Virus record (IMG/VR): IMGVR_UViG_3300030103_004816
Length of the DNA: 64,000 nucleotides
From: a virus
Strand: one strand, 5' to 3'
Under the pieces are notes generated by a model. It ran no database searches and had not been told where the DNA came from. It saw only the letters and a program-made list of their open reading frames with translations. Position numbers and translations under genes: made by a program. This document shows, in pieces, positions 1 through 64,000 of the stretch; positions within the stretch are counted from its first letter, which is position 1, and the number at the start of each line of letters is the position of its first letter.

Positions 1-764
1 GCTCCTATACCTATTCCAGCTCTCTTACTTACATACTTTACTATAGAGCTAGCAGTAGCATTTATACTCTCTAAACTATCATCTGTTTCTATAAGTACGC
101 AACTACTGAATTGTCTTACTGATGTTCTTACACCTGCCATTACAGGAGTAGGTAAGTTAAGATCAAAATTAGATAGAGCAGTATAAAGTTCTTTTACATA
201 ATGTAATCTATCTCCGTTGTTATATCTATGAAATAAAGTAGCTGCTATAAGCATAAAAGCCATTTGAGGTGTTTCATAGATAATCTTAGTAGCTCTATTC
301 TGAACTAGATACTTTCCTCTAAGCTGCTCCATAGCTGCATAAGTTAAGTTCTCATCTTTAGAATGATCTATCCACTTTTCCATTAACTCAAACTCTTGCT
401 TAGAATACCATATTAATAAGTTTTTATCATAGAATCCTAATTCAACTAAACGCTCTACATGTTCGCTAATAGAGTCAGGTACAAATGTACCATATACTTC
501 TTTACGAAGATTATAATTTATTAGCCTTCCAGCTACAAATTGATAGTTTGGTGAATGCTCTGATATAAGATCAGCTGCAGCTTTAATAAGAGTCTCTTGT
601 ATCTCTTTTGTAGTCATGCCATCATAAAACTGAAGCTGAGACTTTAGTTCAACTTCTGAAGATGATACTCCTGATAAACCATAGCAAGCATGTTCTACTA
701 CTTCATGTAATTTATCTATGTTGATGGCTTCTTTTTTACCATTTCGTTTTATGACTTCAATCAT
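1..764 (-). CDS. nrdA: Ribonucleotide reductase class Ia alpha subunit, 5' part (runs off window), with N-terminal ATP cone
   Basis: Not in ORF track; manual translation from ATG at 764: MIEVIKRNGKKEAINIDKLH...YETPQ...LPTPVMAGVRT...QFSSCVLIETDDSLESI...AGIGIG. Confidence 0.96.
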   Translation of the reverse strand, partial: MIEVIKRNGKKEAINIDKLHEVVEHACYGLSGVSSSEVELKSQLQFYDGMTTKEIQETLIKAAADLISEHSPNYQFVAGRLINYNLRKEVYGTFVPDSISEHVERLVELGFYDKNLLIWYSKQEFELMEKWIDHSKDENLTYAAMEQLRGKYLVQNRATKIIYETPQMAFMLIAATLFHRYNNGDRLHYVKELYTALSNFDLNLPTPVMAGVRTSVRQFSSCVLIETDDSLESINATASSIVKYVSKRAGIGIG

Positions 765-1164
765 CTAGTATAACCTTTTCTCTATTAGCTAAGTGCTGCT
801 CTTCTATTTCTTCTTTTGATTGTCCATGATAAGCAACTGCGTGATGATTATTAATCATTAGCTGATTAAGAGAAAGGTCACTAGACCCATCAATAAATAA
901 TTCACCTAAAATTCTTCCGAATTTACCTTTATCATGACTATATAAAGTAACTACATCAGCGCTTTCTATTTTCTCTTGTAAAAACTTCTTCGCTGCTTTA
1001 CCATATTTCTTTTCTACTAAGTCTCTTGTTCTAGATTCAGGTGTATCTATTCCATATAATCTTACTCTTTGTTTCTTATATGTCATACCGAAACCTAAAT
1101 CGATATCTACATCGACAGTATCTCCGTCGACCACTCTTGTTACGTCTACTCTATATCTATACAT
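757..1164 (-). CDS. Thermonuclease (staphylococcal nuclease-like)
   Basis: RVVDGDT, VRLYGIDTPE, KFGRILG motifs; start moved to MYRYRV behind an AGGAG SD. Confidence 0.9.
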   Translation of the reverse strand: MYRYRVDVTRVVDGDTVDVDIDLGFGMTYKKQRVRLYGIDTPESRTRDLVEKKYGKAAKKFLQEKIESADVVTLYSHDKGKFGRILGELFIDGSSDLSLNQLMINNHHAVAYHGQSKEEIEEQHLANREKVILDD

Positions 1165-1165
1165 T

Positions 1166-2182
1166 TTATCTCCTATAAGCTGATAAAGCAAGTTTTGCTT
1201 CTAAATCTTTTTTACTGTTGTTATCAATAATAAGTTTTAAGTCAGCTGCTTTCATCCCACTCATAATCATATCATTAACATCTTTCTCAGCTATAAAAGA
1301 AGGCCACACACAGACTCTATATCCTAGATCAATAGAGCTTTCTAACTTTTTTGTAATTGTCTGTGAGCGCGGTTCGTTATCATATACTATTATTGTGTTA
1401 TCTTTTTTGAGCTCTGGTACTTGACTTAGAGCTTGGATTATATCTGATCCGCATACTGCAATAGAGTTCGGGATAAACATTGAATCAAAAGGACCTTCGA
1501 ATACGTAAACTGGTTTACTGTAATCTACTCTGTCTAAACCATAAATTTTAGGCTTACTTTCATCCAACAGTATAGTTATATAGCGGATAGAATCCTTAGA
1601 AATCGACCTTCCTTGAAATCCATAAAGGTTTTTTTTCTTATCGATAAACGGTATGATCACTCGAGGATCTTTCTTACCTTCTTTAAGCTTTTCAGGTATA
1701 AGTTCATTAACAAAATTAACGAAATCTGAAGTATAAAATAATGAAGCATGGTAGGGATTAGGTATCATTCTACCACTAATAAACATCTTAGCTGAATGAC
1801 TATGCAATAGACTAGATATCTTAGATAATTTTTTTAGAGGCCATAAGCCAGTAGTAATCGGTAAAACCTTGTCCTCAGGCTCAGACACAGTCTGTCCCTT
1901 TGTCTCCCTTTCAGAGAGAACTTCAAGCATGTACTCCTTATAAAGTAATGGGGCATGCTTTTTCATGAAGTTAGCGACGTTCGTTCCATAACCACAATTA
2001 TGGCATTTATAGAACCATTTACCTTCTCTTAAATAAAAATATCCTCTTGCTTTAAACTTATTCTTGCTACTATCTCCGCACTCAATACATCGAACATTAA
2101 TAAGCTTATCAGACTTTCTCTTAAACACAGAGAACTGATTAGACATAAGATTAATATATTTAGATTCAAGCCACGCAGACAT
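1166..2182 (-). CDS. 61: DNA primase gp61
   Basis: Zn finger CIECGDS...CHNC, IIPF...GFQGR, TOPRIM EGPFDS and KDVNDM; probable start MSAWLE. Confidence 0.95.
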   Translation of the reverse strand: MSAWLESKYINLMSNQFSVFKRKSDKLINVRCIECGDSSKNKFKARGYFYLREGKWFYKCHNCGYGTNVANFMKKHAPLLYKEYMLEVLSERETKGQTVSEPEDKVLPITTGLWPLKKLSKISSLLHSHSAKMFISGRMIPNPYHASLFYTSDFVNFVNELIPEKLKEGKKDPRVIIPFIDKKKNLYGFQGRSISKDSIRYITILLDESKPKIYGLDRVDYSKPVYVFEGPFDSMFIPNSIAVCGSDIIQALSQVPELKKDNTIIVYDNEPRSQTITKKLESSIDLGYRVCVWPSFIAEKDVNDMIMSGMKAADLKLIIDNNSKKDLEAKLALSAYRR

Positions 2183-2188
2183 AGTATT

Positions 2189-2217
2189 ATTATAGTGACT
2201 TAGGTGTTGAGAATCAA
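2189..2217 (-). promoter_or_regulatory. Sigma70-type promoter for primase
   Basis: TTGATT-17 nt-TATAAT, 6 nt before the ATG. Confidence 0.75.
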
Positions 2218-2630
2218 CTGGAATGCATGAATTCACCGGCCATTTGTATTAGGAATGATATGACCGTTACTGCTCCTATGATGAACCATTTGTATTGTTC
2301 TAGCTTAGACATTCTATCTTCAATAGCTTCAAATCTTTTAGCAGATCTTTCTTCTATTCTATCTAATTTATTAAGTAATTCAGTATCTTGTTTGATATTA
2401 CTTCTTCTTAGATCTTCAATGTCTGTATGGCTATGTTTAAGCTCTTCTAGCATTCTGCCCATCCGTTCATCTTGAACCGCAGATTTAGATTTTAACTCAC
2501 TTGTTAACTCAGCAATATCAGAGATAATACTCTCAGTTCTTGCCATTAAAGTTTCTTGAAAGCGGAGTTCAGCTGCTACTGAATTAACTTTAGATTCTAT
2601 TTCCGCTATTTTTTGAGCTTGAGTTGCCAT
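2214..2630 (-). CDS. Coiled-coil protein with C-terminal transmembrane helix (XhlA-like/lysis-associated?)
   Basis: Heptad-rich body ending RMSKLEQYKWFIIGAVTVISFLI; adjacent to spanin-like pair. Confidence 0.5.
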   Translation of the reverse strand: MATQAQKIAEIESKVNSVAAELRFQETLMARTESIISDIAELTSELKSKSAVQDERMGRMLEELKHSHTDIEDLRRSNIKQDTELLNKLDRIEERSAKRFEAIEDRMSKLEQYKWFIIGAVTVISFLIQMAGEFMHSS

Positions 2631-3139
2631 TATTCCTTCGGTTCATTAGTTGTTACTTCTTTATAATATATAACTACTTCTTGAACCTCACGAATATACC
2701 TTCTTAGTTCTTGAAGATTAGCCGCCATCAATTCATAATCTTGAGTTGAGTAAGCATAAAATACTACATCACCATTATTTAGTTTTTTCATATCATCTAG
2801 AAATCTATCTAAATAAGTATAGCCTACAGGCCAATCAGGATGTTCTCTTTCTTCTAGCTCACAAGTTTTAGGTCGTTTTAATTTCTCAGAACCATCATCT
2901 TTATATTTTTTTGGCTCGAAAGATATTGTTGCAACACATGGGTTTGTTATAACAGCTTCTGAAACTACATATAATCTTGGAACACCTAAGCTTACTCCTC
3001 TTGGCATTTCAGGATGTATAATTTCTAATTGTAATGGTTTACTTACTACTTCTATTTGTTTAGAAGGTAAAAGTGAACAACTACTCAGTACTATCACCAG
3101 ACTTAATATCGTCCAGTTCGTCAATAATTTTTGTATCAT
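2630..3139 (-). CDS. Lipoprotein, putative o-spanin (Rz1-like)
   Basis: Hydrophobic leader plus lipobox LSSC, Pro-rich region; overlaps 3' end of i-spanin-like gene. Confidence 0.6.
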   Translation of the reverse strand: MIQKLLTNWTILSLVIVLSSCSLLPSKQIEVVSKPLQLEIIHPEMPRGVSLGVPRLYVVSEAVITNPCVATISFEPKKYKDDGSEKLKRPKTCELEEREHPDWPVGYTYLDRFLDDMKKLNNGDVVFYAYSTQDYELMAANLQELRRYIREVQEVVIYYKEVTTNEPKE

Positions 3140-3473
3140 TTTCTATAGTCTCGAATACTTCTTTTGTTTCTCTATTACTTCTTATCTCAATAAGACCTGG
3201 CTTTGCTATAGCTAGTTTATTAAGATCATGTCGTCTAAAAATGTCTAAATATTTTTCTTTCTCAGCTTCAATTGCAGCATTTTTTCTAGTTAAGTTATTA
3301 AGAGCTTTGCCTTGTTTTTCAAAACTCTCTTTCATTGCTTCCATAGTTTGTTTTTGCTCTTCAACAGCAGCTTCAAGTTTAATATTATTACCTTTTAGAG
3401 TTTCGTTTTCTGAATACAACCAATAGGTACTTAAACCTAAGGCTAATAATAATCCTATTAATATTTGTTGCAT
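3081..3473 (-). CDS. Putative i-spanin (Rz-like)
   Basis: N-terminal TM helix followed by long coiled coil. Confidence 0.6.
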   Translation of the reverse strand: MQQILIGLLLALGLSTYWLYSENETLKGNNIKLEAAVEEQKQTMEAMKESFEKQGKALNNLTRKNAAIEAEKEKYLDIFRRHDLNKLAIAKPGLIEIRSNRETKEVFETIENDTKIIDELDDIKSGDSTE

Positions 3474-3706
3474 TAGATAACCTCTATTCTATAATTAAGT
3501 CCAGCAGCACTTCTTATTACGACTCTATTGCCTTCTTCGTCTGTAAACTCAAGTAACTTGTCAGTTGTTCTTATAATTTTTTTAACATTATGATATATTC
3601 TATCATCACTGTCACCCCATTGGGAATTATAAGAAACAGAGACTGTATACCTCGTAGTAAACAGACTTAGAAACCATTGCCAAGCCTTTATAAGTGCCTC
3701 TTTCAT
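3473..3706 (-). CDS. Hypothetical protein
   Basis: Translationally coupled ORF (TAATG junctions on both sides). Confidence 0.6.
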   Translation of the reverse strand: MKEALIKAWQWFLSLFTTRYTVSVSYNSQWGDSDDRIYHNVKKIIRTTDKLLEFTDEEGNRVVIRSAAGLNYRIEVI

Positions 3707-3969
3707 TACTGAGCTTTATGTACTTGGTCAACGAGCTTAGCTTTTAAAAGCCTTCTATCAAGCTCTATACCTAACTCTCTACCCTTTTCTTCTAATTGTA
3801 CTTTAGTAAGCTGACTTAATTTAGCTTTGCTTATTTTTGTACTTTTTACGGGCTTTGCGACTGACTTTGATGTCGTCGATACCTTTGTATCCACCACCGG
3901 CGATTTCACCTGAGCCGACTGCGTTAGTGGGGGCGTCGGATTCAGGAAGTTCTTTAGCCAATTTAACAT
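3706..3969 (-). CDS. Basic protein with C-terminal Rho-N/HeH-like helical motif
   Basis: GAGGAG SD before MLNWLK; C-terminus LSQLTKVQLEEKGRELGIELDRRLLKAKLVDQV. Confidence 0.6.
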   Translation of the reverse strand: MLNWLKNFLNPTPPLTQSAQVKSPVVDTKVSTTSKSVAKPVKSTKISKAKLSQLTKVQLEEKGRELGIELDRRLLKAKLVDQVHKAQ

Positions 3970-4006
3970 GATTTTTCTCCTCAATATAATCTAAATAACT
4001 TTTCAT
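3821..4006 (-). CDS. Small protein with capsid-targeting-like N-terminus
   Basis: AGGA SD; MKSYLDYIEE resembles T4 IP CTS (MKTYQEFIAE); DAPTNAVG motif. Confidence 0.55.
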   Translation of the reverse strand: MKSYLDYIEEKNHVKLAKELPESDAPTNAVGSGEIAGGGYKGIDDIKVSRKARKKYKNKQS

Positions 4007-4010
4007 TATT

Positions 4011-4409
4011 TTATCCTAATTCTTGTTGTAAAATCTCTGCTACTTTTATATTTTGTTTAATATTATTAGTAACAATATCTTTTACTGGAAGTCCTATTCT
4101 AGGAACTATATCCGGGCATCTGTTTAAAAATTTAAGAAATGGTAATATTTCACCATGATACCCATCAAGCTTCAAGAACAATAATCTTGTTCCTGCTTCT
4201 TGACCAAACTGGTTATATATAACTATGATGTGATTCATAATTAATCTAAATTTCAATATATCTGTCTCTCTAAATTTATTAAGTAGTCTTTTAATGTACT
4301 TAAATCTTTTTAGATCATCGTAAAACTCTAACGTGTCTGTACAGCCAGGATTATCGTAATGCTTGGCTGCGTATAGACTTGCGTTTGCTGAATGTAAGAT
4401 ATCAACCAT
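4011..4409 (-). CDS. Conserved marine T4-like hypothetical protein
   Basis: YAAKHYDNP..C...EFYDDLKRFKYIKRLL...NHIIVIYN motif; late promoter upstream. Confidence 0.7.
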   Translation of the reverse strand: MVDILHSANASLYAAKHYDNPGCTDTLEFYDDLKRFKYIKRLLNKFRETDILKFRLIMNHIIVIYNQFGQEAGTRLLFLKLDGYHGEILPFLKFLNRCPDIVPRIGLPVKDIVTNNIKQNIKVAEILQQELG

Positions 4410-4427
4410 ATTTGTTTCCTATAATAG

Positions 4428-4435
4428 TATTTATA
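4428..4435 (-). promoter_or_regulatory. gp55 late promoter TATAAATA
   Basis: Exact T4 late consensus, intergenic. Confidence 0.75.
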
Positions 4436-4444
4436 CTACTAGAA

Positions 4445-5059
4445 TCAGAAGGCTGATAATTGGATTCTTTTGATTTCTGTATTTGATACTGCAACATAAA
4501 TGTAATTAGAGTCATAGAACATATCGCCTGTGACTGCTTCAAATGTAGAGTTAACGTAAGAATTATTAGCTGGAGTCGCTGCTCCAGTAAAATTCACTTT
4601 AGTCGCTCTGACTGTATTAAATAATGGATTTTGTATAATATCTTCAGATGAATCAATTGTTATAACAGGAACACCGTTAGCATCATTTGCTACAGAACCT
4701 TGAATTGATCCATCGAAAGAAAGTTTTAATGTTGAGCTATTAGCCGTAAACACTGAATTAGATTCAATTGTTCCTAATGTATTAGCGTACGGAGCTGTAT
4801 TTGATTGTGTTGTTACCCTTGAATCAGTTACGTCAATTTTATTGATTACGGGTGCTGATAAGCTGATTGTTAGAGCGTTACCGGATATACTCGCTGAAAC
4901 CGAGTTAGATCCAGTAACCCCTAATGAATTGTAAAAGTTATTAACAGATACTTTTTTAGTTTCTATTGCTGATGAATTGGCTACCTCATCAACTACGACC
5001 AGGAGATCATCCCCTGTAACCGAAGTTGTAGCGTTAAGCTCACTTATCTTAGTAGCCAT
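4445..5059 (-). CDS. Probable virion structural protein
   Basis: KISEL...DDLLVVVD...TKK N-terminal motif; S/T/N-rich; C-terminal GDMFYDSNYIYV. Confidence 0.55.
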   Translation of the reverse strand: MATKISELNATTSVTGDDLLVVVDEVANSSAIETKKVSVNNFYNSLGVTGSNSVSASISGNALTISLSAPVINKIDVTDSRVTTQSNTAPYANTLGTIESNSVFTANSSTLKLSFDGSIQGSVANDANGVPVITIDSSEDIIQNPLFNTVRATKVNFTGAATPANNSYVNSTFEAVTGDMFYDSNYIYVAVSNTEIKRIQLSAF

Positions 5060-5071
5060 TATAAAATCCTA

Positions 5072-5584
5072 TTAACTATCAGCAAATTCTGTGTCGTCAC
5101 CGAGTGATCCATCACCTGATTGTTCACCTATATCACCTGAAATTCCGCCAGCTACAAGTACTTCAAATTGTACTCTTCCAGCTCTTCCACCTGAACCAGG
5201 CATTCTACGTACCCAACCAGTATGACCAGCGCCTTGTTGTACGCCAACCTCGTCAGTATCTACACCAAAGACAGCTTCAGGGTTACCTGAAATATTGCCT
5301 TTATGTACTTCTGATACTGTAAGTGATTTAGGTTTCTCAGATAATGCATATGCATTGGTAGCTCCAACAGCTGCGATAGTTCCACCTGCAGAACCTGCTA
5401 TGACTTGTGCAACTGTATTTGAAGTAATAGATGTTATTAAGAAATTATCATCGTTAGATACGATATAATCTCCTACTCTAGCTTCTGTCTCAAACTTAGT
5501 TGATGACCCAGTCACTAAGCCGTTAGCAGCAATAGTTACTGTTCCTGTTGATGCTTTATCGTCTTTGTTTCCCCAAAGTGCCAT
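5072..5584 (-). CDS. Probable virion structural protein (MALWG family)
   Basis: MALWG start, HTGWV...GRVQFEVLVA motif, G/A/T-rich. Confidence 0.55.
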   Translation of the reverse strand: MALWGNKDDKASTGTVTIAANGLVTGSSTKFETEARVGDYIVSNDDNFLITSITSNTVAQVIAGSAGGTIAAVGATNAYALSEKPKSLTVSEVHKGNISGNPEAVFGVDTDEVGVQQGAGHTGWVRRMPGSGGRAGRVQFEVLVAGGISGDIGEQSGDGSLGDDTEFADS

Positions 5585-5606
5585 ATCTTTCTCCTATATG
5601 TTCTAT

Positions 5607-6089
5607 TTATCTAGACCTACTAATCAAGTGCCTTAATAAATCAAGTTTATCAGAACTCTTAGTTAAATCTTCTCCTAATTCTTTCTTACGTTTTGCAACA
5701 AGCTTTTCTATTTCTTTTTTAGACATGTTGCCGCCTTTAACTTCGATGTAATCCTCTACACCTTCTTTATTCATTCTTTTCATTCTATCTAGACCTTTAA
5801 ATCTTTTTTCTTGTCTAGCGTTTATTTCTTTTTCTGGATAGCCTTTATGTCTAGCATTTTCTCCAGTTTGAATGTCGTCTTTTGCTGCTCTTTTATATCT
5901 CTTCATTAAATCAGGAGATAATTCTTGTAACTCAGTCTCTTCAACTCTTATAGAACTAGCGCCAGATTTTCTTAGTTGTTCTTGCTTCTTAGCAAGTTCA
6001 TCTTCATTTCTAGCATATCTATAAGTTCTTCTTCCATCTGCTGTTACAGCTGCTATTTTTTTAGGTGTGTCAAATGCTTCTTTTATCAT
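5607..6089 (-). CDS. Charged modular protein, putative internal head protein
   Basis: Contains LQELSPDLMKRYKRAA...KRFKGL module. Confidence 0.5.
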   Translation of the reverse strand: MIKEAFDTPKKIAAVTADGRRTYRYARNEDELAKKQEQLRKSGASSIRVEETELQELSPDLMKRYKRAAKDDIQTGENARHKGYPEKEINARQEKRFKGLDRMKRMNKEGVEDYIEVKGGNMSKKEIEKLVAKRKKELGEDLTKSSDKLDLLRHLISRSR

Positions 6090-7630
6090 TGTGGCCCCTC
6101 TTTGTAAGTTCCTCCGATATGACCTGTAGCCTTTTCATAATCACCAGAAGTGAATGCTTTTTCTGCTTTCTTTCTTTCTTTCTTGTTTTCATGTGATCTG
6201 ATTCTATCAGCTAGATCATCCATATACTCGTTTGATTCAGGAATTTTTGTAATTTTTCCTAATTTACCTTTGATAGGTGGTTTTTGTTGTTGAACACCAT
6301 GCTTGTCCATAGTTCTTTGCATTCTAAGCTTACCATCTTTTACAGATGCTTTTCCTTCTCCAGGCATCATTTCTTTTGCTTCTTTAGTTAATTTACTAAT
6401 TGCAGTTTTAATACCTTTACGCCTTTTAAGTAATTGCTTTCTTTCTGGTGTTTTATCAGATGAATTAAATGCATTATCTTGATTGTCACCACCTGAATGG
6501 TAAGCCATATCAGCTACATCTTGACCAGCTTTCTTTACATAGCTACCCATTGTTTTTTTTGAAATTTCTTGTAATGCTGCTGAAATAGATTCAATATGTT
6601 CTTTATTCACAGGCTTAGGACCAGGAATCTTATCTCCTAGTTTCTTTTTCATGTGTTGATATTCTTTATTAGAATCGAAATCTTTTTGAGTAGGCTTAGA
6701 AGTAGCCTTGCCATCTGCTCCTATAAAGCCAGGAACCATTTTAGCTTCTTCTACTTTCTTTATTGGGCTTTCAGATTTTTTTTTTGACATGGCCATTTTT
6801 ATTGCCTTGTCTTTATTATCCATATATTCTTTATCATCTGGCTCATCTACACCATCACCATCCATATCACCTTTGTCTTTTTTCATCTTTTTCTTTTCAT
6901 CGATGACTTCGACTTCTTCTTTCATTTTGCCTTTCTTTTTGCCTTTAGGATGACCGTGATGCATTTCAGATAGAATTTCTAAATCTTCTACCCAGACATC
7001 TTCTATAATAAATGGACCATCTTCGCCTTGGAACATAACATCGTAATGAGTAACGTATCCGTTTCCGTCTTCGTCCTCTTCTAATGTATGCATTGTTGAT
7101 ATACATTGACCTAGGCCGTGCTCTTCATGTCTCACATGCTTAGCACAATCATGCATAGTTGCCTTTGCGGCATTGTCTGTATTAAGATCTTCAGACTCTT
7201 TCATTTCTTTTTTATCTTTCTTTTTATCGCCGAGTGGAAGCTCTAATTGCTTAGGCTTCTTTTCCATTCCTGGAAGTTCCATCTGCTTAGCTTCTTTAAC
7301 AACCTTTTCACCCTCAAGTTTCATTCCTTTAGGTATAGGTTTGCATTTTTTCTCTATAGTACAGAAAAATTCGCCTTCTTTACAGTTGTCTGATTTTCCT
7401 TCTACTAATTCTTCTACAATAACTGATTCAGCATTTAATTTTTTGTAGTTATTAGATAGGAAATTATCTGCGTGCTTTCTATAGCTATTTCCTAAATCGC
7501 TCTTGTTGAACGATTTCATTGGTGTTCCGTTTTTACTATGAACAGTTGCTTTGTCCCCATCAAAAGAAACTCTAGGTTTTGCTTCTAGAATGGTGCTAAC
7601 TGATTTTAAAAGATCGTCTGAAAATTTCAT
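6086..7630 (-). CDS. Lys/Glu-rich modular protein, putative internal head polyprotein
   Basis: Late promoter; many [ILV]xE sites; LQEISKKTMGSYVKKA module; HDCAKHVRH...YDVMF domain; DMDGDGVDE motif. Confidence 0.55.
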   Translation of the reverse strand: MKFSDDLLKSVSTILEAKPRVSFDGDKATVHSKNGTPMKSFNKSDLGNSYRKHADNFLSNNYKKLNAESVIVEELVEGKSDNCKEGEFFCTIEKKCKPIPKGMKLEGEKVVKEAKQMELPGMEKKPKQLELPLGDKKKDKKEMKESEDLNTDNAAKATMHDCAKHVRHEEHGLGQCISTMHTLEEDEDGNGYVTHYDVMFQGEDGPFIIEDVWVEDLEILSEMHHGHPKGKKKGKMKEEVEVIDEKKKMKKDKGDMDGDGVDEPDDKEYMDNKDKAIKMAMSKKKSESPIKKVEEAKMVPGFIGADGKATSKPTQKDFDSNKEYQHMKKKLGDKIPGPKPVNKEHIESISAALQEISKKTMGSYVKKAGQDVADMAYHSGGDNQDNAFNSSDKTPERKQLLKRRKGIKTAISKLTKEAKEMMPGEGKASVKDGKLRMQRTMDKHGVQQQKPPIKGKLGKITKIPESNEYMDDLADRIRSHENKKERKKAEKAFTSGDYEKATGHIGGTYKEGPQ

Positions 7631-7654
7631 TATTTCCCCTAATTTATTATGTAA

Positions 7655-7662
7655 TATTTATA
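7655..7662 (-). promoter_or_regulatory. gp55 late promoter TATAAATA
   Basis: Exact consensus upstream of ATG at 7630. Confidence 0.75.
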
Positions 7663-7666
7663 ATTA

Positions 7667-7981
7667 CTAGCAGTTCCATCTTCTTCGAGCTGCTTTGCCT
7701 CTTTCACCTGTCCAACCTTTGGATCTTGCACAAAAGGATTTTCTTCTATTTGCTGCTTTACTACCTTTTTTTAATTTACTAGGTGGGGTAGTTACGGCTG
7801 TTTTTAAATTACCACCTGTTCTTCTATTATATTTAGCTACGCCCTTAGCAGTCATTCCAGCTCCTTTATCAGTAGCTCTTTTGTCACCAGACTTTTGAGA
7901 CATTCCTGACATATCTTCCTGAAATGGTTCTGTGAGGCTTGATGCCTCACTTAGAACCCAATTACGATAGCTTTTTATCAT
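7667..7981 (-). CDS. Basic protein, DUF6321-like
   Basis: GMTAKGVAKY...LKTAV...RRKSFCARS...ARRRWNC; CTS-like N-terminus MIKSYRNWVLSE. Confidence 0.6.
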   Translation of the reverse strand: MIKSYRNWVLSEASSLTEPFQEDMSGMSQKSGDKRATDKGAGMTAKGVAKYNRRTGGNLKTAVTTPPSKLKKGSKAANRRKSFCARSKGWTGERGKAARRRWNC

Positions 7982-8182
7982 TTACTTTTTCCAAACATCT
8001 AGTCCTTCAGATTTAATTAAGGTAAAGACACCATATGCCAAAGCAAGCCAGGCTACCCAATCAATTAAATCCCCTAGAAGTATCCAAGCGAGTGAAAGAC
8101 CTATGATGACACCGCCATCCCAAGTTGTTCTTTCAGCCCATCTTGCAAGGACCCATTCTTTTGCGATATTTAACATATCCAT
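7982..8182 (-). CDS. Small two-TM membrane protein
   Basis: Two hydrophobic stretches after ERTTWDG; AGGAG SD. Confidence 0.65.
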   Translation of the reverse strand: MDMLNIAKEWVLARWAERTTWDGGVIIGLSLAWILLGDLIDWVAWLALAYGVFTLIKSEGLDVWKK

Positions 8183-8254
8183 ATATTTCTCCTATATGTT
8201 TATTTAGCTCATGATATAATACTATTTTTAATAGTTAGTATTATTTATGCTTAT

Positions 8255-9247
8255 TTATTCTTCATAAATGAAGTTTTTGTTCTTTTTTATGTCTTCTAAT
8301 AATGGTTTAAAATGATTTTTTATTTTATTTTCTACCCAATGTGTAGCATCATTATTATAAAAATATTGTTCTATCCAAGCATCTCTATCATAAAATAGTC
8401 TTTGTTTCTCAAGAGAAAGCTCATCAATATAATAAGACATATTTTTAGATGGATCTTTGCTAAAATCTAATAAAGCTCTTGCGAGCCATTTATGTCCTTC
8501 TTCTGTAAAATGCTTCAAGTCATTGCTAACCCATTCATTTTTATTTCCTAATCCTTTTGCTAATTGTAAAGCAAAACCAGTACAACCCCACATTTCTATA
8601 GTATCTTCAAATGTTGCATAATGAGGATGTCTTTTAACAAAGTTAAAGTTTTTTAGTTTTGGAGATGGCCAGTTAAAGATATATTTCTCATAATCTATTG
8701 ATTTAAAAAGATCATAAACTTCATCATCAATTTTACTTATAAATTTAAACCAGTTATAATTATCTTGAGTTATAATAGTTAAGTCCATGTTAAACTTTTT
8801 AGCTAATGTTATTAAGTTATGAATAATAGCTAGAGTTTTAAACGTTCCTCCAACCCATAAAGGAACATGTACATTAGGATCTGAAGGATTAGCTTTACTA
8901 TAAGTAAATTTAGTTGATAAGCCTCTATATTGTTTTTCAGGATCTATTTCAAAACCATTTGCAAACCTTTCACTATGAGAAAGATATAATATAACTTTAG
9001 TATGATTCTTTATTATCTTATTAAAGTAAATCATAAAGCTAGTAAAAATTGAATCATTACTTCTTGCTATTTCAGAGTTATTAATAAAAGGTAAGGCACA
9101 GTACTCATGATGGTTTCCGTTCTGATTTTGATGACCATCTACAGGGTTTGATTCCGGATTAATCTGAAGAGGCCAAGCATAAGCTTGAGACTCTACATCA
9201 TGTCCTTTAGTATAAGAACATCCATCAAAATAGAATTTAAGACTCAT
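8255..9247 (-). CDS. SGNH/GDSL hydrolase-like protein
   Basis: YFDGCSYTKG block I, SNDSI block, DLKHF catalytic DxxH. Confidence 0.6.
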   Translation of the reverse strand: MSLKFYFDGCSYTKGHDVESQAYAWPLQINPESNPVDGHQNQNGNHHEYCALPFINNSEIARSNDSIFTSFMIYFNKIIKNHTKVILYLSHSERFANGFEIDPEKQYRGLSTKFTYSKANPSDPNVHVPLWVGGTFKTLAIIHNLITLAKKFNMDLTIITQDNYNWFKFISKIDDEVYDLFKSIDYEKYIFNWPSPKLKNFNFVKRHPHYATFEDTIEMWGCTGFALQLAKGLGNKNEWVSNDLKHFTEEGHKWLARALLDFSKDPSKNMSYYIDELSLEKQRLFYDRDAWIEQYFYNNDATHWVENKIKNHFKPLLEDIKKNKNFIYEE

Positions 9248-9971
9248 ATAAAAATCCTGTTTGTAAAATATTTTTAACTACTCCGCCTAAAAATTTACTA
9301 GATTCCTGTTTAACTTGATAAGTATCCATATTGTTTCGTAGATACATTATAATATTTTCTCTACAATAATCTAAATTAGGTTTATTACCAGTCCCTAACC
9401 AGTTTATTATATCTTTATAAAGTTGAAAGTTAGCATCATTTCCTAAATGAGAAAAGTTATTTCTTAAATCTTTATTTTGAGCTCCGTAAATAGTAATCAA
9501 GCTATGAAGAAGCCAGCTATGTTCCTCTCTATCTAGCATGACATTACTGTTAAACCATTTCTCTTCTGGGAGGCTATCAAAGCAATAAGCTGGTTCAACA
9601 GTTATAAATTTAAAATCTAAATTATGTTTATCGCTATAGTCACTTAAACATTTGATATATCTCTCAGTATTTCTTCTAGTTTCAAATAGATAATTATTAT
9701 TATATGAGCCGTCTTTGTTTATTACATGGCTTCCAAATGCTAAATGTCTTGTTCCTTTATCTGTTTCTACTTCTTGTCTGTCACTATAAGTAAACATAAC
9801 TAGATAGCAATCGTGCTTATTTAATTGCATTGCTTGATAAGTATCGTGAAAAATTGAGATATTTGATTTGCCTGAATAGGCATTTATAGTTTTATTTTTT
9901 AGATGATGAGACCAACTAATATGGTCTTCCCAGTCGCAAGCAAAGCTGCAACCGTCTACATAATATTTCAT
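9237..9971 (-). CDS. SGNH/GDSL hydrolase-like protein (paralog)
   Basis: YVDGCSF, GKSNISI, FSHLG. Confidence 0.55.
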   Translation of the reverse strand: MKYYVDGCSFACDWEDHISWSHHLKNKTINAYSGKSNISIFHDTYQAMQLNKHDCYLVMFTYSDRQEVETDKGTRHLAFGSHVINKDGSYNNNYLFETRRNTERYIKCLSDYSDKHNLDFKFITVEPAYCFDSLPEEKWFNSNVMLDREEHSWLLHSLITIYGAQNKDLRNNFSHLGNDANFQLYKDIINWLGTGNKPNLDYCRENIIMYLRNNMDTYQVKQESSKFLGGVVKNILQTGFLYES

Positions 9972-9974
9972 AAT

Positions 9975-12377
9975 TTATTTTTTCTTATTTCTACCCTTTC
10001 TCATATTAAGTAACCAATGAGCCAGCTGTTTTTTTCTAGGAGAAGCTGAGTCACTTGATCTAACTTTTTTAAGAGATGAGGTAGATTGCTTTCCACTTAA
10101 TCCATGTCTTTTAGAGTCGCCTTTGTCTTGGGGATTTTTTCCGTCTTTAAAATTTTCTTTAACGCAGTTAGGTACTATTTTTTTACCTTTCTTTTTCATT
10201 CCTTGCTGCTTCCAACCGTCCCAGCATTTCTCATCGACTCTTTCTTCAGTTTTAACGTTAATAGGTTTACCACCTTTACCTGGTCTATCTGCTACTGGAT
10301 CTTGTCTTCTTTTTCTTCTAGCTGCTTTACCTCTATCTGCTTTAGACATAGAGTGAGCTTTTGATTGAGGAAGGCACTTAGGTTTGCCCTCACCTGGCTC
10401 TCTTGCGCAATCACCTTTAATATTGCCTTTGGTATCCATACGGACCCATTTATCTTTAAACCAATCTCTTAGATCTTCAGACGCTAGACTTTTTTTTTCT
10501 AATATAAGAGTTTGTAATTGATTAATTACTTTATCTTCTGTAGTTGATGTAACGTTAGGAGCAGTTTTTTTATTTTTAACTCCTCCATATTTCTTGACGT
10601 GTTTACCACCAGGTAAAAAGTCAGATTTTATTTTACCTGTATCTTTATTCTGTCTATAATCAGGAAATCTATTATCAGCCTTTGACTTTTTAATCTTAGT
10701 CTCTAATGAATCATCCTTTTTATATAAATCTTGTTGTTGATCTTTTTTGAATGGAGAAGGCTTATATCTTTGTTGACGACCGAATTGTAGGTTCACTCTT
10801 TTTCTTTGTATTCCTCTTTTAGGTTTTTCAGAATCAAACTCAGCTTCACCTAATTTTTTTTGAGCTTGCCTAATACCAAGCCCTCTCTTCATAACCTTTT
10901 TAGTAGCAGAAGCAGCTCTAATACTTTCACCTCTTTTGCTCTCTTTTTCCATCTTATCAATGTTATGAAGTCTTTCTGCTTGCGCTTTACCTACATACGA
11001 CTTAAGAGTGGATTTATCTAGTTCGTTTATAAAATTTTCTTCCATGTTACTAACATGTCTATGAATATCATTTGCAATTGTTTTATGATCATCTTTCGAT
11101 AAATGTGGGTTATGATTTTTAACAGCTTTATGAATTGCTTTTTTATCAGATTTATGATCAGTAGTTGTATAGCTATGACCTGATGGATGCTTTCCAGAGA
11201 AAGTTAGACCTCCTCTGTCACCGCCTTGATGGAGCTCGTGACCATCAGAAGCATGACCTGACTTAGAATAATCTGCACCTGTTCTAGCATATTTAAACTC
11301 TTTTTTTCTTTGATCTTCGTTTATATCTTTCATATGGTTATCATATTGCTTAGAACCTTTACCATATTCTTTTTTGATACGTCTTCTTTCTTCTTCATGA
11401 CCTCGTTTAAAACTACTTGAATTTTTATACCCTTCTTTACCATACTTAGACATTTTATCTTTTTTGAATTCATCGTAAGATCCTTCACCTAAGTCTTTTT
11501 TTATTTGATCTCTGTCCCATTGCTTACCTTTTGGAAGACCTTTATTTTCTTCTTTTCTTCTATTAGCAGCATCTTTGTTATATTTCTTAAGAAAGTCCAT
11601 AGATTTTTTCTTTTGTTCTGGGGTACTATGATCGGCACTAAATTTACCTTTACTCATAAGATATCTATTAGATGCTTTCTTAAACTCATCTGAAGTTTTC
11701 TTTAATTTACTTACAGCGTCACCTAATCTTTTCATTTCAGATTCATTAGCTAATTTTCTATTCTTATCGCCTTGAGCAACCTTAGCTAATTTTCTTTTTC
11801 CTGCTTCACCAGCTGACATACCTTTAGGTCTCATTTGATGTTTTACATTATCACCTGGTACTCTTTCTTCTTTATTAAGACTTTTTGATAAAGACTTTTG
11901 AAATTGACCTATCTTTCTTGCTCCGGCTGAGAATGTTAATTTTTCATTTCTCTTTTGTTTTTCTGCAGCTTTTTTATATTCTGGATCTCTATGATCATCA
12001 TGCTTTGTATAAGCCGAATGAGTGTTTATTCGTCTTTGCTTTGCAACTTTATTAATTAAATCTGTTGAAAGCTCATTTATATTTTCTTCGTTTTGAGCTA
12101 GTTTAGTAGCTGTAGCATACATAACTGCTTCATGATCTCTTCCATATCGTTTCATAAAGTCAGTCTTATTTTTCTTCATACCCTTAACAATATCTTCTCT
12201 GTCTCTTTTTTCAGCCGCTGAAAGTCTTGACTCAGCATTATAATGCTTTGCCATTTGATTCATTTCTTTATTTGATGGAGCTTTATGCTTGTAAAGCTTT
12301 TTCATATCAGCTTCAGCTCCAGGTGGATATTCTGATTTAGTCTTTTTATTAAGTAGACCTTTAAGATTTTTTGGCAT
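9975..12377 (-). CDS. 800-aa Lys-rich modular protein, putative internal head polyprotein
   Basis: Concatenated cassettes: RYGRDHEAVMYATATKLA, INELSTDL, INELDKSTLKSYVGKA, LRDWFKDKWV...KPKCLP, KCWDGWKQQGMKKKGKKIVPNCVKE. Confidence 0.55.
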   Translation of the reverse strand: MPKNLKGLLNKKTKSEYPPGAEADMKKLYKHKAPSNKEMNQMAKHYNAESRLSAAEKRDREDIVKGMKKNKTDFMKRYGRDHEAVMYATATKLAQNEENINELSTDLINKVAKQRRINTHSAYTKHDDHRDPEYKKAAEKQKRNEKLTFSAGARKIGQFQKSLSKSLNKEERVPGDNVKHQMRPKGMSAGEAGKRKLAKVAQGDKNRKLANESEMKRLGDAVSKLKKTSDEFKKASNRYLMSKGKFSADHSTPEQKKKSMDFLKKYNKDAANRRKEENKGLPKGKQWDRDQIKKDLGEGSYDEFKKDKMSKYGKEGYKNSSSFKRGHEEERRRIKKEYGKGSKQYDNHMKDINEDQRKKEFKYARTGADYSKSGHASDGHELHQGGDRGGLTFSGKHPSGHSYTTTDHKSDKKAIHKAVKNHNPHLSKDDHKTIANDIHRHVSNMEENFINELDKSTLKSYVGKAQAERLHNIDKMEKESKRGESIRAASATKKVMKRGLGIRQAQKKLGEAEFDSEKPKRGIQRKRVNLQFGRQQRYKPSPFKKDQQQDLYKKDDSLETKIKKSKADNRFPDYRQNKDTGKIKSDFLPGGKHVKKYGGVKNKKTAPNVTSTTEDKVINQLQTLILEKKSLASEDLRDWFKDKWVRMDTKGNIKGDCAREPGEGKPKCLPQSKAHSMSKADRGKAARRKRRQDPVADRPGKGGKPINVKTEERVDEKCWDGWKQQGMKKKGKKIVPNCVKENFKDGKNPQDKGDSKRHGLSGKQSTSSLKKVRSSDSASPRKKQLAHWLLNMRKGRNKKK

Positions 12378-15099
12378 TTAAGAAATCCTTATAAGATGTT
12401 ACTTTTAGTTTTCCTGATTGACCTAAACCTTTAAGAGGTTGTTGTGGAGGAATCATTCCTCCTTTACCAGGAACACCATCAATAGCTAAGTCTCTGCTTT
12501 GAGTTTGTCCTGGAGTACCTGCCATATATTTTTGACGTAAAGCATCAGTTCCTATAAATCCTCCGCCATACTCTTCATTATGCTCTCTTTCTTTTTGTCT
12601 TTGATCATAATCTTGTAAACCATGTTTTTTACCTTTAGCAATTAGTCTTCTATTAGCTAAGCCTAATCCTTTTGATCTTTTCATTGCAACATTATCTTTT
12701 TGCTTAGCTAAACCAAGTTTATTATCCATTGCACCTTTTGACTTTTGTGAAGAAGCAGACATTCTATAAGAATCTCTATCATATTCAGCATCGTTTCTTT
12801 GCTTTTTAGCTTTGGCAGAATAGCTTGCTATAGTATCTGAAGATATCTCATCTAAATTTTCTTCTTTAACGGACTTCCATCCTCCGCCTGCAGCTTTATA
12901 TTTTTTAGCTGCCCAGCCATTTGCATATGCTGATGGATATACATCAAATTTTGCCTTAGCTTGAGATTTAAACTTAGACCATAGAGCTGGTTTAGTAGGT
13001 TTATTTTTTTCTTCTATATGCTCTATACCTTCTAATGCTACATTTTTCATTTTTACTTTAACATTTTTAGCTGGTTTAAGCATATGATCGATAGTTGAAG
13101 ATTGAGCTATCTCTTGCATTTGTTGTTCTTTTGAACCATAAGTTTCACATGGATCTTTTCCGCATCCACAATTTTTTACTTTGGCTTCGTTTTGAATAAG
13201 CTTATCTAATTCTTTCTTTTGTTTGAGATGAGCTTTAACTGATCCTGTTAAACCTTTAGAGAGTTTTTTAAGACCTTCAGTATCTTTTGCATTTACTTCT
13301 TCCATCTTAGGCTTCTTATCCATTCTCTTTAGTCTTTTTTGTAATTCAACTCTAGCTGTAGCTCTTTTTCTTGATAAGGTGTTCATATTAAGAGGAGATG
13401 CTTTTACTTTATCTTTAAGATCATCCATCATTCCTTCTTTAACAGGCTTATTAGCTTTTTCTTTAGCAGCACGCTTCTTATCAAAGTCTACTTTTACTTC
13501 TAAAGGTACTGGAGCATAAGCTTCAGGAAGCTTAGGTATTTTATTACGTTGTTTGTCTAGTGGATCAGATCTTAACATCTTTCCACCATCTCCATCTTGT
13601 CCAGCGTCTCCCTTTTTAAGTTGACCAGATCTAGTAAAGTGGTACCCTTTAGGAGCTCCTTTAGTTTCATTCATCCTTTTTATTGGCATATGAGGATCTT
13701 TATTATCTTCTGGATTTCTCTTAGCTGCGTTTTCTTTTCCTCTTTTAATAATCTTATCAACTTTTTTATTCATTCTAAGTTTTGTTGCTGCTTTGTTTCT
13801 TGTTGATGAATAAGCAAAAGGATTCATTGACTGAGCTTTCAGTTTAAGGTTATCCATTATACCTTCATCTAATTCAGAAAGAAATGACTCAAATACTTCA
13901 TCCATGCTAGATGATTTATTTTTATTAATAAACTCATTAAGTCTGTTGTATGCAAACGAATCACCATGATCTCTATATTTGTTATAGACTTCTGATAGTA
14001 TGTTTACTGGAATTTCAGCTGATATAGACTTCTTAATAATACTATTAAGTACCTTTTCAGCTATTGGTTTGTTTTCTTTATGATTGTTTTCTGTTAGGTA
14101 AGAGCTAAAAGCCATATCCATAGCTTCTTTTCTTGTTCTAAATGATTTGAATCTAGCAAATTCCTTACGTCTCGTTACAGGCATAATCCTTGTAGCTAGC
14201 TTCTTAACTATATTACCTCTGCTTCTTACCCTTCTATCGATAGATGCTTTCTCTTGAGGTGATAGTTTAGTATATGATTTACCTCTTGCTCCAGCAATAC
14301 GATTTCTCATAACTCTAATAGCCGCCCTTGCAGTTCTTTTCTTAATTCTACCAGTTTGAGCTATTCTACGAGCTACCCTTCGTCTTGCTACTTTTAATCT
14401 TGCCTTATAACGCCTGGCCGCTATAGCCTTTTTTCTTCGGCCCGCCACGGTCAATACGCCCGCTTCATCAAGATGTTCTTCAAATATATTGTCTAAGTCT
14501 TCTTTTAAGTTCATACCTTCTCTTACCATTTTAAGTATTTTATCTGCATACTTATTTAGCTGATTAGGAAGTCCTCGCTTGAAAGCTTGTACGTCGTTCT
14601 TAGCAGCAGCATCTCTCATTTTAGTTGCTGACATTCCAGTTACTCCATCAGAGTCTGGATCTCTAGTTCCTGCTGACACGACTTCTATATTTTCGAAGTT
14701 AAAATCCTTACCGTTATAAGTAGTGCTAATTCGTTTTAAGTCTTTAACTCTATCAGATCCTACTACTATAACAAGGTTTTTATAGTTGCCGCTAAGTTCT
14801 TTTAACATATCAAATATGTTTTTAGCATTAGATTTTTGCACTATACGACCAAAAGCCATGTTTATTAACTTAGCTTTATCGTTATAACTTAATGGATTCT
14901 TCTTAGAGTCTACGGAATGAGACAGGTAGATTAGCGGTTTTGCTTTTTTCTGTTGAGATACACGTAGCATTTTATTAACTAATGCTAAATGACCAACAGT
15001 GGGAGGGTTCATGCGTCCAAAAGTTACTACAGCTGTTTGCGACGCTGCTTCTGACAACTCACTAGGGTTGAGAACTATATCTAAATTGTCGTTAGTCAT
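12361..15099 (-). CDS. Cytidylyltransferase-like (HIGH/KMSKS) domain fused to about 700 aa of basic cassettes
   Basis: TFGRMNPPTVGH, VVGSDR, GMSATKMR in first ~200 aa; later KFDVYPSAYANGWAAKKYKAAGGGW and EISSDTIASY modules. Confidence 0.8.
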   Translation of the reverse strand: MTNDNLDIVLNPSELSEAASQTAVVTFGRMNPPTVGHLALVNKMLRVSQQKKAKPLIYLSHSVDSKKNPLSYNDKAKLINMAFGRIVQKSNAKNIFDMLKELSGNYKNLVIVVGSDRVKDLKRISTTYNGKDFNFENIEVVSAGTRDPDSDGVTGMSATKMRDAAAKNDVQAFKRGLPNQLNKYADKILKMVREGMNLKEDLDNIFEEHLDEAGVLTVAGRRKKAIAARRYKARLKVARRRVARRIAQTGRIKKRTARAAIRVMRNRIAGARGKSYTKLSPQEKASIDRRVRSRGNIVKKLATRIMPVTRRKEFARFKSFRTRKEAMDMAFSSYLTENNHKENKPIAEKVLNSIIKKSISAEIPVNILSEVYNKYRDHGDSFAYNRLNEFINKNKSSSMDEVFESFLSELDEGIMDNLKLKAQSMNPFAYSSTRNKAATKLRMNKKVDKIIKRGKENAAKRNPEDNKDPHMPIKRMNETKGAPKGYHFTRSGQLKKGDAGQDGDGGKMLRSDPLDKQRNKIPKLPEAYAPVPLEVKVDFDKKRAAKEKANKPVKEGMMDDLKDKVKASPLNMNTLSRKRATARVELQKRLKRMDKKPKMEEVNAKDTEGLKKLSKGLTGSVKAHLKQKKELDKLIQNEAKVKNCGCGKDPCETYGSKEQQMQEIAQSSTIDHMLKPAKNVKVKMKNVALEGIEHIEEKNKPTKPALWSKFKSQAKAKFDVYPSAYANGWAAKKYKAAGGGWKSVKEENLDEISSDTIASYSAKAKKQRNDAEYDRDSYRMSASSQKSKGAMDNKLGLAKQKDNVAMKRSKGLGLANRRLIAKGKKHGLQDYDQRQKEREHNEEYGGGFIGTDALRQKYMAGTPGQTQSRDLAIDGVPGKGGMIPPQQPLKGLGQSGKLKVTSYKDFLNAKKS

Positions 15100-15155
15100 G
15101 TTTATTTTCCTCAGGGTTTGTATCTAACCTTACCTGTCTCATATCTATTTAGCTA

Positions 15156-16349
15156 TTATCGCCTGTTGTCATTGTTCCATCCCTTAACTATTTCAGGGTT
15201 AAAGTTTGAATATGAGAATTCAAGACGGTCTACTAATTTAACGGTATTACCTTTCCTATCTATAGCTACGTAACCTTCTTCTCCAGTCACTTGAAAACCT
15301 TTATTAGTCTTTAGGAAAGTACTAAGCTTACTAGCTTTATTTAACTTATTAATTATTATTTTCTTAGCCTTAGCCAAATGCATTTGCATTTCAAATATAG
15401 AAGCTATTCTATATTCAGGTAATTTAGAAAACATTATAACGTTAGCTAAAGCTATCTTCTTTCTATCTTGACCAGATTCAGTCTTAAGAGCATCAACTTC
15501 TTTACTAACTCTTTGAACTAGATAGCTTTTTAGACTCTTAGTATACTTCATAGGTGATATTATATCCTTACCTTCACGAATGTGCAAGTTATGATGAACT
15601 TTTATATAAGAGAGTAAATGTTTATCTTCTGATATCTTCTTAATTACTCTAGTATCTATTCTCTTTAATGCTTTATTAGCATAGTCTAACTCTCTTTTAA
15701 GTTCCTTGTCTTCATCTTTAGTCATAGTAGCACTTCCAGATAAGTCTTGATATGTAGCATCTATCATCCAAACTTTATCTAAAGGCTGAACCCAGCTCAT
15801 TTTAAACGGCTTCATATCATGAGATACAGTAGTATGAAAAACTATACCTATCTCAGATTGCAGTATTTGATTAGCTAGTTCGGAATCTTTAGGTACTGCG
15901 TACACAATAGTATTAGGGTGAAATATTAAGTAAGTTTTACTATCTATAACTTGAGTCTTTATATCATCTTTAGTATATAAAAAATCACCTTGAATTACTG
16001 TATTAGGTCCTATACTTAGATCTTTTAAATAGTATAGAGCTCTTTTTAACTTATCTGCTAGATCAGGATTCAGATCGGCGGCATCGATCTCCTTCGGAGA
16101 ATAATACATAACCGGTGTCTTATTAAAGTAACTTTTAGTAGATACAAATAATTTACTATCTTCTCTTCCTACTACAATAGCAGGAGCTCCATCCCACTTA
16201 ACAGTAGCGTTAACTGCATCTTCAGAGCTACTAGTTAATGAGTCTCTTAATGATTCAAGAAAGTTAAGAGCTTGATCAGCTCCTTGAATGCCATTATTGA
16301 GAACTAAGTCCTCTAAATGCTCCATATGTGTATTGCTAGTTAAGGTCAT
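15156..16349 (-). CDS. DUF6267-like protein, ligase-type nucleotidyltransferase motifs
   Basis: NTHMEHLED, TVKWDGAPA (KxDG), QGDF, EGYV, VKLVDRLEFS. Confidence 0.65.
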   Translation of the reverse strand: MTLTSNTHMEHLEDLVLNNGIQGADQALNFLESLRDSLTSSSEDAVNATVKWDGAPAIVVGREDSKLFVSTKSYFNKTPVMYYSPKEIDAADLNPDLADKLKRALYYLKDLSIGPNTVIQGDFLYTKDDIKTQVIDSKTYLIFHPNTIVYAVPKDSELANQILQSEIGIVFHTTVSHDMKPFKMSWVQPLDKVWMIDATYQDLSGSATMTKDEDKELKRELDYANKALKRIDTRVIKKISEDKHLLSYIKVHHNLHIREGKDIISPMKYTKSLKSYLVQRVSKEVDALKTESGQDRKKIALANVIMFSKLPEYRIASIFEMQMHLAKAKKIIINKLNKASKLSTFLKTNKGFQVTGEEGYVAIDRKGNTVKLVDRLEFSYSNFNPEIVKGWNNDNRR

Positions 16350-16953
16350 TTTTTAAATCGTATTTTAATTCTTCCCATGTAGGCCATTTTTCTGATCTAC
16401 TTCTATTTACTACTGTTGAAGGATTCACTTGATGAACTTCAGCAGCTTCATTCTTATCTGCATAATAAATAAGATCTATTCTATAATAATACGTCTTATT
16501 TCCAAAAGTGCCAGGATCTTTTACTAATTTTATTCCTGCAAGTTCATATTCTTCTTCCCATGAACTAACTTCTTCGTCTTGCTGATAGCGTCTTAAAGTA
16601 ATATTCTCTTGTTCTTCTACGTAATGGACTTTTCTTCCTTCTTCTATTACGCTTTCTAATTCTTCCGGAGTTAAAGTACCTTCTAGATATTTAGATACTA
16701 TTTCTCTACAAGTCTTAGTTCTAGTTTTAAAATGCTCATGTGTAACTCTGGTCTTTCTATAAACTCTTCCAGTTGGAGGATGCGTCCATAGCAATGACTC
16801 AGAAACTAATCCTGAGTGTATACTTGGGATATCTCCAAAAGCTAGCATAGCTGCTCTAGCAAATTCTTTATCACCCATCTTGCCATCTTTTACAGCAGGT
16901 AATAAATATTCGCAGAAAGCCTTGAAGCCTTTCTTCGTTACGGTTGCTGACAT
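16336..16953 (-). CDS. Hypothetical protein with C-terminal NUMOD1-like HTH
   Basis: YADKNEAAEVHQVNPSTVVNR...W resembles homing-endonuclease DNA-binding module. Confidence 0.45.
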   Translation of the reverse strand: MSATVTKKGFKAFCEYLLPAVKDGKMGDKEFARAAMLAFGDIPSIHSGLVSESLLWTHPPTGRVYRKTRVTHEHFKTRTKTCREIVSKYLEGTLTPEELESVIEEGRKVHYVEEQENITLRRYQQDEEVSSWEEEYELAGIKLVKDPGTFGNKTYYYRIDLIYYADKNEAAEVHQVNPSTVVNRSRSEKWPTWEELKYDLKNDLN

Positions 16954-17178
16954 TTACAGTCCTAATATTCGTGCTGCTTTTTCTGAATCTAAATTGCCGC
17001 CTTCTTTAAGATGATCCTTTACCATCTCAAAATAATATGCAGCGTCTGTTTGACCTCTTTCTTCTAATAAAGTTTGCGCTTTACTAAAAAAGGCTAGGTT
17101 ACCTTTTAATTTTCTTGACTCAGCTCTATCGGCCATGTCAAAAGTCATTTCTCTTTTTGTTGCTCTCGGTCTATACAT
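16954..17178 (-). CDS. Hypothetical protein
   Basis: ORF abutting neighbours. Confidence 0.6.
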   Translation of the reverse strand: MYRPRATKREMTFDMADRAESRKLKGNLAFFSKAQTLLEERGQTDAAYYFEMVKDHLKEGGNLDSEKAARILGL

Positions 17179-17321
17179 TCTCTCACCTTATCCAAACTGT
17201 ACCATACTTTGTTAAAAACTCTTATAGATTTACCATCATCTACAACCCAGCGAGGAACACCAAAGAGACTACGATCTTTAAAGATCCTAGTCTCCCCGAT
17301 TGATTCTACAAAGAGTCTCAA
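17145..17321 (-). CDS. 58-aa hypothetical protein (not in ORF track)
   Basis: TTG start overlapping upstream TGA; MRLFVESIGETRIFKDRSLFGVPRWVVDDGK...EQQKEK fills the gap. Confidence 0.5.
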   Translation of the reverse strand: MRLFVESIGETRIFKDRSLFGVPRWVVDDGKSIRVFNKVWYSLDKVRECIDREQQKEK

Positions 17322-17794
17322 CCGTGTGGTCCTGGCATTTCATACCATCTTTCGATTTCGTCTTCTGCTATTGCATATAAGACTTGATCAGAAGAAGGCA
17401 TCTTGCCTGATAACTTGCCTGAAAACTCTATGAGTTTTTCCATATAAGTCATCATAAATTTGTCTTTTGACAAATAAGAGTTTGCCTCTTTTTCAAGCTC
17501 TTCAAAAAGCTCGGGATCATCATCAATAAGCATTTTAGCAAAATCATAATCGATCTTAGCATTATAATTATCAGGATGATGTTCATCAAAGAGAGGTTCT
17601 ATAGTATCAGGTAATATTCTATAGCGGTTGCCTCTGAATATTGCTCTGGCTTCTACTGAACCATCTAAGCTCTCTCCGTCGTCGCCGACAAACATATAAT
17701 TAATTTCAACGTCTATGACGCTTGAATCATTGAAAGCATTCCAGACATCGTCTGTAATATTTTCTTCCATCATTGTATTCACTTCATGTGACAT
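17318..17794 (-). CDS. Acidic hypothetical protein (early-type)
   Basis: GGAG SD and sigma70 promoter upstream. Confidence 0.65.
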   Translation of the reverse strand: MSHEVNTMMEENITDDVWNAFNDSSVIDVEINYMFVGDDGESLDGSVEARAIFRGNRYRILPDTIEPLFDEHHPDNYNAKIDYDFAKMLIDDDPELFEELEKEANSYLSKDKFMMTYMEKLIEFSGKLSGKMPSSDQVLYAIAEDEIERWYEMPGPHG

Positions 17795-17817
17795 ATTTCG
17801 CTCCGGTTTATAATATA

Positions 17818-17846
17818 ATTATAACCTATATTTGATATAAAATCAA
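17818..17846 (-). promoter_or_regulatory. Sigma70-type promoter
   Basis: TTGATT-17-TATAAT. Confidence 0.75.
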
Positions 17847-18457
17847 CTAATAATATGAGGTTTTGGAACATAATCAGAAGGATAGTGAAACCATCCTGTA
17901 GCAATAAATTTATCTTCTTTTAAATCTGGTGATGCTCTATGCGTATGAGTAAAAGCAGCAGGCCATATTAATAATGAACCTTTCTTTGGTTGAAAAGAGA
18001 TATTCTGATAAAAGAAATCAGTCTTTCCTCCTTTTTCTACATCGTTTAAATAAAACATCCATACTAAAAATCTAGACGAGCATGCATTAGGTCCTTGTTC
18101 GCAATGCCAGTTAGTAAATCCTCCTCCTGAAGTAGACATTTGTAATTTAGGATTCTGAAAATAAGCATCTTCAAATTTAGTTCCTATAGTATATTTTTCT
18201 CTATATAAGTCATAATGTTTATTTAAAGAGGAGTATATACCGTCTACTATTTCTTTACAAGATTGAAAAGCAATAGGAAATATACTTATATCATTTCGAG
18301 TTTTATCATTATCAAATACAACTTCTTTTTTAAATGTTTCTGGATCTTCTTTAGCTCTATCTACTAGAAATCTAATAGTATCTACAGCATTATCACACAT
18401 TTCATCTGATAATGCATTTTCATATGTCTCAATAAAGTGATTATCTACTGATCCCAT
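17843..18457 (-). CDS. 2OG-Fe(II) oxygenase (prolyl-hydroxylase-like)
   Basis: WHCE, WMFYLNDVEKGGKT.F, IWPAAFTHTHR, KFIATGW. Confidence 0.9.
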   Translation of the reverse strand: MGSVDNHFIETYENALSDEMCDNAVDTIRFLVDRAKEDPETFKKEVVFDNDKTRNDISIFPIAFQSCKEIVDGIYSSLNKHYDLYREKYTIGTKFEDAYFQNPKLQMSTSGGGFTNWHCEQGPNACSSRFLVWMFYLNDVEKGGKTDFFYQNISFQPKKGSLLIWPAAFTHTHRASPDLKEDKFIATGWFHYPSDYVPKPHIIS

Positions 18458-19080
18458 AAAGCCATCTTATATCTTTCTCTAGGTGCTCCTAAGAAGTCAC
18501 ATTTCCAATTGCTCATTTGATCGTATTCTAAATTAATCCATTTATCTTTCTTGGCCCACATCTCTTTTGCAGCTTCAGACCAATCAGTATCTTTAACTAA
18601 CTTCTGTATTCTGATTTTCATATCAACAGCTTCTTCTCTATCAAAAGAATCCCACTCCATATGATATACCTCAAATACTACTCCTTTTTCATCAACATAA
18701 TCCATAGAAAAATCTACACCCCATTTAGGTTTAAGATTAATTAGTTTAAATAATAATGGATTAGTTAGCGAATAGTCTTTTAATCTTTGTAATGCATCAC
18801 CATCAAAGCCCCATCTTTCAAATAAAGCTGCATGATTGATATGACAGCCTGTATTTCTAAAGCTATCTTCAAACCAAGGCTTACGAACTGAATATTGCGC
18901 ATGTTGATGTTGATCTAGTTCTACACCATTTACATACGCATGCTCTTTTTCAAGCATAGTCATTTGATATCCATTTTGATCAAAGCAGTGCACAGCATTC
19001 TTATCAGTATAGTATACACCATTGACTGGTTTGGTGAAGCGAGCCTGCTTACTAAACTGCGCAGGAATTAATCGTAACAT
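18445..19080 (-). CDS. Hypothetical protein
   Basis: 211-aa coupled ORF, no recognisable catalytic motif. Confidence 0.65.
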   Translation of the reverse strand: MLRLIPAQFSKQARFTKPVNGVYYTDKNAVHCFDQNGYQMTMLEKEHAYVNGVELDQHQHAQYSVRKPWFEDSFRNTGCHINHAALFERWGFDGDALQRLKDYSLTNPLLFKLINLKPKWGVDFSMDYVDEKGVVFEVYHMEWDSFDREEAVDMKIRIQKLVKDTDWSEAAKEMWAKKDKWINLEYDQMSNWKCDFLGAPRERYKMALWDQ

Positions 19081-19609
19081 TTTCGTCCTCTCTTACTTTT
19101 TCAAGCATAATTTGTCTACCATATTTATACCATTGAGGTGTCTCTAATTTCCATTTAGCAAAGTTACCTTTGTCCATTAAGTAATAAGTCCTATAAGCTT
19201 GAACTGGATCATCTGACTTATATTCGTCAGGCATAGCTTGAGCAAAAGGAGTTAATCCATCTTCTTCAAACTTACATTGATCTAATAACCCTCTATAAAT
19301 CTGATAATGCTCTCCTAGTTTATGATGCTTTTTATATCGTTTAGTATACTCTTTACTAAGAGCTTCTAAATGATCAATAACCCATTCAGCATTTTTACGG
19401 GTAGTCATAGACCATATAGTACAGGGATGCTTTACATGAGCTTTAGGATACTTAGGTAAGTCATACTCTTCTGATAGAAAGCTACCAGACTTAACATCTA
19501 CAACAGCAGACAATATCTGAGCTGACTCTATTATCATTTTAACTACATGCTTATCACACATATTTTCTGCAGCTACAAATGGGTCTCTATCTAATACAAA
19601 TATATTCAT
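19052..19609 (-). CDS. Pyrimidine-dimer DNA glycosylase/endonuclease V-like family protein
   Basis: MNIFVLD...DKHVVKMIIESAQ, HVKHPCTIW, EYTKRY, FAQAMPD...AYRTYY. Confidence 0.75.
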   Translation of the reverse strand: MNIFVLDRDPFVAAENMCDKHVVKMIIESAQILSAVVDVKSGSFLSEEYDLPKYPKAHVKHPCTIWSMTTRKNAEWVIDHLEALSKEYTKRYKKHHKLGEHYQIYRGLLDQCKFEEDGLTPFAQAMPDEYKSDDPVQAYRTYYLMDKGNFAKWKLETPQWYKYGRQIMLEKVREDENVTINSCAV

Positions 19610-19818
19610 TTAAACACCTCAAAATTATTTACTCTAGCTAACGTTGATAAGGAACCAGCTATTAACTCAGCTGAATAACCCATCCTCGTAGTACAATGAT
19701 TATAATGTCTTAATTCACCTAATGCAAGCTCAGTAAATTTTTCACCTTTATGCCATCTTTGAGCTGCTTTAGCTATTTGTTCGAGAGTTATATCACCCTT
19801 CATCTTCCACGTCGCCAT
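19606..19818 (-). CDS. Hypothetical protein
   Basis: GGAGG SD before MATWKMKG. Confidence 0.55.
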   Translation of the reverse strand: MATWKMKGDITLEQIAKAAQRWHKGEKFTELALGELRHYNHCTTRMGYSAELIAGSLSTLARVNNFEVFK

Positions 19819-19984
19819 ACTTTTTCCTCCTAGGAATAACTTTAGTTTTATCTTTATGAACCTGAGTAGCACCATGCTTAGGAGTTTTTTTACGACCAAA
19901 TATCTTATCCCAGTTTTCTTCAAACTCTTTTTGATTAGTTATAGGTCTTGGTTTACTACCTTTGCCTCCGTGCCATTTACTCAT
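19793..19984 (-). CDS. Small basic conserved phage protein
   Basis: MSKWHGGKGSKPRP...FEENWDKIF motif. Confidence 0.65.
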   Translation of the reverse strand: MSKWHGGKGSKPRPITNQKEFEENWDKIFGRKKTPKHGATQVHKDKTKVIPRRKKYGDVEDEG

Positions 19985-19989
19985 ACTTT

Positions 19990-20018
19990 ATTATAAGAAT
20001 TTATTTTATATAATGCAA
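19990..20018 (-). promoter_or_regulatory. Sigma70-type promoter
   Basis: TTGCAT-17-TATAAT, 5 nt before ATG. Confidence 0.65.
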
Positions 20019-20657
20019 CTCTTCGTTAGGTACAGCTTTCATAAGCTCGTGACATTTATGACAATCATAGCTCTTACAATTAATTCTTCTTACATTTGAA
20101 TCGAAGTCAGGACAAGTATATATTTCTCGTTTTAATTCTTCAGGTAAAGTTAGCCATTGTTCTCTTTTAGTTAGATGATCTAAAGGAGCTATAAATTTAC
20201 TTTCTACATGATATATTTTTAGATACTCTTCAAAATTTCTAAAAAGAGATACAGCTCCATCATGCATTCGATCACCTTGACCATCTCCTGTGACTGTAGA
20301 GCCAGCTCCACAATGTCCGTAATAAATTTTTGTTATAGTTGGATTAGTTAAATTAGTAATAAGACACCAATAAACCCATCTATGAATAACTGGTGACCAT
20401 TTACCTTTAAAATTTAATTTATTAGAATAGTAATACCTTGAATCAGGATCTAAAGGTAGTTGACTAGTATCTTCTTCATACTTAAAAACTTCTACATCTA
20501 ATATCTTAGACATATTTTGAACGCTTTCCCATTCACCTGGAGACATCCTATTATGAATGCAAAGAGGATTAAGTTTTTTATTTATAGCCCAGTTTACAAC
20601 AGCAGTAGATTCTACTCCTCCTGACCATGGTATAATACAATCATACTTAGTCATCAA
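20001..20657 (-). CDS. Divergent QueC-like PP-loop ATPase
   Basis: WSGGVEST PP-loop, APLDHLTK, C-terminal C-x9-C-x4-C-x2-C. Confidence 0.75.
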   Translation of the reverse strand: MMTKYDCIIPWSGGVESTAVVNWAINKKLNPLCIHNRMSPGEWESVQNMSKILDVEVFKYEEDTSQLPLDPDSRYYYSNKLNFKGKWSPVIHRWVYWCLITNLTNPTITKIYYGHCGAGSTVTGDGQGDRMHDGAVSLFRNFEEYLKIYHVESKFIAPLDHLTKREQWLTLPEELKREIYTCPDFDSNVRRINCKSYDCHKCHELMKAVPNEELHYIK

Positions 20658-20814
20658 AACTTGTATCAGGCATACTTGTTTGCATCTCTAAATAAGTTTT
20701 CATAAACTTTCTAATTTCTCTAGATACAGAAGTATCATTTTCTCTACAAGCTTCTTTAAAGCTGTCTTTTAATTCACCTGGAACTTTTATAAGTAATTGA
20801 ACTTTCTCATCCAT
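20647..20814 (-). CDS. Ribbon-helix-helix DNA-binding protein, 55 aa (not in ORF track)
   Basis: MDEKVQLLIKVPGELKDSFKEACRENDTSVSREIRKFMKTYLE; GAGGA SD. Confidence 0.75.
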   Translation of the reverse strand: MDEKVQLLIKVPGELKDSFKEACRENDTSVSREIRKFMKTYLEMQTSMPDTSFDD

Positions 20815-20849
20815 CTCAAAATCCTCGTTATTATATATAAGATATATAT

Positions 20850-20857
20850 TATTTATA
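20850..20857 (-). promoter_or_regulatory. gp55 late promoter TATAAATA inside ATATAT-repeat spacer
   Basis: Exact consensus upstream of RHH gene. Confidence 0.6.
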
Positions 20858-20872
20858 TATCCAAGGAGCGTT

Positions 20873-20947
20873 ATGTTTTATAAATTTCATAAATTCATGA
20901 AAACAGGACGAATCTATAAAGTTTGGAACCTGCTTTCAATTAAATAA
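20873..20947 (+). CDS. Candidate 24-aa basic peptide, divergently oriented
   Basis: AAGGAG SD then ATG; MFYKFHKFMKTGRIYKVWNLLSIK; fills intergenic gap. Confidence 0.45.
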   Translation: MFYKFHKFMKTGRIYKVWNLLSIK

Positions 20948-22304
20948 ATTCGTTAAATTTACTAGTTAAACTTTCGCCTGTCTTTGTATTATCGAAGACA
21001 GGTGTATCTTCAACTATGTCTTCTTGAGCTTGCTGCTCAACATCATATAGTTTCATCTTAGATCTATCTACTCCTACTACAAATCTTCTATTATAATTAG
21101 GATCACTATATCTATTTTTTAACTGCTTAATTAATATCTGAGCTAAGTCTTCTAATTCTTCAGAAGATATAAGAGCAAACATAAAGTCAGCAGTAGCAGG
21201 TAAACCAAACGATTCAGAAGTATCAGTAAGATCTATATCTGTATTACTATAACCTGATCTAGTAGTCTGAGTAGCACTAATAATAGGCACATTATATTCA
21301 ACAGCTAGCCCTCTTAGCTCTTCAGCAATAGATTTAACTATAGTATATGAATTAGCAGATGCACCTTTTACTCTATGGCTAGAACATATATTTAAATAGT
21401 CAACATAAACTATATCAGGCATAAATTGTTTCTTTATCTTTAGTTCGTTAAGAAGATGTCTAAAATGACCAGTATGAGCTGATGCAGTAGGGTATTCTTT
21501 TATAATTAACTTTCCATCAGTCTTCTTAGTTACTCTATCTAATTTTTTATCATAAGCATCTTTAGGAAGCATTTTAAGTTCATCAAGAGAAGTATTTAAA
21601 AGGTTAGCGTCTATCCTCTCAGCTATCTTCTCTTCAGCCATTTCAAGAGTTATATACAATACGTTATAGCCTTCTAAAAGATTAGCAGCAGCACAGTGAC
21701 ACATAAAGAGAGACTTACCAACTCCGGTACCAGCTAAAGCTATATTAAGAGTCTTTCTAGAAAGACCACCTTTAGTGACTCTATTTAAATAATCAATATC
21801 AAAAGGAATCTTCTCTTCTTTCATCTTATAGAATTCAAACCTGCTATCAGCATCATCTATAAAGTCATGACCTATATGATTATCAAATGTAACAGATAAC
21901 GCATCAGATAATAGCTGAGGTATTGCGCCTTTATCACTAGTAGTCTTGCCATCCATTATTTGAATACTATCCATGATAGCATTATATACAGCTTTCTCCT
22001 GACAGAACTTTTCAGTCTTATCTAGCACCCACTCTTTTATTTCTTCTGTAGGTTCTTCAAAATCGTTTATTATTTGTTTAGCTGAATCTACTTGATCATC
22101 AGACAGACCGCTTGAGTCATCTAGTTCAACAAGTAATGCTTCTTTAGTAGGGCATTGATTATATTTAAGATGAAAGTCATTTATTAAGTTATAGATCTTT
22201 CTTACTACTATATCAGTAAAGTATTCTTGCTCTAAGAAAGGCAAAGCCTTTCTAGTAAAGTCATCATTATAAATTAAGTTACTTAATATAGTTTTTTCAA
22301 TCAT
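20940..22304 (-). CDS. 41: Replicative helicase gp41
   Basis: AGTGVGKS, ITLEMAE, VDYLN, SATQTTR, SESFGLPATAD. Confidence 0.97.
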   Translation of the reverse strand: MIEKTILSNLIYNDDFTRKALPFLEQEYFTDIVVRKIYNLINDFHLKYNQCPTKEALLVELDDSSGLSDDQVDSAKQIINDFEEPTEEIKEWVLDKTEKFCQEKAVYNAIMDSIQIMDGKTTSDKGAIPQLLSDALSVTFDNHIGHDFIDDADSRFEFYKMKEEKIPFDIDYLNRVTKGGLSRKTLNIALAGTGVGKSLFMCHCAAANLLEGYNVLYITLEMAEEKIAERIDANLLNTSLDELKMLPKDAYDKKLDRVTKKTDGKLIIKEYPTASAHTGHFRHLLNELKIKKQFMPDIVYVDYLNICSSHRVKGASANSYTIVKSIAEELRGLAVEYNVPIISATQTTRSGYSNTDIDLTDTSESFGLPATADFMFALISSEELEDLAQILIKQLKNRYSDPNYNRRFVVGVDRSKMKLYDVEQQAQEDIVEDTPVFDNTKTGESLTSKFNEFI

Positions 22305-22876
22305 CTTTTTATATCAACGTTAAATGAAATAGATATTCTAGGTTCATTAGTTTCTTTTTGCTCGGGTACAGTATGCTCTACCCAACCAGGCCACATTATT
22401 ATTGTACCTACTTCGGGTCTAAATGTCAACTCTTGTTTGAACCTTCCTTGTAGTTCAACATTATTTCCTGCCCAAGACTTTATTAATGCATGCATAGGTG
22501 ATTTAATTTTAAACGGAGCACTTGATTCATTCATTTCAATATATATAGTTCCAGACATAAATGCTCTACCATGATCATGCCAATTATGCTGAACACCTTC
22601 TTGATATACATTATACCAAATATTAAGATGCTCACTATCAACTTTGTACTTACCTTCTTTAAAGATAGAATCAAGATAGCTATTGCTATATTCTATTATA
22701 CAATCAGAGACAGCACTGTTACAATCTAAAGGCATAACAGTGCCATCATAATAAGAAGTATAATTTTTTTTATCTGATGGTTTAGATGATCTATGTTCTA
22801 GTATTTCTTTTTTTATAAGAGGTATATCTAAACTAGTCTTCTCCCACAACATCGGAATCGGAAACAGGTTCTTCAT
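22301..22876 (-). CDS. 2OG-Fe(II) oxygenase (TIGR02466-like)
   Basis: WHDH, SGTIY, WPGWVEHTV, RISISFN. Confidence 0.88.
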   Translation of the reverse strand: MKNLFPIPMLWEKTSLDIPLIKKEILEHRSSKPSDKKNYTSYYDGTVMPLDCNSAVSDCIIEYSNSYLDSIFKEGKYKVDSEHLNIWYNVYQEGVQHNWHDHGRAFMSGTIYIEMNESSAPFKIKSPMHALIKSWAGNNVELQGRFKQELTFRPEVGTIIMWPGWVEHTVPEQKETNEPRISISFNVDIKR

Positions 22877-23894
22877 CTATAGCTCCATACATATACTCTT
22901 TCTTAGCTGCCACTTCTAATTGATCCATAATATCAGATGTAAAGTATTTTTCTGGGTCGTTATAGATAGTCTTAGCATATTGCTTAGTACCATCTGGTAA
23001 TTCTATCCTAGTAGATACTTGCTTAAATACACCATGCTTAATACCTAAATCTAAAAGTCCGTAGTACCTATTTAAACCAGTCTCAAAAGATAGTTTAACT
23101 TCTACTTTCTTACCTTCTTTAGATAATCTAGACTTGAACATAGTAGCTTTAATAATATTTCCTACTAAGTCAGTTCCTTCTTTATCTTTCTTTTTACCTA
23201 ACATTACAATAGTAGACGCAGCATACTTAAGGCCTGAACCTCCACCTATCTCTTTCATAGGTACATATGATCCTACTACATCGTAAACATGGTTAGTAAC
23301 TAGCATAGGTATTTTTACTTTAGCTAGCTTAAGAGTCAATACTCTAAAAGTAGCTTTTATAACCTGAGCCTTAGTCATATCCCTTGTCTCTTTACCGTCA
23401 GCGGTATCTTCCATCTCTTTAGTAGTAGACAATAGTCCGAGAGAGTCAAGTACGAACATCATAGGAGGTCTTCTATCTATAGGTTGCTTGCTATAGTTAT
23501 CTATAACATTAAGAGCATGAGTTCTAAAGTTTTGAATAGTATCAGGTTCAGCTAAGATAACTCTCTTAGTATCAATACCTCTTGATTCCATCATCTCTTT
23601 AGTTACAGCTGCTTCAGTATCATAATATACAACACCTGCATCAGGATTATTCTTCAAGAAGTTCTGTATAACTCCTAATACGAAGAAGGTCTTACCAGTA
23701 GCAGATTCACCTGCAAATGCAGTTACTTTATTATTAGGAACACCTCCATTAAGAGACCCTGATAATGCTGCATTTAATATATAACTACCTGTATCGATAG
23801 AGCCAGTATATTCAGCACTACCCGTACCATCAGCTGCAATTACAGTATCTTCATCTTTAAGATCTTCAACTAAGTTTCTAAAAAAATCACTCAT
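22833..23894 (-). CDS. uvsX: RecA-like recombinase UvsX
   Basis: DTGSYILN, AGESATGKT, DSLG, GGGSGLKYAAS. Confidence 0.96.
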   Translation of the reverse strand: MSDFFRNLVEDLKDEDTVIAADGTGSAEYTGSIDTGSYILNAALSGSLNGGVPNNKVTAFAGESATGKTFFVLGVIQNFLKNNPDAGVVYYDTEAAVTKEMMESRGIDTKRVILAEPDTIQNFRTHALNVIDNYSKQPIDRRPPMMFVLDSLGLLSTTKEMEDTADGKETRDMTKAQVIKATFRVLTLKLAKVKIPMLVTNHVYDVVGSYVPMKEIGGGSGLKYAASTIVMLGKKKDKEGTDLVGNIIKATMFKSRLSKEGKKVEVKLSFETGLNRYYGLLDLGIKHGVFKQVSTRIELPDGTKQYAKTIYNDPEKYFTSDIMDQLEVAAKKEYMYGAIDEEPVSDSDVVGED

Positions 23895-23913
23895 AATTTC
23901 TCCAAATATCTTT

Positions 23914-23942
23914 ATTATATGATACTTCTAGTCTAAAGTCAA
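23914..23942 (-). promoter_or_regulatory. Sigma70-type promoter for uvsX
   Basis: TTGACT-17-TATAAT. Confidence 0.8.
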
Positions 23943-24211
23943 CTTCCTTTATAAACTTTATCAAGAGCATCGTTAAATTGTTCTATTTTATCTAACCTTT
24001 TAGGCCAGTAGATATAATCTTTTTCAGGATTCTGTTTAAGATTATTTAAGAGAGGAATTACCATATTATATAATTTGTTGAATCTATCCTCTAGATCGGA
24101 AGCTGTAGCACTGGCTGTCTGAGCCTCTGCTTTTACTTCTTGTACTGCTTCTAGCTCATCAGCATCCATAGCTGAAAAACCAAAGTCAAATGAAAAGTCG
24201 TTATTTGCCAT
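23939..24211 (-). CDS. Conserved hypothetical protein
   Basis: FDFGFSA...PLLNNLKQNPEKDYIYWP; AAGGAG SD. Confidence 0.7.
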   Translation of the reverse strand: MANNDFSFDFGFSAMDADELEAVQEVKAEAQTASATASDLEDRFNKLYNMVIPLLNNLKQNPEKDYIYWPKRLDKIEQFNDALDKVYKGS

Positions 24212-24220
24212 ATGTTCTCC

Positions 24221-26719
24221 TTATTGAAAAAATAAATCTAAGTTCTGTTGTTTTTCAACTACCCAGCCTATCTTTTCAATTATAGTCTTCATCGGTTCAA
24301 GAAATGATTTATCGAATTGCATATCATAATCTATATAACTATCTAAACCTAACGGCTTAGGAAGCGTATTAGGTACAGCTATCACATTCTCTCTACTAGG
24401 ATTAGGTAGTTTTAAATAACAGAATTTCACCTTATCACCTTCTTGAACGGGTTGAAAACGATCTATCTTTTTCTCGTTAAGTAGATGATTATACATTAGA
24501 GCGCCTCTGACATGAATAGGAGTTCCTTTCCTATAAATCATTGCGGCGTCAGAATATTTAGCAAGCCCTTTACATCCTCTCGGAAAAGCAACCTCTTCGA
24601 AAGGTAACTTTCTAAACTCTTCTCTCTTTTGTTCTATAAATTTTATTATAGCATCTTGATCTTTTTCCATTATTACATCAAGAGCTTCTTTAATATATTT
24701 TCTTACCATTGACGGAGTAGAAGATCTAACAGCTTCTATACCCATCATCTTTAATTTAGGAGTTGCGTATCTTACTCCTTCTGAATCAAAGACGTTCATG
24801 ATATATCTTTTCTTAGCAGTCCATATAGCTTTATTACCTATATTTTCTCGCTTCATAAACATCTTATTTTCCATAGCGTTTACGTAGGTCGCAAGTTTTC
24901 CATAACCCTTTTCAATTTCTGGTTCAAGTATCTCAGCAGAGGACTTATCAAGAAAATCGATGATTCGCTTAGTCTCTGCGCCATCTGGAAAGACTTTATG
25001 TACAAGCGGTGCCATATTAATGTATAGTGAGTCCGTATCAATCGCAATAACGTAGTCTTCATTTTCAGTTCCTAAAGTTTTATTAAGTAAATTATTAATT
25101 ATATTTTCAGCCCAGCGTATAGATAGCTGACCACCTTTAGTAATAGATTCAGTATTATTCATATCGAACCATCTAAAGTATTCATTACCTAAAGCGCCAT
25201 AAGCTGAGTTAAGTTGAATCTTTTTAGCCATCTGCATATTATGACATTGAGCGATTTCGTTCTCTAAAGCTTTAGTAGGAGTCTTTTCATACTTCTTCTG
25301 AGCTTCAATCATTCTATTCTTCCATATTACTCTATCATCATACATCTTACGCATGAGTTTAGGTAAGAAGCCTTCGAAGTCTCTAGTATAATAATCTCCA
25401 TTAGCAGATATAGAACAATTTTCTTCTATAGCGTTATTAAGAGTATTATTATTCCAAGCACCTTCAAGTATCTCTTCTATAGAAGGAGCCCTTCCAGACT
25501 TACCAACGTAAGTCTCAGGTGAGATATTATATTGCATAATTAAATGCGGGTACAATGAGTTGAGATCGAATGATACAACCCAATTATGCATTCCCACCTG
25601 AGGATCTTTAACATAAGCACCTTCAGCAGCTCTTTCTTTATCTACTTTCTTAAACTGAGGTACTACAATATTTTTATCTAGTAAATGATTATGGATAATA
25701 AGATCCCACATCCTAACAGATGTAAAGGTATCTTGATAGTTAACTTTAGCATCGTAAGCAATAGCAAATACTTGCTCTATAAGTTTAAGTTTATCATCTA
25801 ATCGTTTAACTAATTCAGTATCTAAAATATTATAATCAATAAACTTTTCCCAATCATGCTTATAAAGATCAAATAAACTATCATGCTCAGAGTAATCAAG
25901 CTTACGTTCTCCTAACTCTACATGAGCAATATGATCAAGTCGATAAGACTCTTGCATTACAAAAGTAAACTTTCTATATAATTGCATATAGTCTAATATA
26001 GATATACCTAAAGGATCATATACTTGATTAGGTCTTCCTGCTATAAAAACTTCTCTTTCTCTTAGCTGACCAAAAGGTGAAAGCTTCTTAGCCATATCAT
26101 CACCTAATATATTAGATATGCGGTTAATAATATAAGGTATATCAAAGAACTCTACGTTCCATCCTGAAACTATATCTGGGTCTATTGCTTGCCAACAATC
26201 TAAGAAACGAACTAATAAATTAGCTTCATCAGTAGCTTGAATATACTTAACGGTTTCTTGTTTAGGAGTATAAGGTTGCCCTCCTATAGCAATAATTTGA
26301 TCGTTAAACTGCAAAGTTATAGCAGTTATTTCTTTATCTGCTTTTTGTATATCAGGGAATCCTTCATCAGCAGCGACCTCAATATCTATATAAACTGTTC
26401 TAATAGTATCTGCATCATACTTTATTTCACCTTTATAGTTATCATTAATATAAGTATATGCAAACATAGGTAAGCCATAAGTATTCTTACCTTTTATATC
26501 TTTATTTTCTTGTATATATTTTTGAGCGTGATGAGGGTTATCAAAGTCCCTTTTCATTACGTACTGACCTTTTAAAGTAGTATAACCAGTATCGTAATTA
26601 ACGGGACCTGTAAATAGATAAGGTCTACAAGGCTCAGCATAACTAAAACGTTTGCCGTCCTCGTAGCCTCTATGAAGGATTCTTGATCCTCGAATTTGAA
26701 CGTTAGTATAGAATTTCAA
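24221..26719 (-). CDS. 43: Family B DNA polymerase gp43
   Basis: Exo DIE, FDLNSLYP, KIQLNSAYG, DTDS, C-terminal LDLFF clamp motif; TTG start. Confidence 0.98.
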   Translation of the reverse strand: MKFYTNVQIRGSRILHRGYEDGKRFSYAEPCRPYLFTGPVNYDTGYTTLKGQYVMKRDFDNPHHAQKYIQENKDIKGKNTYGLPMFAYTYINDNYKGEIKYDADTIRTVYIDIEVAADEGFPDIQKADKEITAITLQFNDQIIAIGGQPYTPKQETVKYIQATDEANLLVRFLDCWQAIDPDIVSGWNVEFFDIPYIINRISNILGDDMAKKLSPFGQLREREVFIAGRPNQVYDPLGISILDYMQLYRKFTFVMQESYRLDHIAHVELGERKLDYSEHDSLFDLYKHDWEKFIDYNILDTELVKRLDDKLKLIEQVFAIAYDAKVNYQDTFTSVRMWDLIIHNHLLDKNIVVPQFKKVDKERAAEGAYVKDPQVGMHNWVVSFDLNSLYPHLIMQYNISPETYVGKSGRAPSIEEILEGAWNNNTLNNAIEENCSISANGDYYTRDFEGFLPKLMRKMYDDRVIWKNRMIEAQKKYEKTPTKALENEIAQCHNMQMAKKIQLNSAYGALGNEYFRWFDMNNTESITKGGQLSIRWAENIINNLLNKTLGTENEDYVIAIDTDSLYINMAPLVHKVFPDGAETKRIIDFLDKSSAEILEPEIEKGYGKLATYVNAMENKMFMKRENIGNKAIWTAKKRYIMNVFDSEGVRYATPKLKMMGIEAVRSSTPSMVRKYIKEALDVIMEKDQDAIIKFIEQKREEFRKLPFEEVAFPRGCKGLAKYSDAAMIYRKGTPIHVRGALMYNHLLNEKKIDRFQPVQEGDKVKFCYLKLPNPSRENVIAVPNTLPKPLGLDSYIDYDMQFDKSFLEPMKTIIEKIGWVVEKQQNLDLFFQ

Positions 26720-26747
26720 TAGTAGTTACCCGCATCATAATATATTT

Positions 26748-26776
26748 ATTATATACTCTTATGAGTATAGATTCAA
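26748..26776 (-). promoter_or_regulatory. Sigma70-type promoter for gp43
   Basis: TTGAAT-17-TATAAT. Confidence 0.75.
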
Positions 26777-27118
26777 CTAGTTATGCTCTACTATTGTGCC
26801 TTCTTCTAGATTGTCTGATATAAGTCCAACACGTTGTTTAAGGTAAGCAATAAAGCCAGCATCCATAGATGTTCTAGCATCTAATTCTGTCTTTAAAGTT
26901 TCCCAATCAGCAGAATCTACAGCAGCTATTTCAGGAGCTGTAAGATTGTCTTTACCTTCTAATATGATAAGAGCGTGTTGAATTACTGATGGAACTGAAG
27001 CCCAATCAGCTATTTGGTCACTAACAGCTTTTTCAGCTGCAGCAGCCAGTTCGTCAGTAGCAGATCCGCCTATATGTTCGTCCATTTCTAACTTTAATAC
27101 TTCTAATTGTATAGCCAT
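26777..27118 (-). CDS. Acidic hypothetical protein (late)
   Basis: AGGAG SD, TATAAATA at 27140-27147. Confidence 0.65.
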   Translation of the reverse strand: MAIQLEVLKLEMDEHIGGSATDELAAAAEKAVSDQIADWASVPSVIQHALIILEGKDNLTAPEIAAVDSADWETLKTELDARTSMDAGFIAYLKQRVGLISDNLEEGTIVEHN

Positions 27119-27142
27119 GGTTTCTCCTGTTTAAATATTTAT

Positions 27143-27313
27143 TTATACGAACAGGCCTATAGTCCAAAATGCTAAAAGCATGAAGCCAAATACGGTTATT
27201 TGAATAATAGATGCCCAGAATACTTGCTTCATAGGATGTACTTCAACGAGTTTCTCCACCCAGCTTTCACTGGGTGAGAGATTTGCTATTTGCAAAAGTT
27301 TTTCTTCTTTCAT
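27143..27313 (-). CDS. 56-aa membrane protein (not in ORF track)
   Basis: ATGA overlap with upstream gene; C-terminal VFWASIIQITVFGFMLLAFWTIGLFV. Confidence 0.65.
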   Translation of the reverse strand: MKEEKLLQIANLSPSESWVEKLVEVHPMKQVFWASIIQITVFGFMLLAFWTIGLFV

Positions 27314-27600
27314 CCTCTTATTGAAACTGGTTTAGGATGCTTAGGGCAATTTGATCTAAAGATATAATCAGAAGCACTTCTTGCTTCTTTTTTATCTAGT
27401 AAACCATCATCATTTTTATCAGCATAGTTAAATAAGCCTTTTTCTAGTTTAACTACTTTATAGTTACAACCGACAGCCATTAACTCTGACCTTTTTATGA
27501 ATCCATCTTGATCTAAGTCAAACTTTCTCATTCTCCAATCATCAGCAAAAGCATTAGAAATAAATCCAAATAGCACTAATATGCTAAAATACTTTTTCAT
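27310..27600 (-). CDS. Secreted EF-hand protein
   Basis: Signal peptide ending AFA; loops DLDQDGFIKRSE and DKNDDGLLDKKE; two Cys. Confidence 0.8.
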   Translation of the reverse strand: MKKYFSILVLFGFISNAFADDWRMRKFDLDQDGFIKRSELMAVGCNYKVVKLEKGLFNYADKNDDGLLDKKEARSASDYIFRSNCPKHPKPVSIRG

Positions 27601-27609
27601 TTTAAATCC

Positions 27610-27747
27610 TTAATTAAACATAGGTGAAACAGCATAGATACAAAATATAAAAGTCAAAATAAGAATAGTAAGTTCGCCCATAGATGTTAAGTCATGGTTA
27701 CTAACTTTTCTAGTTTTTTTGAATATCTTTCCGACCAATTCAGTCAT
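27610..27747 (-). CDS. 45-aa membrane protein (not in ORF track)
   Basis: MTELVGKIFKK...LTILILTFIFCIYAVSPMFN. Confidence 0.5.
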   Translation of the reverse strand: MTELVGKIFKKTRKVSNHDLTSMGELTILILTFIFCIYAVSPMFN

Positions 27748-27810
27748 TTAATTATAAACCTCATTAATATTTTATTATAAATATGCGTTATACGCAGATA
27801 TTTAGCTCAT

Positions 27811-27836
27811 AAAAAAGGGAAGCCTGACACTTCCCT
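27811..27836 (-). terminator. Intrinsic terminator after hsp20
   Basis: AGGGAAG-tgtcagg-CTTCCCT followed by a T run. Confidence 0.8.
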
Positions 27837-27855
27837 CAAAATAACTTTAGTTATT

Positions 27856-28302
27856 TTATTCAGCTAAAAATGTCTTGATTGAAACATCTTTTCCTATCTC
27901 AATAGTGCGAGGTTTCTTCTCCTCTGGAATAAACTTCTCGAGTTTTATAGTAAGGATTCCGTCTTCGACATCAGCTCTTTTCACTATTACATCAGATGCT
28001 AAAACAAAGTTTTTATGAAAGCCTCTTGATGATATTCCATTCCAAACTGTATTGGCTTTTTCTTTATCTTTCATCTCTCCTACGACAGAGAGATTATTTT
28101 CTCTTAGAGAAATGTCTATATCTTTTTTACCAAATCCAGCAATAGCCATCTTTATAAGATAATTTTCATCATCTTCTTTTATGATGTCATAGGGTGGATA
28201 ATTAGTATTATTAGTTAAACGTGTGGAGGTTAGTTCTTCTATTAGTCGGTCTAACCCAATTGAGTGTTGATAGAAACTATCAAACGGATTGATCTTATTC
28301 AT
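27856..28302 (-). CDS. Small heat shock protein (Hsp20/IbpA-like)
   Basis: NYPPYDI, AIAGF, GISSRGF, DGILTIKL, IPEEKKPRTIEI. Confidence 0.95.
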   Translation of the reverse strand: MNKINPFDSFYQHSIGLDRLIEELTSTRLTNNTNYPPYDIIKEDDENYLIKMAIAGFGKKDIDISLRENNLSVVGEMKDKEKANTVWNGISSRGFHKNFVLASDVIVKRADVEDGILTIKLEKFIPEEKKPRTIEIGKDVSIKTFLAE

Positions 28303-28354
28303 TTTATCTCCTTAAATAAGCAAGTTAAATTGAAGACCCGTTATCGGCGCCTTC
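28303..28354 (-). promoter_or_regulatory. ROSE-like RNA thermometer in hsp20 5' UTR
   Basis: Hairpin GAAGGC-G-CCG-ATAA-CGG-GTCTTC, then CTTGCTT pairing with AAGGAG SD with a bulged G. Confidence 0.75.
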
Positions 28355-28395
28355 TATATATATTTAGGCTTTAATTAAGGAATGTCAAGCAAAAA

Positions 28396-28791
28396 CTACT
28401 TCTTTTTTCCAATATTATATTTTGCAATAAGTTCCCAATCATGCTTTTCTTTGAATGGAATTATCTTAATTTTTGTTATTGGAACAACTGGGTCACTTGA
28501 TTTACTTTTATCAACAAGTTTTACTAAGCCCCATTCATCTAATAGGTTAGCAATTGAATTTCTTCTGCCTTGATCTTCTTCTGAAAAAGTAAAAGGTTTA
28601 CCATCTAATGCGAATAGTTCTTTAAAGTGAACTATGTAGTATTTGCCTTGTTTATGTAGTATATGACATGATTGGAATAAAGTATTTGTCTTTCTAGATG
28701 CTACGCCTATTCTAGTTAACGTCTCTCTTACTTTAAGAAAGTCGTCTTCTTTTTCTAGTAATACCTCAACCATATTTGAAACTGCGTTCAT
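28396..28791 (-). CDS. regA: Translational repressor RegA
   Basis: DDFLKVRETLTRIGVAS, QSCHILHKQGKYYIVHFKELFALDG. Confidence 0.97.
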   Translation of the reverse strand: MNAVSNMVEVLLEKEDDFLKVRETLTRIGVASRKTNTLFQSCHILHKQGKYYIVHFKELFALDGKPFTFSEEDQGRRNSIANLLDEWGLVKLVDKSKSSDPVVPITKIKIIPFKEKHDWELIAKYNIGKKK

Positions 28792-29171
28792 TATTTATTA
28801 CCTTTTGTTAATCTCTTGCGCAGTTTTTCTAATTGAGTTTCTGATAGGATATTTAGATACTCGAGAGCTTTAGACTCACTACACTTATAATATTCTTTTA
28901 ATAGTTCTAAATCCTCGTTCTTTGTTTTCTTGAACCATTTACTGTATCTCTTTCGAGGTCTAATACTATTTAGGTAATAATCATATGCGAGCTTATTATC
29001 TATCCAAGGTCTCCTATTTATTTCATTAGCATATAAAATAGTATCTGCATACAAAGAGAGTCCTTTATTCACTAGAAAGCCTGGATAGTCTTTTTCAGCG
29101 TATCCATCTTTAAGTAAGTTATTTTTCTTAAATGAAACTGAATTTATAAATTCAAAAGGATTGTCACTCAT
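28791..29171 (-). CDS. 62: Clamp loader small subunit gp62
   Basis: PFEFINS, YP.FLVNKGLS, RPRKRYSKW; synteny. Confidence 0.92.
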   Translation of the reverse strand: MSDNPFEFINSVSFKKNNLLKDGYAEKDYPGFLVNKGLSLYADTILYANEINRRPWIDNKLAYDYYLNSIRPRKRYSKWFKKTKNEDLELLKEYYKCSESKALEYLNILSETQLEKLRKRLTKGNK

Positions 29172-29391
29172 TGTCTTTATATTCGCTTTTCAATTTTTCT
29201 ATATAGATAGTTGCATCCATCAACTCTTCTTGCAAATGAGTAAGCCAAGCTAAGAAAGATAAATCGTTTCTATCTGTGGTAGTATTATACTTCTTAGCCC
29301 CCTTCTCCTCACGTCTCTCATAAGCTTCTATAACAGATAGTACATTGCTATCACGTCTACGTTTTCTTTTAAATATTTTACTTAAATTCAC
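29164..29391 (-). CDS. Small all-alpha protein, possible NTP pyrophosphatase-like
   Basis: GAKKY and HLQEELMDATIY motifs. Confidence 0.45.
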   Translation of the reverse strand: MNLSKIFKRKRRRDSNVLSVIEAYERREEKGAKKYNTTTDRNDLSFLAWLTHLQEELMDATIYIEKLKSEYKDNE

Positions 29392-30322
29392 AATTCACCA
29401 TTATTTCTGCTAAGCAAGCAGCTAAATTTACTTCATGATCCGCTACGAAAGCAGCCTTATATTGATAGTCAGCAAGTATTAAACATAGCTGAGGTATAGA
29501 CTGAGCTTTAAACAAGTCACCAGACTTATCATATAGCTTTCTAAAGATAGTATTAGTATCATTATTAATATTTTCAGCTACCCACTTACGTACATTAGTA
29601 TAGTTTTTAGCTTTCATATTATTCATCAGATCTTTTATAGAAACTTCTTGAAGATTAGAAAGTATACCAGCATCTATTTTACCAACAACACTATACCTTT
29701 GAATCTCATTTAAGATTCTTCTCCAATCAGGGAAATGTTTTTGAATAAAAGCAGCTACTACTTTATCTTCATACTCAATACTTTCCATCTCTAAGATCTT
29801 TTTTAATCTTTCAAAGAACTCAGAAGCAAGCTTAGGCTTCTCAGCGCTTTTTATATCAAAGTCAATAACAGAACATCTGCTATGCAGAGGAGATATGATT
29901 CTATTCTTAAAATTACAAGTAAGAATAAAACCACAGTTCTTAGAATACTCTTCCATAAAGTTACGAAGAGCAGGTTGAGTAGAATTAGCGTTTAAGTAAT
30001 CAGCTTCATCTAGTATAACATATTTACGACCACCTTGAAAAGAGACCGAAGATGCGAATTGCATAATCTCAGTTCTTAGCGTATCAATATTACCAGATAA
30101 GGAGCCATTTATAATAATATAATCAGCATTAATCTCTTCGAGCATAGCTCTGGCGACAGTAGTTTTACCGACACCAGGCCCGCCCGATAATATTAGATTA
30201 GGAATATTATTATTAGCTATAAACTCTTTAAATACAGTCTTTAACTCATAAGGTAATATAGTATCATCTATTTTACGTGGACGATACTTCTCCACGAACA
30301 AAAATTCGTCACGTTGTTGCAT
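29378..30322 (-). CDS. 44: Clamp loader large subunit gp44
   Basis: VEKYRP, GPGVGKT, ILDEAD, HSRC. Confidence 0.97.
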   Translation of the reverse strand: MQQRDEFLFVEKYRPRKIDDTILPYELKTVFKEFIANNNIPNLILSGGPGVGKTTVARAMLEEINADYIIINGSLSGNIDTLRTEIMQFASSVSFQGGRKYVILDEADYLNANSTQPALRNFMEEYSKNCGFILTCNFKNRIISPLHSRCSVIDFDIKSAEKPKLASEFFERLKKILEMESIEYEDKVVAAFIQKHFPDWRRILNEIQRYSVVGKIDAGILSNLQEVSIKDLMNNMKAKNYTNVRKWVAENINNDTNTIFRKLYDKSGDLFKAQSIPQLCLILADYQYKAAFVADHEVNLAACLAEIMVNCEFK

Positions 30323-30337
30323 AATATAAAACTCATT

Positions 30338-30850
30338 TTAGGCAGTCTTTTCAAGCCATTCAAGAACAGACTCAGGAGATGATTCACCATACGGATCTTC
30401 CGGATGATCATCTTCTTGCCCGGGCTCATCAAATAGTTTGACAAGAACACCATTATCAATAACAGCTGCATATCGCCAGCTTCTCACACCAAAACATAAA
30501 TTATCTTTACATACTGACATTCCCATACCATCAGTAAATTCACCTGAACCATCAGGTATCATTTTTACTTTAGTTATCCCTTGCTGCTCAGCCCAAGCAT
30601 TCATTACGAATGTATCGTTAACTGATAAGCAATAGACTTCATCTATGCCAAGATCAACAAAGTTCTCATAGTTCTCTTCATATCCTGGTAATTGTTTAGA
30701 TGAACATGTAGGAGTAAAAGCACCTGGTAATGCAAATAGAACTACTCTTTTATGACCGAATAGCTCATAAGATGTTACCTGCTTCCATTCACCTAACTCT
30801 CTTACTTTAAAAGTAACAGCAGGTACAGCTTGTCCTTCTTCTATATACAT
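30338..30850 (-). CDS. Peroxiredoxin (Prx5/PRX5-like)
   Basis: LPGAFTPTCS, SVNDTFVMNAW, RSWRYA. Confidence 0.93.
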   Translation of the reverse strand: MYIEEGQAVPAVTFKVRELGEWKQVTSYELFGHKRVVLFALPGAFTPTCSSKQLPGYEENYENFVDLGIDEVYCLSVNDTFVMNAWAEQQGITKVKMIPDGSGEFTDGMGMSVCKDNLCFGVRSWRYAAVIDNGVLVKLFDEPGQEDDHPEDPYGESSPESVLEWLEKTA

Positions 30851-30851
30851 T

Positions 30852-31532
30852 TTAGTCTCCTCTCTCAAAATTAGATTTAGCTTCAGTAGCAATCCAATAT
30901 TCCATTTTAGGACCATATGAATTACTTGAAGAAAATTTAGCGATACCCTTTTCAGATATCTCTACTATATAATTATAATTCATTAACTTTAGATTCTCAA
31001 CTTTAAATATAAATTGAAACTCATCTTTAGTTTCTCCTACCTCACTAGAATAAACATCCGCGGTAGGATTAGAAGAATCAATAGCACTTAAAGCTATCTC
31101 TCCTGAACTTCCTATAATAGCTATCTCAGGCAGACCCATTACAGAAGCTGCTCTAAGTACCTGTTGCATTTCAGCCCATGATATATCTACAGATACTTCA
31201 GGAGAAGGAAAGTTTATTTCTTTCTCAGGAGGAGTAATAATCATCTGAGGATCAGCATAGGTATAATTTATTTTCTTTTTATCTTTTTGAACAGTTACTT
31301 TCTGATCGCTAAAGAATAATTCAGGTTCATCAAACAAAGATAACACTCCTAGGAATCTATTTAAGTCGTAAATAGCTCCTTCACCAGGAAATGTTTCTTC
31401 AATAGTAGCTCTAGCCATAACAGTCTTTTGAGGTGATACAGTAGATAATACTTGCCCAGCTTTAAACTGAATAGAAGGATTAATTTGAGAATAGTTCTTT
31501 AGAACATTCATAGTATTTTCACTTAATTGCAT
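30852..31532 (-). CDS. 45: Sliding clamp gp45
   Basis: MQLSENT..VLKNY..INPSI, IYDLNRFL, YWIATE. Confidence 0.95.
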   Translation of the reverse strand: MQLSENTMNVLKNYSQINPSIQFKAGQVLSTVSPQKTVMARATIEETFPGEGAIYDLNRFLGVLSLFDEPELFFSDQKVTVQKDKKKINYTYADPQMIITPPEKEINFPSPEVSVDISWAEMQQVLRAASVMGLPEIAIIGSSGEIALSAIDSSNPTADVYSSEVGETKDEFQFIFKVENLKLMNYNYIVEISEKGIAKFSSSNSYGPKMEYWIATEAKSNFERGD

Positions 31533-31546
31533 AATATAATATCCTT

Positions 31547-32548
31547 TTATTTTTTAGAAGTTTCAGCTACAGTTTTCTTTTTAATCTTAGATTCATCAGC
31601 AGTAGCACTAGCGCCTACAGAAGCTAAGTCTCTTAATGAACCACCAAAGATCATAGACCCTACATGAGTAAGTTCCATCCAAGGGCATAACCAGACTTTA
31701 AGTCCTATATTTCTAGCCCATTGACAGAACATATAATCTTCAGATAAATATCTATTAGAGTATTCTTTTCTTTCTTCACCAGTTCTTTTTTCTGATAAGA
31801 ATTCTAATACTTCTTTCTTACCTGCTTCAGGATTCTTATCGTAGAAAGCTGTAACTTCGTTTACTACATTTAGATTCTTATCATCTATTATAGCATCAAA
31901 GTAGGCCATAATCTCTCTACTTCCATCAAATTCTGCAGTTCTTACATGGTCAGGCTTATACCATAATTGAGGATAAGCATCTCTATATTTTTCAAACGTT
32001 GCTCTTCTAATCATCATAAAACCAGTTCCACCTTCTAAAACTTCTTGAGGTTCATCTAGTCTAATCTGGTTATTACCTTGCACAGGATTGAATACATAAT
32101 CACCTACAAACTTGTTTAGTACTTGAGGGTCTTCATCAGCTACTCCTTGATCAACAGCTTGCTTAACCTTTTCCCATGATATACATTTCTTAGCATAAGG
32201 AGCACATAAGATATCAAAAGGATCACCATTATTAATATCTGGATGACCATCTGACATAGCTAACAAAGCAATAACATCATTAGCATTAAACCCTATATCA
32301 CTATCGATAAACATAAGATGCGTACAATCAGATCTCATAAATTCATCTACACAATAGTTACGGGCTCTCGTCACAAGAGACTCATTAAAGAGATAGTAAA
32401 ATTTTACCTCAATATTATGAGCTCTAGCCACAGCTGCTAGATCGTTAGTAGATTTACAGAACATTCCAGCACACTGACCTCCATACATTGGAGCAGCTAC
32501 AAAGAGTTTCTTCTTCTGCAGCTCTTCTATTTTAACTTGTAATTCCAT
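31547..32548 (-). CDS. Glycosyltransferase GT-A fold-like protein
   Basis: PMYGG, ESLVTRARN, THLMFIDSDI (DxD), GTGFMMI, YLSEDYMFC. Confidence 0.7.
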   Translation of the reverse strand: MELQVKIEELQKKKLFVAAPMYGGQCAGMFCKSTNDLAAVARAHNIEVKFYYLFNESLVTRARNYCVDEFMRSDCTHLMFIDSDIGFNANDVIALLAMSDGHPDINNGDPFDILCAPYAKKCISWEKVKQAVDQGVADEDPQVLNKFVGDYVFNPVQGNNQIRLDEPQEVLEGGTGFMMIRRATFEKYRDAYPQLWYKPDHVRTAEFDGSREIMAYFDAIIDDKNLNVVNEVTAFYDKNPEAGKKEVLEFLSEKRTGEERKEYSNRYLSEDYMFCQWARNIGLKVWLCPWMELTHVGSMIFGGSLRDLASVGASATADESKIKKKTVAETSKK

Positions 32549-32988
32549 TACTCACCTATTTTGACTATTACTAATTCAGCTACTTCTGATCCAGGCTGAA
32601 TAAAAGCTTCTCCACCATTTATAATAAGTTGACCAGATACTAATCCTTTATAGCCAGGTTCTAGTAAACTACTTACTACGCTACAACCACCAGCTAACAT
32701 CTCTGTAGGTGTAACTAGATAACCAACATGCCCTTCAGGCACATTAGCATATACGTCACTAGTAAATTCATAACTACCAGGGAACATATGATAGATCTCT
32801 CTTTTCTTTTCTGGGTCACCAGGATCAATCATAGTCTGTATTTCATAAGTTTCTCTTTCGAGCTTTTGATCATCAGTAATAACAAAAGGATTACCTTGAA
32901 ATCCTCTTATTGTTTTAGCGTTAACTGGTACTGAAAAACCAGTAGAATCATCTACACCGTTAACGTGCTTAATTGGGTCTACTAACAT
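32548..32988 (-). CDS. Degenerate dUTPase-fold protein
   Basis: PGSYEF, SLLEPGYKG, VAEL parallel to neighbour; motif 2 RS missing. Confidence 0.6.
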   Translation of the reverse strand: MLVDPIKHVNGVDDSTGFSVPVNAKTIRGFQGNPFVITDDQKLERETYEIQTMIDPGDPEKKREIYHMFPGSYEFTSDVYANVPEGHVGYLVTPTEMLAGGCSVVSSLLEPGYKGLVSGQLIINGGEAFIQPGSEVAELVIVKIGE

Positions 32989-32997
32989 TATATACTC

Positions 32998-33489
32998 CTA
33001 AATATATTTTTTATCATGTTCTTTCGATAAACCATAATCACCATCATATAGTTTAAGACTTTCGGCATCAAATAATAAGAACTGACCGAGTCTAGTTCCT
33101 TTCTTAACTCTAAACAAGCCACCATTTACATGTAATGCACCTGCCATGACTCCTTGATACCCTGAGTCATATAGTCCTGAAGTTATAAACACTCCGTTTC
33201 TATTTAAAGTTGATCTTGTAATAACAAATCCTGCTTCACCAGGAGCTATAGTTACAATATTCTGAAAAGTTATTTCGTAAGAGCCAGGTTTAAGATTAAA
33301 GTATCCATCCTCATCGGACGCGAGCACTTTACTGCCTCTATGCAATTTTTGATCTTCGTCTAAAACAAAGTCTTTATGATTAAGTTCAAATATTTTATCA
33401 AGTCTTAGATCGACTGCATTAGGTTGAATATCTTGAGGTAAGACATTCGATAGTTTAGATTCATTTTTATCACTTGCGATATTCTTCAT
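32998..33489 (-). CDS. Trimeric dUTPase/dCTP deaminase-family protein
   Basis: QPNAVDLRL, RSTLNRNG, GLYDSGYQG, RLGQF, YDGDYG. Confidence 0.85.
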   Translation of the reverse strand: MKNIASDKNESKLSNVLPQDIQPNAVDLRLDKIFELNHKDFVLDEDQKLHRGSKVLASDEDGYFNLKPGSYEITFQNIVTIAPGEAGFVITRSTLNRNGVFITSGLYDSGYQGVMAGALHVNGGLFRVKKGTRLGQFLLFDAESLKLYDGDYGLSKEHDKKYI

Positions 33490-33492
33490 AAT

Positions 33493-34119
33493 TTATCCAA
33501 AGTAGTAAGGGTTCTCTTTTGTGGTAAAGCTAGGCCCTTCATTCATTATATACTCTTTAAAGTCCAAAGTCCATATCTTATTCGGAATTAAAGGTTCAGC
33601 ACCAGGGAATTTGGTACTACTAATATTTAGCTTACTATCAACAAATAGAGGAGAAATTTCGTTACGAAATAATTTTATATCTCCGTCTACATATCTTAAG
33701 CAAGCAAACGTTCCATCTACGTCGTTTAGAGATTTATCTTCAATCAACCAATCATGAAGTAAACCAGTATCCCATTTAAGGTCACTGGAAAGAGCACTTT
33801 GCATCTCTTCAACAAAGTTCTCTTTTAGAATACCGTTGTGCCATAGAAGATCATGTCCATCGTTACGATCGCTAGGATGAATACTTTCTATGGCCGAAGC
33901 CTCGGTAGTAGGAGCTTGGATGTGAGCGACGTAATACATCCCAGCTGTTAGCTCAACATTATCTAAGCTAAACCGCCCCATACATTTCTGCTTCGTTAGC
34001 AACTTTTTAGTGTTCGGGCTATATTCAGATATTGAGAAGCTTCTTTCACCTCTATAAGAGTTTAATAAAGCTAACTCCTTGAGTTTATTAACTTCAAACG
34101 ATCCAAATATTGCACACAT
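33493..34119 (-). CDS. Class II (Ntn) glutamine amidotransferase
   Basis: MCAIFG N-terminal Cys, RG, H.QAPT, HP, HNG, DT, GTFA. Confidence 0.85.
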   Translation of the reverse strand: MCAIFGSFEVNKLKELALLNSYRGERSFSISEYSPNTKKLLTKQKCMGRFSLDNVELTAGMYYVAHIQAPTTEASAIESIHPSDRNDGHDLLWHNGILKENFVEEMQSALSSDLKWDTGLLHDWLIEDKSLNDVDGTFACLRYVDGDIKLFRNEISPLFVDSKLNISSTKFPGAEPLIPNKIWTLDFKEYIMNEGPSFTTKENPYYFG

Positions 34120-34121
34120 AT

Positions 34122-34886
34122 TTAACTAATCTCATGTTTCGAGACAGCTAGACTCCAATCAAAGGAATCAACATAAGGTATAGGATCCTTATGACCTGCC
34201 TTTATAAAATTCATTACTCTTTCAGCACATGAAGGACATGTACCGCATGACTTATCTCCATCAGGATTATAGCATGTTATAGTACTAGAAAGCAACTCTA
34301 ATTTACCCATATCTTCAGCTATTTCAATTTCTTGCTTTTTACTTAGCTGACTAAAAGGAGCTACTATTTCTACTTTAAAGGTTCTATTCTGACTAGCAAC
34401 TGCATTAAGACTATCTACAAACTTCTGAGACGTATCCCAATAACCATATTCATCATGAACTTGCAGCCCAGTAAAGACATGAGAAGCTTTAGCAACTTCT
34501 GCTACTGACATAGTTAAAGATAACATAATCAGATTTCTAAAAGGTACATAGGTAGGTGGCTGCGGGTCGCCAAGGACGTCTTTTATATCTGGCATTTCCA
34601 CGCTTGTGCCACCTATGTTCGCTGACATAGGTTTAGCTATATCGCCAAGAATACTTAAGTCAAGTATCTTATGACGTATACCAAGTTTGTTACATAGTTC
34701 AAAAGCTTTCTCTAACTCTACTCTCTGCTTCTGACCATAATCATAACTTACAGCAGATACTCTATCTTTACCATATTTTTCTACTAGCATCATAGTCATA
34801 ACAGAAGAATCAAGTCCTCCTGAAAGTACTGCTAATACATTCTGATTAGTATCAGGTAAATTATTTAAAGCTTCAGTTAGATTCAT
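34122..34886 (-). CDS. queC: 7-cyano-7-deazaguanine synthase
   Basis: SGGLDS, YGQK, TYVPFRN, TCY...CGTCPSC. Confidence 0.95.
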   Translation of the reverse strand: MNLTEALNNLPDTNQNVLAVLSGGLDSSVMTMMLVEKYGKDRVSAVSYDYGQKQRVELEKAFELCNKLGIRHKILDLSILGDIAKPMSANIGGTSVEMPDIKDVLGDPQPPTYVPFRNLIMLSLTMSVAEVAKASHVFTGLQVHDEYGYWDTSQKFVDSLNAVASQNRTFKVEIVAPFSQLSKKQEIEIAEDMGKLELLSSTITCYNPDGDKSCGTCPSCAERVMNFIKAGHKDPIPYVDSFDWSLAVSKHEIS

Positions 34887-35076
34887 TTAGTACCTTTATT
34901 CCCATTACATAATTTTCTGCTGCATTCTCTGCCCATATCTCTGCTTTACCAGGATATGTTTCCTTTGCAACTTCTTTTCCGTCTATAAAAAATACAGCTC
35001 CATAACAACCATTCTCTACGAAAGTTCTAGCTGTTTTTTCACCGTCCATATATTCACTTAAAAATGTTTCGCTCAT
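34873..35076 (-). CDS. Hypothetical protein
   Basis: Coupled ORF, AENAAENYVMG motif. Confidence 0.6.
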   Translation of the reverse strand: MSETFLSEYMDGEKTARTFVENGCYGAVFFIDGKEVAKETYPGKAEIWAENAAENYVMGIKVLNESN

Positions 35077-36008
35077 TATTGCCTCGCTGTTTTTCTATGA
35101 GGTATATCTGCCTCAACTAAAGTAGAAGCTATCTTATCTATTAGATCTTGCGAAGTAGCTCTGATAGGATTAATATCTATACCACCTCTTCTAGTATATA
35201 AGCATGCTACTAATATTTCAGTATCATCTTCTAATATATCTCTTAGTCTTTTAAATATACACTCACATATTTCCTCATGGAAATGATTCTCTTTTCTCAT
35301 ACTAACTATATACTTCATAAGAGATTCAGGAGTAACACAATCTTCTCCTTCTATATGAATATATACATCACCCCAATCAGGCTGGTTAGTAATTCTACAA
35401 TTAGATCTTAATGCACTAGATGTAACCTGAAAAGGCATAAAGCCAAGCATAGGAGCATGCTCTAGTATTTTAGGATCTTCTTCGTATTCAACAAATTCTA
35501 TATCATCTTGTTCTATAAGAGACTCTAATCTAACAAAGTGACCTTTGATAGGAGCAGCAGGTAGTTCATTCTCATCATCATAATGGAACCAAACATCTAC
35601 ATCACACTCTAAAGCATCTCTTAGATCATCTTCTATCATTTGCTTAGCTTTGACTATAGCTCTAGTTAAACTATTACCAAACCTATGCATATTAAATGAG
35701 TTAAGATATAACTTTAACGATTTAGATTCAACTATACATTCACTATCAGACGGGTATACTATTTTTACTACACCGCTAACAGGGAATCCATTATCTAATA
35801 AAAATGATACTTCGTAACAGTTCCAGGTATCAAAACCTACAAACGGTAAATCATCTTCATTAATATTATATTCTTCTCTATTAAGTACTCTTGGTACCGG
35901 AACAAGCAAGCTTTTATCAGCTCTATCAGGAGTAACATAAGGCTTAACTATAGAGCCGTCTCCTGCTTTACCTAAATGTTTACTAACAATTTTATCTAAT
36001 TTTTTCAT
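35076..36008 (-). CDS. queF: NADPH-dependent preQ0 reductase (bimodular QueF)
   Basis: ESKSLKLYLNSF QueF motif, SNCRITNQPDWG, HFHEE, YTRRGGIDINP. Confidence 0.95.
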   Translation of the reverse strand: MKKLDKIVSKHLGKAGDGSIVKPYVTPDRADKSLLVPVPRVLNREEYNINEDDLPFVGFDTWNCYEVSFLLDNGFPVSGVVKIVYPSDSECIVESKSLKLYLNSFNMHRFGNSLTRAIVKAKQMIEDDLRDALECDVDVWFHYDDENELPAAPIKGHFVRLESLIEQDDIEFVEYEEDPKILEHAPMLGFMPFQVTSSALRSNCRITNQPDWGDVYIHIEGEDCVTPESLMKYIVSMRKENHFHEEICECIFKRLRDILEDDTEILVACLYTRRGGIDINPIRATSQDLIDKIASTLVEADIPHRKTARQ

Positions 36009-36532
36009 TTTATTACCTTCATTATTTGATCTAGTCTTTCTCTAACAGATCCAGATACTCTAACTATCTCTCTAGGCATTTCACTAATATAGCCTTCAAA
36101 TAATTCTACTATCTCATCTCTAAAGCTAGGATCAATTGATCTCACACCATCATCTACTATTTTAAACTCAGGTGGTATATAAAATATATAATCATATTCA
36201 TGTATAATCTTATCGTAGATAGCTTTTACTATATCAAGAGTATCTTTACTAACCTTTTTATGTAGATGTAAATAAGCAGTATATACTAATCCATCTAAGG
36301 CAGTTCTATCAGTTAACATATCATTATACATGAATACATTGAATACATGCTTTTGCATGATTAGTTCTTGCGTTAAGTCAGAACCAGCTTCATTTATATC
36401 TAGTCCTAATTTAATAAGCTCTCGAGTCACTTCATCGCATATAGCATACGTCTTAAATTTTTTCTCAGACCTTAACGCGTTAAGTAAAGTAGTCTTACCT
36501 ACTGATTGAGCACCAGTTATTCCTATCTTCAT
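36005..36532 (-). CDS. P-loop nucleotide kinase (AAA_28/NadR-like)
   Basis: GAQSVGKTT, DRTALD, DDGVR. Confidence 0.8.
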   Translation of the reverse strand: MKIGITGAQSVGKTTLLNALRSEKKFKTYAICDEVTRELIKLGLDINEAGSDLTQELIMQKHVFNVFMYNDMLTDRTALDGLVYTAYLHLHKKVSKDTLDIVKAIYDKIIHEYDYIFYIPPEFKIVDDGVRSIDPSFRDEIVELFEGYISEMPREIVRVSGSVRERLDQIMKVIK

Positions 36533-37038
36533 ACTTTACCTATCAAAAATGATGACCATAAATTTATAGCCAGTTGTCTTAATTCTTCTATCAAATCTTT
36601 CTCACTTATACCTTTCTTAATATCATGAACAGCTACCATTTGAGTCTCACCAGTATCTACACCTTCATCTACTTGATGAATAACAACACCAGTACTATCT
36701 AAGCCTAACTCTAAAGCTTTCTTCTGAGGATCTTTACCTCTTAGTTCAGGATACTTAATAGTATCACCAGGATGAACGTTATACATAGTCTTAGATATAG
36801 CAGCTTCAGGTACAATTCTATTATAACCATGCAAGGTTACAAAAGGATCATCGTCAGCGCAAGCAATTAACCAATCATGTATATCTTTTGCTTCCATATA
36901 AGATACTTTACTTCTTAAACGCTCATCAATTTTAGTAACTTCAAATTGATTAGTAACTATATGATCAGGCTCTTTACCTAACGTATCTATAACTGAAGCT
37001 AGTTCGCTTCCTGAATGACTAAAAATTGCTACCCACAT
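36529..37038 (-). CDS. PurN-like formyltransferase (candidate DpdN)
   Basis: FSHSGS, LHGY, NVHPG, GVVIHQVDEGVDTG. Confidence 0.85.
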   Translation of the reverse strand: MWVAIFSHSGSELASVIDTLGKEPDHIVTNQFEVTKIDERLRSKVSYMEAKDIHDWLIACADDDPFVTLHGYNRIVPEAAISKTMYNVHPGDTIKYPELRGKDPQKKALELGLDSTGVVIHQVDEGVDTGETQMVAVHDIKKGISEKDLIEELRQLAINLWSSFLIGKV

Positions 37039-37823
37039 ATATTTTCTCTAAACTTTAACATATTATAGAATACACTATACTGATGTTCAACCTTTTCTTC
37101 CATTAAAGTAAACAATTTAACTGACTCTTTATCATTTAAACCAAATACTCCATCTTCTAATTCTTCGTACTTAATATTTTTCATACCATGCACTACAGGA
37201 TTAGAAGTATCAATAGTATCAATCCAGTCATACTCTTTATATGCTGTAAACTCCTGAGGTAAACCAGCTCCTAATAGATGATGATCTTTCTCAGTGTTTA
37301 TTATATTCTTATCTAACATATCACTAAGTAATTTTTGCCTACCTTTCATCCATGATACGTATTTATTCTCTTCATCAGGAAATAAATCTTCATAATAACT
37401 ATAGTCAAATGATATAGCAATTATATCTGCATTTTCATTCATATAATTATAGCATTCGATTATTTCATCCCAATCTTTACCTTGAACAACACCAATTTTG
37501 AGACCTGGTAAGTCTTTATATCGTTCCATCCATGAACTAAAGTTCTTAATTGTTGTATCTTTCTGTTCCAATGCATCTGGTACGATATAAGCAGAAGGTT
37601 TTAATTGCTTTATCCAAGCAGCAAACTCATCCGCATTGAAAGCCTCACCAAGCTCAAAAATTGAATTATCAAGAATAGTATATCTACCTTTCTTTTTAGC
37701 TTCTACGAAGTGATTATAGTATGCAGGAAGTTCTTCAAAAAGATGAACTAATGCATAATCATAGTCAGTACTTTCACTGACCTTATCGATTATATCTAAA
37801 GGTGCTTCGTGGGCTATTCTCAT
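37029..37823 (-). CDS. TGT/DpdA-like TIM-barrel protein (candidate DpdA3-type)
   Basis: ILDNS, VPD, GVVQG, HLLG, IDTS motifs in TGT order; located inside que cluster. Confidence 0.7.
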   Translation of the reverse strand: MRIAHEAPLDIIDKVSESTDYDYALVHLFEELPAYYNHFVEAKKKGRYTILDNSIFELGEAFNADEFAAWIKQLKPSAYIVPDALEQKDTTIKNFSSWMERYKDLPGLKIGVVQGKDWDEIIECYNYMNENADIIAISFDYSYYEDLFPDEENKYVSWMKGRQKLLSDMLDKNIINTEKDHHLLGAGLPQEFTAYKEYDWIDTIDTSNPVVHGMKNIKYEELEDGVFGLNDKESVKLFTLMEEKVEHQYSVFYNMLKFRENICG

Positions 37824-38062
37824 TCGAAATAATTTTCTACTATATCTACTAGTTCTTTGTATTCAGCTATTTGTTTAAACTCATGCTCTAAAGAAGACAT
37901 TATATCAGGATGGTCAGCTACACCAACTTGCTTTTGTAATAATACTTCTACATTCAAAACGTGCTTAGAGATATTAGCTGTAAATAATTGTTTACTAGCT
38001 GATAGTAATTCATCTCTAAGATCTACTTTATTAACCTCTACAGGTTTCTGTTCAATACTCAT
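37820..38062 (-). CDS. Hypothetical protein
   Basis: NVEVLL...VGVADHPDI motif. Confidence 0.65.
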   Translation of the reverse strand: MSIEQKPVEVNKVDLRDELLSASKQLFTANISKHVLNVEVLLQKQVGVADHPDIMSSLEHEFKQIAEYKELVDIVENYFE

Positions 38063-38802
38063 TATCCTTTTCCTCCAGCATACTGCTGTTGTAGCATGAT
38101 ATCATCGAAGAACTCCTTCTTAACATCAGCATCATTAAATCTACCTTTGAGTACGGTAGTCTGGGTTAGAGAAGAATGAGCCATAATACCTCTATTCTCA
38201 CAACAACCATGAACTGCATGAATATAAACAGCTAGGTCTTCAGTCCCAGTTGCAGCTTGCAGCTCTTTTACAATTTCATTACATAATTGTTCTTGCAAAG
38301 TACCTCTTCTAGCTACCCATTGAGCTATTCTAGTATACTTTGATAATCCTATAACCATTTTATCAGGTATAATACCAATATAAGCTATACCTACTACAGG
38401 TTGATGATGATGAGAGCACATAGATCTAAGTTCAGATCTTACTACTAACATTCCATCATACTTATTATCATCTTCATTAGGGAATGCAGTAGCAGCAGGC
38501 TTCTCAAAATAACGACCTCTCATTAGCTCGTTAATATACATCTTAGCTAAACGTCTAGGAGTACCCATAGCATTAGGATCGTTCTTCCAATCAATAAGTA
38601 ATCTAGTAAGCACTTCTTCAAATGCTTCCGATACTTCGTCTATAAGTTTATCTCTACCAGACTCGGTAAGAATTTCTGCTATATTATCATTAGACCAGGC
38701 TCGTAAGCCTTTCTCTTTTATCATCTTCCAATATAGCTCATGTACTTTATTATCAGTCATAGCTGTATTATAACCTATTTGCTTATCACTTTCAACTGTC
38801 AT
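38062..38802 (-). CDS. folE: GTP cyclohydrolase I
   Basis: TPRR, SMCSHH, GLSK..R, LQE, HGC...RG. Confidence 0.96.
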   Translation of the reverse strand: MTVESDKQIGYNTAMTDNKVHELYWKMIKEKGLRAWSNDNIAEILTESGRDKLIDEVSEAFEEVLTRLLIDWKNDPNAMGTPRRLAKMYINELMRGRYFEKPAATAFPNEDDNKYDGMLVVRSELRSMCSHHHQPVVGIAYIGIIPDKMVIGLSKYTRIAQWVARRGTLQEQLCNEIVKELQAATGTEDLAVYIHAVHGCCENRGIMAHSSLTQTTVLKGRFNDADVKKEFFDDIMLQQQYAGGKG

Positions 38803-39250
38803 TTGGTTCTCTCCTATAAATAGCTGAATTAGCACCATGCTCCATTACTTCACAAGATACACAATAGCATCTTCCACCTGATTTTCTTTCGACTACTTCA
38901 TTAGCTTTTACCCATGCATGATATGCAAACTTTTCGCATCCTACTCCATCCATAATAACTATGTCTATTAGTCCTTTTTTATCTAATAATATAAAATCAT
39001 CCATAGCTGGATCATCTTTATCTACAGCAGTCTTATGATCAAAATTATCTTTAAGCCATTTTTTTAGCTCTCCTAGATCACCAAAATCAACTGCCCAGTT
39101 CTTATTATCTAATTCTGTAGCCGCAAAGACAAACCTAAATGCTAAAGCATAACCATGTATAAGACTACAATGACTATGCGTAGCATTAGGCTGTCTGAAA
39201 GCACATGAGAGGCCTGACTCATGCCCGTATGTTTTTGTACTTAAATACAT
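38792..39250 (-). CDS. queD: 6-carboxytetrahydropterin synthase
   Basis: HCSLIHGY, VDFGDL, FDH, GCE. Confidence 0.92.
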   Translation of the reverse strand: MYLSTKTYGHESGLSCAFRQPNATHSHCSLIHGYALAFRFVFAATELDNKNWAVDFGDLGELKKWLKDNFDHKTAVDKDDPAMDDFILLDKKGLIDIVIMDGVGCEKFAYHAWVKANEVVERKSGGRCYCVSCEVMEHGANSAIYRREPNDS

Positions 39251-39622
39251 CTATGCTCCTATAATGTAAATTATTAATGCGTAAGTTAAAAAATGTAGAT
39301 ACTGATCAACGCCTTGAAGTATCCAATAATATGTTTGACTATCAGTTAGTTTATATTTTTTCCATATATTACTTTTTACGTAATCAATATGGTAATGAAT
39401 AACACCATCTATTATAGCTAATATAACTGCTAAAAAGTTACTTACTAAAAAAGGTATTAAAACTAACGCTGTTCCTATAGCGTGTGAGCTCGCATGAGCT
39501 ATTCCACCAGGTGCTCCATATTCAGATTTATCTCTTATCATCCACATACGTTGCAAAAAATAATCCGCTATAGTATGCTTAAGCATTAATAAAATAAATA
39601 CTAATAATAATTGTTCATACAT
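39251..39622 (-). CDS. DUF3307-like membrane protein
   Basis: H..ADY.LQ, H...H, HYHIDY.K, DQYLH. Confidence 0.8.
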   Translation of the reverse strand: MYEQLLLVFILLMLKHTIADYFLQRMWMIRDKSEYGAPGGIAHASSHAIGTALVLIPFLVSNFLAVILAIIDGVIHYHIDYVKSNIWKKYKLTDSQTYYWILQGVDQYLHFLTYALIIYIIGA

Positions 39623-39624
39623 AA

Positions 39625-40095
39625 TCACTTGTCCTCCCACCAGAACTTATACCAGCTCTTCTCCTTTGAGCGTTGTATAGATAGGTCAAAAAAATCAACC
39701 ATCAGTTCTTGATCTGAATTATAAATTAAAGAAGCAATACTTATATTATCTTTAGGAAAATCGCCCCAAGATTCAAAGAGCGTTTTGATAGTTTGACCTG
39801 AGTCAACTATATCATCTATTATAAGATACTTTGCTCCATTATTCAAGTCTTCTGGTATCCATTCTACTATTTCTTTTTCACCAGAATCCCTCGTTGACCA
39901 TACTAAAGGTGTTACTGGTATATCTAACTTATGAGATAGAAACACTGCAGGTATTAAACCACCTCTAGATAATCCTATTATTCTACTATAAGGACTTCCT
40001 ACAGCCATTATATTGTTGTATATCTTTTCGATACCTTCTTCAAACGCTTCATGACCGTAAACGATCTCTTTCTTTTTAAACATAATATTACTCAC
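39625..40095 (-). CDS. Purine phosphoribosyltransferase (Gpt-like)
   Basis: GLSRGGLIPA, LIIDDIVDSGQT PRPP motif, FWWE terminus. Confidence 0.9.
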   Translation of the reverse strand: MSNIMFKKKEIVYGHEAFEEGIEKIYNNIMAVGSPYSRIIGLSRGGLIPAVFLSHKLDIPVTPLVWSTRDSGEKEIVEWIPEDLNNGAKYLIIDDIVDSGQTIKTLFESWGDFPKDNISIASLIYNSDQELMVDFFDLSIQRSKEKSWYKFWWEDK

Positions 40096-41113
40096 TTAAA
40101 AATTTTACTCTGTCTCCAAATCCTTTAATTATTTTTAATTCCTCTAAAGGTTTGTGGTTATCACCTCTCTTCTCATCATCTGCATAGTGATGTTCAGTTC
40201 TATCCCACCAATCGAAGCCATGGAGCCAGACTTCATAATTCTGTTTTAAATAATAATCTATTGCTATAAGACCAGTACTTGGAGCTTTTAGCCCGTAGTA
40301 GTTAAAGTCTTCTATTTTATGAACCACTTTTCTTCTATCAGTTAATTTTTTAAATAGATCACATTCATTTTCATTAAACCAGCTATGGCAAATGACATTA
40401 TCAAATTCATTAATATCTTCTATATGTTTATCCATGCAAGTAAACCATACATTAGTTTTACTGCCTGTATACTTTTCGTATCCTTTAGTAGTAAAAGAAT
40501 TAAATCTTACTACTTCATCAAATGAATCTATTTCTTCTCCTAACTCTTTATCAAGAATAGAAGTTCCGTTACCTACTAATAAAACTTTCTTTTGTTTAGT
40601 ATACCAAGTAACTAATACTAATCTTTTTCCTTTAGTAACTTTACTTACACTATGAAATACATTATGTTCATATTCAATAGTCTCACCAACTTCTTGTTTA
40701 ACTATTACAGGTATAATTGGATCACCTGGAGTATAATCACCGTCTCTATATCTATTAAGTACATCAGGAGTAACATCCCAATCAAGCTTATAGTGAGGTT
40801 CGTAAATTATAATATCACCACCCTCTAGGTCTTCTACATCTACTAATGTAATAGCAGTTTTAAATATCTCATCATTATTATCCGTATGAAGTCTAGTAAA
40901 AGAGTTTACTGGATACTCTAAAAAATATTGAGAGTATATGCTAAATCCATCTCTATTGAATTCTTGCATCCAATTATCTCTAGGTATATCTGCTTTATAG
41001 AGATAATGCAAATTATAATATCTTTTTACTTTCTGTTTTTCAAGACTATTATATAAGTTTTTTAAAACTTCAATATCTACAGGTGTACTTACTTGCTTAT
41101 AATAATCAGACAC
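40088..41113 (-). CDS. Fusion of 2OG-Fe(II) oxygenase and GT29 (sialyltransferase-like) domain
   Basis: HTD...GG...HSVSKVTKGKRLVLVTW, then VGNG...LGEEIDSFDEVVRFN...GSKT, PSTG, GFD, HY...H. Confidence 0.8.
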   Translation of the reverse strand: MSDYYKQVSTPVDIEVLKNLYNSLEKQKVKRYYNLHYLYKADIPRDNWMQEFNRDGFSIYSQYFLEYPVNSFTRLHTDNNDEIFKTAITLVDVEDLEGGDIIIYEPHYKLDWDVTPDVLNRYRDGDYTPGDPIIPVIVKQEVGETIEYEHNVFHSVSKVTKGKRLVLVTWYTKQKKVLLVGNGTSILDKELGEEIDSFDEVVRFNSFTTKGYEKYTGSKTNVWFTCMDKHIEDINEFDNVICHSWFNENECDLFKKLTDRRKVVHKIEDFNYYGLKAPSTGLIAIDYYLKQNYEVWLHGFDWWDRTEHHYADDEKRGDNHKPLEELKIIKGFGDRVKFLSE

Positions 41114-41993
41114 CTATTAGGTTCCCCCATAAGTAAGTATGTACTCTAGCTGATACATTATAACCTCTCTGAAATGCTTCTTTAGCTACATCACCATCAC
41201 ATAGCTTCTGACCTTCTACTGTAGCTCCTACAGGCATAATCCATATAGGCCAATCTACATGATAGTCTCTAAACATCTCTATAGTTTCTTCTAACTCTTT
41301 CCAAGTTTCTGGTTTGCCATCAACAACAAATTTAAGCTGACCTCTATTAGTAAACATCTGATATCGTTCTACTACTTCAGGTCTTATAGCTCTTTTTCTT
41401 AGCTCACCAGATACATTATGTAATTTAGGACTGCATGATATAAATAGTTCACTGCCCCATACATCTCTATACTCCTGCCAGAACTCTATTACTTCAGGTC
41501 TTATAGTTTGAGTACCATTAGTTTCATAAGTAACATACCTAGGATAATCTCGTTCTTCTATCCAATGCTTCATCATATTCATACTACATATTTGAGCATG
41601 CTTCATAAAAGGTTCACCACCAGTAAAACACATATGTCTTTCACCCCATCTACCTTTATTATATTTGTTAGTAAACGCATCTCTTACTTTATTAGCTATT
41701 TCTACAGCAGTACCATTATGAGTTAAATGCTTAAATTTTTTAGACCATGAATAAGAACTATCACAGCCAAATTCCCAGACGGGTAAATCTTCCATACGAT
41801 TAACTTCTATTATATCAAAGTCTTTATATGGTAGTTTATAAGTAGAAGGATCAGTAGGGTCATCTTGACCGAAACCATTACATTGTAAGTTACATAAAAA
41901 GAATCTTAACCATGCGGTAGGATATCCAGTATAATGACCTTCACCTTGAATAGAATCAAATATTTCAGAATAAGCGTATGTTTGTTCGCTCAT
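41106..41993 (-). CDS. queE: 7-carboxy-7-deazaguanine synthase (radical SAM)
   Basis: EIFDSIQGEG, CNLQC...CDS, TGGEP, ETNGT, SPKL, RVH. Confidence 0.94.
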   Translation of the reverse strand: MSEQTYAYSEIFDSIQGEGHYTGYPTAWLRFFLCNLQCNGFGQDDPTDPSTYKLPYKDFDIIEVNRMEDLPVWEFGCDSSYSWSKKFKHLTHNGTAVEIANKVRDAFTNKYNKGRWGERHMCFTGGEPFMKHAQICSMNMMKHWIEERDYPRYVTYETNGTQTIRPEVIEFWQEYRDVWGSELFISCSPKLHNVSGELRKRAIRPEVVERYQMFTNRGQLKFVVDGKPETWKELEETIEMFRDYHVDWPIWIMPVGATVEGQKLCDGDVAKEAFQRGYNVSARVHTYLWGNLIGV

Positions 41994-42526
41994 AGTTCCT
42001 CTTTAATTTGTTTAACCCAATCCATTATTCTAAACGGAGAGAGTGTTGGTTCGTTATCTTCATCTATAGCTAATCCATAAAAGGTGTTCTCATCTTTAAG
42101 TCCGTTAGACTTATCAAATTTAAAACCTTGAGTAGAAGTTAGCCCTATCAACCTTCCGCCATTCTTTAAAACTACTTCAGCTAACATACCTAATCCATCT
42201 ACAAAATTATCTGCATACCCTACTTGGTCTCCTAGACCATATAAAGCAACAGTTTGTCCGGTAAAATCTATCTTGCTAAATCTTTCATAAGATTCATTCC
42301 AATCATCAGAATATTCGCCATAAGTATCTAGTCTTGGTTCACACCAAGTTGGAGTTCCAAGTATAAGCAAGTCAGCTCTCCAATCATCAGGAGAGGTATG
42401 ATCTACTTTTACTAGGGAATATGTTTTAGGTTTGAAATGAGTTATTATATCTTCACCGATTGACTTAGTAAAGCCAGTTTCAGTACCATATATTAACTTT
42501 AAATTTATCTCGGACTTGAGATCCAT
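41990..42526 (-). CDS. fldA: Long-chain flavodoxin
   Basis: GTETGFT, GTPTW, GLGDQVGYADNFVDG, GLAIDEDN. Confidence 0.93.
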   Translation of the reverse strand: MDLKSEINLKLIYGTETGFTKSIGEDIITHFKPKTYSLVKVDHTSPDDWRADLLILGTPTWCEPRLDTYGEYSDDWNESYERFSKIDFTGQTVALYGLGDQVGYADNFVDGLGMLAEVVLKNGGRLIGLTSTQGFKFDKSNGLKDENTFYGLAIDEDNEPTLSPFRIMDWVKQIKEEL

Positions 42527-42531
42527 ATAAG

Positions 42532-42567
42532 CTCCTAGTTTTATTTAAAATGTGGAAGGGCACATTT
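42532..42567 (-). promoter_or_regulatory. Leader hairpin with A-rich tail, reminiscent of preQ1-I riboswitch
   Basis: AAATGTG-CCCTTC-CACATTT-TAAATAAAACTAGGAG directly upstream of flavodoxin-queE. Confidence 0.35.
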
Positions 42568-42573
42568 GATATT

Positions 42574-43098
42574 CTATTTAGCTAATCTAGCTGCCTTCTT
42601 TATTAATCTTAATACTTTTTTCCATTTACGTTTAAATCTTTCTAAATGTATAGGATGAGCACGAGTAAAATATTCAATTCCATTTAGGTGATCTAACTCA
42701 TGCTGAAAAACTCTTGCGGCCATACCATCAAACTTTTTAGTACAGACATTCCCATATGGGTCTTTAAATCTTACCCTAATAAATCTTGGTCTTTTTATTT
42801 TTACATAAACACCAGGATAGGATAAACATCCTTCATCCATAGTTATATCTTCTTCGCCGAAGTATGTTATAACCGGATTATAGCAAACCATAGGAGGTTC
42901 TGAATACATACAAAACACTCTTGCTTGTACTCCTATCTGGTTAGCCGCAAGCCCTACACCCTTACCATCTTTCATAGCATTTATAAGTGTATGAGATAAC
43001 TCAACTGGGTCAGTAGAAGGGTTATCAAAATCAAAGTCAGGCATCACTGCTCTGAGCATATCATTATTATCACCTATTGGTATTATAGTTTTACTCAT
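42574..43098 (-). CDS. def: Peptide deformylase
   Basis: GVGLAANQIG, EGCLS, QHELDHLNG. Confidence 0.95.
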   Translation of the reverse strand: MSKTIIPIGDNNDMLRAVMPDFDFDNPSTDPVELSHTLINAMKDGKGVGLAANQIGVQARVFCMYSEPPMVCYNPVITYFGEEDITMDEGCLSYPGVYVKIKRPRFIRVRFKDPYGNVCTKKFDGMAARVFQHELDHLNGIEYFTRAHPIHLERFKRKWKKVLRLIKKAARLAK

Positions 43099-44810
43099 TA
43101 TGCTATTCTAGAAAAGGATTTAACTTTCTCAAACTTAATTACGTTTGTAAATTTATCTATAAGGGTATCACCTTTATGACTTATTATAAACACGTTAGTA
43201 TCAGAAGTCAACTCCTTTAAGAGTTTTAAAAACTCATCAGTACCTGAAGCATCTAAAGATGAATCAAATACTTCATCCATTATTAATAAATTAGTAGATG
43301 CACTATTTCTAATCTTAGCTATAGATCTCCAAGTAAATAAAAGAGCTAAATCTATTCTCATTTTTTCACCTTCAGAAAAAGAAGCATAAGAGAAATCATC
43401 TCTAAATCTAGATCTTATAGTTTCGTTAAACGATTCATCTAATTCAAACTGAACAAAGAAGTCCATGGCAGCAAGATACTTATTAATTAACTTATTCATA
43501 ATAGGTACATATTGTCTTATTATCTTAGTTTTTATTCCTGAATCTTTTAGTATAGTAGATACAACTCCTAATACATTTCTCTTATTTACTTCTTCTACTT
43601 TTATTAATAAGTTACTTTCTTTTTTCTTTTCAAAGGTATCGAGTTGCTTTAAGTTCTTAGCTTTATTTCCGCCAACATCTTTTAAGTTAGCATTCTCTTC
43701 TAGGAGTTTATTAATACTATCATTCAACGTTCTCTCTTTCCACGAGAGCTCTTTAATAGTATTCTGCAAAGAAATGACCTCTTGTTGACTAGTCATTATT
43801 TCTTCCATTCTATCTTCAGCTGATTTAAGTTCTTCTTGCAGCTTCTCGATACCTTCATTAATCTCTTCTACTTTTTTATTATGATCACAAACAATCTCTT
43901 CTTTAAACTCTGCATCTATATCTTGACCACAAGCATCACAGCTATCATTCTCTTCATAAAAGACTACTCTCTTCTTTAAATCTAATATTTTACTGTTAAG
44001 CTTTACTCTTACTTCTTTTAGTTTTTCATATCGAGATTTGACTGTATTCTGATCGTCTATACTCTTATTAAGATCATCTACTTTAGTAGCTAAATCATTA
44101 GATGTCCCTTGCAGAGCCTTTATCTCCCGCTTATTTTCTTCGACCGTAGATAGATTACTCTGTATCTTAGAATTGTTATCAGCTTCAAGGCTCTCCAAGT
44201 GCTCTTCAGTTAGAGCAATCTTCTCTTCTAACATTTTAACTGTATATTCTACTTCAGTTAATTCCTTTTCATTAGAGTTTATTCTATCTTTAAGTAGAGT
44301 ATTCATAGTAGAGAATATTTGAAGGTCTAATAAGTCTTCTATAACTTCTCTTCTATGCATAGATGAAAGCTGCATGAATGGTATAAAAGAAGTAGAACCT
44401 AATACTACTACTTGACTGAAAGCTTTATGAGTTAGTTTTATTATCTGCTTTTCAAGAAACTCTTGATAGTCTCTAGCATTAGCATCTTGATTAATTAGTT
44501 CACCATTCTGCCATATTTCAAATATATTAGGTTTAGCTGCTCTTACTATCTTATAGATATGCTTACCTACTTGAAATACTAATTCAACCCTCATATCTTT
44601 CTTATTGATAGAGTTAATTAATTGACTTTTATTTACTTTACGAAATGGTTTACCATATAGTGCAAATGATAAAGCATCAAGGAAGGTTGATTTACCAGCA
44701 CCATTATCACCTATTACTAATGTAGTAGGGTTTCTATCGAGCTGTAATTCAGTATATACATTACCAGTAGAAAGAAAGTTTTTCCACTTTAGAGTTTTAA
44801 ATTTTATCAA
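43098..44810 (-). CDS. 46: Recombination ATPase gp46 (Rad50/SbcC-like)
   Basis: GDNGAGKST, CDAC hook, FSEGEK, LIMDEVFD. Confidence 0.97.
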   Translation of the reverse strand: MIKFKTLKWKNFLSTGNVYTELQLDRNPTTLVIGDNGAGKSTFLDALSFALYGKPFRKVNKSQLINSINKKDMRVELVFQVGKHIYKIVRAAKPNIFEIWQNGELINQDANARDYQEFLEKQIIKLTHKAFSQVVVLGSTSFIPFMQLSSMHRREVIEDLLDLQIFSTMNTLLKDRINSNEKELTEVEYTVKMLEEKIALTEEHLESLEADNNSKIQSNLSTVEENKREIKALQGTSNDLATKVDDLNKSIDDQNTVKSRYEKLKEVRVKLNSKILDLKKRVVFYEENDSCDACGQDIDAEFKEEIVCDHNKKVEEINEGIEKLQEELKSAEDRMEEIMTSQQEVISLQNTIKELSWKERTLNDSINKLLEENANLKDVGGNKAKNLKQLDTFEKKKESNLLIKVEEVNKRNVLGVVSTILKDSGIKTKIIRQYVPIMNKLINKYLAAMDFFVQFELDESFNETIRSRFRDDFSYASFSEGEKMRIDLALLFTWRSIAKIRNSASTNLLIMDEVFDSSLDASGTDEFLKLLKELTSDTNVFIISHKGDTLIDKFTNVIKFEKVKSFSRIA

Positions 44811-45865
44811 GTTATTGCTAGCGCCTCAGAGTATATTTCTCTTAAGACTTTATTCACTTCATTCTTATCTGCCTGCGTCTCAAGAGCTTCAACATAATGA
44901 TTAAGTATCGTTAATGTATCCTCAGCTTCACCTAAAATATCATCATCATCTTCTAAGTCTAAATTTAAATGATCTTCTACTATTTGTAGATGAACTGGAT
45001 TTTGTTTTTCTAATCTCTCAATGAACATATCGAACCAATAAGGATTAGTTTTATTTTTTACTATTACTTTTATATAACAGTTTTGGTATATGGTAAGGTC
45101 TTGATCTATAATATCAGTAACTACAGCATCTTCGTCATTATACCATATCTTTTTAAACATAGTATTAGGGTTATGTATAAACTCTAATTCTCTTTTATCT
45201 AAATCAAATACATGAAAGCCTTTCTGATCGTCTGCATCAGCCCAGGTCATCTCAAAAGGACATCCAAGATAGTTTACATTACCTTGCTCTGATTTAGTAT
45301 GATAATGTCCAGTACATACAAGATCAAACTTCTTTAGCCAATCATCTTTCATACCGTGGTAGATAGATTGCCCTTTATACATTTGATACCCTGCTAGTTC
45401 TAGATGACCAAATAGAATAGGACACTTAGTTTCTTCTACCTTCTTAAATATTTCTTCTTCGTTACTATCACATATCCATGGTATCATAAGAATATTATTC
45501 CATTCTTTAGGCTCTTGATATGTTATAATATTATCATAATGCTCAGCCAATAAAGCTATAGAATTAAGTTGAATAGTATTTTTATAGAACGAATCATGGT
45601 TACCAACTAAAACGTGATGCTCTATATTTCTTTCTTGCAGAGGAGTAAAGAACATCTTTTTAGCTCTATCTAAAGAATAGAAGTTTACAAATTTTCTTCT
45701 ATCAAAAGTATCACCTAAGTTTATAACCGTTTTTATGTTATGTTCGTCAATATATGGAAAGAATACTTCCTCAAAAAATTTCTCTTGAAAGTCAGCTACT
45801 CTTTGATTATCATTACGAGCACCGAAATGTATATCGGTAATAATAACTACTTTATTCGTCATCAA
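44807..45865 (-). CDS. 47: Recombination nuclease gp47 (Mre11-like)
   Basis: DIHFG, GDTFD, GNHD, GHYH. Confidence 0.96.
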   Translation of the reverse strand: MMTNKVVIITDIHFGARNDNQRVADFQEKFFEEVFFPYIDEHNIKTVINLGDTFDRRKFVNFYSLDRAKKMFFTPLQERNIEHHVLVGNHDSFYKNTIQLNSIALLAEHYDNIITYQEPKEWNNILMIPWICDSNEEEIFKKVEETKCPILFGHLELAGYQMYKGQSIYHGMKDDWLKKFDLVCTGHYHTKSEQGNVNYLGCPFEMTWADADDQKGFHVFDLDKRELEFIHNPNTMFKKIWYNDEDAVVTDIIDQDLTIYQNCYIKVIVKNKTNPYWFDMFIERLEKQNPVHLQIVEDHLNLDLEDDDDILGEAEDTLTILNHYVEALETQADKNEVNKVLREIYSEALAIT

Positions 45866-46403
45866 TAAATTTTCCTAAATTTTCTTTTGCTTTTTTCTTT
45901 TCTCTTTTCTTCTTTCTATCTTCTAGTTTATCTTCAAAATTAGTAACAAACTCTTTCATATAATCAGTATCTAATCTTACTGCTATACCGCTTGTTTCAG
46001 AAGCGCTATCATGATGAGTAGTTAATTCATCTTCTATCATATGATTCTCTAATGCTTTATGCTTAACATATAGCTGTCTTTTCTCTCTTTCAATTCGTCT
46101 AAGAAAAGCATAATAAATAATCTGAGTAAAATAAGCAAATGGATTTTTACTTTTTTCAGGATCAAAATTATTAAGATAGTTTATACAGTTTTCTATTCCA
46201 TCACCAACCATTTCTTCTCTAAACATATAGTTAGCAAAGTTAGGTTTATAAGATAGTCTATTAGCAATCTGTAATAAACATTCACCAACATAATTAGGTA
46301 TTGGTGGTTTAGGCTTATCATTTTTTTCTGCTTCTAGTCTTTCAAACTTATAGTCTAATAAAACTCTATACAACTCTTTGTTGTCAACGTAGTGTTTTCC
46401 CAT
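45852..46403 (-). CDS. 55: Late sigma factor gp55
   Basis: HYVDNKE, NFDPEKSKNPFAYFTQIIYYAFLRRI. Confidence 0.96.
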   Translation of the reverse strand: MGKHYVDNKELYRVLLDYKFERLEAEKNDKPKPPIPNYVGECLLQIANRLSYKPNFANYMFREEMVGDGIENCINYLNNFDPEKSKNPFAYFTQIIYYAFLRRIEREKRQLYVKHKALENHMIEDELTTHHDSASETSGIAVRLDTDYMKEFVTNFEDKLEDRKKKREKKKAKENLGKFIDDE

Positions 46404-46796
46404 TTAATGTATCTCGGTATTTGCTAGAGTTTGATACTCTAGAAAGGCTTTCAGCTTCTCTACATCATCTTTATTGACTTTATCATCATTAGATTCTATA
46501 GTAGCCTCACCTCTTAAATTTTTCCACTTAGCAACATATCGCTGCCAATGATCTAAAACATAATTATCTATATCTTGATGTATAGATATTATATGATCTT
46601 TAAATATTTCAGTTACAATTGCATCTGAAACTGAGAACGGTGAATATACATTCTTAAAAAAATATTGTCTCTCTAAAGTAGTTAAATTTTTTGAACCAAG
46701 TTCAACAGCATCTTCTATAAGATAGGTTTGTTCAGTTTCTTCTGCGATATTTCCTATGAGTGCTGTACCATCAATAAGTTTTATGAAACTAAACAT
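46404..46796 (-). CDS. Hypothetical protein (conserved slot between uvsW and 55)
   Basis: IKLIDG..LIG N-terminus; synteny. Confidence 0.65.
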   Translation of the reverse strand: MFSFIKLIDGTALIGNIAEETEQTYLIEDAVELGSKNLTTLERQYFFKNVYSPFSVSDAIVTEIFKDHIISIHQDIDNYVLDHWQRYVAKWKNLRGEATIESNDDKVNKDDVEKLKAFLEYQTLANTEIH

Positions 46797-48264
46797 TTAA
46801 TTTAACCTGATATATTTTATAATCAAACTTCTCGTCGTTATAATATTTTATTCTTTCCGCGCTATGTTGTAAAGTATAGTTACGTCTCTTACCATGTGAA
46901 AGGTCATCAGAGATATCGAATAGAGTAGCCTTGTCTTTAGTATCAGAAGTTCTTAAACCTCTACCTATAGATTGTAGTACTCGTATTTTCGACTTAGACG
47001 GAGACGCAAAGATAATATTATTTAGGTTACGTATATTAATACCTGTTGAGAAGGTACCATACGAAGCAACTATGACAGCGTCTTTCTCATCTTCGACTAC
47101 TGATCTAATATTTTCTCTTATCTTAGCGTTTACTTCACCACTTACAAAGAAAAACTGTCTATCAAATAAGTCTTTCTTTTGTTGTTCTATTAAGTTATTA
47201 TATAATACTTTCCCGTGTTTTTCAACTAGTTGAAATAATACTAGAGTATTACCTTTCATAGATAGTATTAAGTTCTGAATAAATTTAGCTCTTGCTTCTG
47301 AATTAACTATATAGTCCATCTCTTCTTGATAAGTAGATTTTTTAAGTAGAGCACATTCTGATTTAGGATATGATAAAGCAATACATTTTATTTTAAGATC
47401 AGCTAAGGTACCTTTATCCATTAGTTCTTTTGAAGTAGTAACTTTTTTAACTGCACCAAATAAGCCTTCCAATACTAACTTATGAGTCATAGTACCATCT
47501 AATGTTCCAGTAAAGCCATATCTATACTCACAATCTTCTAGTTTAGTCATAATAGAAGTCAAAGACTTAGACTTAAAATTATGAGCTTCATCTCCCATAA
47601 CACACTTAAATTGATTGAACCATGGCTTAGGCATTTTATATATAGACTGCCAAGTAGATACTACTATATCTTCTATAATATCATTACGCCAAGACTTATC
47701 TTGTGTACCATCAATAACTCTTATATTATTTTCATATCCATATGACTTAAAATCAGATTGCATTTGATATACTAGCGAAGTAGTAGGAACTATTACTAAT
47801 ATTTTTTTCTTTGTCTCTATCATCTTCTTAGCTAGAAGATATATGATTAATGATTTACCTGAAGCGGTAGGTGATAGAAGTAAAGCTCTTCTAGTTCTCA
47901 TAGCATGAGCAAAAGCTTCTACTTGATAATCTCTTGGTTCTAAATTAGTTGCTTGTTTACAGAAGTCGTATGCTTCTTTTACTGAATAACTATCATCATG
48001 CAACTCATCATCTAAGTCTACTTCATAATCTCTATCATAAGCAAACTTTCTTATGTAAGGAGTTAAGCCAGCATATAATCTTTGAGTAGCTACGTTAAAT
48101 AATCTTATCTTACCATCCCAGAATTTATTTCTAACCTGGGGCATAAATTTAGCATTAGGTATTGTAAACGTAAAATATTCTTGCAGCTCATATGCAATGC
48201 CTGGTTCACAATCAACTTTAACGTATGCTTCGTTAAACTTTTCTACGAATATTTTCTCTGTCAT
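46789..48264 (-). CDS. uvsW: SF2 helicase UvsW
   Basis: PRDYQ, SPTASGKS, DEAH, QSIGRGLR. Confidence 0.96.
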   Translation of the reverse strand: MTEKIFVEKFNEAYVKVDCEPGIAYELQEYFTFTIPNAKFMPQVRNKFWDGKIRLFNVATQRLYAGLTPYIRKFAYDRDYEVDLDDELHDDSYSVKEAYDFCKQATNLEPRDYQVEAFAHAMRTRRALLLSPTASGKSLIIYLLAKKMIETKKKILVIVPTTSLVYQMQSDFKSYGYENNIRVIDGTQDKSWRNDIIEDIVVSTWQSIYKMPKPWFNQFKCVMGDEAHNFKSKSLTSIMTKLEDCEYRYGFTGTLDGTMTHKLVLEGLFGAVKKVTTSKELMDKGTLADLKIKCIALSYPKSECALLKKSTYQEEMDYIVNSEARAKFIQNLILSMKGNTLVLFQLVEKHGKVLYNNLIEQQKKDLFDRQFFFVSGEVNAKIRENIRSVVEDEKDAVIVASYGTFSTGINIRNLNNIIFASPSKSKIRVLQSIGRGLRTSDTKDKATLFDISDDLSHGKRRNYTLQHSAERIKYYNDEKFDYKIYQVKLNV

Positions 48265-48661
48265 ATACTTTCTTTCTGAGGCTCGTAGTAGAGAAGTTAT
48301 GATCTCTATTATTAAAGTATAACTTTATGCCTCTTTTTTGGCAGATTTCTTTTCCAGTAAATTCTTTATTTCTATATTCATCACCTAAGATTCTAACATC
48401 AATAGGTAACATACTTATTATATCTAGTAGATCACTCTCAGTCACGTAAGGAATAATTTCGTCTACATAACTTATAGCTTGTAGTTGAGTATATCTTTCT
48501 ACTATTGTTTGAATTGGTTTATTTTTTTCTGCTCTATCTAGAGAAGGATCAACCTGTAATCCACATATTAGATAATCACATTGTGACTTAGCTTCTCTTA
48601 ACATAGCTATATGCCCAGCATGAAGTAAATCAAAAGCAGAACAAGTAAAGCCAGTTATCAT
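48233..48661 (-). CDS. tagD: Glycerol-3-phosphate cytidylyltransferase-like
   Basis: FDLLHAGH, YVDEII, RDHNFSTT. Confidence 0.85.
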   Translation of the reverse strand: MITGFTCSAFDLLHAGHIAMLREAKSQCDYLICGLQVDPSLDRAEKNKPIQTIVERYTQLQAISYVDEIIPYVTESDLLDIISMLPIDVRILGDEYRNKEFTGKEICQKRGIKLYFNNRDHNFSTTSLRKKVYDRENIRRKV

Positions 48662-49374
48662 TTATATTTCCTTGCTATCATATTGCTGCTTAGTACACCA
48701 GCAAATAAAGTATCGTCTGTAAGTGTCTGATAGTGAGTAGTATCTTTAGGTAAGCATTTACCACCAAAGCCAAACTTACCGTCAGGCCCAGGTACATCTA
48801 AATGAGTAGTAGGATCAATATTATTTTTAAGTAGCTCTTTAACTGTATAGTAATTAACATTATACTTATTACAATTATCATTTAGTATATTAGCATAAGT
48901 AACTTTCATACTTAGGAAGGCATTTCGTGACATTTTAAACATAGCAGCTTCTTTAGCTGTTACTTCTTTTACATCTACGAAACTTTTTAACCAAAAACTA
49001 AATGCACTAGAACCAGATTTACCAATAACGTTTTCTACTTCGGGTTGCGATAACTGATCTTCCCAAGTTATCTCTCTTAAAAATTCTGGCCACATAGTTG
49101 GTTCATCAAACTCATCTACTTGATCAGGTCCTATAGTTGATCTTATTATTTGTTCACCTTTCCATTTACCATACTCACTCTTAAGTATAGATATATCTAA
49201 TTTATTTCCGTCTAGGTTAGTAGGTAAACAATAAAATACAAAATCATATTCATAATCAGGAGCTTTAACTCCTTGATCAGGATCATGTAAATAAATTTCT
49301 AGATTTTTAAAGTTCTCTAGGTACTTGGTTGTTGCTTTACCAACGAAACCATTACCTATTATAACACAATTCAT
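48658..49374 (-). CDS. UDP-glucose/GDP-mannose dehydrogenase-like (short form)
   Basis: GNGFVG, LPT, RST, PEFL, GFGGKCLPKD. Confidence 0.88.
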   Translation of the reverse strand: MNCVIIGNGFVGKATTKYLENFKNLEIYLHDPDQGVKAPDYEYDFVFYCLPTNLDGNKLDISILKSEYGKWKGEQIIRSTIGPDQVDEFDEPTMWPEFLREITWEDQLSQPEVENVIGKSGSSAFSFWLKSFVDVKEVTAKEAAMFKMSRNAFLSMKVTYANILNDNCNKYNVNYYTVKELLKNNIDPTTHLDVPGPDGKFGFGGKCLPKDTTHYQTLTDDTLFAGVLSSNMIARKYK

Positions 49375-49583
49375 TCAGGTTTATTCTCCTCAATCCATTC
49401 TTCCATTCCATGGTATTGCGGAACGTTCTTTAACGCTTTTTCTGCTGCCCATTTAGCTTTGTATATCTTTTTCATACAAGCAAAGCCATTGAAGCCATCT
49501 ATATTAGGATCGTGCATTACACCTTCCCATAAGTTAATTGCTTCTTCTACATTCTCTATTGGTGTCTTATCAATATAAGGCAT
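49371..49583 (-). CDS. Hypothetical protein
   Basis: Coupled ORF. Confidence 0.6.
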   Translation of the reverse strand: MPYIDKTPIENVEEAINLWEGVMHDPNIDGFNGFACMKKIYKAKWAAEKALKNVPQYHGMEEWIEENKPE

Positions 49584-50020
49584 TAGATTCCTCCCATCTT
49601 AAATTTTTCCCAATCAATAGCAGCTCTTAAATTATAACCTCTAGTATTAAGTGAACGTATAGCACTATCTAAGAAATCTACTTTCTCTTTCTGGTATGCT
49701 ATCTTAAGATTAAGATCGACTATATCTTTATCTGCGTCTATATATTGAGGTATATCTGCTCTTAGTATTTTTAATGGGTTGGGTTCCCATCCTAGATCTG
49801 TAAGATCTTCATAGTCCATAGAACCACTAAACCATTCATACTTTTGTTTCTTGAGTACTTTAGCATCTTCTTCTAGTTTTCTAAGAGTAAGTCTCTCAGT
49901 AGAATAAAATTTAAAGTACTTAGAATGTAGTTGTGGTATTTTGATAGCCTCATTTCCGAGTTCAGTTCTATCTATCTCAGAGTCGGCTTTCCAGTTTTCG
50001 AGTAGTTCATCCAGAGTCAT
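49583..50020 (-). CDS. uvsY: Recombination mediator UvsY
   Basis: W..DS.ID, IPQLHSKY, YIDAD, AIDW.KF. Confidence 0.93.
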   Translation of the reverse strand: MTLDELLENWKADSEIDRTELGNEAIKIPQLHSKYFKFYSTERLTLRKLEEDAKVLKKQKYEWFSGSMDYEDLTDLGWEPNPLKILRADIPQYIDADKDIVDLNLKIAYQKEKVDFLDSAIRSLNTRGYNLRAAIDWEKFKMGGI

Positions 50021-50026
50021 ATTATA

Positions 50027-50055
50027 ATTATAAGAGCTTTTTAGTCTGAAATCAA
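50027..50055 (-). promoter_or_regulatory. Sigma70-type promoter for uvsY
   Basis: TTGATT-17-TATAAT, 6 nt before ATG. Confidence 0.75.
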
Positions 50056-50580
50056 CTCTATTTCAAACTTTTCATATCTAAAAGAAGCAACACATTCTAT
50101 ATAAGAAACATCACCAGCTCTTAAGTCAAAAGCTAATTCAGAAAGTGTTGAAGGAAATAATCCAGTAAATTTAACTTTTATATTGGCATTAGTATTACTG
50201 TTATGTATAATAAGAGTACCATCTGAAAGTATCTCATTATCTCCGCTAGGGTTTTTTCTTCTATCTTGGTCATCAAGAGCTTTATACTGTTCAAAGCTTT
50301 CTGGGAAACCTAGAGCTTCTATCCAGTTAAACAATTCCCTATAAGATTCCATTTGTTCATCAACTCTAAATCCAATCTGGAATTCAGTAAAGTCAATATG
50401 ATCACCTGCTTGCGGTAGCTTAACAAACGGGGTTGGTACTTCAGCTGCGTTTAAGGATACAGCAGGAAGCAATACACTCTGAACAAAAAAGTTAACATTA
50501 GGCATTTTGTTTACAATAAATGTAAACTTAAGCGGTGATAAGAAATTTAAATTTGCTGGTTGTGTAGTTAAAGCTGCCAT
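50041..50580 (-). CDS. 3: Tail completion / tube terminator gp3
   Basis: NFLSPLKF.F, PNVNFFVQ, F.VDE, FP..LS. Confidence 0.88.
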   Translation of the reverse strand: MAALTTQPANLNFLSPLKFTFIVNKMPNVNFFVQSVLLPAVSLNAAEVPTPFVKLPQAGDHIDFTEFQIGFRVDEQMESYRELFNWIEALGFPESFEQYKALDDQDRRKNPSGDNEILSDGTLIIHNSNTNANIKVKFTGLFPSTLSELAFDLRAGDVSYIECVASFRYEKFEIELISD

Positions 50581-50951
50581 TATTTTACCTCGATAGTATT
50601 TATCTTATTTGGATCCAATGATACAGATACACCACATCCACATGCTGATACTTCTCTTGGGTTTTTAATTTTAAAGAATGAATTAAGGCCTTGTACTTCG
50701 TATGCTATAACAGAACCACCTAGATAATTAGCTGACATAGGATCCATTACTACTTTAAATTTACCAAAGTCTACGAGAAGATCTTGCTCACTAACATCAT
50801 CATCCCATTTAAAAATATACTCATAGCCAGCGCAACCACCACCAGTGATACCAATACGAATAGTATTTCGGCCTTCATCTTCCGACTTCTTAACCGCTTC
50901 AACCAGAGCTTCATTTGTAAAATCTATTAGCACCCTTTTTTCTTCTCCCAA
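50580..50951 (-). CDS. iscA: A-type Fe-S carrier (IscA/SufA/ErpA)
   Basis: GGGCAGYEY, NP...ACGCGVS. Confidence 0.92.
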   Translation of the reverse strand: MGEEKRVLIDFTNEALVEAVKKSEDEGRNTIRIGITGGGCAGYEYIFKWDDDVSEQDLLVDFGKFKVVMDPMSANYLGGSVIAYEVQGLNSFFKIKNPREVSACGCGVSVSLDPNKINTIEVK

Positions 50952-51328
50952 TCTTCTATAGCTTTTTTTATACTATCTTCTGCTAAGACACTACAATGTA
51001 GTTTGATTGGAGGTAATTTTAATGCTTCGGCTATATCTTTATCTTTTACTTGCTTTGCTTCTTCTATAGTTCTGCCTTTAAGCATTTCTACAAACATAGT
51101 AGACGATGCAATAGCTGAGCCACAGCCGTATGTTTTGAACTTAACGTCTATTATTCTTTCTTCTTCATCTAGTTTAAGTTGTAGCTTCATAACGTCACCA
51201 CATGCAGGTGCACCAGTCATACCAGTAGCTACGTTTGGATCATTAGGATCGAAACGACCGACAGAGAACTGCTTAGGTGAATTAAGCACCTGTTCGAATC
51301 TATCTACAACTTCTTTACTGTATGCCAT
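50927..51328 (-). CDS. iscU: Fe-S scaffold IscU
   Basis: GAPACGDVMKLQ, FKTYGCGSAIASS, LPPIKLHCS. Confidence 0.96.
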   Translation of the reverse strand: MAYSKEVVDRFEQVLNSPKQFSVGRFDPNDPNVATGMTGAPACGDVMKLQLKLDEEERIIDVKFKTYGCGSAIASSTMFVEMLKGRTIEEAKQVKDKDIAEALKLPPIKLHCSVLAEDSIKKAIEDWEKKKGC

Positions 51329-51611
51329 TCTTCTTTTCTAAGTCCTCTATTCTTTTTATTAAAGCAGGATAAACATCAAACTCATGTAACTCTTTACAAG
51401 GATGACTATTCTTTTCTAGAATTATTATTCTATTCATTATACCGGGATACTTATCATAGAACTTTTTCTCTTGCTTTATTAAGTCAATACCAAGCTTATC
51501 TTCACACCACTTATCTAACTTTAACAGATACGGATTAAGAAAAGACAATGCACCAGTAGAGACTAGTCTTAAGATAATAGTTTTAAATATTTTAATAAGA
51601 AATGATATCAT
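51315..51611 (-). CDS. Hypothetical protein
   Basis: First gene after sigma70 promoter. Confidence 0.55.
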   Translation of the reverse strand: MISFLIKIFKTIILRLVSTGALSFLNPYLLKLDKWCEDKLGIDLIKQEKKFYDKYPGIMNRIIILEKNSHPCKELHEFDVYPALIKRIEDLEKKNGIQ

Positions 51612-51636
51612 AGTATCTGACCCTACTACATAGACG

Positions 51637-51665
51637 ATTATACTGTCTAATTATTCTAATTGCAA
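51637..51665 (-). promoter_or_regulatory. Sigma70-type promoter for the iscU/iscA unit
   Basis: TTGCAA-17-TATAAT. Confidence 0.7.
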
Positions 51666-51685
51666 CTATATTTAGGCAAAAAGAC

Positions 51686-51713
51686 AAAAAAAGAGCCCAA
51701 AAAGGGCTCTTTT
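51686..51713 (-). terminator. Intrinsic terminator after gp23
   Basis: AAAAGAGCCC-TTTTT-GGGCTCTTTTTTT. Confidence 0.88.
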
Positions 51714-51730
51714 AGTATAAGTAACCGAGA

Positions 51731-53074
51731 TTACATTATGTTGTTAACAAGTACTCGTCTGTAATATACATTTGAGTCTTTTGTTAATGCACCATTACCG
51801 TATGCTGTACCTTCAGCAAATGGGTTAGCAACAACACCATACCTAGTTTTGAAACCAATCTTAGGTTGGAAAGTGTTCTCACCAACTGCTCTAACCATTT
51901 GTAGAGGAACATATGGGCAATAGAATATACCAGCATCAAATGCTGATGATCCTTTATATCCTAATGTGTAATAGTTACCAGTAGTATATGGATCAATGTA
52001 TACTCTATATCTTCCGTTCAATACACCAGCAAAAGTATTACCAGTATCATCTACTTGTAAGTTATTAGAGTTAAGTGCAGGAGTGTAATCCAATACGCCA
52101 GCCATTTGAAGAGCTGAAGCTACGTCAGAAGATGTAATAAGGACATTACCCTTTCCTCTTCTTGTATCTTTCGCGATTTGGTTTGCATCCCTTTCAATTT
52201 GGAACATTAAGCCTTTGAACTTCTCAACAGACCATCTACCATTTGAATCAGTATCTAAATCAAATGTTCCTGATGTTGTTGTGTCGACTGTAGCACCTTG
52301 CTTAGCAACAATGTTAATTGTTCTAATAATCTCTCTGTTGATTTCTGCTAAGATTTCAGTAGAAAGAATATTTGCTAATTCAGTTTCTGCGTCTAGTCCA
52401 TGGATAGCTCTTAAATCTTGAGCAAGTTCCATTGAGTATTCAGCTTTTAAAGCTCTACTTTGAGCTGTTACACTTACCTTCTCGATTGAGAATGCCATCT
52501 CTGGGAAAGCAATATTACTTGCATTACCTAAAGCTTCAGCTTGGTTAGTTGACATACCATCGCCATAGTTATAAGCACCTGTCTCAGCGTTATTAGCTGC
52601 TACTGGAACTGTACCGACGTGTTTGTCACCTTGTGTATTAGCATCTGCAGTTCTTGTTGCAAAAGCTGTATCTGCTTCGTTATAAAATGCTTCAGTAGCT
52701 GAGTTAGCCATTGAGCTGTACTTAGATCTCATTGCGAAGATAAGACCTGTAGGACCACTCATAGGTTGAACACCACACATGTCATAAGCGACAAGGTTAG
52801 GCATTGCTCTACGTACTAAGCTTATTAAAACAGGATCATAGTTCTGTACACCGTCACCGAAACCAGCAGTACCAGTTGCGTTGACAGGAGTATGTGTTCC
52901 TGCTTCAGCGAGAAGAGATTGTTGAGAGTATGAGCTTCCTTCTCTTAAAGCTATCTCTGTATTTTCTAATAGTTGAGCTGTAACTGCACGCTTGTGAGTA
53001 TCACCAATAGATGGTAGATCTTCGTGCTCAAGAATTGGCTGCCACTTCTCAACTAGATTTGTATTAAGGTCCAT
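51731..53074 (-). CDS. 23: Major capsid protein gp23
   Basis: KWQPILEH, GVQPMSGPTGLIFAMR, YCPYVPL, FQPKIGFKTRYG. Confidence 0.98.
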   Translation of the reverse strand: MDLNTNLVEKWQPILEHEDLPSIGDTHKRAVTAQLLENTEIALREGSSYSQQSLLAEAGTHTPVNATGTAGFGDGVQNYDPVLISLVRRAMPNLVAYDMCGVQPMSGPTGLIFAMRSKYSSMANSATEAFYNEADTAFATRTADANTQGDKHVGTVPVAANNAETGAYNYGDGMSTNQAEALGNASNIAFPEMAFSIEKVSVTAQSRALKAEYSMELAQDLRAIHGLDAETELANILSTEILAEINREIIRTINIVAKQGATVDTTTSGTFDLDTDSNGRWSVEKFKGLMFQIERDANQIAKDTRRGKGNVLITSSDVASALQMAGVLDYTPALNSNNLQVDDTGNTFAGVLNGRYRVYIDPYTTGNYYTLGYKGSSAFDAGIFYCPYVPLQMVRAVGENTFQPKIGFKTRYGVVANPFAEGTAYGNGALTKDSNVYYRRVLVNNIM

Positions 53075-53114
53075 TATAGTTCTCCTGTAATTTTTACCCT
53101 ATTCTTCATTATAT

Positions 53115-54140
53115 TTATTTTTTTACGGTACGCGAAATTGCACCGGCATATGATTCCATTAAAGGATCCACTGCAGCCTTTTTCTCTGCTTCTTCTTCGA
53201 TAGGGGTCTCATCAACCTCTTCCGCAATTACGCTCTTGTTCGAAGCAAAGTATTGCTCTTTAATAACGTTAAGCTTTTGCTCAAAATCATCAAAGGTTTC
53301 ATACTCAATGCCTTCTGCTAAAGCAAAAAGCTTTTCCTTTTCTGTTAGTGTTAAGTCCTCAGCGCTTTCAATTACTAAGTCCTTACACATAAGGCTCTCA
53401 ATATCGTTTTTCAACTCTATGTTTTCTTTTAGAGTTGAATTGACTTCTTCTTCTAATGCATCGACTTTTGCTAATGCATCAGAGGCTAGATCTAATTTGT
53501 CTTCTGGAAGTGAAACGTAGTTTTCTTCAAATAGTGATTTAATACCACTCATGAAGTTTTCTGCAATTTCTACTTTAATAGCAGACTCTATTGCTACTTC
53601 GTTTTCTTTCATCCATTCTTCAGAAACATAAGATAGATACTGATCAATTTTTTCGTTAGATTCTTGAACGAATGATTCTTTAGCTTCTTCTAATTTAGCT
53701 TCGAACTCTTCTTCAAGTTTAACTTGTTCAGCTACCAGTCTTGCATTTACTGAAGCAGTGAAAATAGTTTCTGCTTTATCTAAGAACTCTTCAGCTAGAT
53801 CTTCACCAGCGAAAATTTCTTCAACATCTTCTCTCATACCTTTAGCAGAGATAGATGCCATATTCTTTGCAGAATTATTTGGAGCACTTTTTCCAAAAAT
53901 AGTAGCATAAGCGTCATTGACTCCAGATTTACTGAAACCAGATAGCTTTTGTACAACAGCTCCGATCATGCCAGCTCTTGAGAGGGTTGGCATTGCCTTT
54001 TCACCATTCTCTTTATCTGCTGGTCTTTTATTGCTTTTTGTAGGAACAGGATCGGCGACCATAGACGCGTCAGCCGTAGCCTTGAACTCGTCAAGCTGAG
54101 CTGTGTCTTCGCTTACTGCTTCTAATTCTTTATCAGCCAT
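53115..54140 (-). CDS. 22: Prohead scaffold gp22
   Basis: Acidic coiled coil, YLSYVSEEWMKENEVAIE; synteny. Confidence 0.93.
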   Translation of the reverse strand: MADKELEAVSEDTAQLDEFKATADASMVADPVPTKSNKRPADKENGEKAMPTLSRAGMIGAVVQKLSGFSKSGVNDAYATIFGKSAPNNSAKNMASISAKGMREDVEEIFAGEDLAEEFLDKAETIFTASVNARLVAEQVKLEEEFEAKLEEAKESFVQESNEKIDQYLSYVSEEWMKENEVAIESAIKVEIAENFMSGIKSLFEENYVSLPEDKLDLASDALAKVDALEEEVNSTLKENIELKNDIESLMCKDLVIESAEDLTLTEKEKLFALAEGIEYETFDDFEQKLNVIKEQYFASNKSVIAEEVDETPIEEEAEKKAAVDPLMESYAGAISRTVKK

Positions 54141-54173
54141 TTTTAGACTCCCTTAAATTAATATATTTTGTAA

Positions 54174-54181
54174 TATTTATA
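54174..54181 (-). promoter_or_regulatory. gp55 late promoter TATAAATA
   Basis: Exact consensus upstream of gp22. Confidence 0.8.
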
Positions 54182-54187
54182 AAAACC

Positions 54188-54856
54188 TTATACTAGCGAG
54201 TCAAGAAACTTCTTAAAGAACTCGACTTTTCGCTCCTGTAGCTTAGCTACGGACTTGTCACCAGTATTTTTAATGTGTTCAATAATTTCTGCTGTTCTAG
54301 ATCTCCATTGACCTTCGGCAGCATCATAAACCCATTCTGTACCTTCCATTACTCCTTTAACAAATGCATCGGGAGCGGAAGGATCAGCAACTATATCAGC
54401 TGCTGTTGCTAGCATAAAATCACCTTGAACTTCCATAACACCGTTATTTGGTTTAAGTGAACCCATACCTCTTGAAGAGACACCTAATTGGGCTCCTTCA
54501 TCCATTAGATTCTTGACGATGTTACCCATTGGAGTATCCATAATTTTGGCCTTACCAACAAAGTTATCACCATCTTCCTTCAAACTTGTAATCATATGTG
54601 AAACTCTATCTAAGTTAATTGTAGGACCAGAAGGGTGACCTAATTCACCATATGCTCTCTTAGCATCGATATTCTCTTTAATATATCGTCCTACTTCTTT
54701 AGACATTGTCTCTTTAGGATATACTCTACCATTTCTATTTTTTAAGTTAGATTGTAGGAATACTCCTTCTATAAAATAATTCTTTTTATCGCCGTCTTCT
54801 GTCGCTTCTTTTAAATAATTGACTTCGCTAAATTCTACTTCTGTAATTAACTTCAT
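54188..54856 (-). CDS. 21: Prohead protease gp21
   Basis: MKLITE, NRNGRVYP, GELGHP, GVSSRGMGS, DIVADPSAPDA. Confidence 0.97.
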   Translation of the reverse strand: MKLITEVEFSEVNYLKEATEDGDKKNYFIEGVFLQSNLKNRNGRVYPKETMSKEVGRYIKENIDAKRAYGELGHPSGPTINLDRVSHMITSLKEDGDNFVGKAKIMDTPMGNIVKNLMDEGAQLGVSSRGMGSLKPNNGVMEVQGDFMLATAADIVADPSAPDAFVKGVMEGTEWVYDAAEGQWRSRTAEIIEHIKNTGDKSVAKLQERKVEFFKKFLDSLV

Positions 54857-54857
54857 A

Positions 54858-55109
54858 TTAGTCTCCAAACCCTACAGGTGTAAATTTACCAGCTGTAGCA
54901 AAGATTTTATCTCCAGGGCTTTTAGCAAAGTAATGTGAGCCTGCTTCTACAGTAGTATTACCTATTGCTGTATTAGCACTATCTACTAATGTAACAGTTG
55001 CTGCAGCAGTATGATAGAACTTTAAAAGTCTTGCACCATCATAAGCGCTTGCACCGCCTAGGTTAGTTCCAGCTGCTGATTCGTTACCCTTAAGAATTAT
55101 TATCTTCAT
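54858..55109 (-). CDS. Small head-region protein
   Basis: Between prohead core genes and gp21. Confidence 0.6.
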   Translation of the reverse strand: MKIIILKGNESAAGTNLGGASAYDGARLLKFYHTAAATVTLVDSANTAIGNTTVEAGSHYFAKSPGDKIFATAGKFTPVGFGD

Positions 55110-55584
55110 GTTCGCCCTCTATGCTTTTGTAACAGAAATCAACTAGCTCTATAAAAGAGTCTTTTGATTGTTCTAATAGTTCTAAAAATTTGTCTTGATT
55201 GTCTTCTGATAATGAGTCAAATACTTCTAATACAACTTCAGCAGTTTCAGGATCAACGCTTAGCTCAGTTCCGTCTTCTAAAAGAATATTAGATGCTTCT
55301 TCTGATTCATAAATCCCCTCAACGGATTCTAATACAGTAGAAACTTCTGAAGCTATATCTTCATACATTGCTTCTTCTTCTTCTTTAGATAAATGAGTTA
55401 CTTTACTTGTATCTTTTTTTGCACCTCTAGCATTCAATACATTGTCAGTATCTTTTGCTGGGTATTCTTTATCTTGAATATTATCAGTATGCTTTTTCTT
55501 CCACTGCTTTTCGCCTTCAGCTTTATCTCTACCGTGATGCTTTAATTCGCCTACTGCTTCTAAAATTTCGCTAAGTCGTTTCAT
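55090..55584 (-). CDS. Prohead core protein (gp68-like)
   Basis: Start MKRLSEILE; acidic; synteny. Confidence 0.6.
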   Translation of the reverse strand: MKRLSEILEAVGELKHHGRDKAEGEKQWKKKHTDNIQDKEYPAKDTDNVLNARGAKKDTSKVTHLSKEEEEAMYEDIASEVSTVLESVEGIYESEEASNILLEDGTELSVDPETAEVVLEVFDSLSEDNQDKFLELLEQSKDSFIELVDFCYKSIEGEHEDNNS

Positions 55585-55966
55585 TTGGTTCCTCGTTTTC
55601 AACCTCTTCAGGCTCTTCAAGCTCCTCTTCTGGAGTTTCTTCTTGTTCTGGTTCTTCTGCTTCTTCAGGTTCTTCTGGAACCTCATCATTCAAAGCATCT
55701 TCAATTTCATCATCAGTAAGATCTTGATCTAAGACTTCTTCCTCATCTGGAAGTTCTTCTGCTGGCTCAGCCTTAAGGCTTTGGTCACCAAACATGTCCT
55801 TATGAACAGCGTCTTTCTTACCTGCAATAACCTGACTTACTCGGTCTAACATTTCATTATCAAAAGCCCCTTTTACTTCAAAGGGTTTATCTCCTAACGC
55901 TCCTTGTATAAGTTTATCTACATTAACGTAGTTAGGATCGTTCACTTGTTTATTATCTTCAGGCAT
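55571..55966 (-). CDS. Prohead core protein (gp67-like) with Glu/Pro-rich tail
   Basis: Directly after portal; EPEE repeats. Confidence 0.6.
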   Translation of the reverse strand: MPEDNKQVNDPNYVNVDKLIQGALGDKPFEVKGAFDNEMLDRVSQVIAGKKDAVHKDMFGDQSLKAEPAEELPDEEEVLDQDLTDDEIEDALNDEVPEEPEEAEEPEQEETPEEELEEPEEVENEEPNETT

Positions 55967-55991
55967 TATATATCTCCATTATATTTATTAT

Positions 55992-57572
55992 TTAGCTTGT
56001 TTCGCCACCTTGTTCTGGCTCACCTTCTGGCTGCTGATTCCAAGGAGCATCTGGATGTGCACCGCCTCCTGGACCAAAGTCAGCTTCATTAGCTTTTTCT
56101 TGCTCCATATTAGCTTGCATATCGTCAATCTCATCTTGATTAAAGTGTAAGATATTTTTCTTAATCCAGTCTTTACTAAAGTAAGTACCAGTATGGTTTT
56201 CAATATCTTGAAGAAGCTGCAATCTTTCTCTCATCATTTCAGAGTTTTTAAGCTCAGCAAAATGATTATCTTCTACAAAGTCATATTTTACTTGCTGACT
56301 CATTGAGTGCCATTCTTCTAATGACATGACACCCTTGAGTACGAGCTGCTTCTCTAAGATTTTTGTAAATAATAGACTAAATTTAAGTCTAAGTCTTCTT
56401 ATAAATTTATTAAATTTTAATTCGTCTCTAGATATTTCAGATGCTCTACCAAGAGTAAAACCAGCTTCTGGTTCTAATCTACTAATAGGTACATTTAAAG
56501 CTCTATATAGTTTCTTTTTAAAGTATTCTATATCTTCCATCTGACCTAAGTTTTGACCTCCAGGTAGAGTAGTAATTTCAGTACCTCTTCCACCTTCTCT
56601 TCTAGGTAACCAGAAGTCTTCCATCATTGTCATAAACTTACGATCGTCTCTAATCTCGCCTGATGCAGCATCATACACTAATCTATTCTTATGCTTAGTC
56701 ATCATATCTCTTAGATATTGTTCTGCTTTCATCTTAGGCAAGTTACCTACATCTATATAGAATATTCTCCTTTCAGGAGCTCTACTTATTCTATAGATTA
56801 CAGATGCATCTTCTAAAACTTGTAATTGGTTTAATGGTTTAATTGCTTTATGTAAATGTGATAAAACCATTTTATTATATTCATCTGATAGACCAGATGT
56901 AATATGAACTATTGAATCTTTAGCAATCTTTAAGCCTTGAGCTCCGCCCGCTGCTAATGGGTCTGGTGTTTGATAAGCTTTACTATGAAAGCCTTTATCA
57001 TTGTATACAAAAAATTCTTTTACAACTTTAACTACTGTATATCCACCTTTTCTTTCTTTCTTCGTCTGTCTTACTTTTCTTATCTTTCTTGGATCAATAT
57101 ATCTCAGCTCTTGTATCCCTTGTTCTACGTCAGTTTCATCTACAACTGCATGGAAGTATAGTCTTCCATCTACATACCACTTACGGAATAGTTCGTATCC
57201 TGATTGAGTTAAGAATAAAAGTTCACATGATTTTTTGAACTCTTCTTTAATACGTTTTTTAATTGATACAGAAAGATCTAGATTATCTAGATTTATATCT
57301 ACTACGGGTTGAGTAGGATCACTAATAATAGTTTCGTTAATTATATCATCAATAGCATGTTCAACTTCAGGTTGAAGAGCCATTTTTCTATAACGTGTAA
57401 CAAGTTCTGCTTCGTTCTTAGCAGTTCCTTCAAGGTCCACATAGGTACCATACATCCCACCGGATGTAGTAACGTTGACTGCCCCGTCATCGTATTGTGG
57501 TGTTACAAAAGATTGAGCCTTAGACTCTTCTGAGTCTGCTCGTTTGATTTCAAAGCCGAATAATTGAGCCAT
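55992..57572 (-). CDS. 20: Portal protein gp20
   Basis: LFGFEI, WYVDGR, RAPERRIFYIDVGNLPK, EDFWLPRREGGRGTEI. Confidence 0.98.
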   Translation of the reverse strand: MAQLFGFEIKRADSEESKAQSFVTPQYDDGAVNVTTSGGMYGTYVDLEGTAKNEAELVTRYRKMALQPEVEHAIDDIINETIISDPTQPVVDINLDNLDLSVSIKKRIKEEFKKSCELLFLTQSGYELFRKWYVDGRLYFHAVVDETDVEQGIQELRYIDPRKIRKVRQTKKERKGGYTVVKVVKEFFVYNDKGFHSKAYQTPDPLAAGGAQGLKIAKDSIVHITSGLSDEYNKMVLSHLHKAIKPLNQLQVLEDASVIYRISRAPERRIFYIDVGNLPKMKAEQYLRDMMTKHKNRLVYDAASGEIRDDRKFMTMMEDFWLPRREGGRGTEITTLPGGQNLGQMEDIEYFKKKLYRALNVPISRLEPEAGFTLGRASEISRDELKFNKFIRRLRLKFSLLFTKILEKQLVLKGVMSLEEWHSMSQQVKYDFVEDNHFAELKNSEMMRERLQLLQDIENHTGTYFSKDWIKKNILHFNQDEIDDMQANMEQEKANEADFGPGGGAHPDAPWNQQPEGEPEQGGETS

Positions 57573-57597
57573 TTAGAATCTCCATAATGAAAATAGC

Positions 57598-57624
57598 AGA
57601 GAGGCGGACAGTAGTCCGCCCTCT
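57598..57624 (-). terminator. GC-rich hairpin between gp19 and gp20 (terminator or mRNA-stabilising stem)
   Basis: AGAGGGCGGAC-TACT-GTCCGCCTCTCT; weak U tract. Confidence 0.55.
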
Positions 57625-57633
57625 TTCAAATAT

Positions 57634-58179
57634 TTAGGTGCCCGCGCTACCAGTAATGCCACTGACTGTCCAGTAATCATATTGAAATGAAACATCAAAT
57701 TGAGCTATTTCATCTACGATTTCCCAGGAAAGCGGTACGTCAGAGATATCTGTTGGGAATATACCAACAAACTTATACTCTCTTATAGGTACGCCTGTCT
57801 TAGAGAATTGAGTAACTGTAGCATCAGTTTTATATTCTGATGGGCTAGCTTCTCCAAACTCTCTTAAGTTGCCTACGTGACTGTTAATTGCATGAGACCA
57901 CTCTTCCATAGCATTTCTGATTAGAAAATCTTCGTCATTTATAACTGTAACAGGCCATGGAGCAAATGTTCTGTTACCAGCGACTTTAAATTTTCTTCCA
58001 AAATATGGAACCTCTACAAGACCCAGAGTCGAAGCTGGAAGTTGTGAAGCCTTTACCATGAAAGGAGTTTTAAGATCCCCAGCACCATTAACAGGATTAT
58101 TAATCCTTACTTGGAACAGGGAAGGACGTGCACCGCCTAATACTAGCTGCGATCTAATTTCATTTATATTAAATGCCAT
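57634..58179 (-). CDS. 19: Tail tube protein gp19
   Basis: GGARPSLF, YFGRKFKVAGNRTF, INDEDF, FQYDYW. Confidence 0.96.
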   Translation of the reverse strand: MAFNINEIRSQLVLGGARPSLFQVRINNPVNGAGDLKTPFMVKASQLPASTLGLVEVPYFGRKFKVAGNRTFAPWPVTVINDEDFLIRNAMEEWSHAINSHVGNLREFGEASPSEYKTDATVTQFSKTGVPIREYKFVGIFPTDISDVPLSWEIVDEIAQFDVSFQYDYWTVSGITGSAGT

Positions 58180-58192
58180 CTCTCTTTACTCC

Positions 58193-60268
58193 TTAAAATT
58201 TACCAACTACTTCTGAGAACTCTACTCCTGACCTTACGGCTACGAAGTTAAGTTGTATAAAGTTAATTGATTTAGCAGGCTTGACATATATATCACCTAC
58301 AAATTCGTTTCTATCTACGACTTCACCAGTATTGTTTGAATCGTCACAAACAACTCTAAAGTCGAATATACCTCTTCGTCCTTGTACATCTCTTAGGAAA
58401 GGCTCTATTAAGTTAACAAACTGAGCTCTTGTAAACTCATCATTAAATTCGAATAATGAGAATTGAGCTGCATTACTAATTGCCTTTTCTAGTACTATGA
58501 ATAAACGTCTTACGTTAATTCTATCAAAAGCACTTGGCTTATTAAGTAATGTTTTGTCTCCAAATAGGACTGTTCCTTGTCCAGGGAATGAAACAACTGG
58601 GTTAATACCATTCTTATAGAGTTGATCTCTAAAAGCTAGTCTTGGATTGAATGCTAATTTAACTACATTCTTAATCTGACCTCTGCTGAATCCACCTGGT
58701 GAGAACCAAGCATCTCTTTCGCCATCTGCTCTAGCACATAGTCCAGCAATGTCACCGTTCAATGGAATGTATCTATATACATCACCGAACTTATCGTATT
58801 GATATTTGTAACCACTGTCTAATATACCGTAAGATGAAGATCGTACTGAGTTTCTAAATGCAATAACGTTATCTGTTTGTGATGATAAGCTAGTTACGTC
58901 TACTACATCTGCTCTATCTGGAGAGCCGAATACGACGCAATCTTTTCTTACTTCACAGATGTTATCGATAATATAGTTAAGTAATCCTTCTCCATTAGTT
59001 CCACCAACTGCTTTACCAGTTAATAGTAATGAAATATCTACATCAGCTGCATCTGAGAACATATCGTAACCGACTGCTAGATCTCCTAAGCTTATTGCTG
59101 ATTCAGCGTTACCATCATGACCACCTGAGAAGTCATATTTTCTAGGTAAAGCTGTATTTAAAGCAGCCATTGCTGAACCTAATCCTGATGTTAATGGATT
59201 GTTTACTACATATATCCATTTAGAAAATTCATCTAATTTATCTTTCCAGAATAAGGACTCGCCTGATTCGTTTTTAGCGTCTGTTGCTCTTGAAAGGTTA
59301 GACCATTTTTCTATAATAGTTCCTTTTACGCCTGTAATGTCTCCACTACCGTCTTTTACTACGATGTGTACTTCATCACCTGCTCCACCTTTGCCTTCTA
59401 CGTATGGTGAAGTACCTGGTGCTCCATCAAAGTTATCTACATAACCCCAATGTCTTTCTATCACGGTTGGTGATATGTTTGTAGATAATGTATATCTACT
59501 TTCGAATGTTATTGTTCTAGTTACGTCATGAACTCCGCCACCTGTGTCGGAATGAACGTCTGAACCACTTACTGCGATTGATTTAACTTGTAGTTTCTGC
59601 TCACCAATTGTTGAGTTTCCTACAGCTATTAAATCTCCTACTTGGATATCGTTTACAACTTCGTCCATATAAGCCGAAAGTTGAGTATTTGTTATACCAG
59701 AACCTGAAGCGATAACATTTAAATTAGCAGTTAAACTTCCTGTAACAAGATTTAATGTTCCAGAAGTAATATGCGCATTTGTTCCGCCTGTTGCAGCATC
59801 AATTGTTACATTGCTCTGCCATGCATTACTTGAATCACAGATTTCTACTTTTAACCCGTCGCCTTTTACGCCAGGATACTTAGCTATAACATGATGATCA
59901 GCATTAGCTGTATAGCTTCCTGCGTCAAATAATACTTTGTTCTTAATTAATACACCGGAAGTGTTTCCACCACTTCCTGATACGATACCAGTAGAGTTAA
60001 GTGCAGCACTTGAAACTGTTCTGACAACGAATAACTTGTTGCCATAGTTTAAAAAGTTTGATGCGGTAAAGAATGTTTCGAAGTTGGATGCTTTTGGTTC
60101 ACCAAAACGTGAGACTAAAGTTACTTCGCTATCAACGAGAACTCTTTGCTCAACAGGACCCCACTCAAATACACCAGCTATTGCACCTTCCGTACTGGAA
60201 ACTGCAGGCACTACTGTAGTTAAGTCGACTTCGCTAACATTTACACCGGGACTGACTTGAAATGCCAT
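58193..60268 (-). CDS. 18: Tail sheath protein gp18
   Basis: SPGV.VSEVD, WGP, AFDRINVRRLF, SINFIQLNFVA. Confidence 0.97.
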   Translation of the reverse strand: MAFQVSPGVNVSEVDLTTVVPAVSSTEGAIAGVFEWGPVEQRVLVDSEVTLVSRFGEPKASNFETFFTASNFLNYGNKLFVVRTVSSAALNSTGIVSGSGGNTSGVLIKNKVLFDAGSYTANADHHVIAKYPGVKGDGLKVEICDSSNAWQSNVTIDAATGGTNAHITSGTLNLVTGSLTANLNVIASGSGITNTQLSAYMDEVVNDIQVGDLIAVGNSTIGEQKLQVKSIAVSGSDVHSDTGGGVHDVTRTITFESRYTLSTNISPTVIERHWGYVDNFDGAPGTSPYVEGKGGAGDEVHIVVKDGSGDITGVKGTIIEKWSNLSRATDAKNESGESLFWKDKLDEFSKWIYVVNNPLTSGLGSAMAALNTALPRKYDFSGGHDGNAESAISLGDLAVGYDMFSDAADVDISLLLTGKAVGGTNGEGLLNYIIDNICEVRKDCVVFGSPDRADVVDVTSLSSQTDNVIAFRNSVRSSSYGILDSGYKYQYDKFGDVYRYIPLNGDIAGLCARADGERDAWFSPGGFSRGQIKNVVKLAFNPRLAFRDQLYKNGINPVVSFPGQGTVLFGDKTLLNKPSAFDRINVRRLFIVLEKAISNAAQFSLFEFNDEFTRAQFVNLIEPFLRDVQGRRGIFDFRVVCDDSNNTGEVVDRNEFVGDIYVKPAKSINFIQLNFVAVRSGVEFSEVVGKF

Positions 60269-60333
60269 CTTATGCTCCTATATTAAAAATTCAAATAGTT
60301 TGAATATATTTATTAAAACTTAGGGTTAGAAAA

Positions 60334-61941
60334 CTACCAGCTCCCTTCACGCATATAACCATCTGGTACTGGGTCGAAACCATCGTTTACAACTCCAAAT
60401 GGCATTACATCTTCTTCGATCATCTTAGCGTGTTGATCTTGAGCGTGCTTTCTAACGTCTGTTTGTGTTAACTCTTTAAAATAATCTTGAATGCTCAACC
60501 AACCAAATAATACTAAACACATAACTAAGTCATCATGACAGCCGCCTTCGGCTTCATATGATTCACCTTTTTGAGCAAAGTGTGTAAGCTCTTCTAATAT
60601 TTTATAGTCAGATATAAATAGACTATCATTTTCTATTAATGTCTTAAGATTTAGGCATCCAGTTCTTTTGACTTGTTTAGTAGTCCTTACACCGAAATAC
60701 TGACCGCCTGAACCGAATCCAGAGGATAAAACTTGTCCAGCTCTACCTCTTGCAGCTGACATTAATACATTTTCTACTTCTAAATCATTATGTAATGATT
60801 CAGCTACTGACATTCCTATATCATTTGACTCAATTAACATATAAGCATTGTTATATTGTCTTGCTAATCCAGCTATGACAGTAGGAAAGTTCATTGGTGA
60901 TATTTCATTATTTTGATATACCGCTACCACCTTGGCGGGTATCTTCGATACATCTAATACGACAACAGCTGAGTAATCATTATTTACTCCTCTTGCTGTA
61001 TCACATATAGCGACATACATATGACCTTCTTGAGCTTTTTCGTATACTCTAAAATTTTCATTCTCATGAATAGGTCTTTGATATACTAATCTTTTTAGCA
61101 CTGAAGGAGAAATAAGAGTATTAGATGATCCTATAAACTCACATTCAAATTCAACTCTAAATTGATCAGCTGAAGTATTTCTTATTGTTTGTTCTTTCCA
61201 TTCTTTATCTCTGCCAGGTACATCTGACCAATGAACGTCAATACGTTTATATTCATTTATACCCTCCTCACTATCGTTCCATATTTTATAGAATAGATTT
61301 AAACCATTAGGTGTAGACGTAATAAGTACCTTAGAAGTTTTACCAGATGAAATCGTAGGATATACAGAAGCGAAAAACTCTTCTTGAATATGCATAGGTA
61401 CGAAAGCAAACTCATCTAAGTAAATTAAGTTAAAAGATCCACCCCTAATAGCAGATGCAGAAGTAGAAGCAGCTAAAATCTTAGAACCATTTTCTAATTC
61501 TACGTTACCTTTGTTCCACTCAACAACTCCTAATTGTAACCATCTAGGTAAATGCTCATAAGCTAAAGATATTCTAGCTAAAATTTCTCTTGATTGTTGA
61601 GATTTATGAGCTAATATAGCTATACTAAAAGATTCATTAAACATTAAATACCATAATAATGTTGCAGCAATAGTAGTAGTTTTACCAGACTGCCTAGGCA
61701 TTTTACATATAACAAATCTTTCATCTTGAACTAACTTAACTATATCTTCTTGAAAATCATATAAATCAAACGGTACTAAACCTTCGTCTATGTTTACAAT
61801 TTGTATATAAGTTTGAATAAAATAGATAGGATCTTGAGAGCATTTTACAAACTCTTCTATTTGCTCCGGAGTAAACTCTTGTGGAACATTAGCTCGTTTT
61901 AGGTTAGGATTACCTAAGTAATTTTCTCTAGCTTGATTCAT
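60334..61941 (-). CDS. 17: Terminase large subunit gp17
   Basis: PRQSGKTT, YLDEFAF, STPNG, EFECEF, HDDLVM. Confidence 0.98.
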   Translation of the reverse strand: MNQARENYLGNPNLKRANVPQEFTPEQIEEFVKCSQDPIYFIQTYIQIVNIDEGLVPFDLYDFQEDIVKLVQDERFVICKMPRQSGKTTTIAATLLWYLMFNESFSIAILAHKSQQSREILARISLAYEHLPRWLQLGVVEWNKGNVELENGSKILAASTSASAIRGGSFNLIYLDEFAFVPMHIQEEFFASVYPTISSGKTSKVLITSTPNGLNLFYKIWNDSEEGINEYKRIDVHWSDVPGRDKEWKEQTIRNTSADQFRVEFECEFIGSSNTLISPSVLKRLVYQRPIHENENFRVYEKAQEGHMYVAICDTARGVNNDYSAVVVLDVSKIPAKVVAVYQNNEISPMNFPTVIAGLARQYNNAYMLIESNDIGMSVAESLHNDLEVENVLMSAARGRAGQVLSSGFGSGGQYFGVRTTKQVKRTGCLNLKTLIENDSLFISDYKILEELTHFAQKGESYEAEGGCHDDLVMCLVLFGWLSIQDYFKELTQTDVRKHAQDQHAKMIEEDVMPFGVVNDGFDPVPDGYMREGSW

Positions 61942-62332
61942 TGATCTGTTTCTTTATAAGCTTTTGTAGATCACCTGTGCTTCCTACAAACAAAGTATTG
62001 TTTACAGTTGATGGATTTTTACCACCATTAGCAGTTGTTTCTATAGTTTGTTTCTTTTTAGATAGATCCATCAATGCTATATTAGCATCAGATAAAGTTC
62101 TAACTAATGTAGCAACAACTTCAAACGCTCTAGGATGTTGAGATTGTTGTGCTACTTCTAATAATTCTGTTAATGCGTTTGAGCCATTTTCTATTACTTG
62201 ATATAAATTACCTCTTGCATATTCAAAGTCATTGTCAAGCTTACTGTCATTAACAATTTCTTTTGCTTTAGTTATATCTTTTTTAAGAGGTTCAAGTTCT
62301 AAAAACTCACCAATAGTATCTTTGTTATCCAT
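61928..62332 (-). CDS. 16: Terminase small subunit gp16
   Basis: DFEYARGNL, HPRAFEV, FVGSTGDLQKL. Confidence 0.95.
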   Translation of the reverse strand: MDNKDTIGEFLELEPLKKDITKAKEIVNDSKLDNDFEYARGNLYQVIENGSNALTELLEVAQQSQHPRAFEVVATLVRTLSDANIALMDLSKKKQTIETTANGGKNPSTVNNTLFVGSTGDLQKLIKKQINESS

Positions 62333-63158
62333 TAAAATATTTATCTGTCACGAATCCATAGTTATCATTAGCACTTACGCTATCAGTATTTATAGCAACT
62401 GTACTATTAGAAGTTGGGTTACCATTAGCATCTAATCCAGGAGTTATAGTTACTCTGCTGGCAGGAGTAGCAATACTATTAATATTGAATACACCTGGTG
62501 CACCTGGGTCAACATAAAATTGAGTATTTGCTTTCTTAATAAGACCTTTCTTATCTTCAACAGGACCAAATACATATCCTTTTATATCAAATCTTAAAGT
62601 ATGAATTAAAGCTCTTCTTGACTCAAAATTACCTTCATAAGTATCTGATGTATTTAAACTTTGAAATACGACAGGAACATCAAAACCAAAATCTAAACCG
62701 TCTACTAGTTTTAAAGTGGCTGTAAACTCAGGAGTAAAGTAAGGTAATATTTGCTCTAGTATTCTTACTCCATCTTCTGCGTTCTTAACCATAATAGCTA
62801 ATTCAAAACCAATATTAAATGGTGTAGGTGTTCCTACGCTAGATAAATTAAATGATTGATCTCTTTTTGCTTGAACTAAATCTCTCATAGGATTCATTCT
62901 ACGCTCAGGATCATATTGAAACGAGATCATTTCAAAAGACATTCTTGGTAATTGTATTTGAATTTGTCTATCTAAATTAGGATCTACATTTAGTCTTTCA
63001 ATAAACTTTTGTCTCGGTCCATATGAAATAGGCACTCGCATAGTCTGGATAGTCTCACCAGCATTATTCTCTCTATCTATTTCAATGTTATTAAATAAAG
63101 TACCAAAGTAAACTACGTACTTTCTTATAACACCGTTGTAATATTTTTTACCAAACAT
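62325..63158 (-). CDS. 15: Tail sheath stabiliser/terminator gp15
   Basis: FGTLFNNI, VPISYGP, LPRMSFE, EQILPYFTP. Confidence 0.95.
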   Translation of the reverse strand: MFGKKYYNGVIRKYVVYFGTLFNNIEIDRENNAGETIQTMRVPISYGPRQKFIERLNVDPNLDRQIQIQLPRMSFEMISFQYDPERRMNPMRDLVQAKRDQSFNLSSVGTPTPFNIGFELAIMVKNAEDGVRILEQILPYFTPEFTATLKLVDGLDFGFDVPVVFQSLNTSDTYEGNFESRRALIHTLRFDIKGYVFGPVEDKKGLIKKANTQFYVDPGAPGVFNINSIATPASRVTITPGLDANGNPTSNSTVAINTDSVSANDNYGFVTDKYFNG

Positions 63159-63922
63159 TAAAAGTTATTCTCGCTAAATGGATTAAACTCACTAAAGTCA
63201 ATAAACTCTAATCCTTCATCTTGTAAGAATGTAGAGTCATCATCTTTATCTTGAGTTCTCTTATCATAGTTATCGTTTATTATTTCTTGACCTGACTCAG
63301 TAATTAAAGGTAAGCCAGTCTCTAAAGTTAGACCTCTTGCATCTAATAAGAAAGATTGAGATCTATCTACTTCTATATTATCTATTTCAGGTATACCAGT
63401 ACTAAATCTTTCATCAGAATATTCAAATGTCTCTAAAGATAAATCATAAGTCTGTAAATCACCTAATTGATAGAATAGTGCGTCATGTTTTACAAATTTA
63501 ATTTCAAATAATTTACCTATTCTAGTTGGTGTTGCTCCTTTTACCCAAGGTAAAAATATTAAATCACCTTCTCTAGGTCTTGTTATGTCAGGCTGAAACT
63601 CTTCTATCTCTTCAACAAATCTTCGTCTTGCTAAAGTTACATTCATTTGATCTTGAATAGAAAGACCAAATCTTTCCATAAAGGCACCTTGACCCTCATA
63701 GCCTTCTACTGAACGAATATATAATTCTAAAGGATAAGCAGTTTCAAATTTAGATAGAACTGCTTCTGAATATAATTGATCTTGCTCTACTTGATTTCTT
63801 GGAAGGTAAAATGACTCTTGGCCATATATAGAAATAGCTTCTATAATAAGATCTTCTATAAGTTGTGATTCACCGCTAGCTTCGTAGTTTTGAAAGTAGG
63901 TTGATCTTCCTTGTGCTGCCAT
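63158..63922 (-). CDS. 14: Neck protein gp14
   Basis: LIIEAI.IYG, YLPR, RPREGDLI, FEIKFV, FYQLG, DFSEFNPF. Confidence 0.94.
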   Translation of the reverse strand: MAAQGRSTYFQNYEASGESQLIEDLIIEAISIYGQESFYLPRNQVEQDQLYSEAVLSKFETAYPLELYIRSVEGYEGQGAFMERFGLSIQDQMNVTLARRRFVEEIEEFQPDITRPREGDLIFLPWVKGATPTRIGKLFEIKFVKHDALFYQLGDLQTYDLSLETFEYSDERFSTGIPEIDNIEVDRSQSFLLDARGLTLETGLPLITESGQEIINDNYDKRTQDKDDDSTFLQDEGLEFIDFSEFNPFSENNF

Positions 63923-63928
63923 AGTTCA

Positions 63929-64000
63929 TTACCCTACCATGTCGCTTACTGGTAAGCTGTATGAAGAAATCATTTCGGCTTCTAACTTATTAATCTCTGC
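63929..64000 (-). CDS. 13: Neck protein gp13, C-terminal end (partial)
   Basis: ...EINKLEAEMISSYSLPVSDMVG-stop; synteny. Confidence 0.8.
   Translation of the reverse strand, partial: AEINKLEAEMISSYSLPVSDMVG

Follow-up and report, generated by a model that had tools for sequence, protein, structure and literature searches.

Four lysine-rich mosaic proteins and their gene island

The window analyzed here, 64,000 nt of DNA from an uncultured marine T4-like phage, carries four genuine minus-strand ORFs of 160, 514, 800 and 912 residues (o160, o514, o800 and o912; Table 1), each with a lysine content of 14.5-18.8% and with net charges of +11, +8, +94 and +87, respectively. These ORFs are mosaics in which Lys/Glu-rich linkers, probably disordered, connect small conserved cassettes. 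No functional family in Pfam, PHROGs or NCBIfam matches o160, o514 or o800, a megablast search of the locus against isolated phages returned no match, and the closest record (G001), a fragment of 16.7 kb, lacks the locus.

Table 1 Features of the cassette locus and of the head genes discussed in the text. All lie on the minus strand; arrows mark the bond after the glutamate of a known or candidate cleavage motif.
Feature	Position	Evidence
o160, small basic protein, single module copy	5607..6089	
o160 aa 50-102, module copy	5784-5942	external HMM, E = 1.7e-5
o514, beads-on-a-string cassette protein, N-terminus MKFSDDLLKSVSTILE16↓A	6086..7630	
o514 module copy, LQE↓ISKKTMGSYVKKA...KRRKGI	6380..6577	external HMM, E = 3.8e-18
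o514 aa 250-287, DxDxDG (EF-hand-like) cassette	6770..6883	
o514 aa 157-228, His/Cys beta cassette	6947..7162	
TATAAATA, late-promoter-type box 24 nt ahead of the o514 start	7655..7662	
o104, DUF6321 protein, net +18, N-terminus MIKSYRNWVLSE↓A	7667..7981	PF19846, E = 2.2e-12
o800, basic cassette protein, net +94, no enzyme domain	9975..12377	
o800 aa 630-790, most widely shared cassette block, W..W/Cys motif, CWDGW...PNCV	10008..10490	
o800 module copy, INE↓LDKSTLKSY...	10848..11039	external HMM, E = 8e-11
o912, HIGH-family nucleotidyltransferase with long basic cassette tail	12361..15099	PF01467, phrog_3041
o912 module copy, LDE↓ISSDTIASY...KRSKGL	12640..12864	external HMM, E = 1e-8
o912 aa 698-745, 'PSAYANGW...GGGW' cassette	12865..13008	phrog_27331
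o912 aa 407-637, cassette block missing from the L003 orthologue	13189..13881	alignment
o912 aa 213-337, Arg/Lys-rich conserved domain (125 aa, net +35), followed by LTE337↓N	14089..14463	
o912 aa 194-212, four clustered [LIV]xE sites ending LDE212↓A, enzyme/basic-domain junction	14464..14520	
o912 aa 1-17, putative N-terminal propeptide ending ...NPSELSE↓A	15049..15099	motif in orthologues
DUF6267 ligase-like gene, island anchor	15156..16349	PF19782, E = 4e-87
Major capsid protein, LLAE57↓A	51731..53074	aligned with T4 gp23 site LTE65↓A
gp21-type (S77) prohead protease	54188..54868	phrog_207, E = 3e-80
Gene at the prohead-core (gp68) position, N-terminus MKRLSEILE↓A, resembling that of o514	55090..55584	

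The N-terminal enzyme domain of o912 scores 28.2 bits against PF01467 (cut-off 21) and matches phrog_3041 (E = 6.9e-60), with the motif GRMNPPTVGH. It is a homologue (41% identity, E = 7e-40) of the cyanomyophage T4-GC190 'cytidylyltransferase', a core virion protein, with which it shares both the HIGH-motif domain and the location after the DUF6267 (GC71) gene. Matches bearing on its substrate are weak, NMNAT-type and far under the cut-off, and a sequence search of the PDB gave no match. Whereas GC190 of cyanophages is ~380-400 aa long with an SH3-like end, and that of P-HM2 consists of the enzyme domain only (~185 aa), o912 carries in addition an Arg-rich domain and ~570 aa of further cassettes. 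Its orthologues, from 80 contigs, range from 589 to 1622 aa and from +4 to +86 in net charge, which is at least +23 in all except one. Relative to the L003 orthologue the dN/dS of o912 is 0.09-0.18, and that of its Arg/Lys-rich domain is 0.16.

Several cassettes recur elsewhere. In other phages, the widely shared block of o800 is fused to cytidylyltransferase, DUF6321, zeta-toxin/AAA_33-type kinase, pterin dehydratase or deaminase domains, and fusion of DUF6321, encoded here separately as o104, to o800-type cassettes is seen in many relatives. The His/Cys beta cassette of o514 is also found in GC534 of cyanophage P-HM2 and in about 160 cyanophage records, while its DxDxDG cassette is common to S-SM1 GC1454, a protein detected in virions; EF-hand Pfam matches were obtained for one family member. 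The AlphaFold model of o514 (mean pLDDT 50) contains folded islands at residues 160-225, 343-421 and 468-505.

The island containing these genes, an arrangement kept by marine and freshwater T4-like phages, sits among replication genes, between the helicase/polymerase-side genes and the primase. This location, together with an extreme basic charge that would fit DNA or RNA binding, is compatible with the four proteins never being packaged and acting instead as intracellular nucleic-acid binders, such as nucleoid or replication-factory organizers or RNA chaperones, in which recurring L-x-E motifs would be structural. The genes of T4 internal proteins, however, likewise lie scattered among early genes. 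Late-promoter boxes, which the preliminary description had placed upstream of the cassette genes, speak on both sides of this question: o514 is preceded by the same TATAAATA box as the scaffold gene, which would suit late expression with the head, but the DNA polymerase gene has this box too, and no exact late box was found upstream of o912 or o800. ATAAATA occurs ahead of the capsid and sheath genes and also ahead of o66/o104 and o170.

A virus-specific helical hairpin and the exchange of cassettes

When searched with an HMM trained on 285 module copies from proteins outside the window, each ORF yields a single significant copy (E = 3.8e-18 to 1.7e-5), at residues 352-417 of o514, 447-510 of o800, 746-820 of o912 and 50-102 of o160, confirming the shared module that had been read from the sequence alone. 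Beyond these four, no copy was found in the six frames of the whole 64 kb, and a fifth copy formerly assigned near residue 100 of o800 is not significant by this HMM and was rejected. All-against-all BLASTP among the four ORFs gave nothing significant; the relationship is therefore visible only via the family profile. The KR.KG[IL] motif, previously described as following 20-35 residues after the first motif, actually lies ~37-54 residues after it, as read from the sequences.

The module, of the LDE-ISKKTLGSY type, is a helical hairpin of ~65 aa, and its family comprises 2,704 clusters at E<=1e-3. The family is virus-only, being nearly absent from 185,579 cellular genomes, where it appeared in 5 MAG contigs only. 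A glutamate stands two residues ahead of the ISKKT core in 328/328 copies, never replaced by Asp, and Leu, Ile or Val stands four residues ahead in 327 of the 328. An invariant L-x-E may mark the structural beginning of a helix instead of a cleavage site. Module copies show no preference for the extreme N-terminus (12 observed vs 14.5 expected). The N-terminus of o800 is itself a decayed copy: its orthologues begin MPKSLKE↓I(D/S)KKTLHSY, and the window has Gly in place of Glu. Pfam DUF7443 overlaps the module family and matches 9 of 66 members at E<=1e-3, but none of the four ORFs; a six-copy relative, P0016, barely passes its gathering score (29.2 bits vs 27). AlphaFold models of P0016 (pLDDT 65, pTM 0.24) and o514 show only helical hairpins and small islands and are too weak for a fold search, and a search of the ESM Atlas with the o514 module gave scores <0.9 and no lead.

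Alignments of close relatives show that orthologues differ by gain, loss, transposition and replacement of whole cassettes. The L003 orthologue of o912, for example, is more than 90% identical up to the block that it lacks (Table 1), and the 'PSAYANGW...GGGW' cassette, present in cyanophage Sf-CH8, is replaced in L003 by a different one. The earlier suggestion that cassettes are shuffled between genes is thus borne out: cassettes move both between orthologues and between genes, making a hot spot of the conserved island.

Targeting-type N-termini, orthologues in virions and candidate cleavage sites

T4 internal proteins begin with propeptides such as MKTYQEFIAE↓A and MKTFKEF...ITE↓A, in which residues 4 and 7 act in targeting and 8 and 10 in processing (PMC9026906). 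A signal of this type is a propeptide of ~10-19 aa with hydrophobic or aromatic residues at positions 4 and 7 and a hydrophobic-x-Glu end (positions 8-10). None of the four N-termini follows the strict positional pattern (0/4), which favors the unpackaged alternative. Looser forms end at ILE16↓A in o514, LSE17↓A in o912, LSE12↓A in o104 and IKE4↓A in o160, where the 'propeptide' would comprise only 4 residues; the o514 form resembles the 19-residue signal of T4 IPI, and o800 offers no candidate cleavage site at its N-terminus. For reference, of all remaining genes in the window, 12% have [LIVM]xE[AGS] within their first 30 residues. The first 20 residues of o514 are nearly invariant among orthologues with 55% overall identity, and in many o912 orthologues the motif [IL]x[IL]NPxLxE↓A directly precedes the catalytic domain, behind extensions of variable length.

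The strict signal does occur in the relatives of these proteins. It opens some o912 orthologues as MKSF..(Y/V)(V/I).E and is found on S-SM1 GC190, in P-TIM68 and Sf-CH8, on cytidylyltransferase fusions and on DUF6267 proteins, which in most relatives carry a 10-residue T4-type signal that is absent in the clade of the window. Among module proteins, 24/147 have the strict pattern, against a shuffled rate of 0.15%, although the signal partly runs into the conserved module (SEVAQPK...), so that some of the 24 matches represent one orthologous subfamily. Across 80 contigs, the pattern is concentrated near DUF6267 (41/425 ORFs, 9.6%) relative to ORFs farther off (2/353, 0.6%; p = 1.7e-9).

Mass spectrometry of purified S-SM1 virions detected the cytidylyltransferase GC190 and the products of the next two genes, GC1454 and GC1455 (PMC3037559), with counts of 25, 10 and 7, respectively, along with GC425 and GC426. 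GC190, GC1454 and GC1455 are syntenic with the present island, and the N-terminal region of GC1454 is common to 29 retrieved proteins, mostly of the module family (E down to 7e-16). The cytidylyltransferase of S-CREM2 (ORF154) is likewise present in virions (PMC10665884). Packaging, as originally proposed, is thus supported indirectly, by orthologue proteomics and the targeting-like N-termini of the island, even though the proteins' own N-termini miss the strict pattern. The virion-detected S-SM1 proteins and the concentration of targeting-type N-termini in the island both argue against purely intracellular nucleic-acid binders, which we regard as an unlikely explanation.

Besides the gp21-type (S77) protease, the phage encodes a scaffold core of the gp22 type (phrog_237, E = 4e-72), both as in phages with T4-type internal proteins. 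The protease is 38% identical to T4 gp21 and retains both catalytic residues, His and Ser, along with GEL(G/N)HP and GVSSRG, L-x-E↓A is preserved in the capsid protein where the T4 gp23 maturation site aligns, and an S77 protease is present in 4/4 isolated phages carrying the module or the syntenic locus. At the enzyme/basic-domain junction of o912, an L-x-E that holds the last Glu of the site cluster is invariant in 28/28 aligned orthologues, inside a linker of variable length. Compared with shuffled sequences, [LIV]xE is in excess in o912 (18 vs 8.6 expected, z = 3.6) and o514 (13 vs 7.0, z = 2.6) but not significantly in o800 (8 vs 5.7) or o160 (4 vs 3.1), so that [ILV]xE motifs, described earlier as separators between cassettes, can be regarded as enriched in the former pair only. 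The window-wide background is already 1.28 times expectation, and the primase has a similar z-score. The ~2-fold enrichment of o912 and o514 matches that of the phage's own scaffold (22 observed vs 11 expected) and of T4 gp22 (20 vs 10), gp68 and gp21. The proposal that gp21 cuts these proteins is therefore plausible, given the protease, the capsid site and the invariant [LIV]-x-E of the module and L-x-E of the junction, with o800 and o160 lacking a significant site excess. By eye, ~9/13 [LIV]xE sites of o514 fall in low-pLDDT segments, which make up 57% of the protein; this was not counted as evidence.

If the protease cut most [LIV]xE sites, the four ORFs would be true polyproteins, yielding many basic products of 30-130 aa that would be injected as separate effectors for DNA condensation, anti-defence or host takeover. 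An invariant cleavable motif opens every module, site clusters flank the Arg-rich domain of o912, and 9/9 predicted o800 fragments are net positive. The site density of o912 and o514 also resembles that of scaffold proteins that are degraded, such as T4 gp22, and not that of the three persisting T4 internal proteins, each of which contains a single [LIV]xE site, the one that removes the targeting sequence. Against this, apart from the lack of a significant excess in o800 and o160, folded cassettes or the enzyme domain would shield several of the sites that they contain, the module helices span the putative scissile bond in the models, and no cassette is similar to a known effector or anti-defence protein. 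We consider such extensive processing improbable. Still far less likely is a place in the virion outside the head (tail, neck or surface), where the proteins would not be head-protease substrates: S-SM1 mass spectrometry establishes presence in virions and not location in the head, and the neighbors o170/o204 are similar to GC425 of S-SM1 ('S-layer domain') and to a tail-fibre PHROG, but the highly basic, largely disordered predicted architecture is atypical of external structural proteins, and the likeness of the N-termini to T4 head-targeting signals points to the head.

The evidence suggests instead that the capsid probably takes up the four proteins and that the head protease trims them, much as with T4 internal proteins. 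Our overall explanation, held with moderate confidence, is that they belong to a fast-evolving island of cassette cargo, flanked by the primase gene and that of the DUF6267 ligase-like protein. Packaging, gp21-type cleavage and ejection are all inferred, whereas the cassette structure and its shuffling, the module family, the conservation of the sites and the presence of the protease are directly observed. The proteins would be synthesized late in infection, and a short N-terminal propeptide would direct them to the prohead scaffolding core, as the T4 capsid targeting sequence does. The gp21-type protease would then cut after Glu in [LIV]-x-E, at minimum removing the propeptide and also splitting the nucleotidyltransferase of o912 from the 125-aa Arg-rich domain. 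Strongly basic products would remain with the packed DNA and enter the host alongside it.

A more specific and so far unrecognized capsid 'core protein' system of marine T4-like phages, encoded by a hypervariable island, can be suggested only tentatively. Here, enzymes (the nucleotidyltransferase and DUF6267) and basic cassette arrays would all be capsid-tagged, and the protease would free a protamine-like domain of ~125 aa and hairpins that escort the DNA, with the enzymes injected. If so, the freed enzymes would act in the first seconds of infection, the protamine-like domain and hairpin modules would neutralize DNA, and the cassettes would be exchangeable cargo units recombined at similar linkers.

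Related systems and implications

The closest parallels are T4 IPI, IPII, IPIII and Alt, which are likewise basic proteins of phages with a gp21/gp22-type head. They carry a short N-terminal propeptide ending in hydrophobic-x-Glu, of which the island proteins have putative forms; Alt is moreover a packaged enzyme, as proposed here for the cytidylyltransferase. Only the signal is conserved among T4 internal proteins, which explains their hypervariable loci (PMC3012670). In contrast to these small, single-domain proteins with one cleavage site, the proteins of the island are mosaics of 160-912 aa that contain numerous candidate sites and a recurring module, and their own N-termini fit only loosely. 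Degradation of the T4 core proteins gp22, gp67 and gp68 gives rise to internal peptides. These core proteins show the same ~2-fold [LIV]xE enrichment as o912, but they are acidic products of the head gene block, whereas the present proteins are strongly basic and encoded elsewhere.

In phiKZ-type phages the cleavage motif is S/A/G-x-E, and the ejection or inner-body proteins of phiKZ, 201phi2-1 and SPN3US belong to different families, with no sequence relationship found to those described here. A gp21-related protease in these phages cuts many head proteins after the Glu of short motifs, with redundant propeptide sites (PMC9026906). Polyvalent proteins are also multi-module and have been proposed to travel with DNA and be processed (Iyer et al. 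2017, PMC5512222). They combine several enzymatic effector domains, often with their own peptidase, whereas the cassette proteins consist of tiny non-enzymatic cassettes, accompanied only in o912 by a single enzyme domain; the four ORFs gave no match to the polyvalent hallmark domains (MuF, ART, methylase, peptidase and others). Adenovirus, of another lineage and with an unrelated protease, offers no more than an analogy: its basic core precursors pVII and pX are cut in the capsid by the viral protease, and the resulting basic, DNA-condensing peptides stay genome-bound.

In the sea, few viruses are as abundant as the T4-like phages. The present analysis links the unexplained 'cytidylyltransferase' of cyanophage virions to a T4-type capsid-targeting signal and newly defines a virus-only family of modules, about 2,700 sequence clusters in size, for which there is no literature. 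The predicted cargo-targeting N-termini and head-protease cut sites are testable in cultured S-SM1, P-TIM68 and Cr30, and if these predictions hold, such signals could serve to fill the capsids of marine phages with foreign proteins, as is done with T4.

Module family of the four lysine-rich proteins

The four lysine-rich ORFs singled out in the preliminary description (o160, o514, o800 and o912, of 160, 514, 800 and 912 aa) are all real, with lysine contents of 14.5-18.8% and net charges of +11, +8, +94 and +87. Direct pairwise comparison among the four was not significant, so their proposed common module, a helical-hairpin cassette of ~65 aa starting [LIV]-x-E that overlaps Pfam DUF7443, was tested through outside sequences. 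The o514 module as query recovered relatives carrying it in tandem two to six times (P0016, P0017, P0018); when P0016 was run with HMMER against 1.84 billion representatives, 2,704 proteins reached E<=1e-3, of which 929 reached E<=1e-10. A profile built from 285 copies, all from outside proteins, bore out the claim that the module is common to the four ORFs, finding one copy in each (E 3.8e-18, 8e-11, 1e-8 and 1.7e-5). No copy beyond one per ORF appeared in a six-frame translation of the window, and a fifth copy claimed earlier scored below zero with the same profile. In AlphaFold models each module unit forms a helix-loop-helix hairpin, and the packing between units is not fixed.

The module is essentially viral, because a pattern search through 185,579 prokaryote species, each represented by one genome, gave just five matches, all in MAG contigs. 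Assigned to Bacteroides, Actinomycetes, Thermoleophilia, Cellvibrionaceae and Luteolibacter, these contigs probably represent prophages or wrongly binned phage contigs. Our literature search yielded nothing on DUF7443, DUF6321 or DUF6267.

Gene island and cassette exchange

The source phage is an uncultured marine T4-like myophage (G+C 33%) with nearly all genes of the window on the minus strand. The window encodes major capsid protein, gp22-type scaffold, gp21-type protease, portal, tail sheath and large terminase, as well as DNA polymerase, helicases, primase and ribonucleotide reductase. The four ORFs lie in an island bounded by the DUF6267 and primase genes, and the minus-strand gene order runs DUF6267, o912, o800, two unassigned ORFs, a 66-aa membrane-like ORF, o104 (DUF6321), o514, o160, o170, o204, o132, spanins, primase and nrdA. 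This order is also found in cyanophages P-HM2, Sf-CH8, P-TIM68 and S-SM1, as DUF6267/GC71, cytidylyltransferase/GC190, variable basic proteins, a 'MALWG' protein, GC198, primase and nrdA, and partially in the stretch examined of Caulobacter phage Cr30 (cytidylyltransferase, module-bearing basic protein, MALWG-like gene). The 330- and 244-aa unassigned ORFs each begin with a (Y/F)(F/V)DGCS(Y/F) motif and may therefore be paralogues; neither they nor the 66-aa ORF matched any family. By N-terminal motif and locus position, o170 (MALWGNK...) resembles S-SM1 GC425 and Cr30 gp063, although BLAST gave no significant match to either; GC425 ('S-layer domain') is a detected component of S-SM1 virions.

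Features of the window
Feature	Position (nt)	N-terminus	[LIV]xE observed (expected)	Remarks
primase	1166-2236			island boundary
o132	4011-4409			beside o170; conserved GC198/phrog_407 gene
o170	within 4445-5584			
o160	5607-6089	IKE4↓A	4 (3.1), not significant	
o514	6086-7630	16-residue form, nearly invariant among orthologues; resembles start of gp68-position gene	13 (7.0), z 2.6	
o104	7667-7981	...VLSE12↓A		DUF6321
66-aa ORF	7982-8182			directly upstream of o104; Trp-rich; hydrophobic, membrane-like by eye; preceded by two ATAAATA boxes
330- and 244-aa ORFs	8255-9971			inserted between o800 and o104; region's lowest-GC stretch, 29%
o800	9975-12377	no loose targeting/cut motif found	8 (5.7), not significant	
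o912	12361-15099	...NPSELSE17↓A, part of conserved [IL]x[IL]NPxLxE↓A motif before catalytic domain	18 (8.6), z 3.6	
o912 aa 1-212	14464-15099			'cytidylyltransferase' domain
DUF6267	15156-16349			island boundary
AATAAATA late-type box	26743-26749			23 nt before DNA polymerase start
131-aa and 164-aa ORFs	55090-55966	164-aa ORF: MKRLSEILE↓A		131-aa ORF acidic; between portal and protease genes; T4 gp67/gp68 positions; 199-aa longest-ORF call here probably starts too early
scaffold			22 (11), z 4.0	
Arrows mark putative cut sites.

Cassette shuffling, as had been proposed, is borne out by pieces of the four proteins that recur elsewhere in other combinations: P-HM2 GC534 contains the His/Cys and DxDxDG cassettes of o514 together with the CWDGW...PNCV cassette of o800, and Sf-CH8 contains the PSAYANGW cassette of o912. 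The o514 orthologues, 55-87% identical, either have the Cys cassette in place, lack it or carry it elsewhere; their DxDxDG cassette varies in position, and between similar 'KES.E' linkers they gain additional module copies. An o912 orthologue on contig L003 is >90% identical up to residue 406; a block of 230 aa is missing from it, and another cassette stands in place of PSAYANGW. On the same contig an intact module (MPKSLKE↓IDKKTLHSY) opens the o800 orthologue; in the window's o800 the N-terminal copy is decayed, with Gly in the expected Glu position. In other phages, o800 cassettes are joined to cytidylyltransferase, DUF6321, zeta-toxin/AAA_33-type kinase, pterin dehydratase and deaminase domains. 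The cytidylyltransferase fusion measures 589 to 1,622 aa in 80 related contigs and always carries positive net charge (+4 to +86, at least +23 in all but one). Purifying selection acts on the cassettes, whose dN/dS of 0.09-0.18 spans the same values as that of the enzyme domain. That 'cytidylyltransferase' domain has no PDB relative by sequence and in NCBIfam only weak NMNAT-type matches (E 8.6e-5 and 4e-4, far under cut-off); in P0258-P0261 it is joined to zeta-toxin/AAA_33-type kinase domains.

Late-promoter boxes had been placed upstream of these ORFs, which holds for o514, where TATAAATA lies 24 nt before the start as it likewise precedes the scaffold gene, but not for o912 and o800, before which no exact box was found. 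ATAAATA also lies upstream of the capsid, sheath, o170 and o66/o104 starts, and 14 of 21 minus-strand boxes are intergenic. Given the missing exact boxes and the one before the DNA polymerase gene, the late-type box is suggestive, not diagnostic; from the latter, either it is not specific to structural genes here or the polymerase gene has an extra late promoter.

Candidate cut sites of the head protease

Going by orthologues and motif conservation, we lean towards reading the four proteins as capsid cargo of the T4 internal-protein type, made of exchangeable cassettes, that would be trimmed by the head protease at the N-terminus and the enzyme/basic-domain junction at least. The window's gp21-type protease shares 38% identity and the His and Ser motifs with T4 gp21; its specificity is likely L-x-E, since LLAE57↓A of the major capsid protein aligns with the T4 gp23 site LTE65↓A. 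When 328 module copies were anchored solely by their downstream S..T..Y..(K/R)A core, Glu stood two positions upstream in 328/328 (Asp in none) and Leu, Ile or Val four positions upstream in 327. At the enzyme junction, all 28 aligned cytidylyltransferase fusions (31-94% identical) keep an [LVM]-x-E, most often LDE↓A, set in an acidic linker whose length varies; next come a conserved Arg/Lys-rich domain of ~125 aa and a second cluster of sites, the window's o912 reading ...EHLDE212↓AGVL...(net +35)...SSYLTE337↓N.

These two conservation patterns are stronger results than the [LIV]xE counts, scored against composition shuffles, in which the sites proposed to separate cassettes are in excess in o912 and o514 but not significantly so in o800 or o160. 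Among 85 window genes the top two places go to the scaffold and o912, with o104 fifth and o514 seventh, on a background ratio that is already 1.28 and with a high score for primase too. The degraded T4 core proteins gp22, gp68, gp21 and Inh show ~2-fold [LIV]xE enrichment; T4 IPI, IPII and IPIII have one site each, that removing the targeting sequence. Complete fragmentation of the four proteins into many peptides we consider unlikely.

Targeting-like N-termini and virion proteins

In T4, IPII and IPIII begin MKTYQEFIAE↓A and IPI MKTFKEF...ITE19↓A; by mutagenesis, residues 4 and 7 serve targeting and residues 8 and 10 processing, which Asp at position 10 blocks (PMC9026906). In T4 such an Asp leaves targeting intact. 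The window's four proteins match this pattern loosely at most, and such a loose motif also occurs in 12% of the remaining window genes. The positional pattern itself is found on S-SM1 GC190 (MKKFSAFLNE↓A) and GC1455 (MLSFKELQE↓K), in P-TIM68 (MKSFTSFFTE↓ARV) and Sf-CH8 (MKSLFQFLSE↓A), on several cytidylyltransferase fusions (MKSFRQYVTE↓, MKSFIEVIKE↓A) and on 24 of 147 module-family proteins, part of them one conserved subfamily; shuffling gave the pattern at a rate of 0.15%.

The S-SM1 virion proteome of Sullivan et al. 2010, from purified particles, comprises 41 proteins; the 'cytidylyltransferase' GC190 had 25 peptide counts, above portal, and singletons GC1453, GC1454 and GC1455 had 12, 10 and 7 (PMC3037559). 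GC1454 and GC1455 are annotated immediately after GC190, and GC1453 just before GC71, which lacks a targeting-like N-terminus and is not flagged structural. GC1454 starts with the DxDxDG cassette and matches 29 proteins retrieved by our searches, mostly module-family members (E down to 7e-16). The S-CREM2 virion proteome includes its own cytidylyltransferase, for which the authors suggested encapsidation (PMC10665884). An S77 (gp21-type) protease is encoded by all module-bearing isolates (Cr30, P-TIM68 and siphovirus S-SKS1) and by S-SM1, which has the syntenic locus. Beside these virion data stands the alternative, which we also consider unlikely, of a non-virion, nucleic-acid-binding role. 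A place elsewhere in the virion is very unlikely, though the S-SM1 proteomics are whole-particle data that give no position inside the particle.

For packaging as capsid cargo, an unbiased scan of every ORF in the 80 contigs, with longest-ORF starts, found the T4-type pattern on 2/353 ORFs at least four genes upstream of DUF6267, on 28% of genes immediately before it, on 42% of DUF6267 genes and on 0-15% of genes 2 to 8 downstream (7-15% at 6/7 positions). The pattern is local to the island (41/425 ORFs near DUF6267 versus 2/353 far; Fisher p = 1.7e-9), and no published account of marine-phage targeting signals of the T4 type came to light. VKWDGAP in DUF6267 is a ligase-like K-x-D-G motif; in most relatives a 10-residue M(K/L)(K/S)F..(F/Y)(L/I).E extension abuts its conserved KNTHMEHLED start, the window's clade and cyanophages P-HM2 and S-SM1 being without it. 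This capsid-targeting-like extension in most related contigs suggests that a ligase-like DUF6267 enzyme is packaged in many uncultured T4-like phages.

Follow-up and report, generated by a model that had tools for sequence, protein, structure and literature searches.

A DpdA3/DpdN-type hypermodification cluster in an uncultured marine T4-like phage and a possible route for guanine exchange on free nucleotides

When a phage replaces its guanines with a 7-deazaguanine, is the base exchanged in finished DNA or on the nucleotides from which the DNA is copied? This question is raised by a gene cluster in a 64,000-nucleotide viral sequence (IMG/VR record IMGVR_UViG_3300030103_004816; this whole stretch is hereafter called the window). 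A first-pass annotation had described positions 32548-42526 as a tightly coupled 7-deazaguanine cluster with pre-replicative wiring. As of late 2025, 7-deazaguanine is still described by the field as a DNA-level modification.

Gene content and relation to known systems

The coordinates bear out the tight coupling, with 18 minus-strand genes packed or overlapping without a break, no intergenic gap exceeding 10 nt and most genes overlapping (Table 1). Families were assigned with Pfam, PHROG and NCBIfam, which gave matches for all pathway genes, and every gene named in that annotation (folE, queD, queE, queC, queF, a PurN-like formyltransferase, a TGT/DpdA-like gene, a phosphoribosyltransferase (PRTase), a kinase and two dUTPase-fold genes) was found on the minus strand where it had been placed. 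Genes beyond its list are the GATase-like protein, the flavodoxin, the DUF3307 protein, the oxygenase-GT29 fusion and the ORFs at 34873-35076 and 37820-38062. Nine related loci have an oxygenase-GT29 fusion between the PRTase gene and queE, and the 80-aa protein at 37820-38062 corresponds in position to gp207 (~66 aa) of Flavobacterium phage immuto_2-6A.

Table 1. Features at the 7-deazaguanine cluster, listed from the 5' end of the minus strand.
Feature	Position	Strand	Evidence and remarks
Conserved operon leader	42527..42573	-	hairpin, A-rich linker, AAAACUAGGAG, then flavodoxin AUG at 42526
Flavodoxin	41990..42526	-	PF00258 E 4.7e-11; 4-nt overlap with queE start
QueE, 7-carboxy-7-deazaguanine synthase	41106..41993	-	phrog_2076 E 1.7e-54; N-terminus matches NCBIfam QueE models
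2OG-Fe(II) oxygenase and GT29 (sialyltransferase-motif) fusion	40088..41113	-	PF00777 E 1.9e-13, residues 173-225; PF09859 weak; phrog_61
Gpt-like purine phosphoribosyltransferase	39625..40095	-	PF00156 E 4.5e-11; NF006613 50 bits, under cut-off
DUF3307 membrane protein	39251..39640	-	PF11750 E 1.1e-12; phrog_2470; only 4 related loci
QueD, 6-carboxytetrahydropterin synthase	38792..39250	-	PF01242 E 1.1e-14
FolE, GTP cyclohydrolase I	38062..38838	-	PF01227 E 1.4e-38
Small protein, 80 aa	37820..38062	-	phrog_1811 E 1.8e-19; overlaps dpdA3, directly upstream
DpdA3-type 7-deazaguanine transglycosylase, 264 aa	37029..37823	-	TGT fold, without zinc subdomain
DpdN, PurN-like formyltransferase	36529..37038	-	PF00551 E 1e-12; PurN N-x-H and D motifs (VDEGVDTG) aligned
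AAA_28 P-loop kinase	36005..36532	-	PF13521 E 4.4e-18; phrog_2107
QueF, two-domain	35076..36008	-	PF14819 E 5e-31; PF14489 E 7e-19
Small ORF, 67 aa	34873..35076	-	no family match; kept in 6 related loci
QueC	34122..34886	-	PF06508 E 2.1e-50
Class-II (Ntn) glutamine-amidotransferase-like protein	33493..34119	-	N-terminus MCAIFG; phrog_12378 E 1e-44
DCD/dUTPase-fold paralogue A, 163 aa	32998..33489	-	PF22769 E 6.6e-16
dUTPase-fold paralogue B, degenerate	32548..32988	-	BLASTP vs paralogue A E 1.8e-15, 27% identity

Judged by their families, FolE, QueD and QueE, the last accompanied by a flavodoxin, would convert GTP to CDG, QueC would form preQ0 with ammonia from the GATase-like protein, QueF would yield preQ1, DpdN would add a formyl group to the aminomethyl group, and DpdA3 would swap guanine for the deazapurine; these steps are well supported by the encoded sequences. 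QueF had been called catalytically intact, and its motifs can indeed be read (ESKSLKLY, the Cys of CRITNQPDW, and HFHEE). Since QueE activity depends on flavodoxin, the flavodoxin is likely the electron donor of this radical-SAM enzyme. The class-II GATase-like protein is likely the ammonia donor for QueC; it was linked to viral GATase_6/7 clusters at 0.95-0.97 in the Atlas features search, and BLAST found no significant match between it and the Gat-QueC of Enterobacteria phage 9g.

The transglycosylase gave no TGT match in the Pfam search and is 56.7% identical to the DpdA of immuto_2-6A, 39% to those of the Campylobacter CP220 group and 26.6% to that of Cellulophaga phage phiST. Its predicted model (pLDDT 94) superimposes on ArcTGT, TGT and DpdA (7ui4) with Z scores of 16.7-17.2, and D52 (LDNS) and D205 (DTSNP) are invariant and align with the LDSG and CDSS of the 9g DpdA1. 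Neither net charge nor a missing zinc site separates DpdA3 from DpdA1.

The closest characterized relative is immuto_2-6A, and its modified base is fdPreQ1, or 7-(formylamino)methyl-7-deazaguanine. In the DNA of this phage, fdPreQ1 was measured at 345,000 per 10^6 nucleotides and dG was absent (PMC10516641), and seven of its genes match the window (DpdA3 57%, DpdN 43%, QueF 46%, FolE 40%, QueD 37%, kinase 34% and PRTase 30%), with the same core order dpdA3-dpdN-kinase-queF. The link drawn by the first-pass annotation to formyl-preQ1 systems that pair DpdN with a divergent DpdA is thus well supported. The two differ in that immuto_2-6A is a PolA phage, whereas the window has a T4-like backbone with a gp43 that is 51% identical to cyanomyovirus polymerases; immuto_2-6A has a PRA-PH/MazG-like hydrolase where the window has the DCD-fold pair; and a separate GATase-like gene, the flavodoxin, the DUF3307 protein and the oxygenase-GT29 fusion are additions of the window. 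While the DNA chemistry of immuto_2-6A was measured, the window is known from its genes. We identify positions 32548-42526 as a diverged DpdA3/DpdN system for DNA hypermodification, encoded by an uncultured marine T4-like phage; that they carry the known gene set for a formylated 7-deazaguanine in place of every guanine is well supported at the level of sequence.

A conserved operon leader

The leader contains a hairpin, AAAUGUG-CCCUUC-CACAUUU (42567-42548), followed by AAAACUAGGAG at 42542-32. Its pattern returned 61 IMG/VR matches which, with the window and the earlier loci included, comprise 42 distinct leaders. The stem has three variable positions, at which pairing is kept in 42/42, 42/42 and 41/42 of these leaders with five to six pair types each, and the gene that follows is queE (30), flavodoxin (4) or queD (4) in 38 of 40 distinct cases. 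The CUUC of the loop is complementary to the Shine-Dalgarno GGAG. The hairpin can mask the ribosome-binding site and probably regulates how the operon is translated. Like the preQ1-I riboswitch (Rfam RF00522), the leader lies before que genes and consists of a short hairpin and an A-rich tail that ends ...AACUAGGAG into the Shine-Dalgarno. However, its invariant CCCUUC loop spans just 6 nt, without the usual ligand-binding loop, and neither the RF00522 model nor any other Rfam family matched it even at E<=10.

Genes that accompany DpdA3

Co-occurrence was surveyed in 62 related IMG/VR loci with at least 2.5 kb of flank each; because these loci are relatives of one another, they cannot be counted as separate events. 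A kinase-type gene lies downstream of dpdA3 in all 62, within about 1.4 kb in 61 and at 2.8 kb in one, and is either AAA_28 (45 loci) or DUF3310 (17), never both. The DUF3310 family is annotated as 'nucleotide kinase' in PHROG, and T7 gp1.7, a dGMP/dTMP kinase, has this domain (PMC12846349, PMC10700055), though the DUF3310-only proteins of 87-120 aa are only putative kinases. A dNTP pyrophosphatase occurs in 30 of the 32 long loci and is either DCD-like or PRA-PH/MazG-like, again never both. The PRTase has a homologue in only 20 of the 32 long loci. It is missing from the other 12, and CP220, phiST and the DUF3310 lineage also lack it, whereas DpdA3 and the kinase are constant.

The same arrangement recurs in more distant phages with other protein families. 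The CP220 group (dADG, 100% of G) and phiST (dDG, 100% of G) resemble the window in having a DpdA3 homologue, a directly adjoining P-loop kinase and a nucleotide hydrolase nearby, but their pathways end at CDG-derived bases without QueF or DpdN, and their families differ: CP220 combines AAA_28 with an HD-AAA_33 fusion whose HD domain would fill the pyrophosphatase role, and phiST, which like MA9V-3 has an AAA_18/33 kinase, uses MazG. The Vibrio phage D479 and the Aeromonas phage Ahp1 have a T4 gp1-type dNMP kinase (PF21448) directly adjoining a DpdA3-like gene, and Rhizobium phage RHph_I1_18 joins a DpdA3-like domain and DUF3310 in one fusion.

DpdA1/DpdA2 phages such as 9g and the bacterial DpdA/DpdB systems share the TGT superfamily, the catalytic Asp motifs and the preQ0 genes with the window. 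They differ in that their replacement is partial (in 9g, dG+ at about one quarter of G) and demonstrably on DNA, their proteins are longer (317-413 aa), and no kinase or dedicated dNTPase lies beside dpdA. In 17 DpdA1 control loci of the 9g type, neither an AAA_28 kinase nor a small Walker-A ORF was found within 3 kb, and DUF3310 in one of the 17 was the sole comparable case.

The window kinase is 34-37% identical to the DpdA3-adjoining kinases of immuto and the CP220-group phages. Compared with its predicted model (pLDDT 90), the NadR RNK domain scores Z 18.1/16.5, deoxynucleoside kinases 15.4-16.3 and dTMP kinases 14-15. With nucleoside kinases as its best fold matches, the AAA_28 enzyme is a candidate kinase of a modified deoxynucleoside or nucleotide.

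In the dUTPase-fold pair, paralogue A keeps RSTLNRNG and LYDSGY and has Ala aligned at the deaminase Glu position. Judging from these residues it is not a deaminase but a dNTP pyrophosphatase and a candidate dGTP to dGMP enzyme. It scores 97 bits against the archaeal-type dUTPase model NF002598, under the 130-bit cut-off, and its nearest solved relative is a probable dUTPase, so that it could simply clear dUTP. In paralogue B, which has a weak match to the same model and no Pfam match, TPTEMLAGG and LLEPGY replace the R-S-T and catalytic Asp motifs, so that this copy has, to judge by sequence, lost its catalytic motifs. Homologues of paralogue A were found in four of 50,697 GenBank phage records. 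Each of these four phages has a divergent DpdA3-like gene; in three it lies immediately upstream of the DCD-like gene or has only a kinase gene in between. Two carry the run DpdA3-like, T4 gp1-type dNMP kinase, DCD-like, and one has the DpdA3-like protein fused to DUF3310. QueE and QueD are each present in three of the four. The DCD-like enzyme was not found in hundreds of other T4-like phages.

The level at which guanine is exchanged

DpdA3 is hardly ever found without a kinase-type gene and a dNTP-cleaving gene, drawn from unrelated families that replace one another. This suggests that the swap precedes DNA copying, and we slightly favor (probability about 0.55) an exchange on the free deoxynucleotide, or possibly the deoxynucleoside, over one on DNA. 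In such a route, the DCD-fold pyrophosphatase would cleave dGTP to dGMP, both emptying the dGTP pool and supplying substrate; DpdA3 would act on dGMP, removing guanine and inserting preQ1 or formyl-preQ1; the AAA_28 kinase would phosphorylate the product and host NDK complete it; and the phage gp43 polymerase (24221-26719) would incorporate the modified nucleotide. The Gpt-like PRTase would return the released guanine to GMP and GTP, feeding FolE. This logic is shared with the hydroxymethyl-dC of T4 (gp56 dCTPase, gp42 and gp1 dNMP kinase) and with Z-genomes (MazZ, PurZ and DatZ), where the canonical dNTP is destroyed and a monophosphate is remade, phosphorylated and polymerized. To our knowledge, these pre-replicative pathways are the sole precedent of complete replacement, and complete replacement fits a dNTP-pool route, which yields it. 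An ADG nucleoside reported in CP220-infected cells (cited in PMC10516641) also counts in favor of such a route. Their central step, however, has no homology to that of the window, which would be a TGT-fold base exchange; we know of no such exchange shown on a free nucleotide, and every characterized TGT-family enzyme known to us acts on polynucleotides. That DpdA3 keeps the same catalytic motifs as the DNA-acting DpdA also speaks against the free-nucleotide route, as does its lack of separation from DpdA1 by net charge or zinc site.

The published model, which we regard as possible but less likely, holds that the polymerase uses dGTP and that DpdA3 later replaces every guanine in finished DNA with preQ1 or formyl-preQ1; its authors, having seen a DpdA in all of the modified phages, proposed post-replicative insertion (PMC10516641). 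DpdA3 agrees with this model in its TGT/DpdA fold and its catalytic Asp motifs. The accessory enzymes would then serve supply and not incorporation, with the PRTase and kinase recycling guanine to GMP and GDP for FolE and the dUTPase-fold or MazG-like enzyme performing ordinary pool sanitation. Recycling would be sensible because every exchange sets one guanine free and one GTP is spent on every deazapurine. The best solved relatives of the PRTase are 1vdm (E 4e-9) and E. coli XGPRT (E 8e-6), and guanine recycling suits this enzyme no less than the deazapurine salvage proposed for it in the first-pass annotation. Kinases such as T7 gp1.7 and T4 gp1, which phosphorylate dGMP, also fit recycling, and sanitation agrees with the probable dUTPase that is nearest to the DCD-like enzyme among solved structures. 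The DpdA3-QueF fusions that were found show only that DpdA3 uses a free base, which the published model needs as well. Against this model, host Gmk and Gpt are already present, yet all 62 loci keep a kinase-type gene by dpdA3; four unrelated kinase families fill that slot; the PRTase that recycling requires is absent from over a third of the long loci (12/32); DpdA1 phages, which exchange on DNA, lack these neighbors; and the DCD-like enzyme is confined to phages with a DpdA3-like gene, being absent from the other T4-like phages, which number in the hundreds. In addition, DpdA3 was inactive in the authors' E. coli DNA-modification assay (PMC10516641).

It is improbable that the base enters by ribonucleotide salvage, the variant of the first-pass annotation with salvage onto a nucleotide, in which the PRTase would join preQ1 or formyl-preQ1 to PRPP, the kinase would form the diphosphate for ribonucleotide reductase and the polymerase, and DpdA3 would mop up residual G in DNA or act on RNA. 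A purine PRTase and a kinase do lie within the same overlapping gene run, but the patchy occurrence of the PRTase described above tells against this, no RNR gene was seen in the examined parts of the window, and a modified ribonucleotide pool would enter RNA too. Least likely is an auxiliary queuosine module for host or phage tRNA, since, although FolE-QueD-QueE-QueC-QueF is the bacterial preQ1 route for tRNA and some related loci have a YhhQ-type preQ0/preQ1 transporter, the transglycosylase is a DpdA3 that lacks a Pfam TGT match and whose cultured members have fully substituted DNA (PMC10516641), queuosine has no DpdN step, and the cluster showed no tRNA-type Tgt.

The pre-replicative reading of the first-pass annotation is therefore retained in part. 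The near-constant kinase-type gene and dNTP pyrophosphatase, with their absence around DpdA1, speak for it, and its salvage step through the PRTase is weakened. We infer exchange on free nucleotides and do not assert it, because the only paper on DpdA3 places insertion after replication, just 20 of 32 loci have the PRTase and the kinase resembles nucleoside kinases in fold. If it is true, the 7-deazaguanine swap in these phages would take place on free nucleotides before replication, contrary to the published swap on finished DNA.

The operon and its T4-like setting

The whole window is T4-like phage sequence whose genes form one long minus-strand series, and the UvsX and gp41 helicase genes accompany the replication genes listed in the table. 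The best identity of the gp43 polymerase is 51–52%, to cyanomyovirus polymerases, and the GC content is approximately 33%, which together point to an uncultured marine T4-like phage as the source. The operon comprises 18 genes with intergenic gaps of at most 10 nt, the majority of them overlapping, and is flanked by gp46 and peptide deformylase genes on one side and by a glycosyltransferase-like gene and gp45 on the other. A megablast search of GenBank phages with the 10-kb region returned no match. Family searches bore out every gene listed in the first-pass annotation (folE, queD, queE, queC, an intact queF, a PurN-like gene, a TGT/DpdA-like gene, a phosphoribosyltransferase (PRTase), a kinase and two dUTPase-fold genes) and added a flavodoxin, a protein beginning MCAIFG, a DUF3307 membrane protein, a 2OG-oxygenase/GT29-like fusion and two small ORFs. 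Elsewhere in the window, proteins of 912 and 397 aa encoded at 12361-16349 (minus strand) have cytidylyltransferase-like PHROG matches (phrog_3041 and phrog_455, respectively) and may belong to a sugar-nucleotide pathway tied to the glycosyltransferase-like genes at 31547-32548 and in the oxygenase fusion.

Features of the window, with strand and principal characters
Feature	Coordinates	Strand	Remarks
gp43 polymerase	24221-26719	-	
Clamp loader gp44	29378-30322	-	
Clamp gp45	30852-31532	-	
146-aa dUTPase/DCD-fold paralogue	32548-32988	-	
163-aa DCD-like protein	32998-33489	-	
Class-II glutamine amidotransferase (GATase)-like protein	33493-34119	-	Starts MCAIFG, N-terminal Cys; adjoins QueC; Atlas features search leads to viral class-II glutamine amidotransferases
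AAA_28 kinase	36005-36532	-	
DpdA3	37029-37823	-	264 aa; no Pfam match; TGT barrel by fold
DUF3307 membrane protein	39251-39640	-	Between QueD and PRTase
2OG-Fe(II) oxygenase and GT29 sialyltransferase-motif fusion	40088-41113	-	341 aa; between PRTase and queE
Hairpin leader	42573-42527	-	47 nt; deformylase stop to flavodoxin start
gp46 and gp47	43098-45865	-	

All five enzymes of the preQ1 pathway (FolE, QueD, QueE and QueC, plus QueF) are encoded and apparently intact according to their Pfam and PHROG matches. In the two-domain QueF, the ESKSLKLY motif, the Cys of CRITNQPDW and HFHEE can be read in the sequence. The NCBIfam scores of the pathway enzymes fall under the equivalog cut-offs (QueF 227 vs 293 bits), as expected because the phage copies have diverged. 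The flavodoxin gene overlaps queE, and flavodoxin is the natural reductant of the radical-SAM enzyme QueE. DpdN, the PurN-like formyltransferase, matches PF00551 (E = 1e-12), and its NVHP and VDEGVDTG motifs align with the catalytic Asn/His/Asp positions of PurN. It is 43% identical to DpdN of the Flavobacterium phage immuto_2-6A (hereafter immuto), its gene is close to those of DpdA3 and QueF, and a dpdN homologue was found in 75 of 84 compared loci. The closest solved relatives of the purine PRTase are 1vdm and E. coli XGPRT.

The remaining operon genes allow more cautious readings. The GATase-like assignment is a lead drawn from the N-terminal Cys and the Atlas features search, and BLAST gave no significant match to the Gat domain of Gat-QueC from Enterobacteria phage 9g or to BSTP12_048. 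Whereas a Gat domain is fused to QueC in 9g and in Bacillus phage BSTP12, the window carries a stand-alone gene coupled to that of QueC. The protein probably supplies ammonia for preQ0 synthesis, a role in archaeosine base production being disfavoured because QueF follows. The DUF3307 protein may transport the free base, since relatives have a YhhQ-type deazapurine transporter instead. The oxygenase-GT29 fusion is kept in nine close relatives, and the Atlas search offered no more than a weak lead, to PhyH (0.86). Base J and TET-type hypermodification work by pairing a hydroxylase with a glycosyltransferase, and by analogy the fusion may decorate the DNA further.

The operon leader consists of an AAAUGUG-CCCUUC-CACAUUU hairpin, an A-rich stretch and AAAACUAGGAG, with the AUG six bases later. 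The pattern GTGCCCTTCCAC-N(8-30)-AACTAGGAG had 61 matches in IMG/VR; these, with the window and the earlier loci included, amount to 42 distinct leaders. Compensatory variation in the outer stem is clear: beyond the fixed GUG/CAC, pairing of the three stem positions holds in 42/42, 42/42, and 41/42 leaders, with five to six pair types each, a test that bears on the outer stem only, as the search pattern fixed the core and tail. Of the 40 distinct cases, 38 have queE (30), flavodoxin (4) or queD (4) as the next gene. Base pairing between the loop CUUC and the Shine-Dalgarno GGAG is possible and would give a predicted H-type pseudoknot, and in this and in its layout the leader resembles preQ1-I riboswitches, but the loop is not long enough to hold the canonical aptamer. 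Rfam, at the gathering score over the whole window, gave no riboswitch match, preQ1-I (RF00522) included, and a relaxed search (E ≤ 10) of 201 nt surrounding the leader gave none either. Because of these null results and the short loop, it is described here not as a preQ1-I riboswitch but as a conserved element specific to que operons, with a predicted fold that can hide the ribosome-binding site.

DpdA3 and the identity of the system

By tblastn, the window DpdA3 is 56.7% identical to its immuto counterpart (98% of query, E = 3e-86), 39% to the protein of the Campylobacter phage CP220 group (E = 5e-47) and 26.6% to CGPG_00065 of Cellulophaga phage phiST (E = 4e-6). The proteins of these phages are the founding members of DpdA3, and complete replacement of G has been measured in all three (PMC10516641). 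The immuto locus contains the same genes and shares with the window the core order dpdA3-dpdN-kinase-queF, with the PRTase upstream. By LC-MS, immuto DNA contains 345,000 7-(formylamino)methyl-7-deazaguanine (fdPreQ1) per 10^6 nucleotides and no dG (PMC10516641). From gene content and homology, the window operon very probably belongs to the known fdPreQ1 system, as a diverged member borne by a T4-like phage. The assignment to formyl-preQ1 made in the first-pass annotation from DpdN and a divergent DpdA thus stands on DpdA3 homology and on the immuto-like gene set and order.

The AlphaFold model of DpdA3 (pLDDT 94.2) is a TGT-type (beta/alpha)8 barrel. VIA-align gave Z scores of 17.2 to ArcTGT (1iq8), 17.0 to bacterial TGT (4hvx), and 16.7 to the DNA preQ0 insertase DpdA (7ui4), with approximately 226–229 residues aligned at an rmsd of approximately 3 Å, and the Foldseek probability was 1.00. 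A sequence-profile search of PDB sequences with DpdA3 found no TGT match, and the link to TGT is therefore one of fold comparison only. Two aspartates, D52 of LDNSIFE and D205 of DTSNP, do not vary among 28 homologues, and their motifs align with LDSGAFS and CDSSS of 9g DpdA1. Mapped by motif likeness, they are the putative equivalents of the catalytic aspartates D102 and D280 of TGT. Net charge, pI, and cysteine count were dropped as an argument for a small-molecule substrate, DpdA3 and 9g DpdA1 both being acidic and without the CxCxxC...H zinc site.

Longer forms of DpdA3 in a set of 5.8 billion proteins are QueF fusions or carry homing-endonuclease/intein-type insertions, with one uncharacterised, and no kinase fusions were seen among them. 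The natural DpdA3-QueF fusions (metagenomic proteins P0121, P0122, and P0126; 531–568 aa) suggest a direct handover of preQ1 from reductase to transglycosylase. They show only that free base is passed to DpdA3, which pre- and post-replicative models need alike.

Kinases and dNTP pyrophosphatases beside dpdA3

The kinase survey covered the best 80 IMG/VR loci, with DpdA3 50–96% identical to that of the window, 62 of which extend 2.5 kb or more past dpdA3 on the downstream side. All 62 carry a kinase-type gene, either an AAA_28 homologue (45) or a small DUF3310 protein (17), never both and never neither, although these loci are kin and the counts overstate independent events, a fairer figure being six to ten lineages. 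The DUF3310 gene occupies the same slot, between dpdN and queF, and dpdA3 and the kinase gene lie 0.07–1.4 kb apart in 61/62 loci. The DUF3310 domain is that of T7 gp1.7, a nucleotide kinase acting on dGMP and dTMP (PMC12846349, PMC10700055), and PHROGs labels the DUF3310 proteins of these loci “nucleotide kinase.” The 17 loci are mostly T4-like. Four were examined in detail, with DUF3310 proteins of 87–120 aa (L015 11298-11561, L082 11282-11548, L027 7552-7914, and L041 6783-7061); none has a PRTase, three have a YhhQ/Vut_1-type preQ0/preQ1 transporter and three a PRA-PH/MazG-like hydrolase. In more distant DpdA3 lineages, other kinases adjoin the gene directly: CP220 has AAA_28 and an HD-AAA_33 fusion, phiST an AAA_18 kinase, Chryseobacterium phage MA9V-3 AAA_18/33 and Bacillus phage BSTP12 a P-loop protein.

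The window kinase matches AAA_28 alone and falls in neither the T4 gp1-type (PF21448) nor the T7 gp1.7-type (DUF3310) family. The closest fold to its model (pLDDT 90) is the ribosylnicotinamide kinase (RNK) domain of NadR (Z 18.1 and 16.5), followed by deoxynucleoside kinases including human dGK (Z 15.4–16.3) and dTMP kinases (Z 14–15). Since the modeled fold is closest to nucleoside-kinase types, base exchange could occur at the nucleoside level. AAA_28 homologues that are 26–30% identical also occur in large Streptomyces phages without DpdA3 (Yaboi, L090 6217-7615, and approximately 88 related records), where they directly follow and overlap an FkbM-type methyltransferase gene; the family is thus not confined to phages with DpdA3. 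A hidden DpdA3 beside these homologues was considered and rejected, the 262-aa neighbor being the FkbM methyltransferase, and the two genes may form another nucleotide-level modification pair.

Flanks of 6 kb or more on both sides of dpdA3 are available for 32 loci, of which 30 encode a dNTP pyrophosphatase, which is PRA-PH/MazG-like in 27 and DCD-like in three, with no locus having both. Hydrolases also lie near DpdA3 in CP220 (HD domain) and in phiST (MazG). The DCD-like protein of the window matches PF22769 (E = 6.6e-16), and RSTLNRNG and LYDSGY are kept in all five homologues. Its nearest solved relative is a probable dUTPase (E = 7e-12). It was accepted neither as a dCTP deaminase nor as a proven dUTPase, as Ala stands opposite the deaminase Glu of M. 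tuberculosis DCD (2qxx) in the alignment and the scores miss the equivalog cut-offs (NF002598, 97 vs 130 bits; TIGR02274, 45 vs 93). The neighboring paralogue matches it at E = 1.8e-15 and has lost both the phosphate-binding R-S-T and the catalytic Asp motifs; on these residues it is probably no enzyme in its own right and may serve the 163-aa enzyme as a regulatory or structural partner.

Only four homologues of the DCD-like enzyme were found among 50,697 GenBank phage records, and all four phages have a divergent, unannotated DpdA3-like gene (DpdA3 profile, E = 5e-12 to 6e-5). In Vibrio phage D479 (L091 3606-5941) and Aeromonas phage Ahp1_CNU-2021 (L096 4554-6537), the genes run DpdA3-like, T4 gp1-type dNMP kinase (PF21448), DCD-like. 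Rhizobium phage RHph_I1_18 (L092 3723-5507) has a fusion of the DpdA3-like domain with DUF3310, followed by the DCD-like gene, and the fourth is Vibrio phage Bakedbeans (gp191 and gp197; L097/L099). QueE and QueD are each present in three of the four, as is FolE within 2–4 kb, and the DNA of these cultured phages is probably modified.

Before or after replication

The proposal published for DpdA3 is exchange on finished DNA, and its authors' attempts to test the enzyme in their E. coli model were unsuccessful (PMC10516641). No mechanistic study of DpdA3 was found in the literature after 2023, and in a 2025 paper DpdA is still the textbook example of DNA-level modification. As a control, phage 9g, whose DpdA1 gives partial replacement, was compared together with 16 related IMG/VR loci; no AAA_28 homologue or small Walker-A ORF was found within 3 kb of dpdA in any of them, and DUF3310 occurs in one divergent locus (L116, IMG/VR 3300014325_000037), 40% identical to 9g DpdA. 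This most divergent of the DpdA1-like controls has its DUF3310 gene and a PRTase 2–4.5 kb upstream of dpdA, and the other 16 are without them.

In DpdA3 loci, a dNTP pyrophosphatase and a kinase are thus linked to the base-changing enzyme, as in the T4 hm-dC and Z-genome systems. Where unrelated families swap in one slot and a fusion occurs as well, the genes usually encode necessary steps of a single pathway. The interchangeable kinases, the interchangeable dNTPases and the fusion fit a pool-level chain with the logic of the T4 hm-dC pathway. In such a chain, a dGTPase of the DCD fold or MazG type would convert dGTP to dGMP, DpdA3 would exchange guanine for the deazapurine on dGMP (or on dG), a dedicated kinase (of AAA_28, DUF3310/gp1.7, gp1 or AAA_18 type) would phosphorylate the product, and the modified nucleotide would be polymerised into phage DNA. 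We place the probability of a free nucleotide or nucleoside route at roughly 0.55. The broader proposition, that DpdA3 is the first TGT-superfamily enzyme to act on a free deoxynucleotide, that G is replaced before replication and that a deazapurine-sensing leader gates the operon, is evenly balanced. Of the pre-replicative scheme in the first-pass annotation, the kinase (62/62 loci) and the dNTPase (30/32) held up against a DpdA1 control with a comparable neighbour in only one of 17 loci, and the expected co-occurrence with the PRTase did so in only 20 of the 32 long loci.

An alternative possibility is the published one, in which bases are exchanged on finished DNA after replication. Several observations would suit it: the kinase could equally recycle released guanine, since T7 gp1.7 and T4 gp1 take dGMP; the PRTase fits guanine recycling, as it does in the pre-replicative model too; and the DCD-like enzyme is nearest to a probable dUTPase. 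The PRTase is missing, however, from 12 of the 32 long loci, some of which have a YhhQ-type preQ0/preQ1 transporter instead, and we regard exchange on finished DNA as possible though the less probable account. A ribonucleotide route with the PRTase as its first step is improbable, and a tRNA role for the cluster more so.

It is rare for a canonical base to be replaced completely. The gene cluster itself adds a new T4-like member to an already described system. As to how DpdA3 reaches 100% replacement, exchange on finished DNA is the only published proposal, and the enzyme was without activity in the assay of its authors. The swappable kinase and dNTPase families locked to DpdA3, together with the DpdA3-DUF3310 fusion, make a pattern that can be tested on cultured phages, namely immuto, CP220, phiST, and Vibrio phage D479. 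The pre-replicative idea is partly supported and would matter if true. Exchange on the free nucleotide would give TGT-fold enzymes a new class of substrate and offer a route for the enzymatic making of 7-deaza-dGTP analogues, and it would place 7-deazaguanine genomes beside hm-dC and Z-genomes among the pool-level replacements.

Follow-up and report, generated by a model that had tools for sequence, protein, structure and literature searches.

The window, the whole 64,000-nucleotide stretch analysed here, comes from an uncultured marine T4-like phage and carries on its minus strand an ORF in which a 2OG-Fe(II) oxygenase is joined to a mini GT29-like transferase (Table 1). An earlier note, made from the sequence alone, had placed this gene inside a que operon; this is correct, and the surrounding genes form a 7-deazaguanine cluster with FolE, QueD, QueE, QueC, QueF and a DpdN-like protein. 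Judged by its gene content, the operon is of the DpdA3/DpdN type and makes preQ1 or formyl-preQ1 for phage DNA, the product being probably formyl-preQ1 DNA. Among the matches listed downstream (at most eight within 5 kb), the AAA_28 kinase occurs only in clusters that have both the 2OG oxygenase and the phosphoribosyltransferase (PRTase). No preQ1 riboswitch was found in the 30–50 kb region (Rfam, E ≤ 1). Flavobacterium phage immuto_2-6A, whose DNA is fully fdPreQ1-modified (PMC10516641), shares DpdA3 (56.7% identity), DpdN, QueD, QueE, FolE, QueF, the PRTase and the P-loop kinase. It differs in having two small ORFs only between QueE and the PRTase, with both the oxygenase and the GT29 domain absent.

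Table 1 Features of the fusion gene and its surroundings in the window
Feature	Position	Strand	Remarks
QueC	34122..34886	−	
QueF	35076..36008	−	two-domain type
AAA_28 P-loop kinase	36005..36532	−	
DpdN-like PurN-family formyltransferase	36529..37038	−	43% identity to immuto YP_010114479 region
DpdA3-type DNA guanine transglycosylase	37029..37823	−	56.7% identity to immuto_2-6A DpdA; CP220 and phiST matches
FolE, GTP cyclohydrolase I	38062..38838	−	
QueD/PTPS	38792..39250	−	
DUF3307	39251..39640	−	small hydrophobic protein
Gpt-like xanthine/guanine phosphoribosyltransferase	39625..40095	−	probable ATG start 40083
Fusion ORF, 2OG-Fe(II) oxygenase + mini GT29-like transferase	40088..41113	−	341 aa
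C-domain, GT29/GT42-like sialyltransferase fold	40091..40588	−	residues ~176–341; PF00777, profile, fold
Motif L			C-domain, residues 177–227
Motif S			C-domain, residues 278–300
Motif III			C-domain, H308-H309-Y310
Motif VS, E325	40139–40141	−	invariant
Motif VS, H320	40154–40156	−	invariant
N-domain, DSBH oxygenase	40598..41113	−	residues 1 to ~172; motifs and fold
2OG-binding R164	40622–40624	−	invariant
Fe ligand H154	40652–40654	−	invariant
Fe ligand D78	40880–40882	−	invariant
Fe ligand H76	40886–40888	−	invariant
QueE-like radical-SAM enzyme (CDG synthase)	41106..41993	−	stop overlaps fusion start
Flavodoxin	41990..42526	−	likely QueE reductant
CTP_transf_like (RfaE-II/TagD-like), PF01467	48233..48661	−	under every equivalog cut-off

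The fusion gene starts with GTG, 9 nt downstream of an SD-like GGGGGA run, and is probably translationally coupled to its operon. The earlier note had it overlapping both neighbors: the overlap with the QueE stop is real (8 nt), and that with the PRTase at the 3′ end holds for the listed GTG start (8 nt) and turns into a 4-nt gap if the in-frame ATG at 40083 is used. The domains meet at about residues 171–176 (about nt 40585–40600). Contigs from three DNA studies and one RNA-library contig cross this junction without indels, and the same architecture occurs at full length in ten further protein clusters (90%-identity clusters; 57–63% identity), some of them syntenic, with identical synteny around the fusion in L001-3 and L012/13. 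A sequencing artefact, which the earlier note had considered, is thus excluded; the gene is real and expressed-looking, and its architecture has no described counterpart. Nucleotide identity to L001 is ~85–92% in QueE and the PRTase and 58–75% across exactly the fusion gene, a sharp, cassette-like divergence island. Neither the region (megablast) nor the protein (tblastn) matched any of 50,697 cultured-phage records, so no isolate represents the family at E ≤ 1e-5; the nearest record, a 16.7-kb fragment (G001), likewise gave no match. No BFVD protein spans both domains (top query-normalised TM-score 0.41). P0135, P0164 and P0084 were rejected as extra 2OG–GT29 fusions, their N-terminal parts being other domains.

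In the C-terminal half, the strings that had been read as resembling sialylmotifs L, S and VS proved genuine and are accompanied by motif III. All four are invariant in the 11 fusions: L (LLVGNGxSILD...VVRFN), S (PSTGLIAI...HGF), III (HHYAD) and VS (H320-x4-E325); H320 and E325 are moreover invariant in 45 members of the C-domain family. The Pfam GT29 profile PF00777 scores above its cut-off (E = 1.9e-13; 50.9 versus 23 bits), with a match confined to motif L (residues 173–225, profile positions 53–105 of 272). The profile built from C-half sequences aligns with pig ST3Gal-I from end to end (E = 3e-19), with motifs III and VS opposite its HHYWE and VHDGDFE. The GT-A variant fold is common to eukaryotic GT29 enzymes (pig ST3Gal-I 2WNF, ST6GalNAc2, ST8SiaIII) and bacterial GT42 (Cst-II), with best agreement to 2wnf (Z 15.0, rmsd 2.6, 164 aligned, 22% identity), followed by 6apj (Z 13.8) and by 5bo8 and 4js1 (both Z 12.4), and the four motifs align to GT29 residue for residue, the catalytic His and the VS Glu among them. 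Compared with known GT29 enzymes, the phage domain is short (~170 versus about 270 aa), starts directly after the oxygenase without an N-terminal transmembrane segment or stem, and lacks the Cys pair of motifs L and S, with no Cys at the positions aligned to ST3Gal-I RCAVVGN and HICDEV; it also comes from a tailed phage and has an oxygenase as fusion partner. For the donor, the conserved motif residues suggest a CMP-activated ulosonic acid; like the acceptor, it is putative.

The N-terminal half carries the HxD...H...R pattern that the earlier note had pointed out, as H76-x-D78...H154...R164, invariant in 11 full-length fusion homologues and in 34 oxygenase family members. In profile searches against 2OG families, PHROG_61 (2OG oxygenase) matches the fusion protein at 1e-5, and Pfam Oxygenase-NA (PF09859) falls below its cut-off (E = 8.7e-4; 19.3 versus 26.2 bits); PF13640 matches weakly, in homologues. 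By fold, the domain matches 6n1f (Z 16.4), OGFOD1 (15.6), PiuC (15.5) and vCPH (14.9). The ST3Gal-I profile match, the fold Z-scores of 15–16 for both halves and the independent junction-bridging contigs from three studies together exclude chance. The missing linker, the confident inter-domain AlphaFold model (pLDDT 95.3, pTM 0.84) and the conservation of both halves in 11 clusters argue for a coupled two-step enzyme; this is one rigid two-domain protein in which both halves retain their catalytic residues.

A standalone orthologue of the oxygenase occupies the same slot between QueE and the PRTase in at least 13 viral loci of related phages, plus L011, and the slot is kept although QueE identity drops to 54% and the remaining cluster differs. 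Slot oxygenases group with the fusions in a single split (support 96/92) that leaves out paralogues at other genome positions. On these sequence comparisons, the oxygenase is monophyletic and has long held the slot in related phages, where GT29 hardly ever accompanies it. The idea that the fusion might be a sporadic insertion unlinked to que clusters applies to the GT29 half, a sporadic add-on, and fails for the oxygenase half, which is stably que-linked. Across 71 QueE-anchored loci, 24 have oxygenase and PRTase, 45 have neither and two have the PRTase only; the oxygenase never occurs without the PRTase. Placed on the QueE tree, the pair must have been gained or lost jointly at least three times, although adjacent genes get lost jointly regardless of function. 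In a nested clade (L125 and L130) the slot is filled by a 2OG oxygenase of a different family (PF13759), and QueE and PRTase occur without an oxygenase in immuto, cyanophage BUCT-ZZ01, L143 and L160.

We give a probability of roughly 35% to the reading that we prefer, in which the enzyme first hydroxylates a deazapurine, as base, nucleotide or DNA, and then glycosylates it. It draws on the genuine fusion with its invariant catalytic residues, on the pathway link of the oxygenase half (slot orthologues, the 96/92 split, co-occurrence with the PRTase and the replacement in L125 and L130) and on the identity of the operon, given by the DpdA3 match to immuto. The oxygenase would be an accessory tailoring enzyme of the 7-deazaguanine pathway acting on a deazapurine, and in most related phages a hydroxylated or otherwise oxidised product would be the end point. 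In the sub-lineage of the window, the added GT29-like domain would take the new hydroxyl as acceptor and a host-supplied CMP-activated ulosonic acid (Kdo or nonulosonate) as sugar source, with H320 as the putative catalytic base. One can only speculate whether the substrate would be the free base, the PRTase-made nucleotide or the base in DNA, which atom would be hydroxylated and which sugar attached. The pay-off might be that phage DNA is hypermodified in one more way that protects it from host nucleases; a sharp divergence island at this gene would be in keeping with that.

Position alone is weak evidence for such a role, because 2OG oxygenase genes are abundant in marine T4-like phages and sister subfamilies sit elsewhere, between nrdA and nrdB or beside DUF932. 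Since these positions are equally fixed and unrelated, the gene could instead be a generic 2OG accessory gene at a permissive junction, its fusion to GT29 a lineage-specific accident and its two activities without any bearing on deazaguanine chemistry or perhaps even on each other. The many que clusters without an oxygenase would agree with this, as would the 2OG genes in tandem nearby in L056 (three more upstream of QueE), the dozens of cyanophage 2OG proteins that match the N-half in BFVD and the cassette behaviour. We nevertheless hold it to be unlikely: an accident sits poorly with a linkerless fusion of pTM 0.84 whose halves are conserved across 11 clusters, with a monophyletic slot subfamily kept across deep divergence and with the recurrence of a second oxygenase family in the same slot. 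Two further 2OG oxygenase genes lie within the window. QueC was not found in the L056 record (44.6 kb), which at only 25% completeness makes the absence uninformative. The core block works without the oxygenase, as in immuto, BUCT-ZZ01, L143 and L160 and in the 45 QueE loci that have neither oxygenase nor PRTase, an observation that speaks against a deazapurine substrate.

Proteins, too, are hydroxylated and then glycosylated, as by collagen LH3, by mimivirus L230 and on Skp1. The fusion could accordingly be a protein hydroxylase and O-glycosyltransferase that hydroxylates Pro or Lys and then glycosylates the new hydroxyl. Its target would be a protein of the phage or its host, be it a virion fibre or a component of translation or the ribosome; we rate this alternative as somewhat unlikely. 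In the models, the N-domain is closest in fold to PHD/P4H/PKHD-type hydroxylases, PKHD/PiuC included: its best matches comprise OGFOD1, an EF-Tu prolyl hydroxylase, PBCV-1 collagen P4H and PHD2 (Z 14–16), with mimivirus lysyl hydroxylase 6ax6 and LH3 8zgc also matched (Z 12.4–12.8). This closeness to protein prolyl hydroxylases and PKHD/PiuC-type enzymes tells against the deazapurine reading, although similarity of the DSBH fold does not predict substrate class. Large proteins also adjoin related modules: the GT29-like fusion P0014 has proteins of 1355 and 1503 aa and a GT32 as neighbors, and the mini-GT29 genes of L111 and L118 are flanked by proteins of 867–1414 aa. The fusion proteins are mostly acidic (pI 5–6.7), which would suit basic protein substrates. 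Enzymes that grip duplex DNA seldom have such a pI, a weak point against deazapurine tailoring. Action on a protein, however, leaves unexplained both the confinement of the oxygenase subfamily to the slot between QueE and the PRTase and the different-family oxygenase in L125 and L130, and the analysis identified no protein as a candidate substrate.

Phages widely carry the mini-GT29 as a standalone module, which, as far as the sequences tell, was added only in the sub-lineage of the window. At 28 other viral loci it stands alone, no que gene lying within 7 kb at any of them, and 13 of 29 standalone genes adjoin GDP-mannose 4,6-dehydratase, a glycan context; this lack of que linkage weighs against a deazapurine acceptor. 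The module is elsewhere fused to SAM methyltransferases (P0015, P0084) or a GT2 domain (P0037), combinations that resemble glycan tailoring, and its family also matches GT42 bacterial LOS sialyltransferases (E~1e-6). Kdo dioxygenase KdoO works with Kdo or sialyl transferases, and by analogy the fusion could remodel the host envelope, adding a sugar of the Kdo or nonulosonate type to LPS or capsule and/or hydroxylating it there, for instance as a block to superinfection. We find this very doubtful, since the fusion protein has neither signal peptide nor membrane segment, no glycan gene is linked to the fusion locus and the conservation of the oxygenase in the que slot would be left unexplained.

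The earlier note had further proposed that a TagD-like cytidylyltransferase supplies the cytidine-nucleotide donor. We rejected this candidate: the PF01467 gene lies 7 kb from the fusion, scores below equivalog cut-offs and is equally present in GT29-less relatives (L016, L022). The RfaE-II/TagD-like family is not known to make CMP-ulosonates. In L008 a standalone GT29 has a 140-aa gene as its neighbor, which bears no relation to the PF01467 protein of the window. Among the matches listed in the window there is no gene for CMP-ulosonate synthesis, which counts against the deazapurine reading.

Returning to deazapurine tailoring, base J is made by JBP and JGT, and T4 glucosylates hmC; in both, an oxidised base carbon serves as the sugar handle. 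Phage TET oxygenases and glycosyltransferases form a further pathway that hydroxylates and then glycosylates a DNA base (PMC8256090). These pathways follow the same two-step logic as we propose for the fusion, and differ in using TET/JBP-family oxygenases on pyrimidines, separate proteins and UDP-sugar donors. The base-J/TET analogy drawn earlier extends to the logic only, because the oxygenase fold is, among the best 50 matches listed by VIA or Foldseek, nearest to PHD/P4H/PKHD-type hydroxylases; no TET/JBP or KdoO structure appears among those matches. Human LH3/PLOD3 and mimivirus L230 likewise combine, in one polypeptide, a 2OG hydroxylase and a glycosyltransferase that decorates the new hydroxyl. 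In LH3 the domain order is reversed and the transferase belongs to another family; the phage fusion has no collagen-like context and sits in a nucleobase-modification operon.

Bifunctional hydroxylase-glycosyltransferases are thus known for collagen and hydroxylation followed by glycosylation for DNA pyrimidines; for 7-deazapurines, we know of neither. Among the papers searched, none treats GT29-type enzymes in bacteriophages or a 2OG oxygenase in deazaguanine clusters. In the most specific form of our reading, which we consider distinctly unlikely, the phage DNA or precursor pool would bear a hydroxylated 7-deazaguanine to which an ulosonic acid of the Kdo, sialic, pseudaminic or legionaminic type had been transferred from its CMP form; one bifunctional enzyme, grafted onto the fdPreQ1 pathway, would make this product. 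To our knowledge, no 7-deazapurine in DNA is yet known to bear a sugar and no DNA to bear an acidic keto-sugar, and bacteriophages would gain their first functional GT29-type enzyme.

A deazapurine role would account for the retention of a 2OG oxygenase next to QueE in many marine T4-like phages. It might also bring a new DNA hypermodification to light, which would matter for restriction evasion and for sequencing marine viromes. Even with a protein as target, glyco-engineers would take an interest in a sialyltransferase core that is minimal, soluble and disulfide-free. A function could also emerge for a large, unstudied family: phage mini-sialyltransferases of ~180 aa form hundreds of 50%-identity clusters, with Atlas clusters of 131–179 members.

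The earlier note's proposal that a 2OG-Fe(II) oxygenase is fused to a GT29 sialyltransferase-like domain in a que operon is borne out by motifs, folds and operon genes: the protein is a real, conserved and apparently competent bifunctional oxygenase-transferase encoded inside a DpdA3 deazaguanine operon. The 341-residue reading frame starts with GTG after a Shine-Dalgarno-like run (GGGGGA), its start overlapping the QueE stop and its stop abutting the PRTase start. Pfam detects GT29 (E=1.9e-13; the match spans motif L alone) and, below threshold, Oxygenase-NA over residues 15–168, while PHROG_61 (2OG oxygenase) matches at 1e-5. Alignment of 11 full-length homologues shows invariant oxygenase residues H76-x-D78, H154 and R164 and invariant transferase motifs L, S (PSTGLIAI...HGF), III (HHYAD) and VS (H320-x4-E325). 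The domains join without a linker, the oxygenase ending at about W170-Y171 and the transferase starting at K176.

In an AlphaFold2 model (84-sequence alignment; pLDDT 95.3, pTM 0.84), the N-half is a double-stranded beta-helix that best matches 6n1f (Z 16.4), then OGFOD1 (15.6) and PiuC (15.5), and is also near the PBCV-1 and EF-Tu prolyl hydroxylases (14.9); AlkB-type enzymes score about 13. The C-half resembles pig ST3Gal-I (Z 15.0, 22% identity), ST6GalNAc2 (13.8), and ST8SiaIII and ST6Gal1 (12.4). A 45-member family profile matches ST3Gal-I end to end (E=3e-19), placing HHY on HHYWE and H-x4-E on VHDGDFE, and also matches the bacterial GT42 enzyme Cst-II (about 1e-6). The C-half, a minimal, soluble core, has neither a membrane stem nor the Cys pair that is canonical in motifs L and S; because motifs and fold agree with GT29 and disulfide and topology do not, 'GT29-like minimal core' is a fair label.

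A sequencing artefact is ruled out. Contigs from three DNA runs of three studies bridge the junction (near 40590 in the earlier note, here about 40595) without indels; it is also spanned by a 160-nt metatranscriptome contig, from a library that may hold carried-over DNA. Three assemblies, each about 159 kb, carry the window's own fusion cluster, and near-identical DNA was found in runs of nine studies. A protein database has ten further 90%-identity clusters (336–344 aa, 57–63% identity), which derive from JGI, ENA and Logan assemblies. Homologous protein cluster P0005 shows synteny identical to the window in relatives' loci L001–L003, with L012 and L013 added by IMG/VR.

The window has low GC (~33%) and comes from an uncultured marine T4-like myovirus, with gp46/gp47, gp55, UvsW, gp43, gp41, UvsX, gp20, gp23 and a T4-type terminase; its UvsW is 50–54% identical to those of the nearest isolates, Methylophilales phage Melnitz and Pelagibacter phages Mosig and HTVC008M. 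Genes around the fusion all lie on the minus strand, in the order PDF, flavodoxin, QueE, fusion, Gpt-like PRTase, DUF3307, QueD, FolE, an 80-aa ORF, a 264-aa protein that is DpdA3, PurN-like formyltransferase, AAA_28 kinase, QueF, a 67-aa ORF, QueC, a 208-aa protein and a dUTPase/Dcd-fold protein. Flavobacterium phage immuto_2-6A, in whose DNA every G is replaced by formyl-preQ1 (PMC10516641), has QueD, QueE, PRTase, FolE, DpdA3, DpdN, kinase and QueF in common with the window, but no homologue of the fusion. Given these common genes, the operon most likely modifies DNA with fdPreQ1 (or preQ1).

Several neighbours deserve mention. The flavodoxin gene, immediately before QueE and overlapping it, plausibly encodes a dedicated reductant for this radical-SAM enzyme; it is missing from L012, a close relative, and its counterpart in L001 shares only 66% identity; the window also encodes NifU-like and IscA-like Fe-S assembly proteins. 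The small, strongly hydrophobic DUF3307 protein is probably membrane-embedded and occurs in part of this phage group's que clusters irrespective of the GT29 fusion. The PRTase recurs in deazaguanine clusters of immuto_2-6A, the phiST group and cyanophage BUCT-ZZ01 (loci L007 and L201), accompanied in immuto_2-6A and marine loci by the kinase; G is reported as fully replaced in immuto_2-6A and the phiST group. This recurrence suggests a guanine-salvage or nucleotide-level branch missing from published schemes. An Rfam scan of 30–50 kb (E<=1) returned no preQ1 riboswitch, its sole row being a sub-threshold S15 leader, so the riboswitch-like leader proposed earlier lacks covariance-model support.

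Coordinates of features in the window and in loci of relatives
Locus	Feature	Coordinates	Strand
Window	Span of ORFs scanned for families	757-26719	
Window	AAA_28 kinase	36005-36532	
Window	DpdA3	37029-37823	-
Window	S15 leader, sub-threshold	38647-38744	
Window	DUF3307	39251-39640	
Window	Gpt-like PRTase	39625-40095	-
Window	Oxygenase-GT29-like fusion	40088-41113	-
Window	Metatranscriptome-library contig	40464-40623	
Window	QueE	41106-41993	
Window	Flavodoxin	41990-42526	
Window	Riboswitch-like leader (earlier proposal)	42527-42582	
Window	PF01467 protein	48233-48661	
Window	Dehydrogenase-like protein	48658-49374	
L056	Divergent que cluster with extra PF13640 2OG oxygenase genes	4327-6002, 8389-10951	
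L094	Mini-GT29 block	7004-7516, 7860-8951	
L125	PF13759-type 2OG oxygenase, QueE-downstream slot	5857-6435	
L125	GNAT-like acetyltransferase after the oxygenase, in the PRTase's place	6619-7062	
L130	PF13759-type 2OG oxygenase, QueE-downstream slot	5857-6441	

Searched exhaustively, a set of 1.84 billion representatives gave 2086 matches, among which a single 50%-identity cluster has both halves; the others are standalone oxygenases or mini-GT29 proteins (each ~180 aa) or fusions of GT29-like domains with other modules. When the window's cluster proteins were compared against 120 loci, the fusion was confined to the nearest relatives. A standalone oxygenase, 36–61% identical to the fusion's N-half, occupies exactly the QueE|PRTase slot in L011 and at least 13 viral loci from T4-like relatives, even where QueE identity drops to 54% and FolE2 substitutes for FolE1. 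In a maximum-likelihood tree, slot proteins and fusions fall together on one side of a branch (support 96/92); sister groups are equally fixed in other homes (nrdA-2OG-nrdB or DUF932-2OG-JmjC-like). Among 71 informative QueE-anchored loci, 24 carry oxygenase and PRTase, 45 neither, 2 the PRTase only and none the oxygenase only, and the QueE tree requires the pair to have been gained or lost together at least three times; among the downstream matches listed, the kinase appears only alongside both. In L125 and L130, a 'neither' clade nested among carriers, the gene overlapping the QueE stop encodes a 2OG oxygenase from another Pfam family, which looks like non-orthologous replacement.

Four observations favour a deazapurine, whether base, nucleotide or DNA residue, as the most likely substrate (probability roughly 0.35): the oxygenase keeps to the slot, its slot members are monophyletic, an unrelated oxygenase recurs in that position, and it never occurs without the PRTase. 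Against it stand the fold, which is like that of protein hydroxylases, and the fusions' acidic pI; a protein target is a tentative alternative, with the slot evidence on the other side. Cultured cyanophage BUCT-ZZ01 has QueE, directly PRTase, then a small ORF, QueD and FolE, so the oxygenase is not strictly required; such oxygenase-less clusters, and the abundance of 2OG oxygenase genes in marine T4-like phages, also count against a deazapurine. That the fusion has no link to the que pathway is nevertheless unlikely, its oxygenase keeping so faithfully to the slot.

Elsewhere, judging from its varied contexts, the GT29-like module behaves as a portable sugar-transfer domain. No que gene lies within 7 kb of the standalone mini-GT29 in 28 viral loci, and 13 of 29 copies adjoin GDP-mannose 4,6-dehydratase. 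Another T4-like phage has the closest standalone copy (58–61% identity), flanked by gp32 and UvsW; a 492-aa fusion adjoins very large proteins and GT32, and other fusions link the module to SAM methyltransferases or a GT2 domain. These glycan-type contexts weigh against a deazapurine substrate, yet envelope glycan remodelling by the fusion is quite unlikely when set beside its place in the que operon. In 13 viral contigs (L094–L106), the ~172-aa standalone protein is encoded in a conserved block, together with GDP-mannose 4,6-dehydratase, HNH endonuclease, ERCC4 nuclease and a ~272-aa protein without a Pfam match.

In the fusion, the oxygenase half would hydroxylate and the GT29-like half would then glycosylate, coupled in one protein. 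The earlier note likened this logic to base J and TET-GT modification; the likeness holds for the working, as it does for LH3 and mimivirus L230, but the fusion is a member of none of these. Our literature search turned up no account of GT29-like enzymes in phages, nor of any oxygenase in a deazaguanine cluster. Glycosylated 7-deazaguanine in DNA is quite unlikely as the product, but of high value if true.

The suggestion that a TagD-like gene supplies a cytidine-nucleotide donor fared poorly. This RfaE-II/TagD-like protein scores under every equivalog cut-off, its gene lies 7 kb from the fusion across six unrelated genes, and it is conserved in L016 and L022, relatives without a GT29 domain; its family, PF01467, is presumably not that of CMP-ulosonate synthetases (PF02348). 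Since no NeuA-, KdsB- or NeuB-like family is among those listed for the window's other ORFs either, the donor would most plausibly be host-made CMP-Kdo or CMP-nonulosonate. Beside the cytidylyltransferase-like gene, in relatives too, a conserved 238-aa protein of about half normal length matches the central domain alone of UDP-glucose/GDP-mannose dehydrogenases.

Proteins flanking the fusion are 92–98% identical in the window and L001, compared with 54% for its N-half and 69% for its C-half, and nucleotide identity falls from ~85–92% to 58–75% exactly at the gene's borders. The window's N-half is closer to standalone oxygenases (68% to protein cluster P0045) than to other fusions' N-halves. 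Cassette exchange or diversifying selection, as in genes in phage-host conflict, would explain this pattern.

Further 2OG oxygenases occur in L056 and in the window. L056, whose que cluster is divergent, has three extra tandem genes between gp46 and QueE, FolE2 in place of FolE1, and a 286-aa protein that shares only 21% identity with DpdA3; QueC and QueF are not within reach of the locus. A scan of ORFs at window positions 757-26719, which gave families for the span as a whole rather than per ORF, listed two more (PF13759, PF13640). It also listed a second protein of the CTP_transf_like family, a homologue of staphylococcal nuclease and a pyrimidine-dimer glycosylase resembling DenV.
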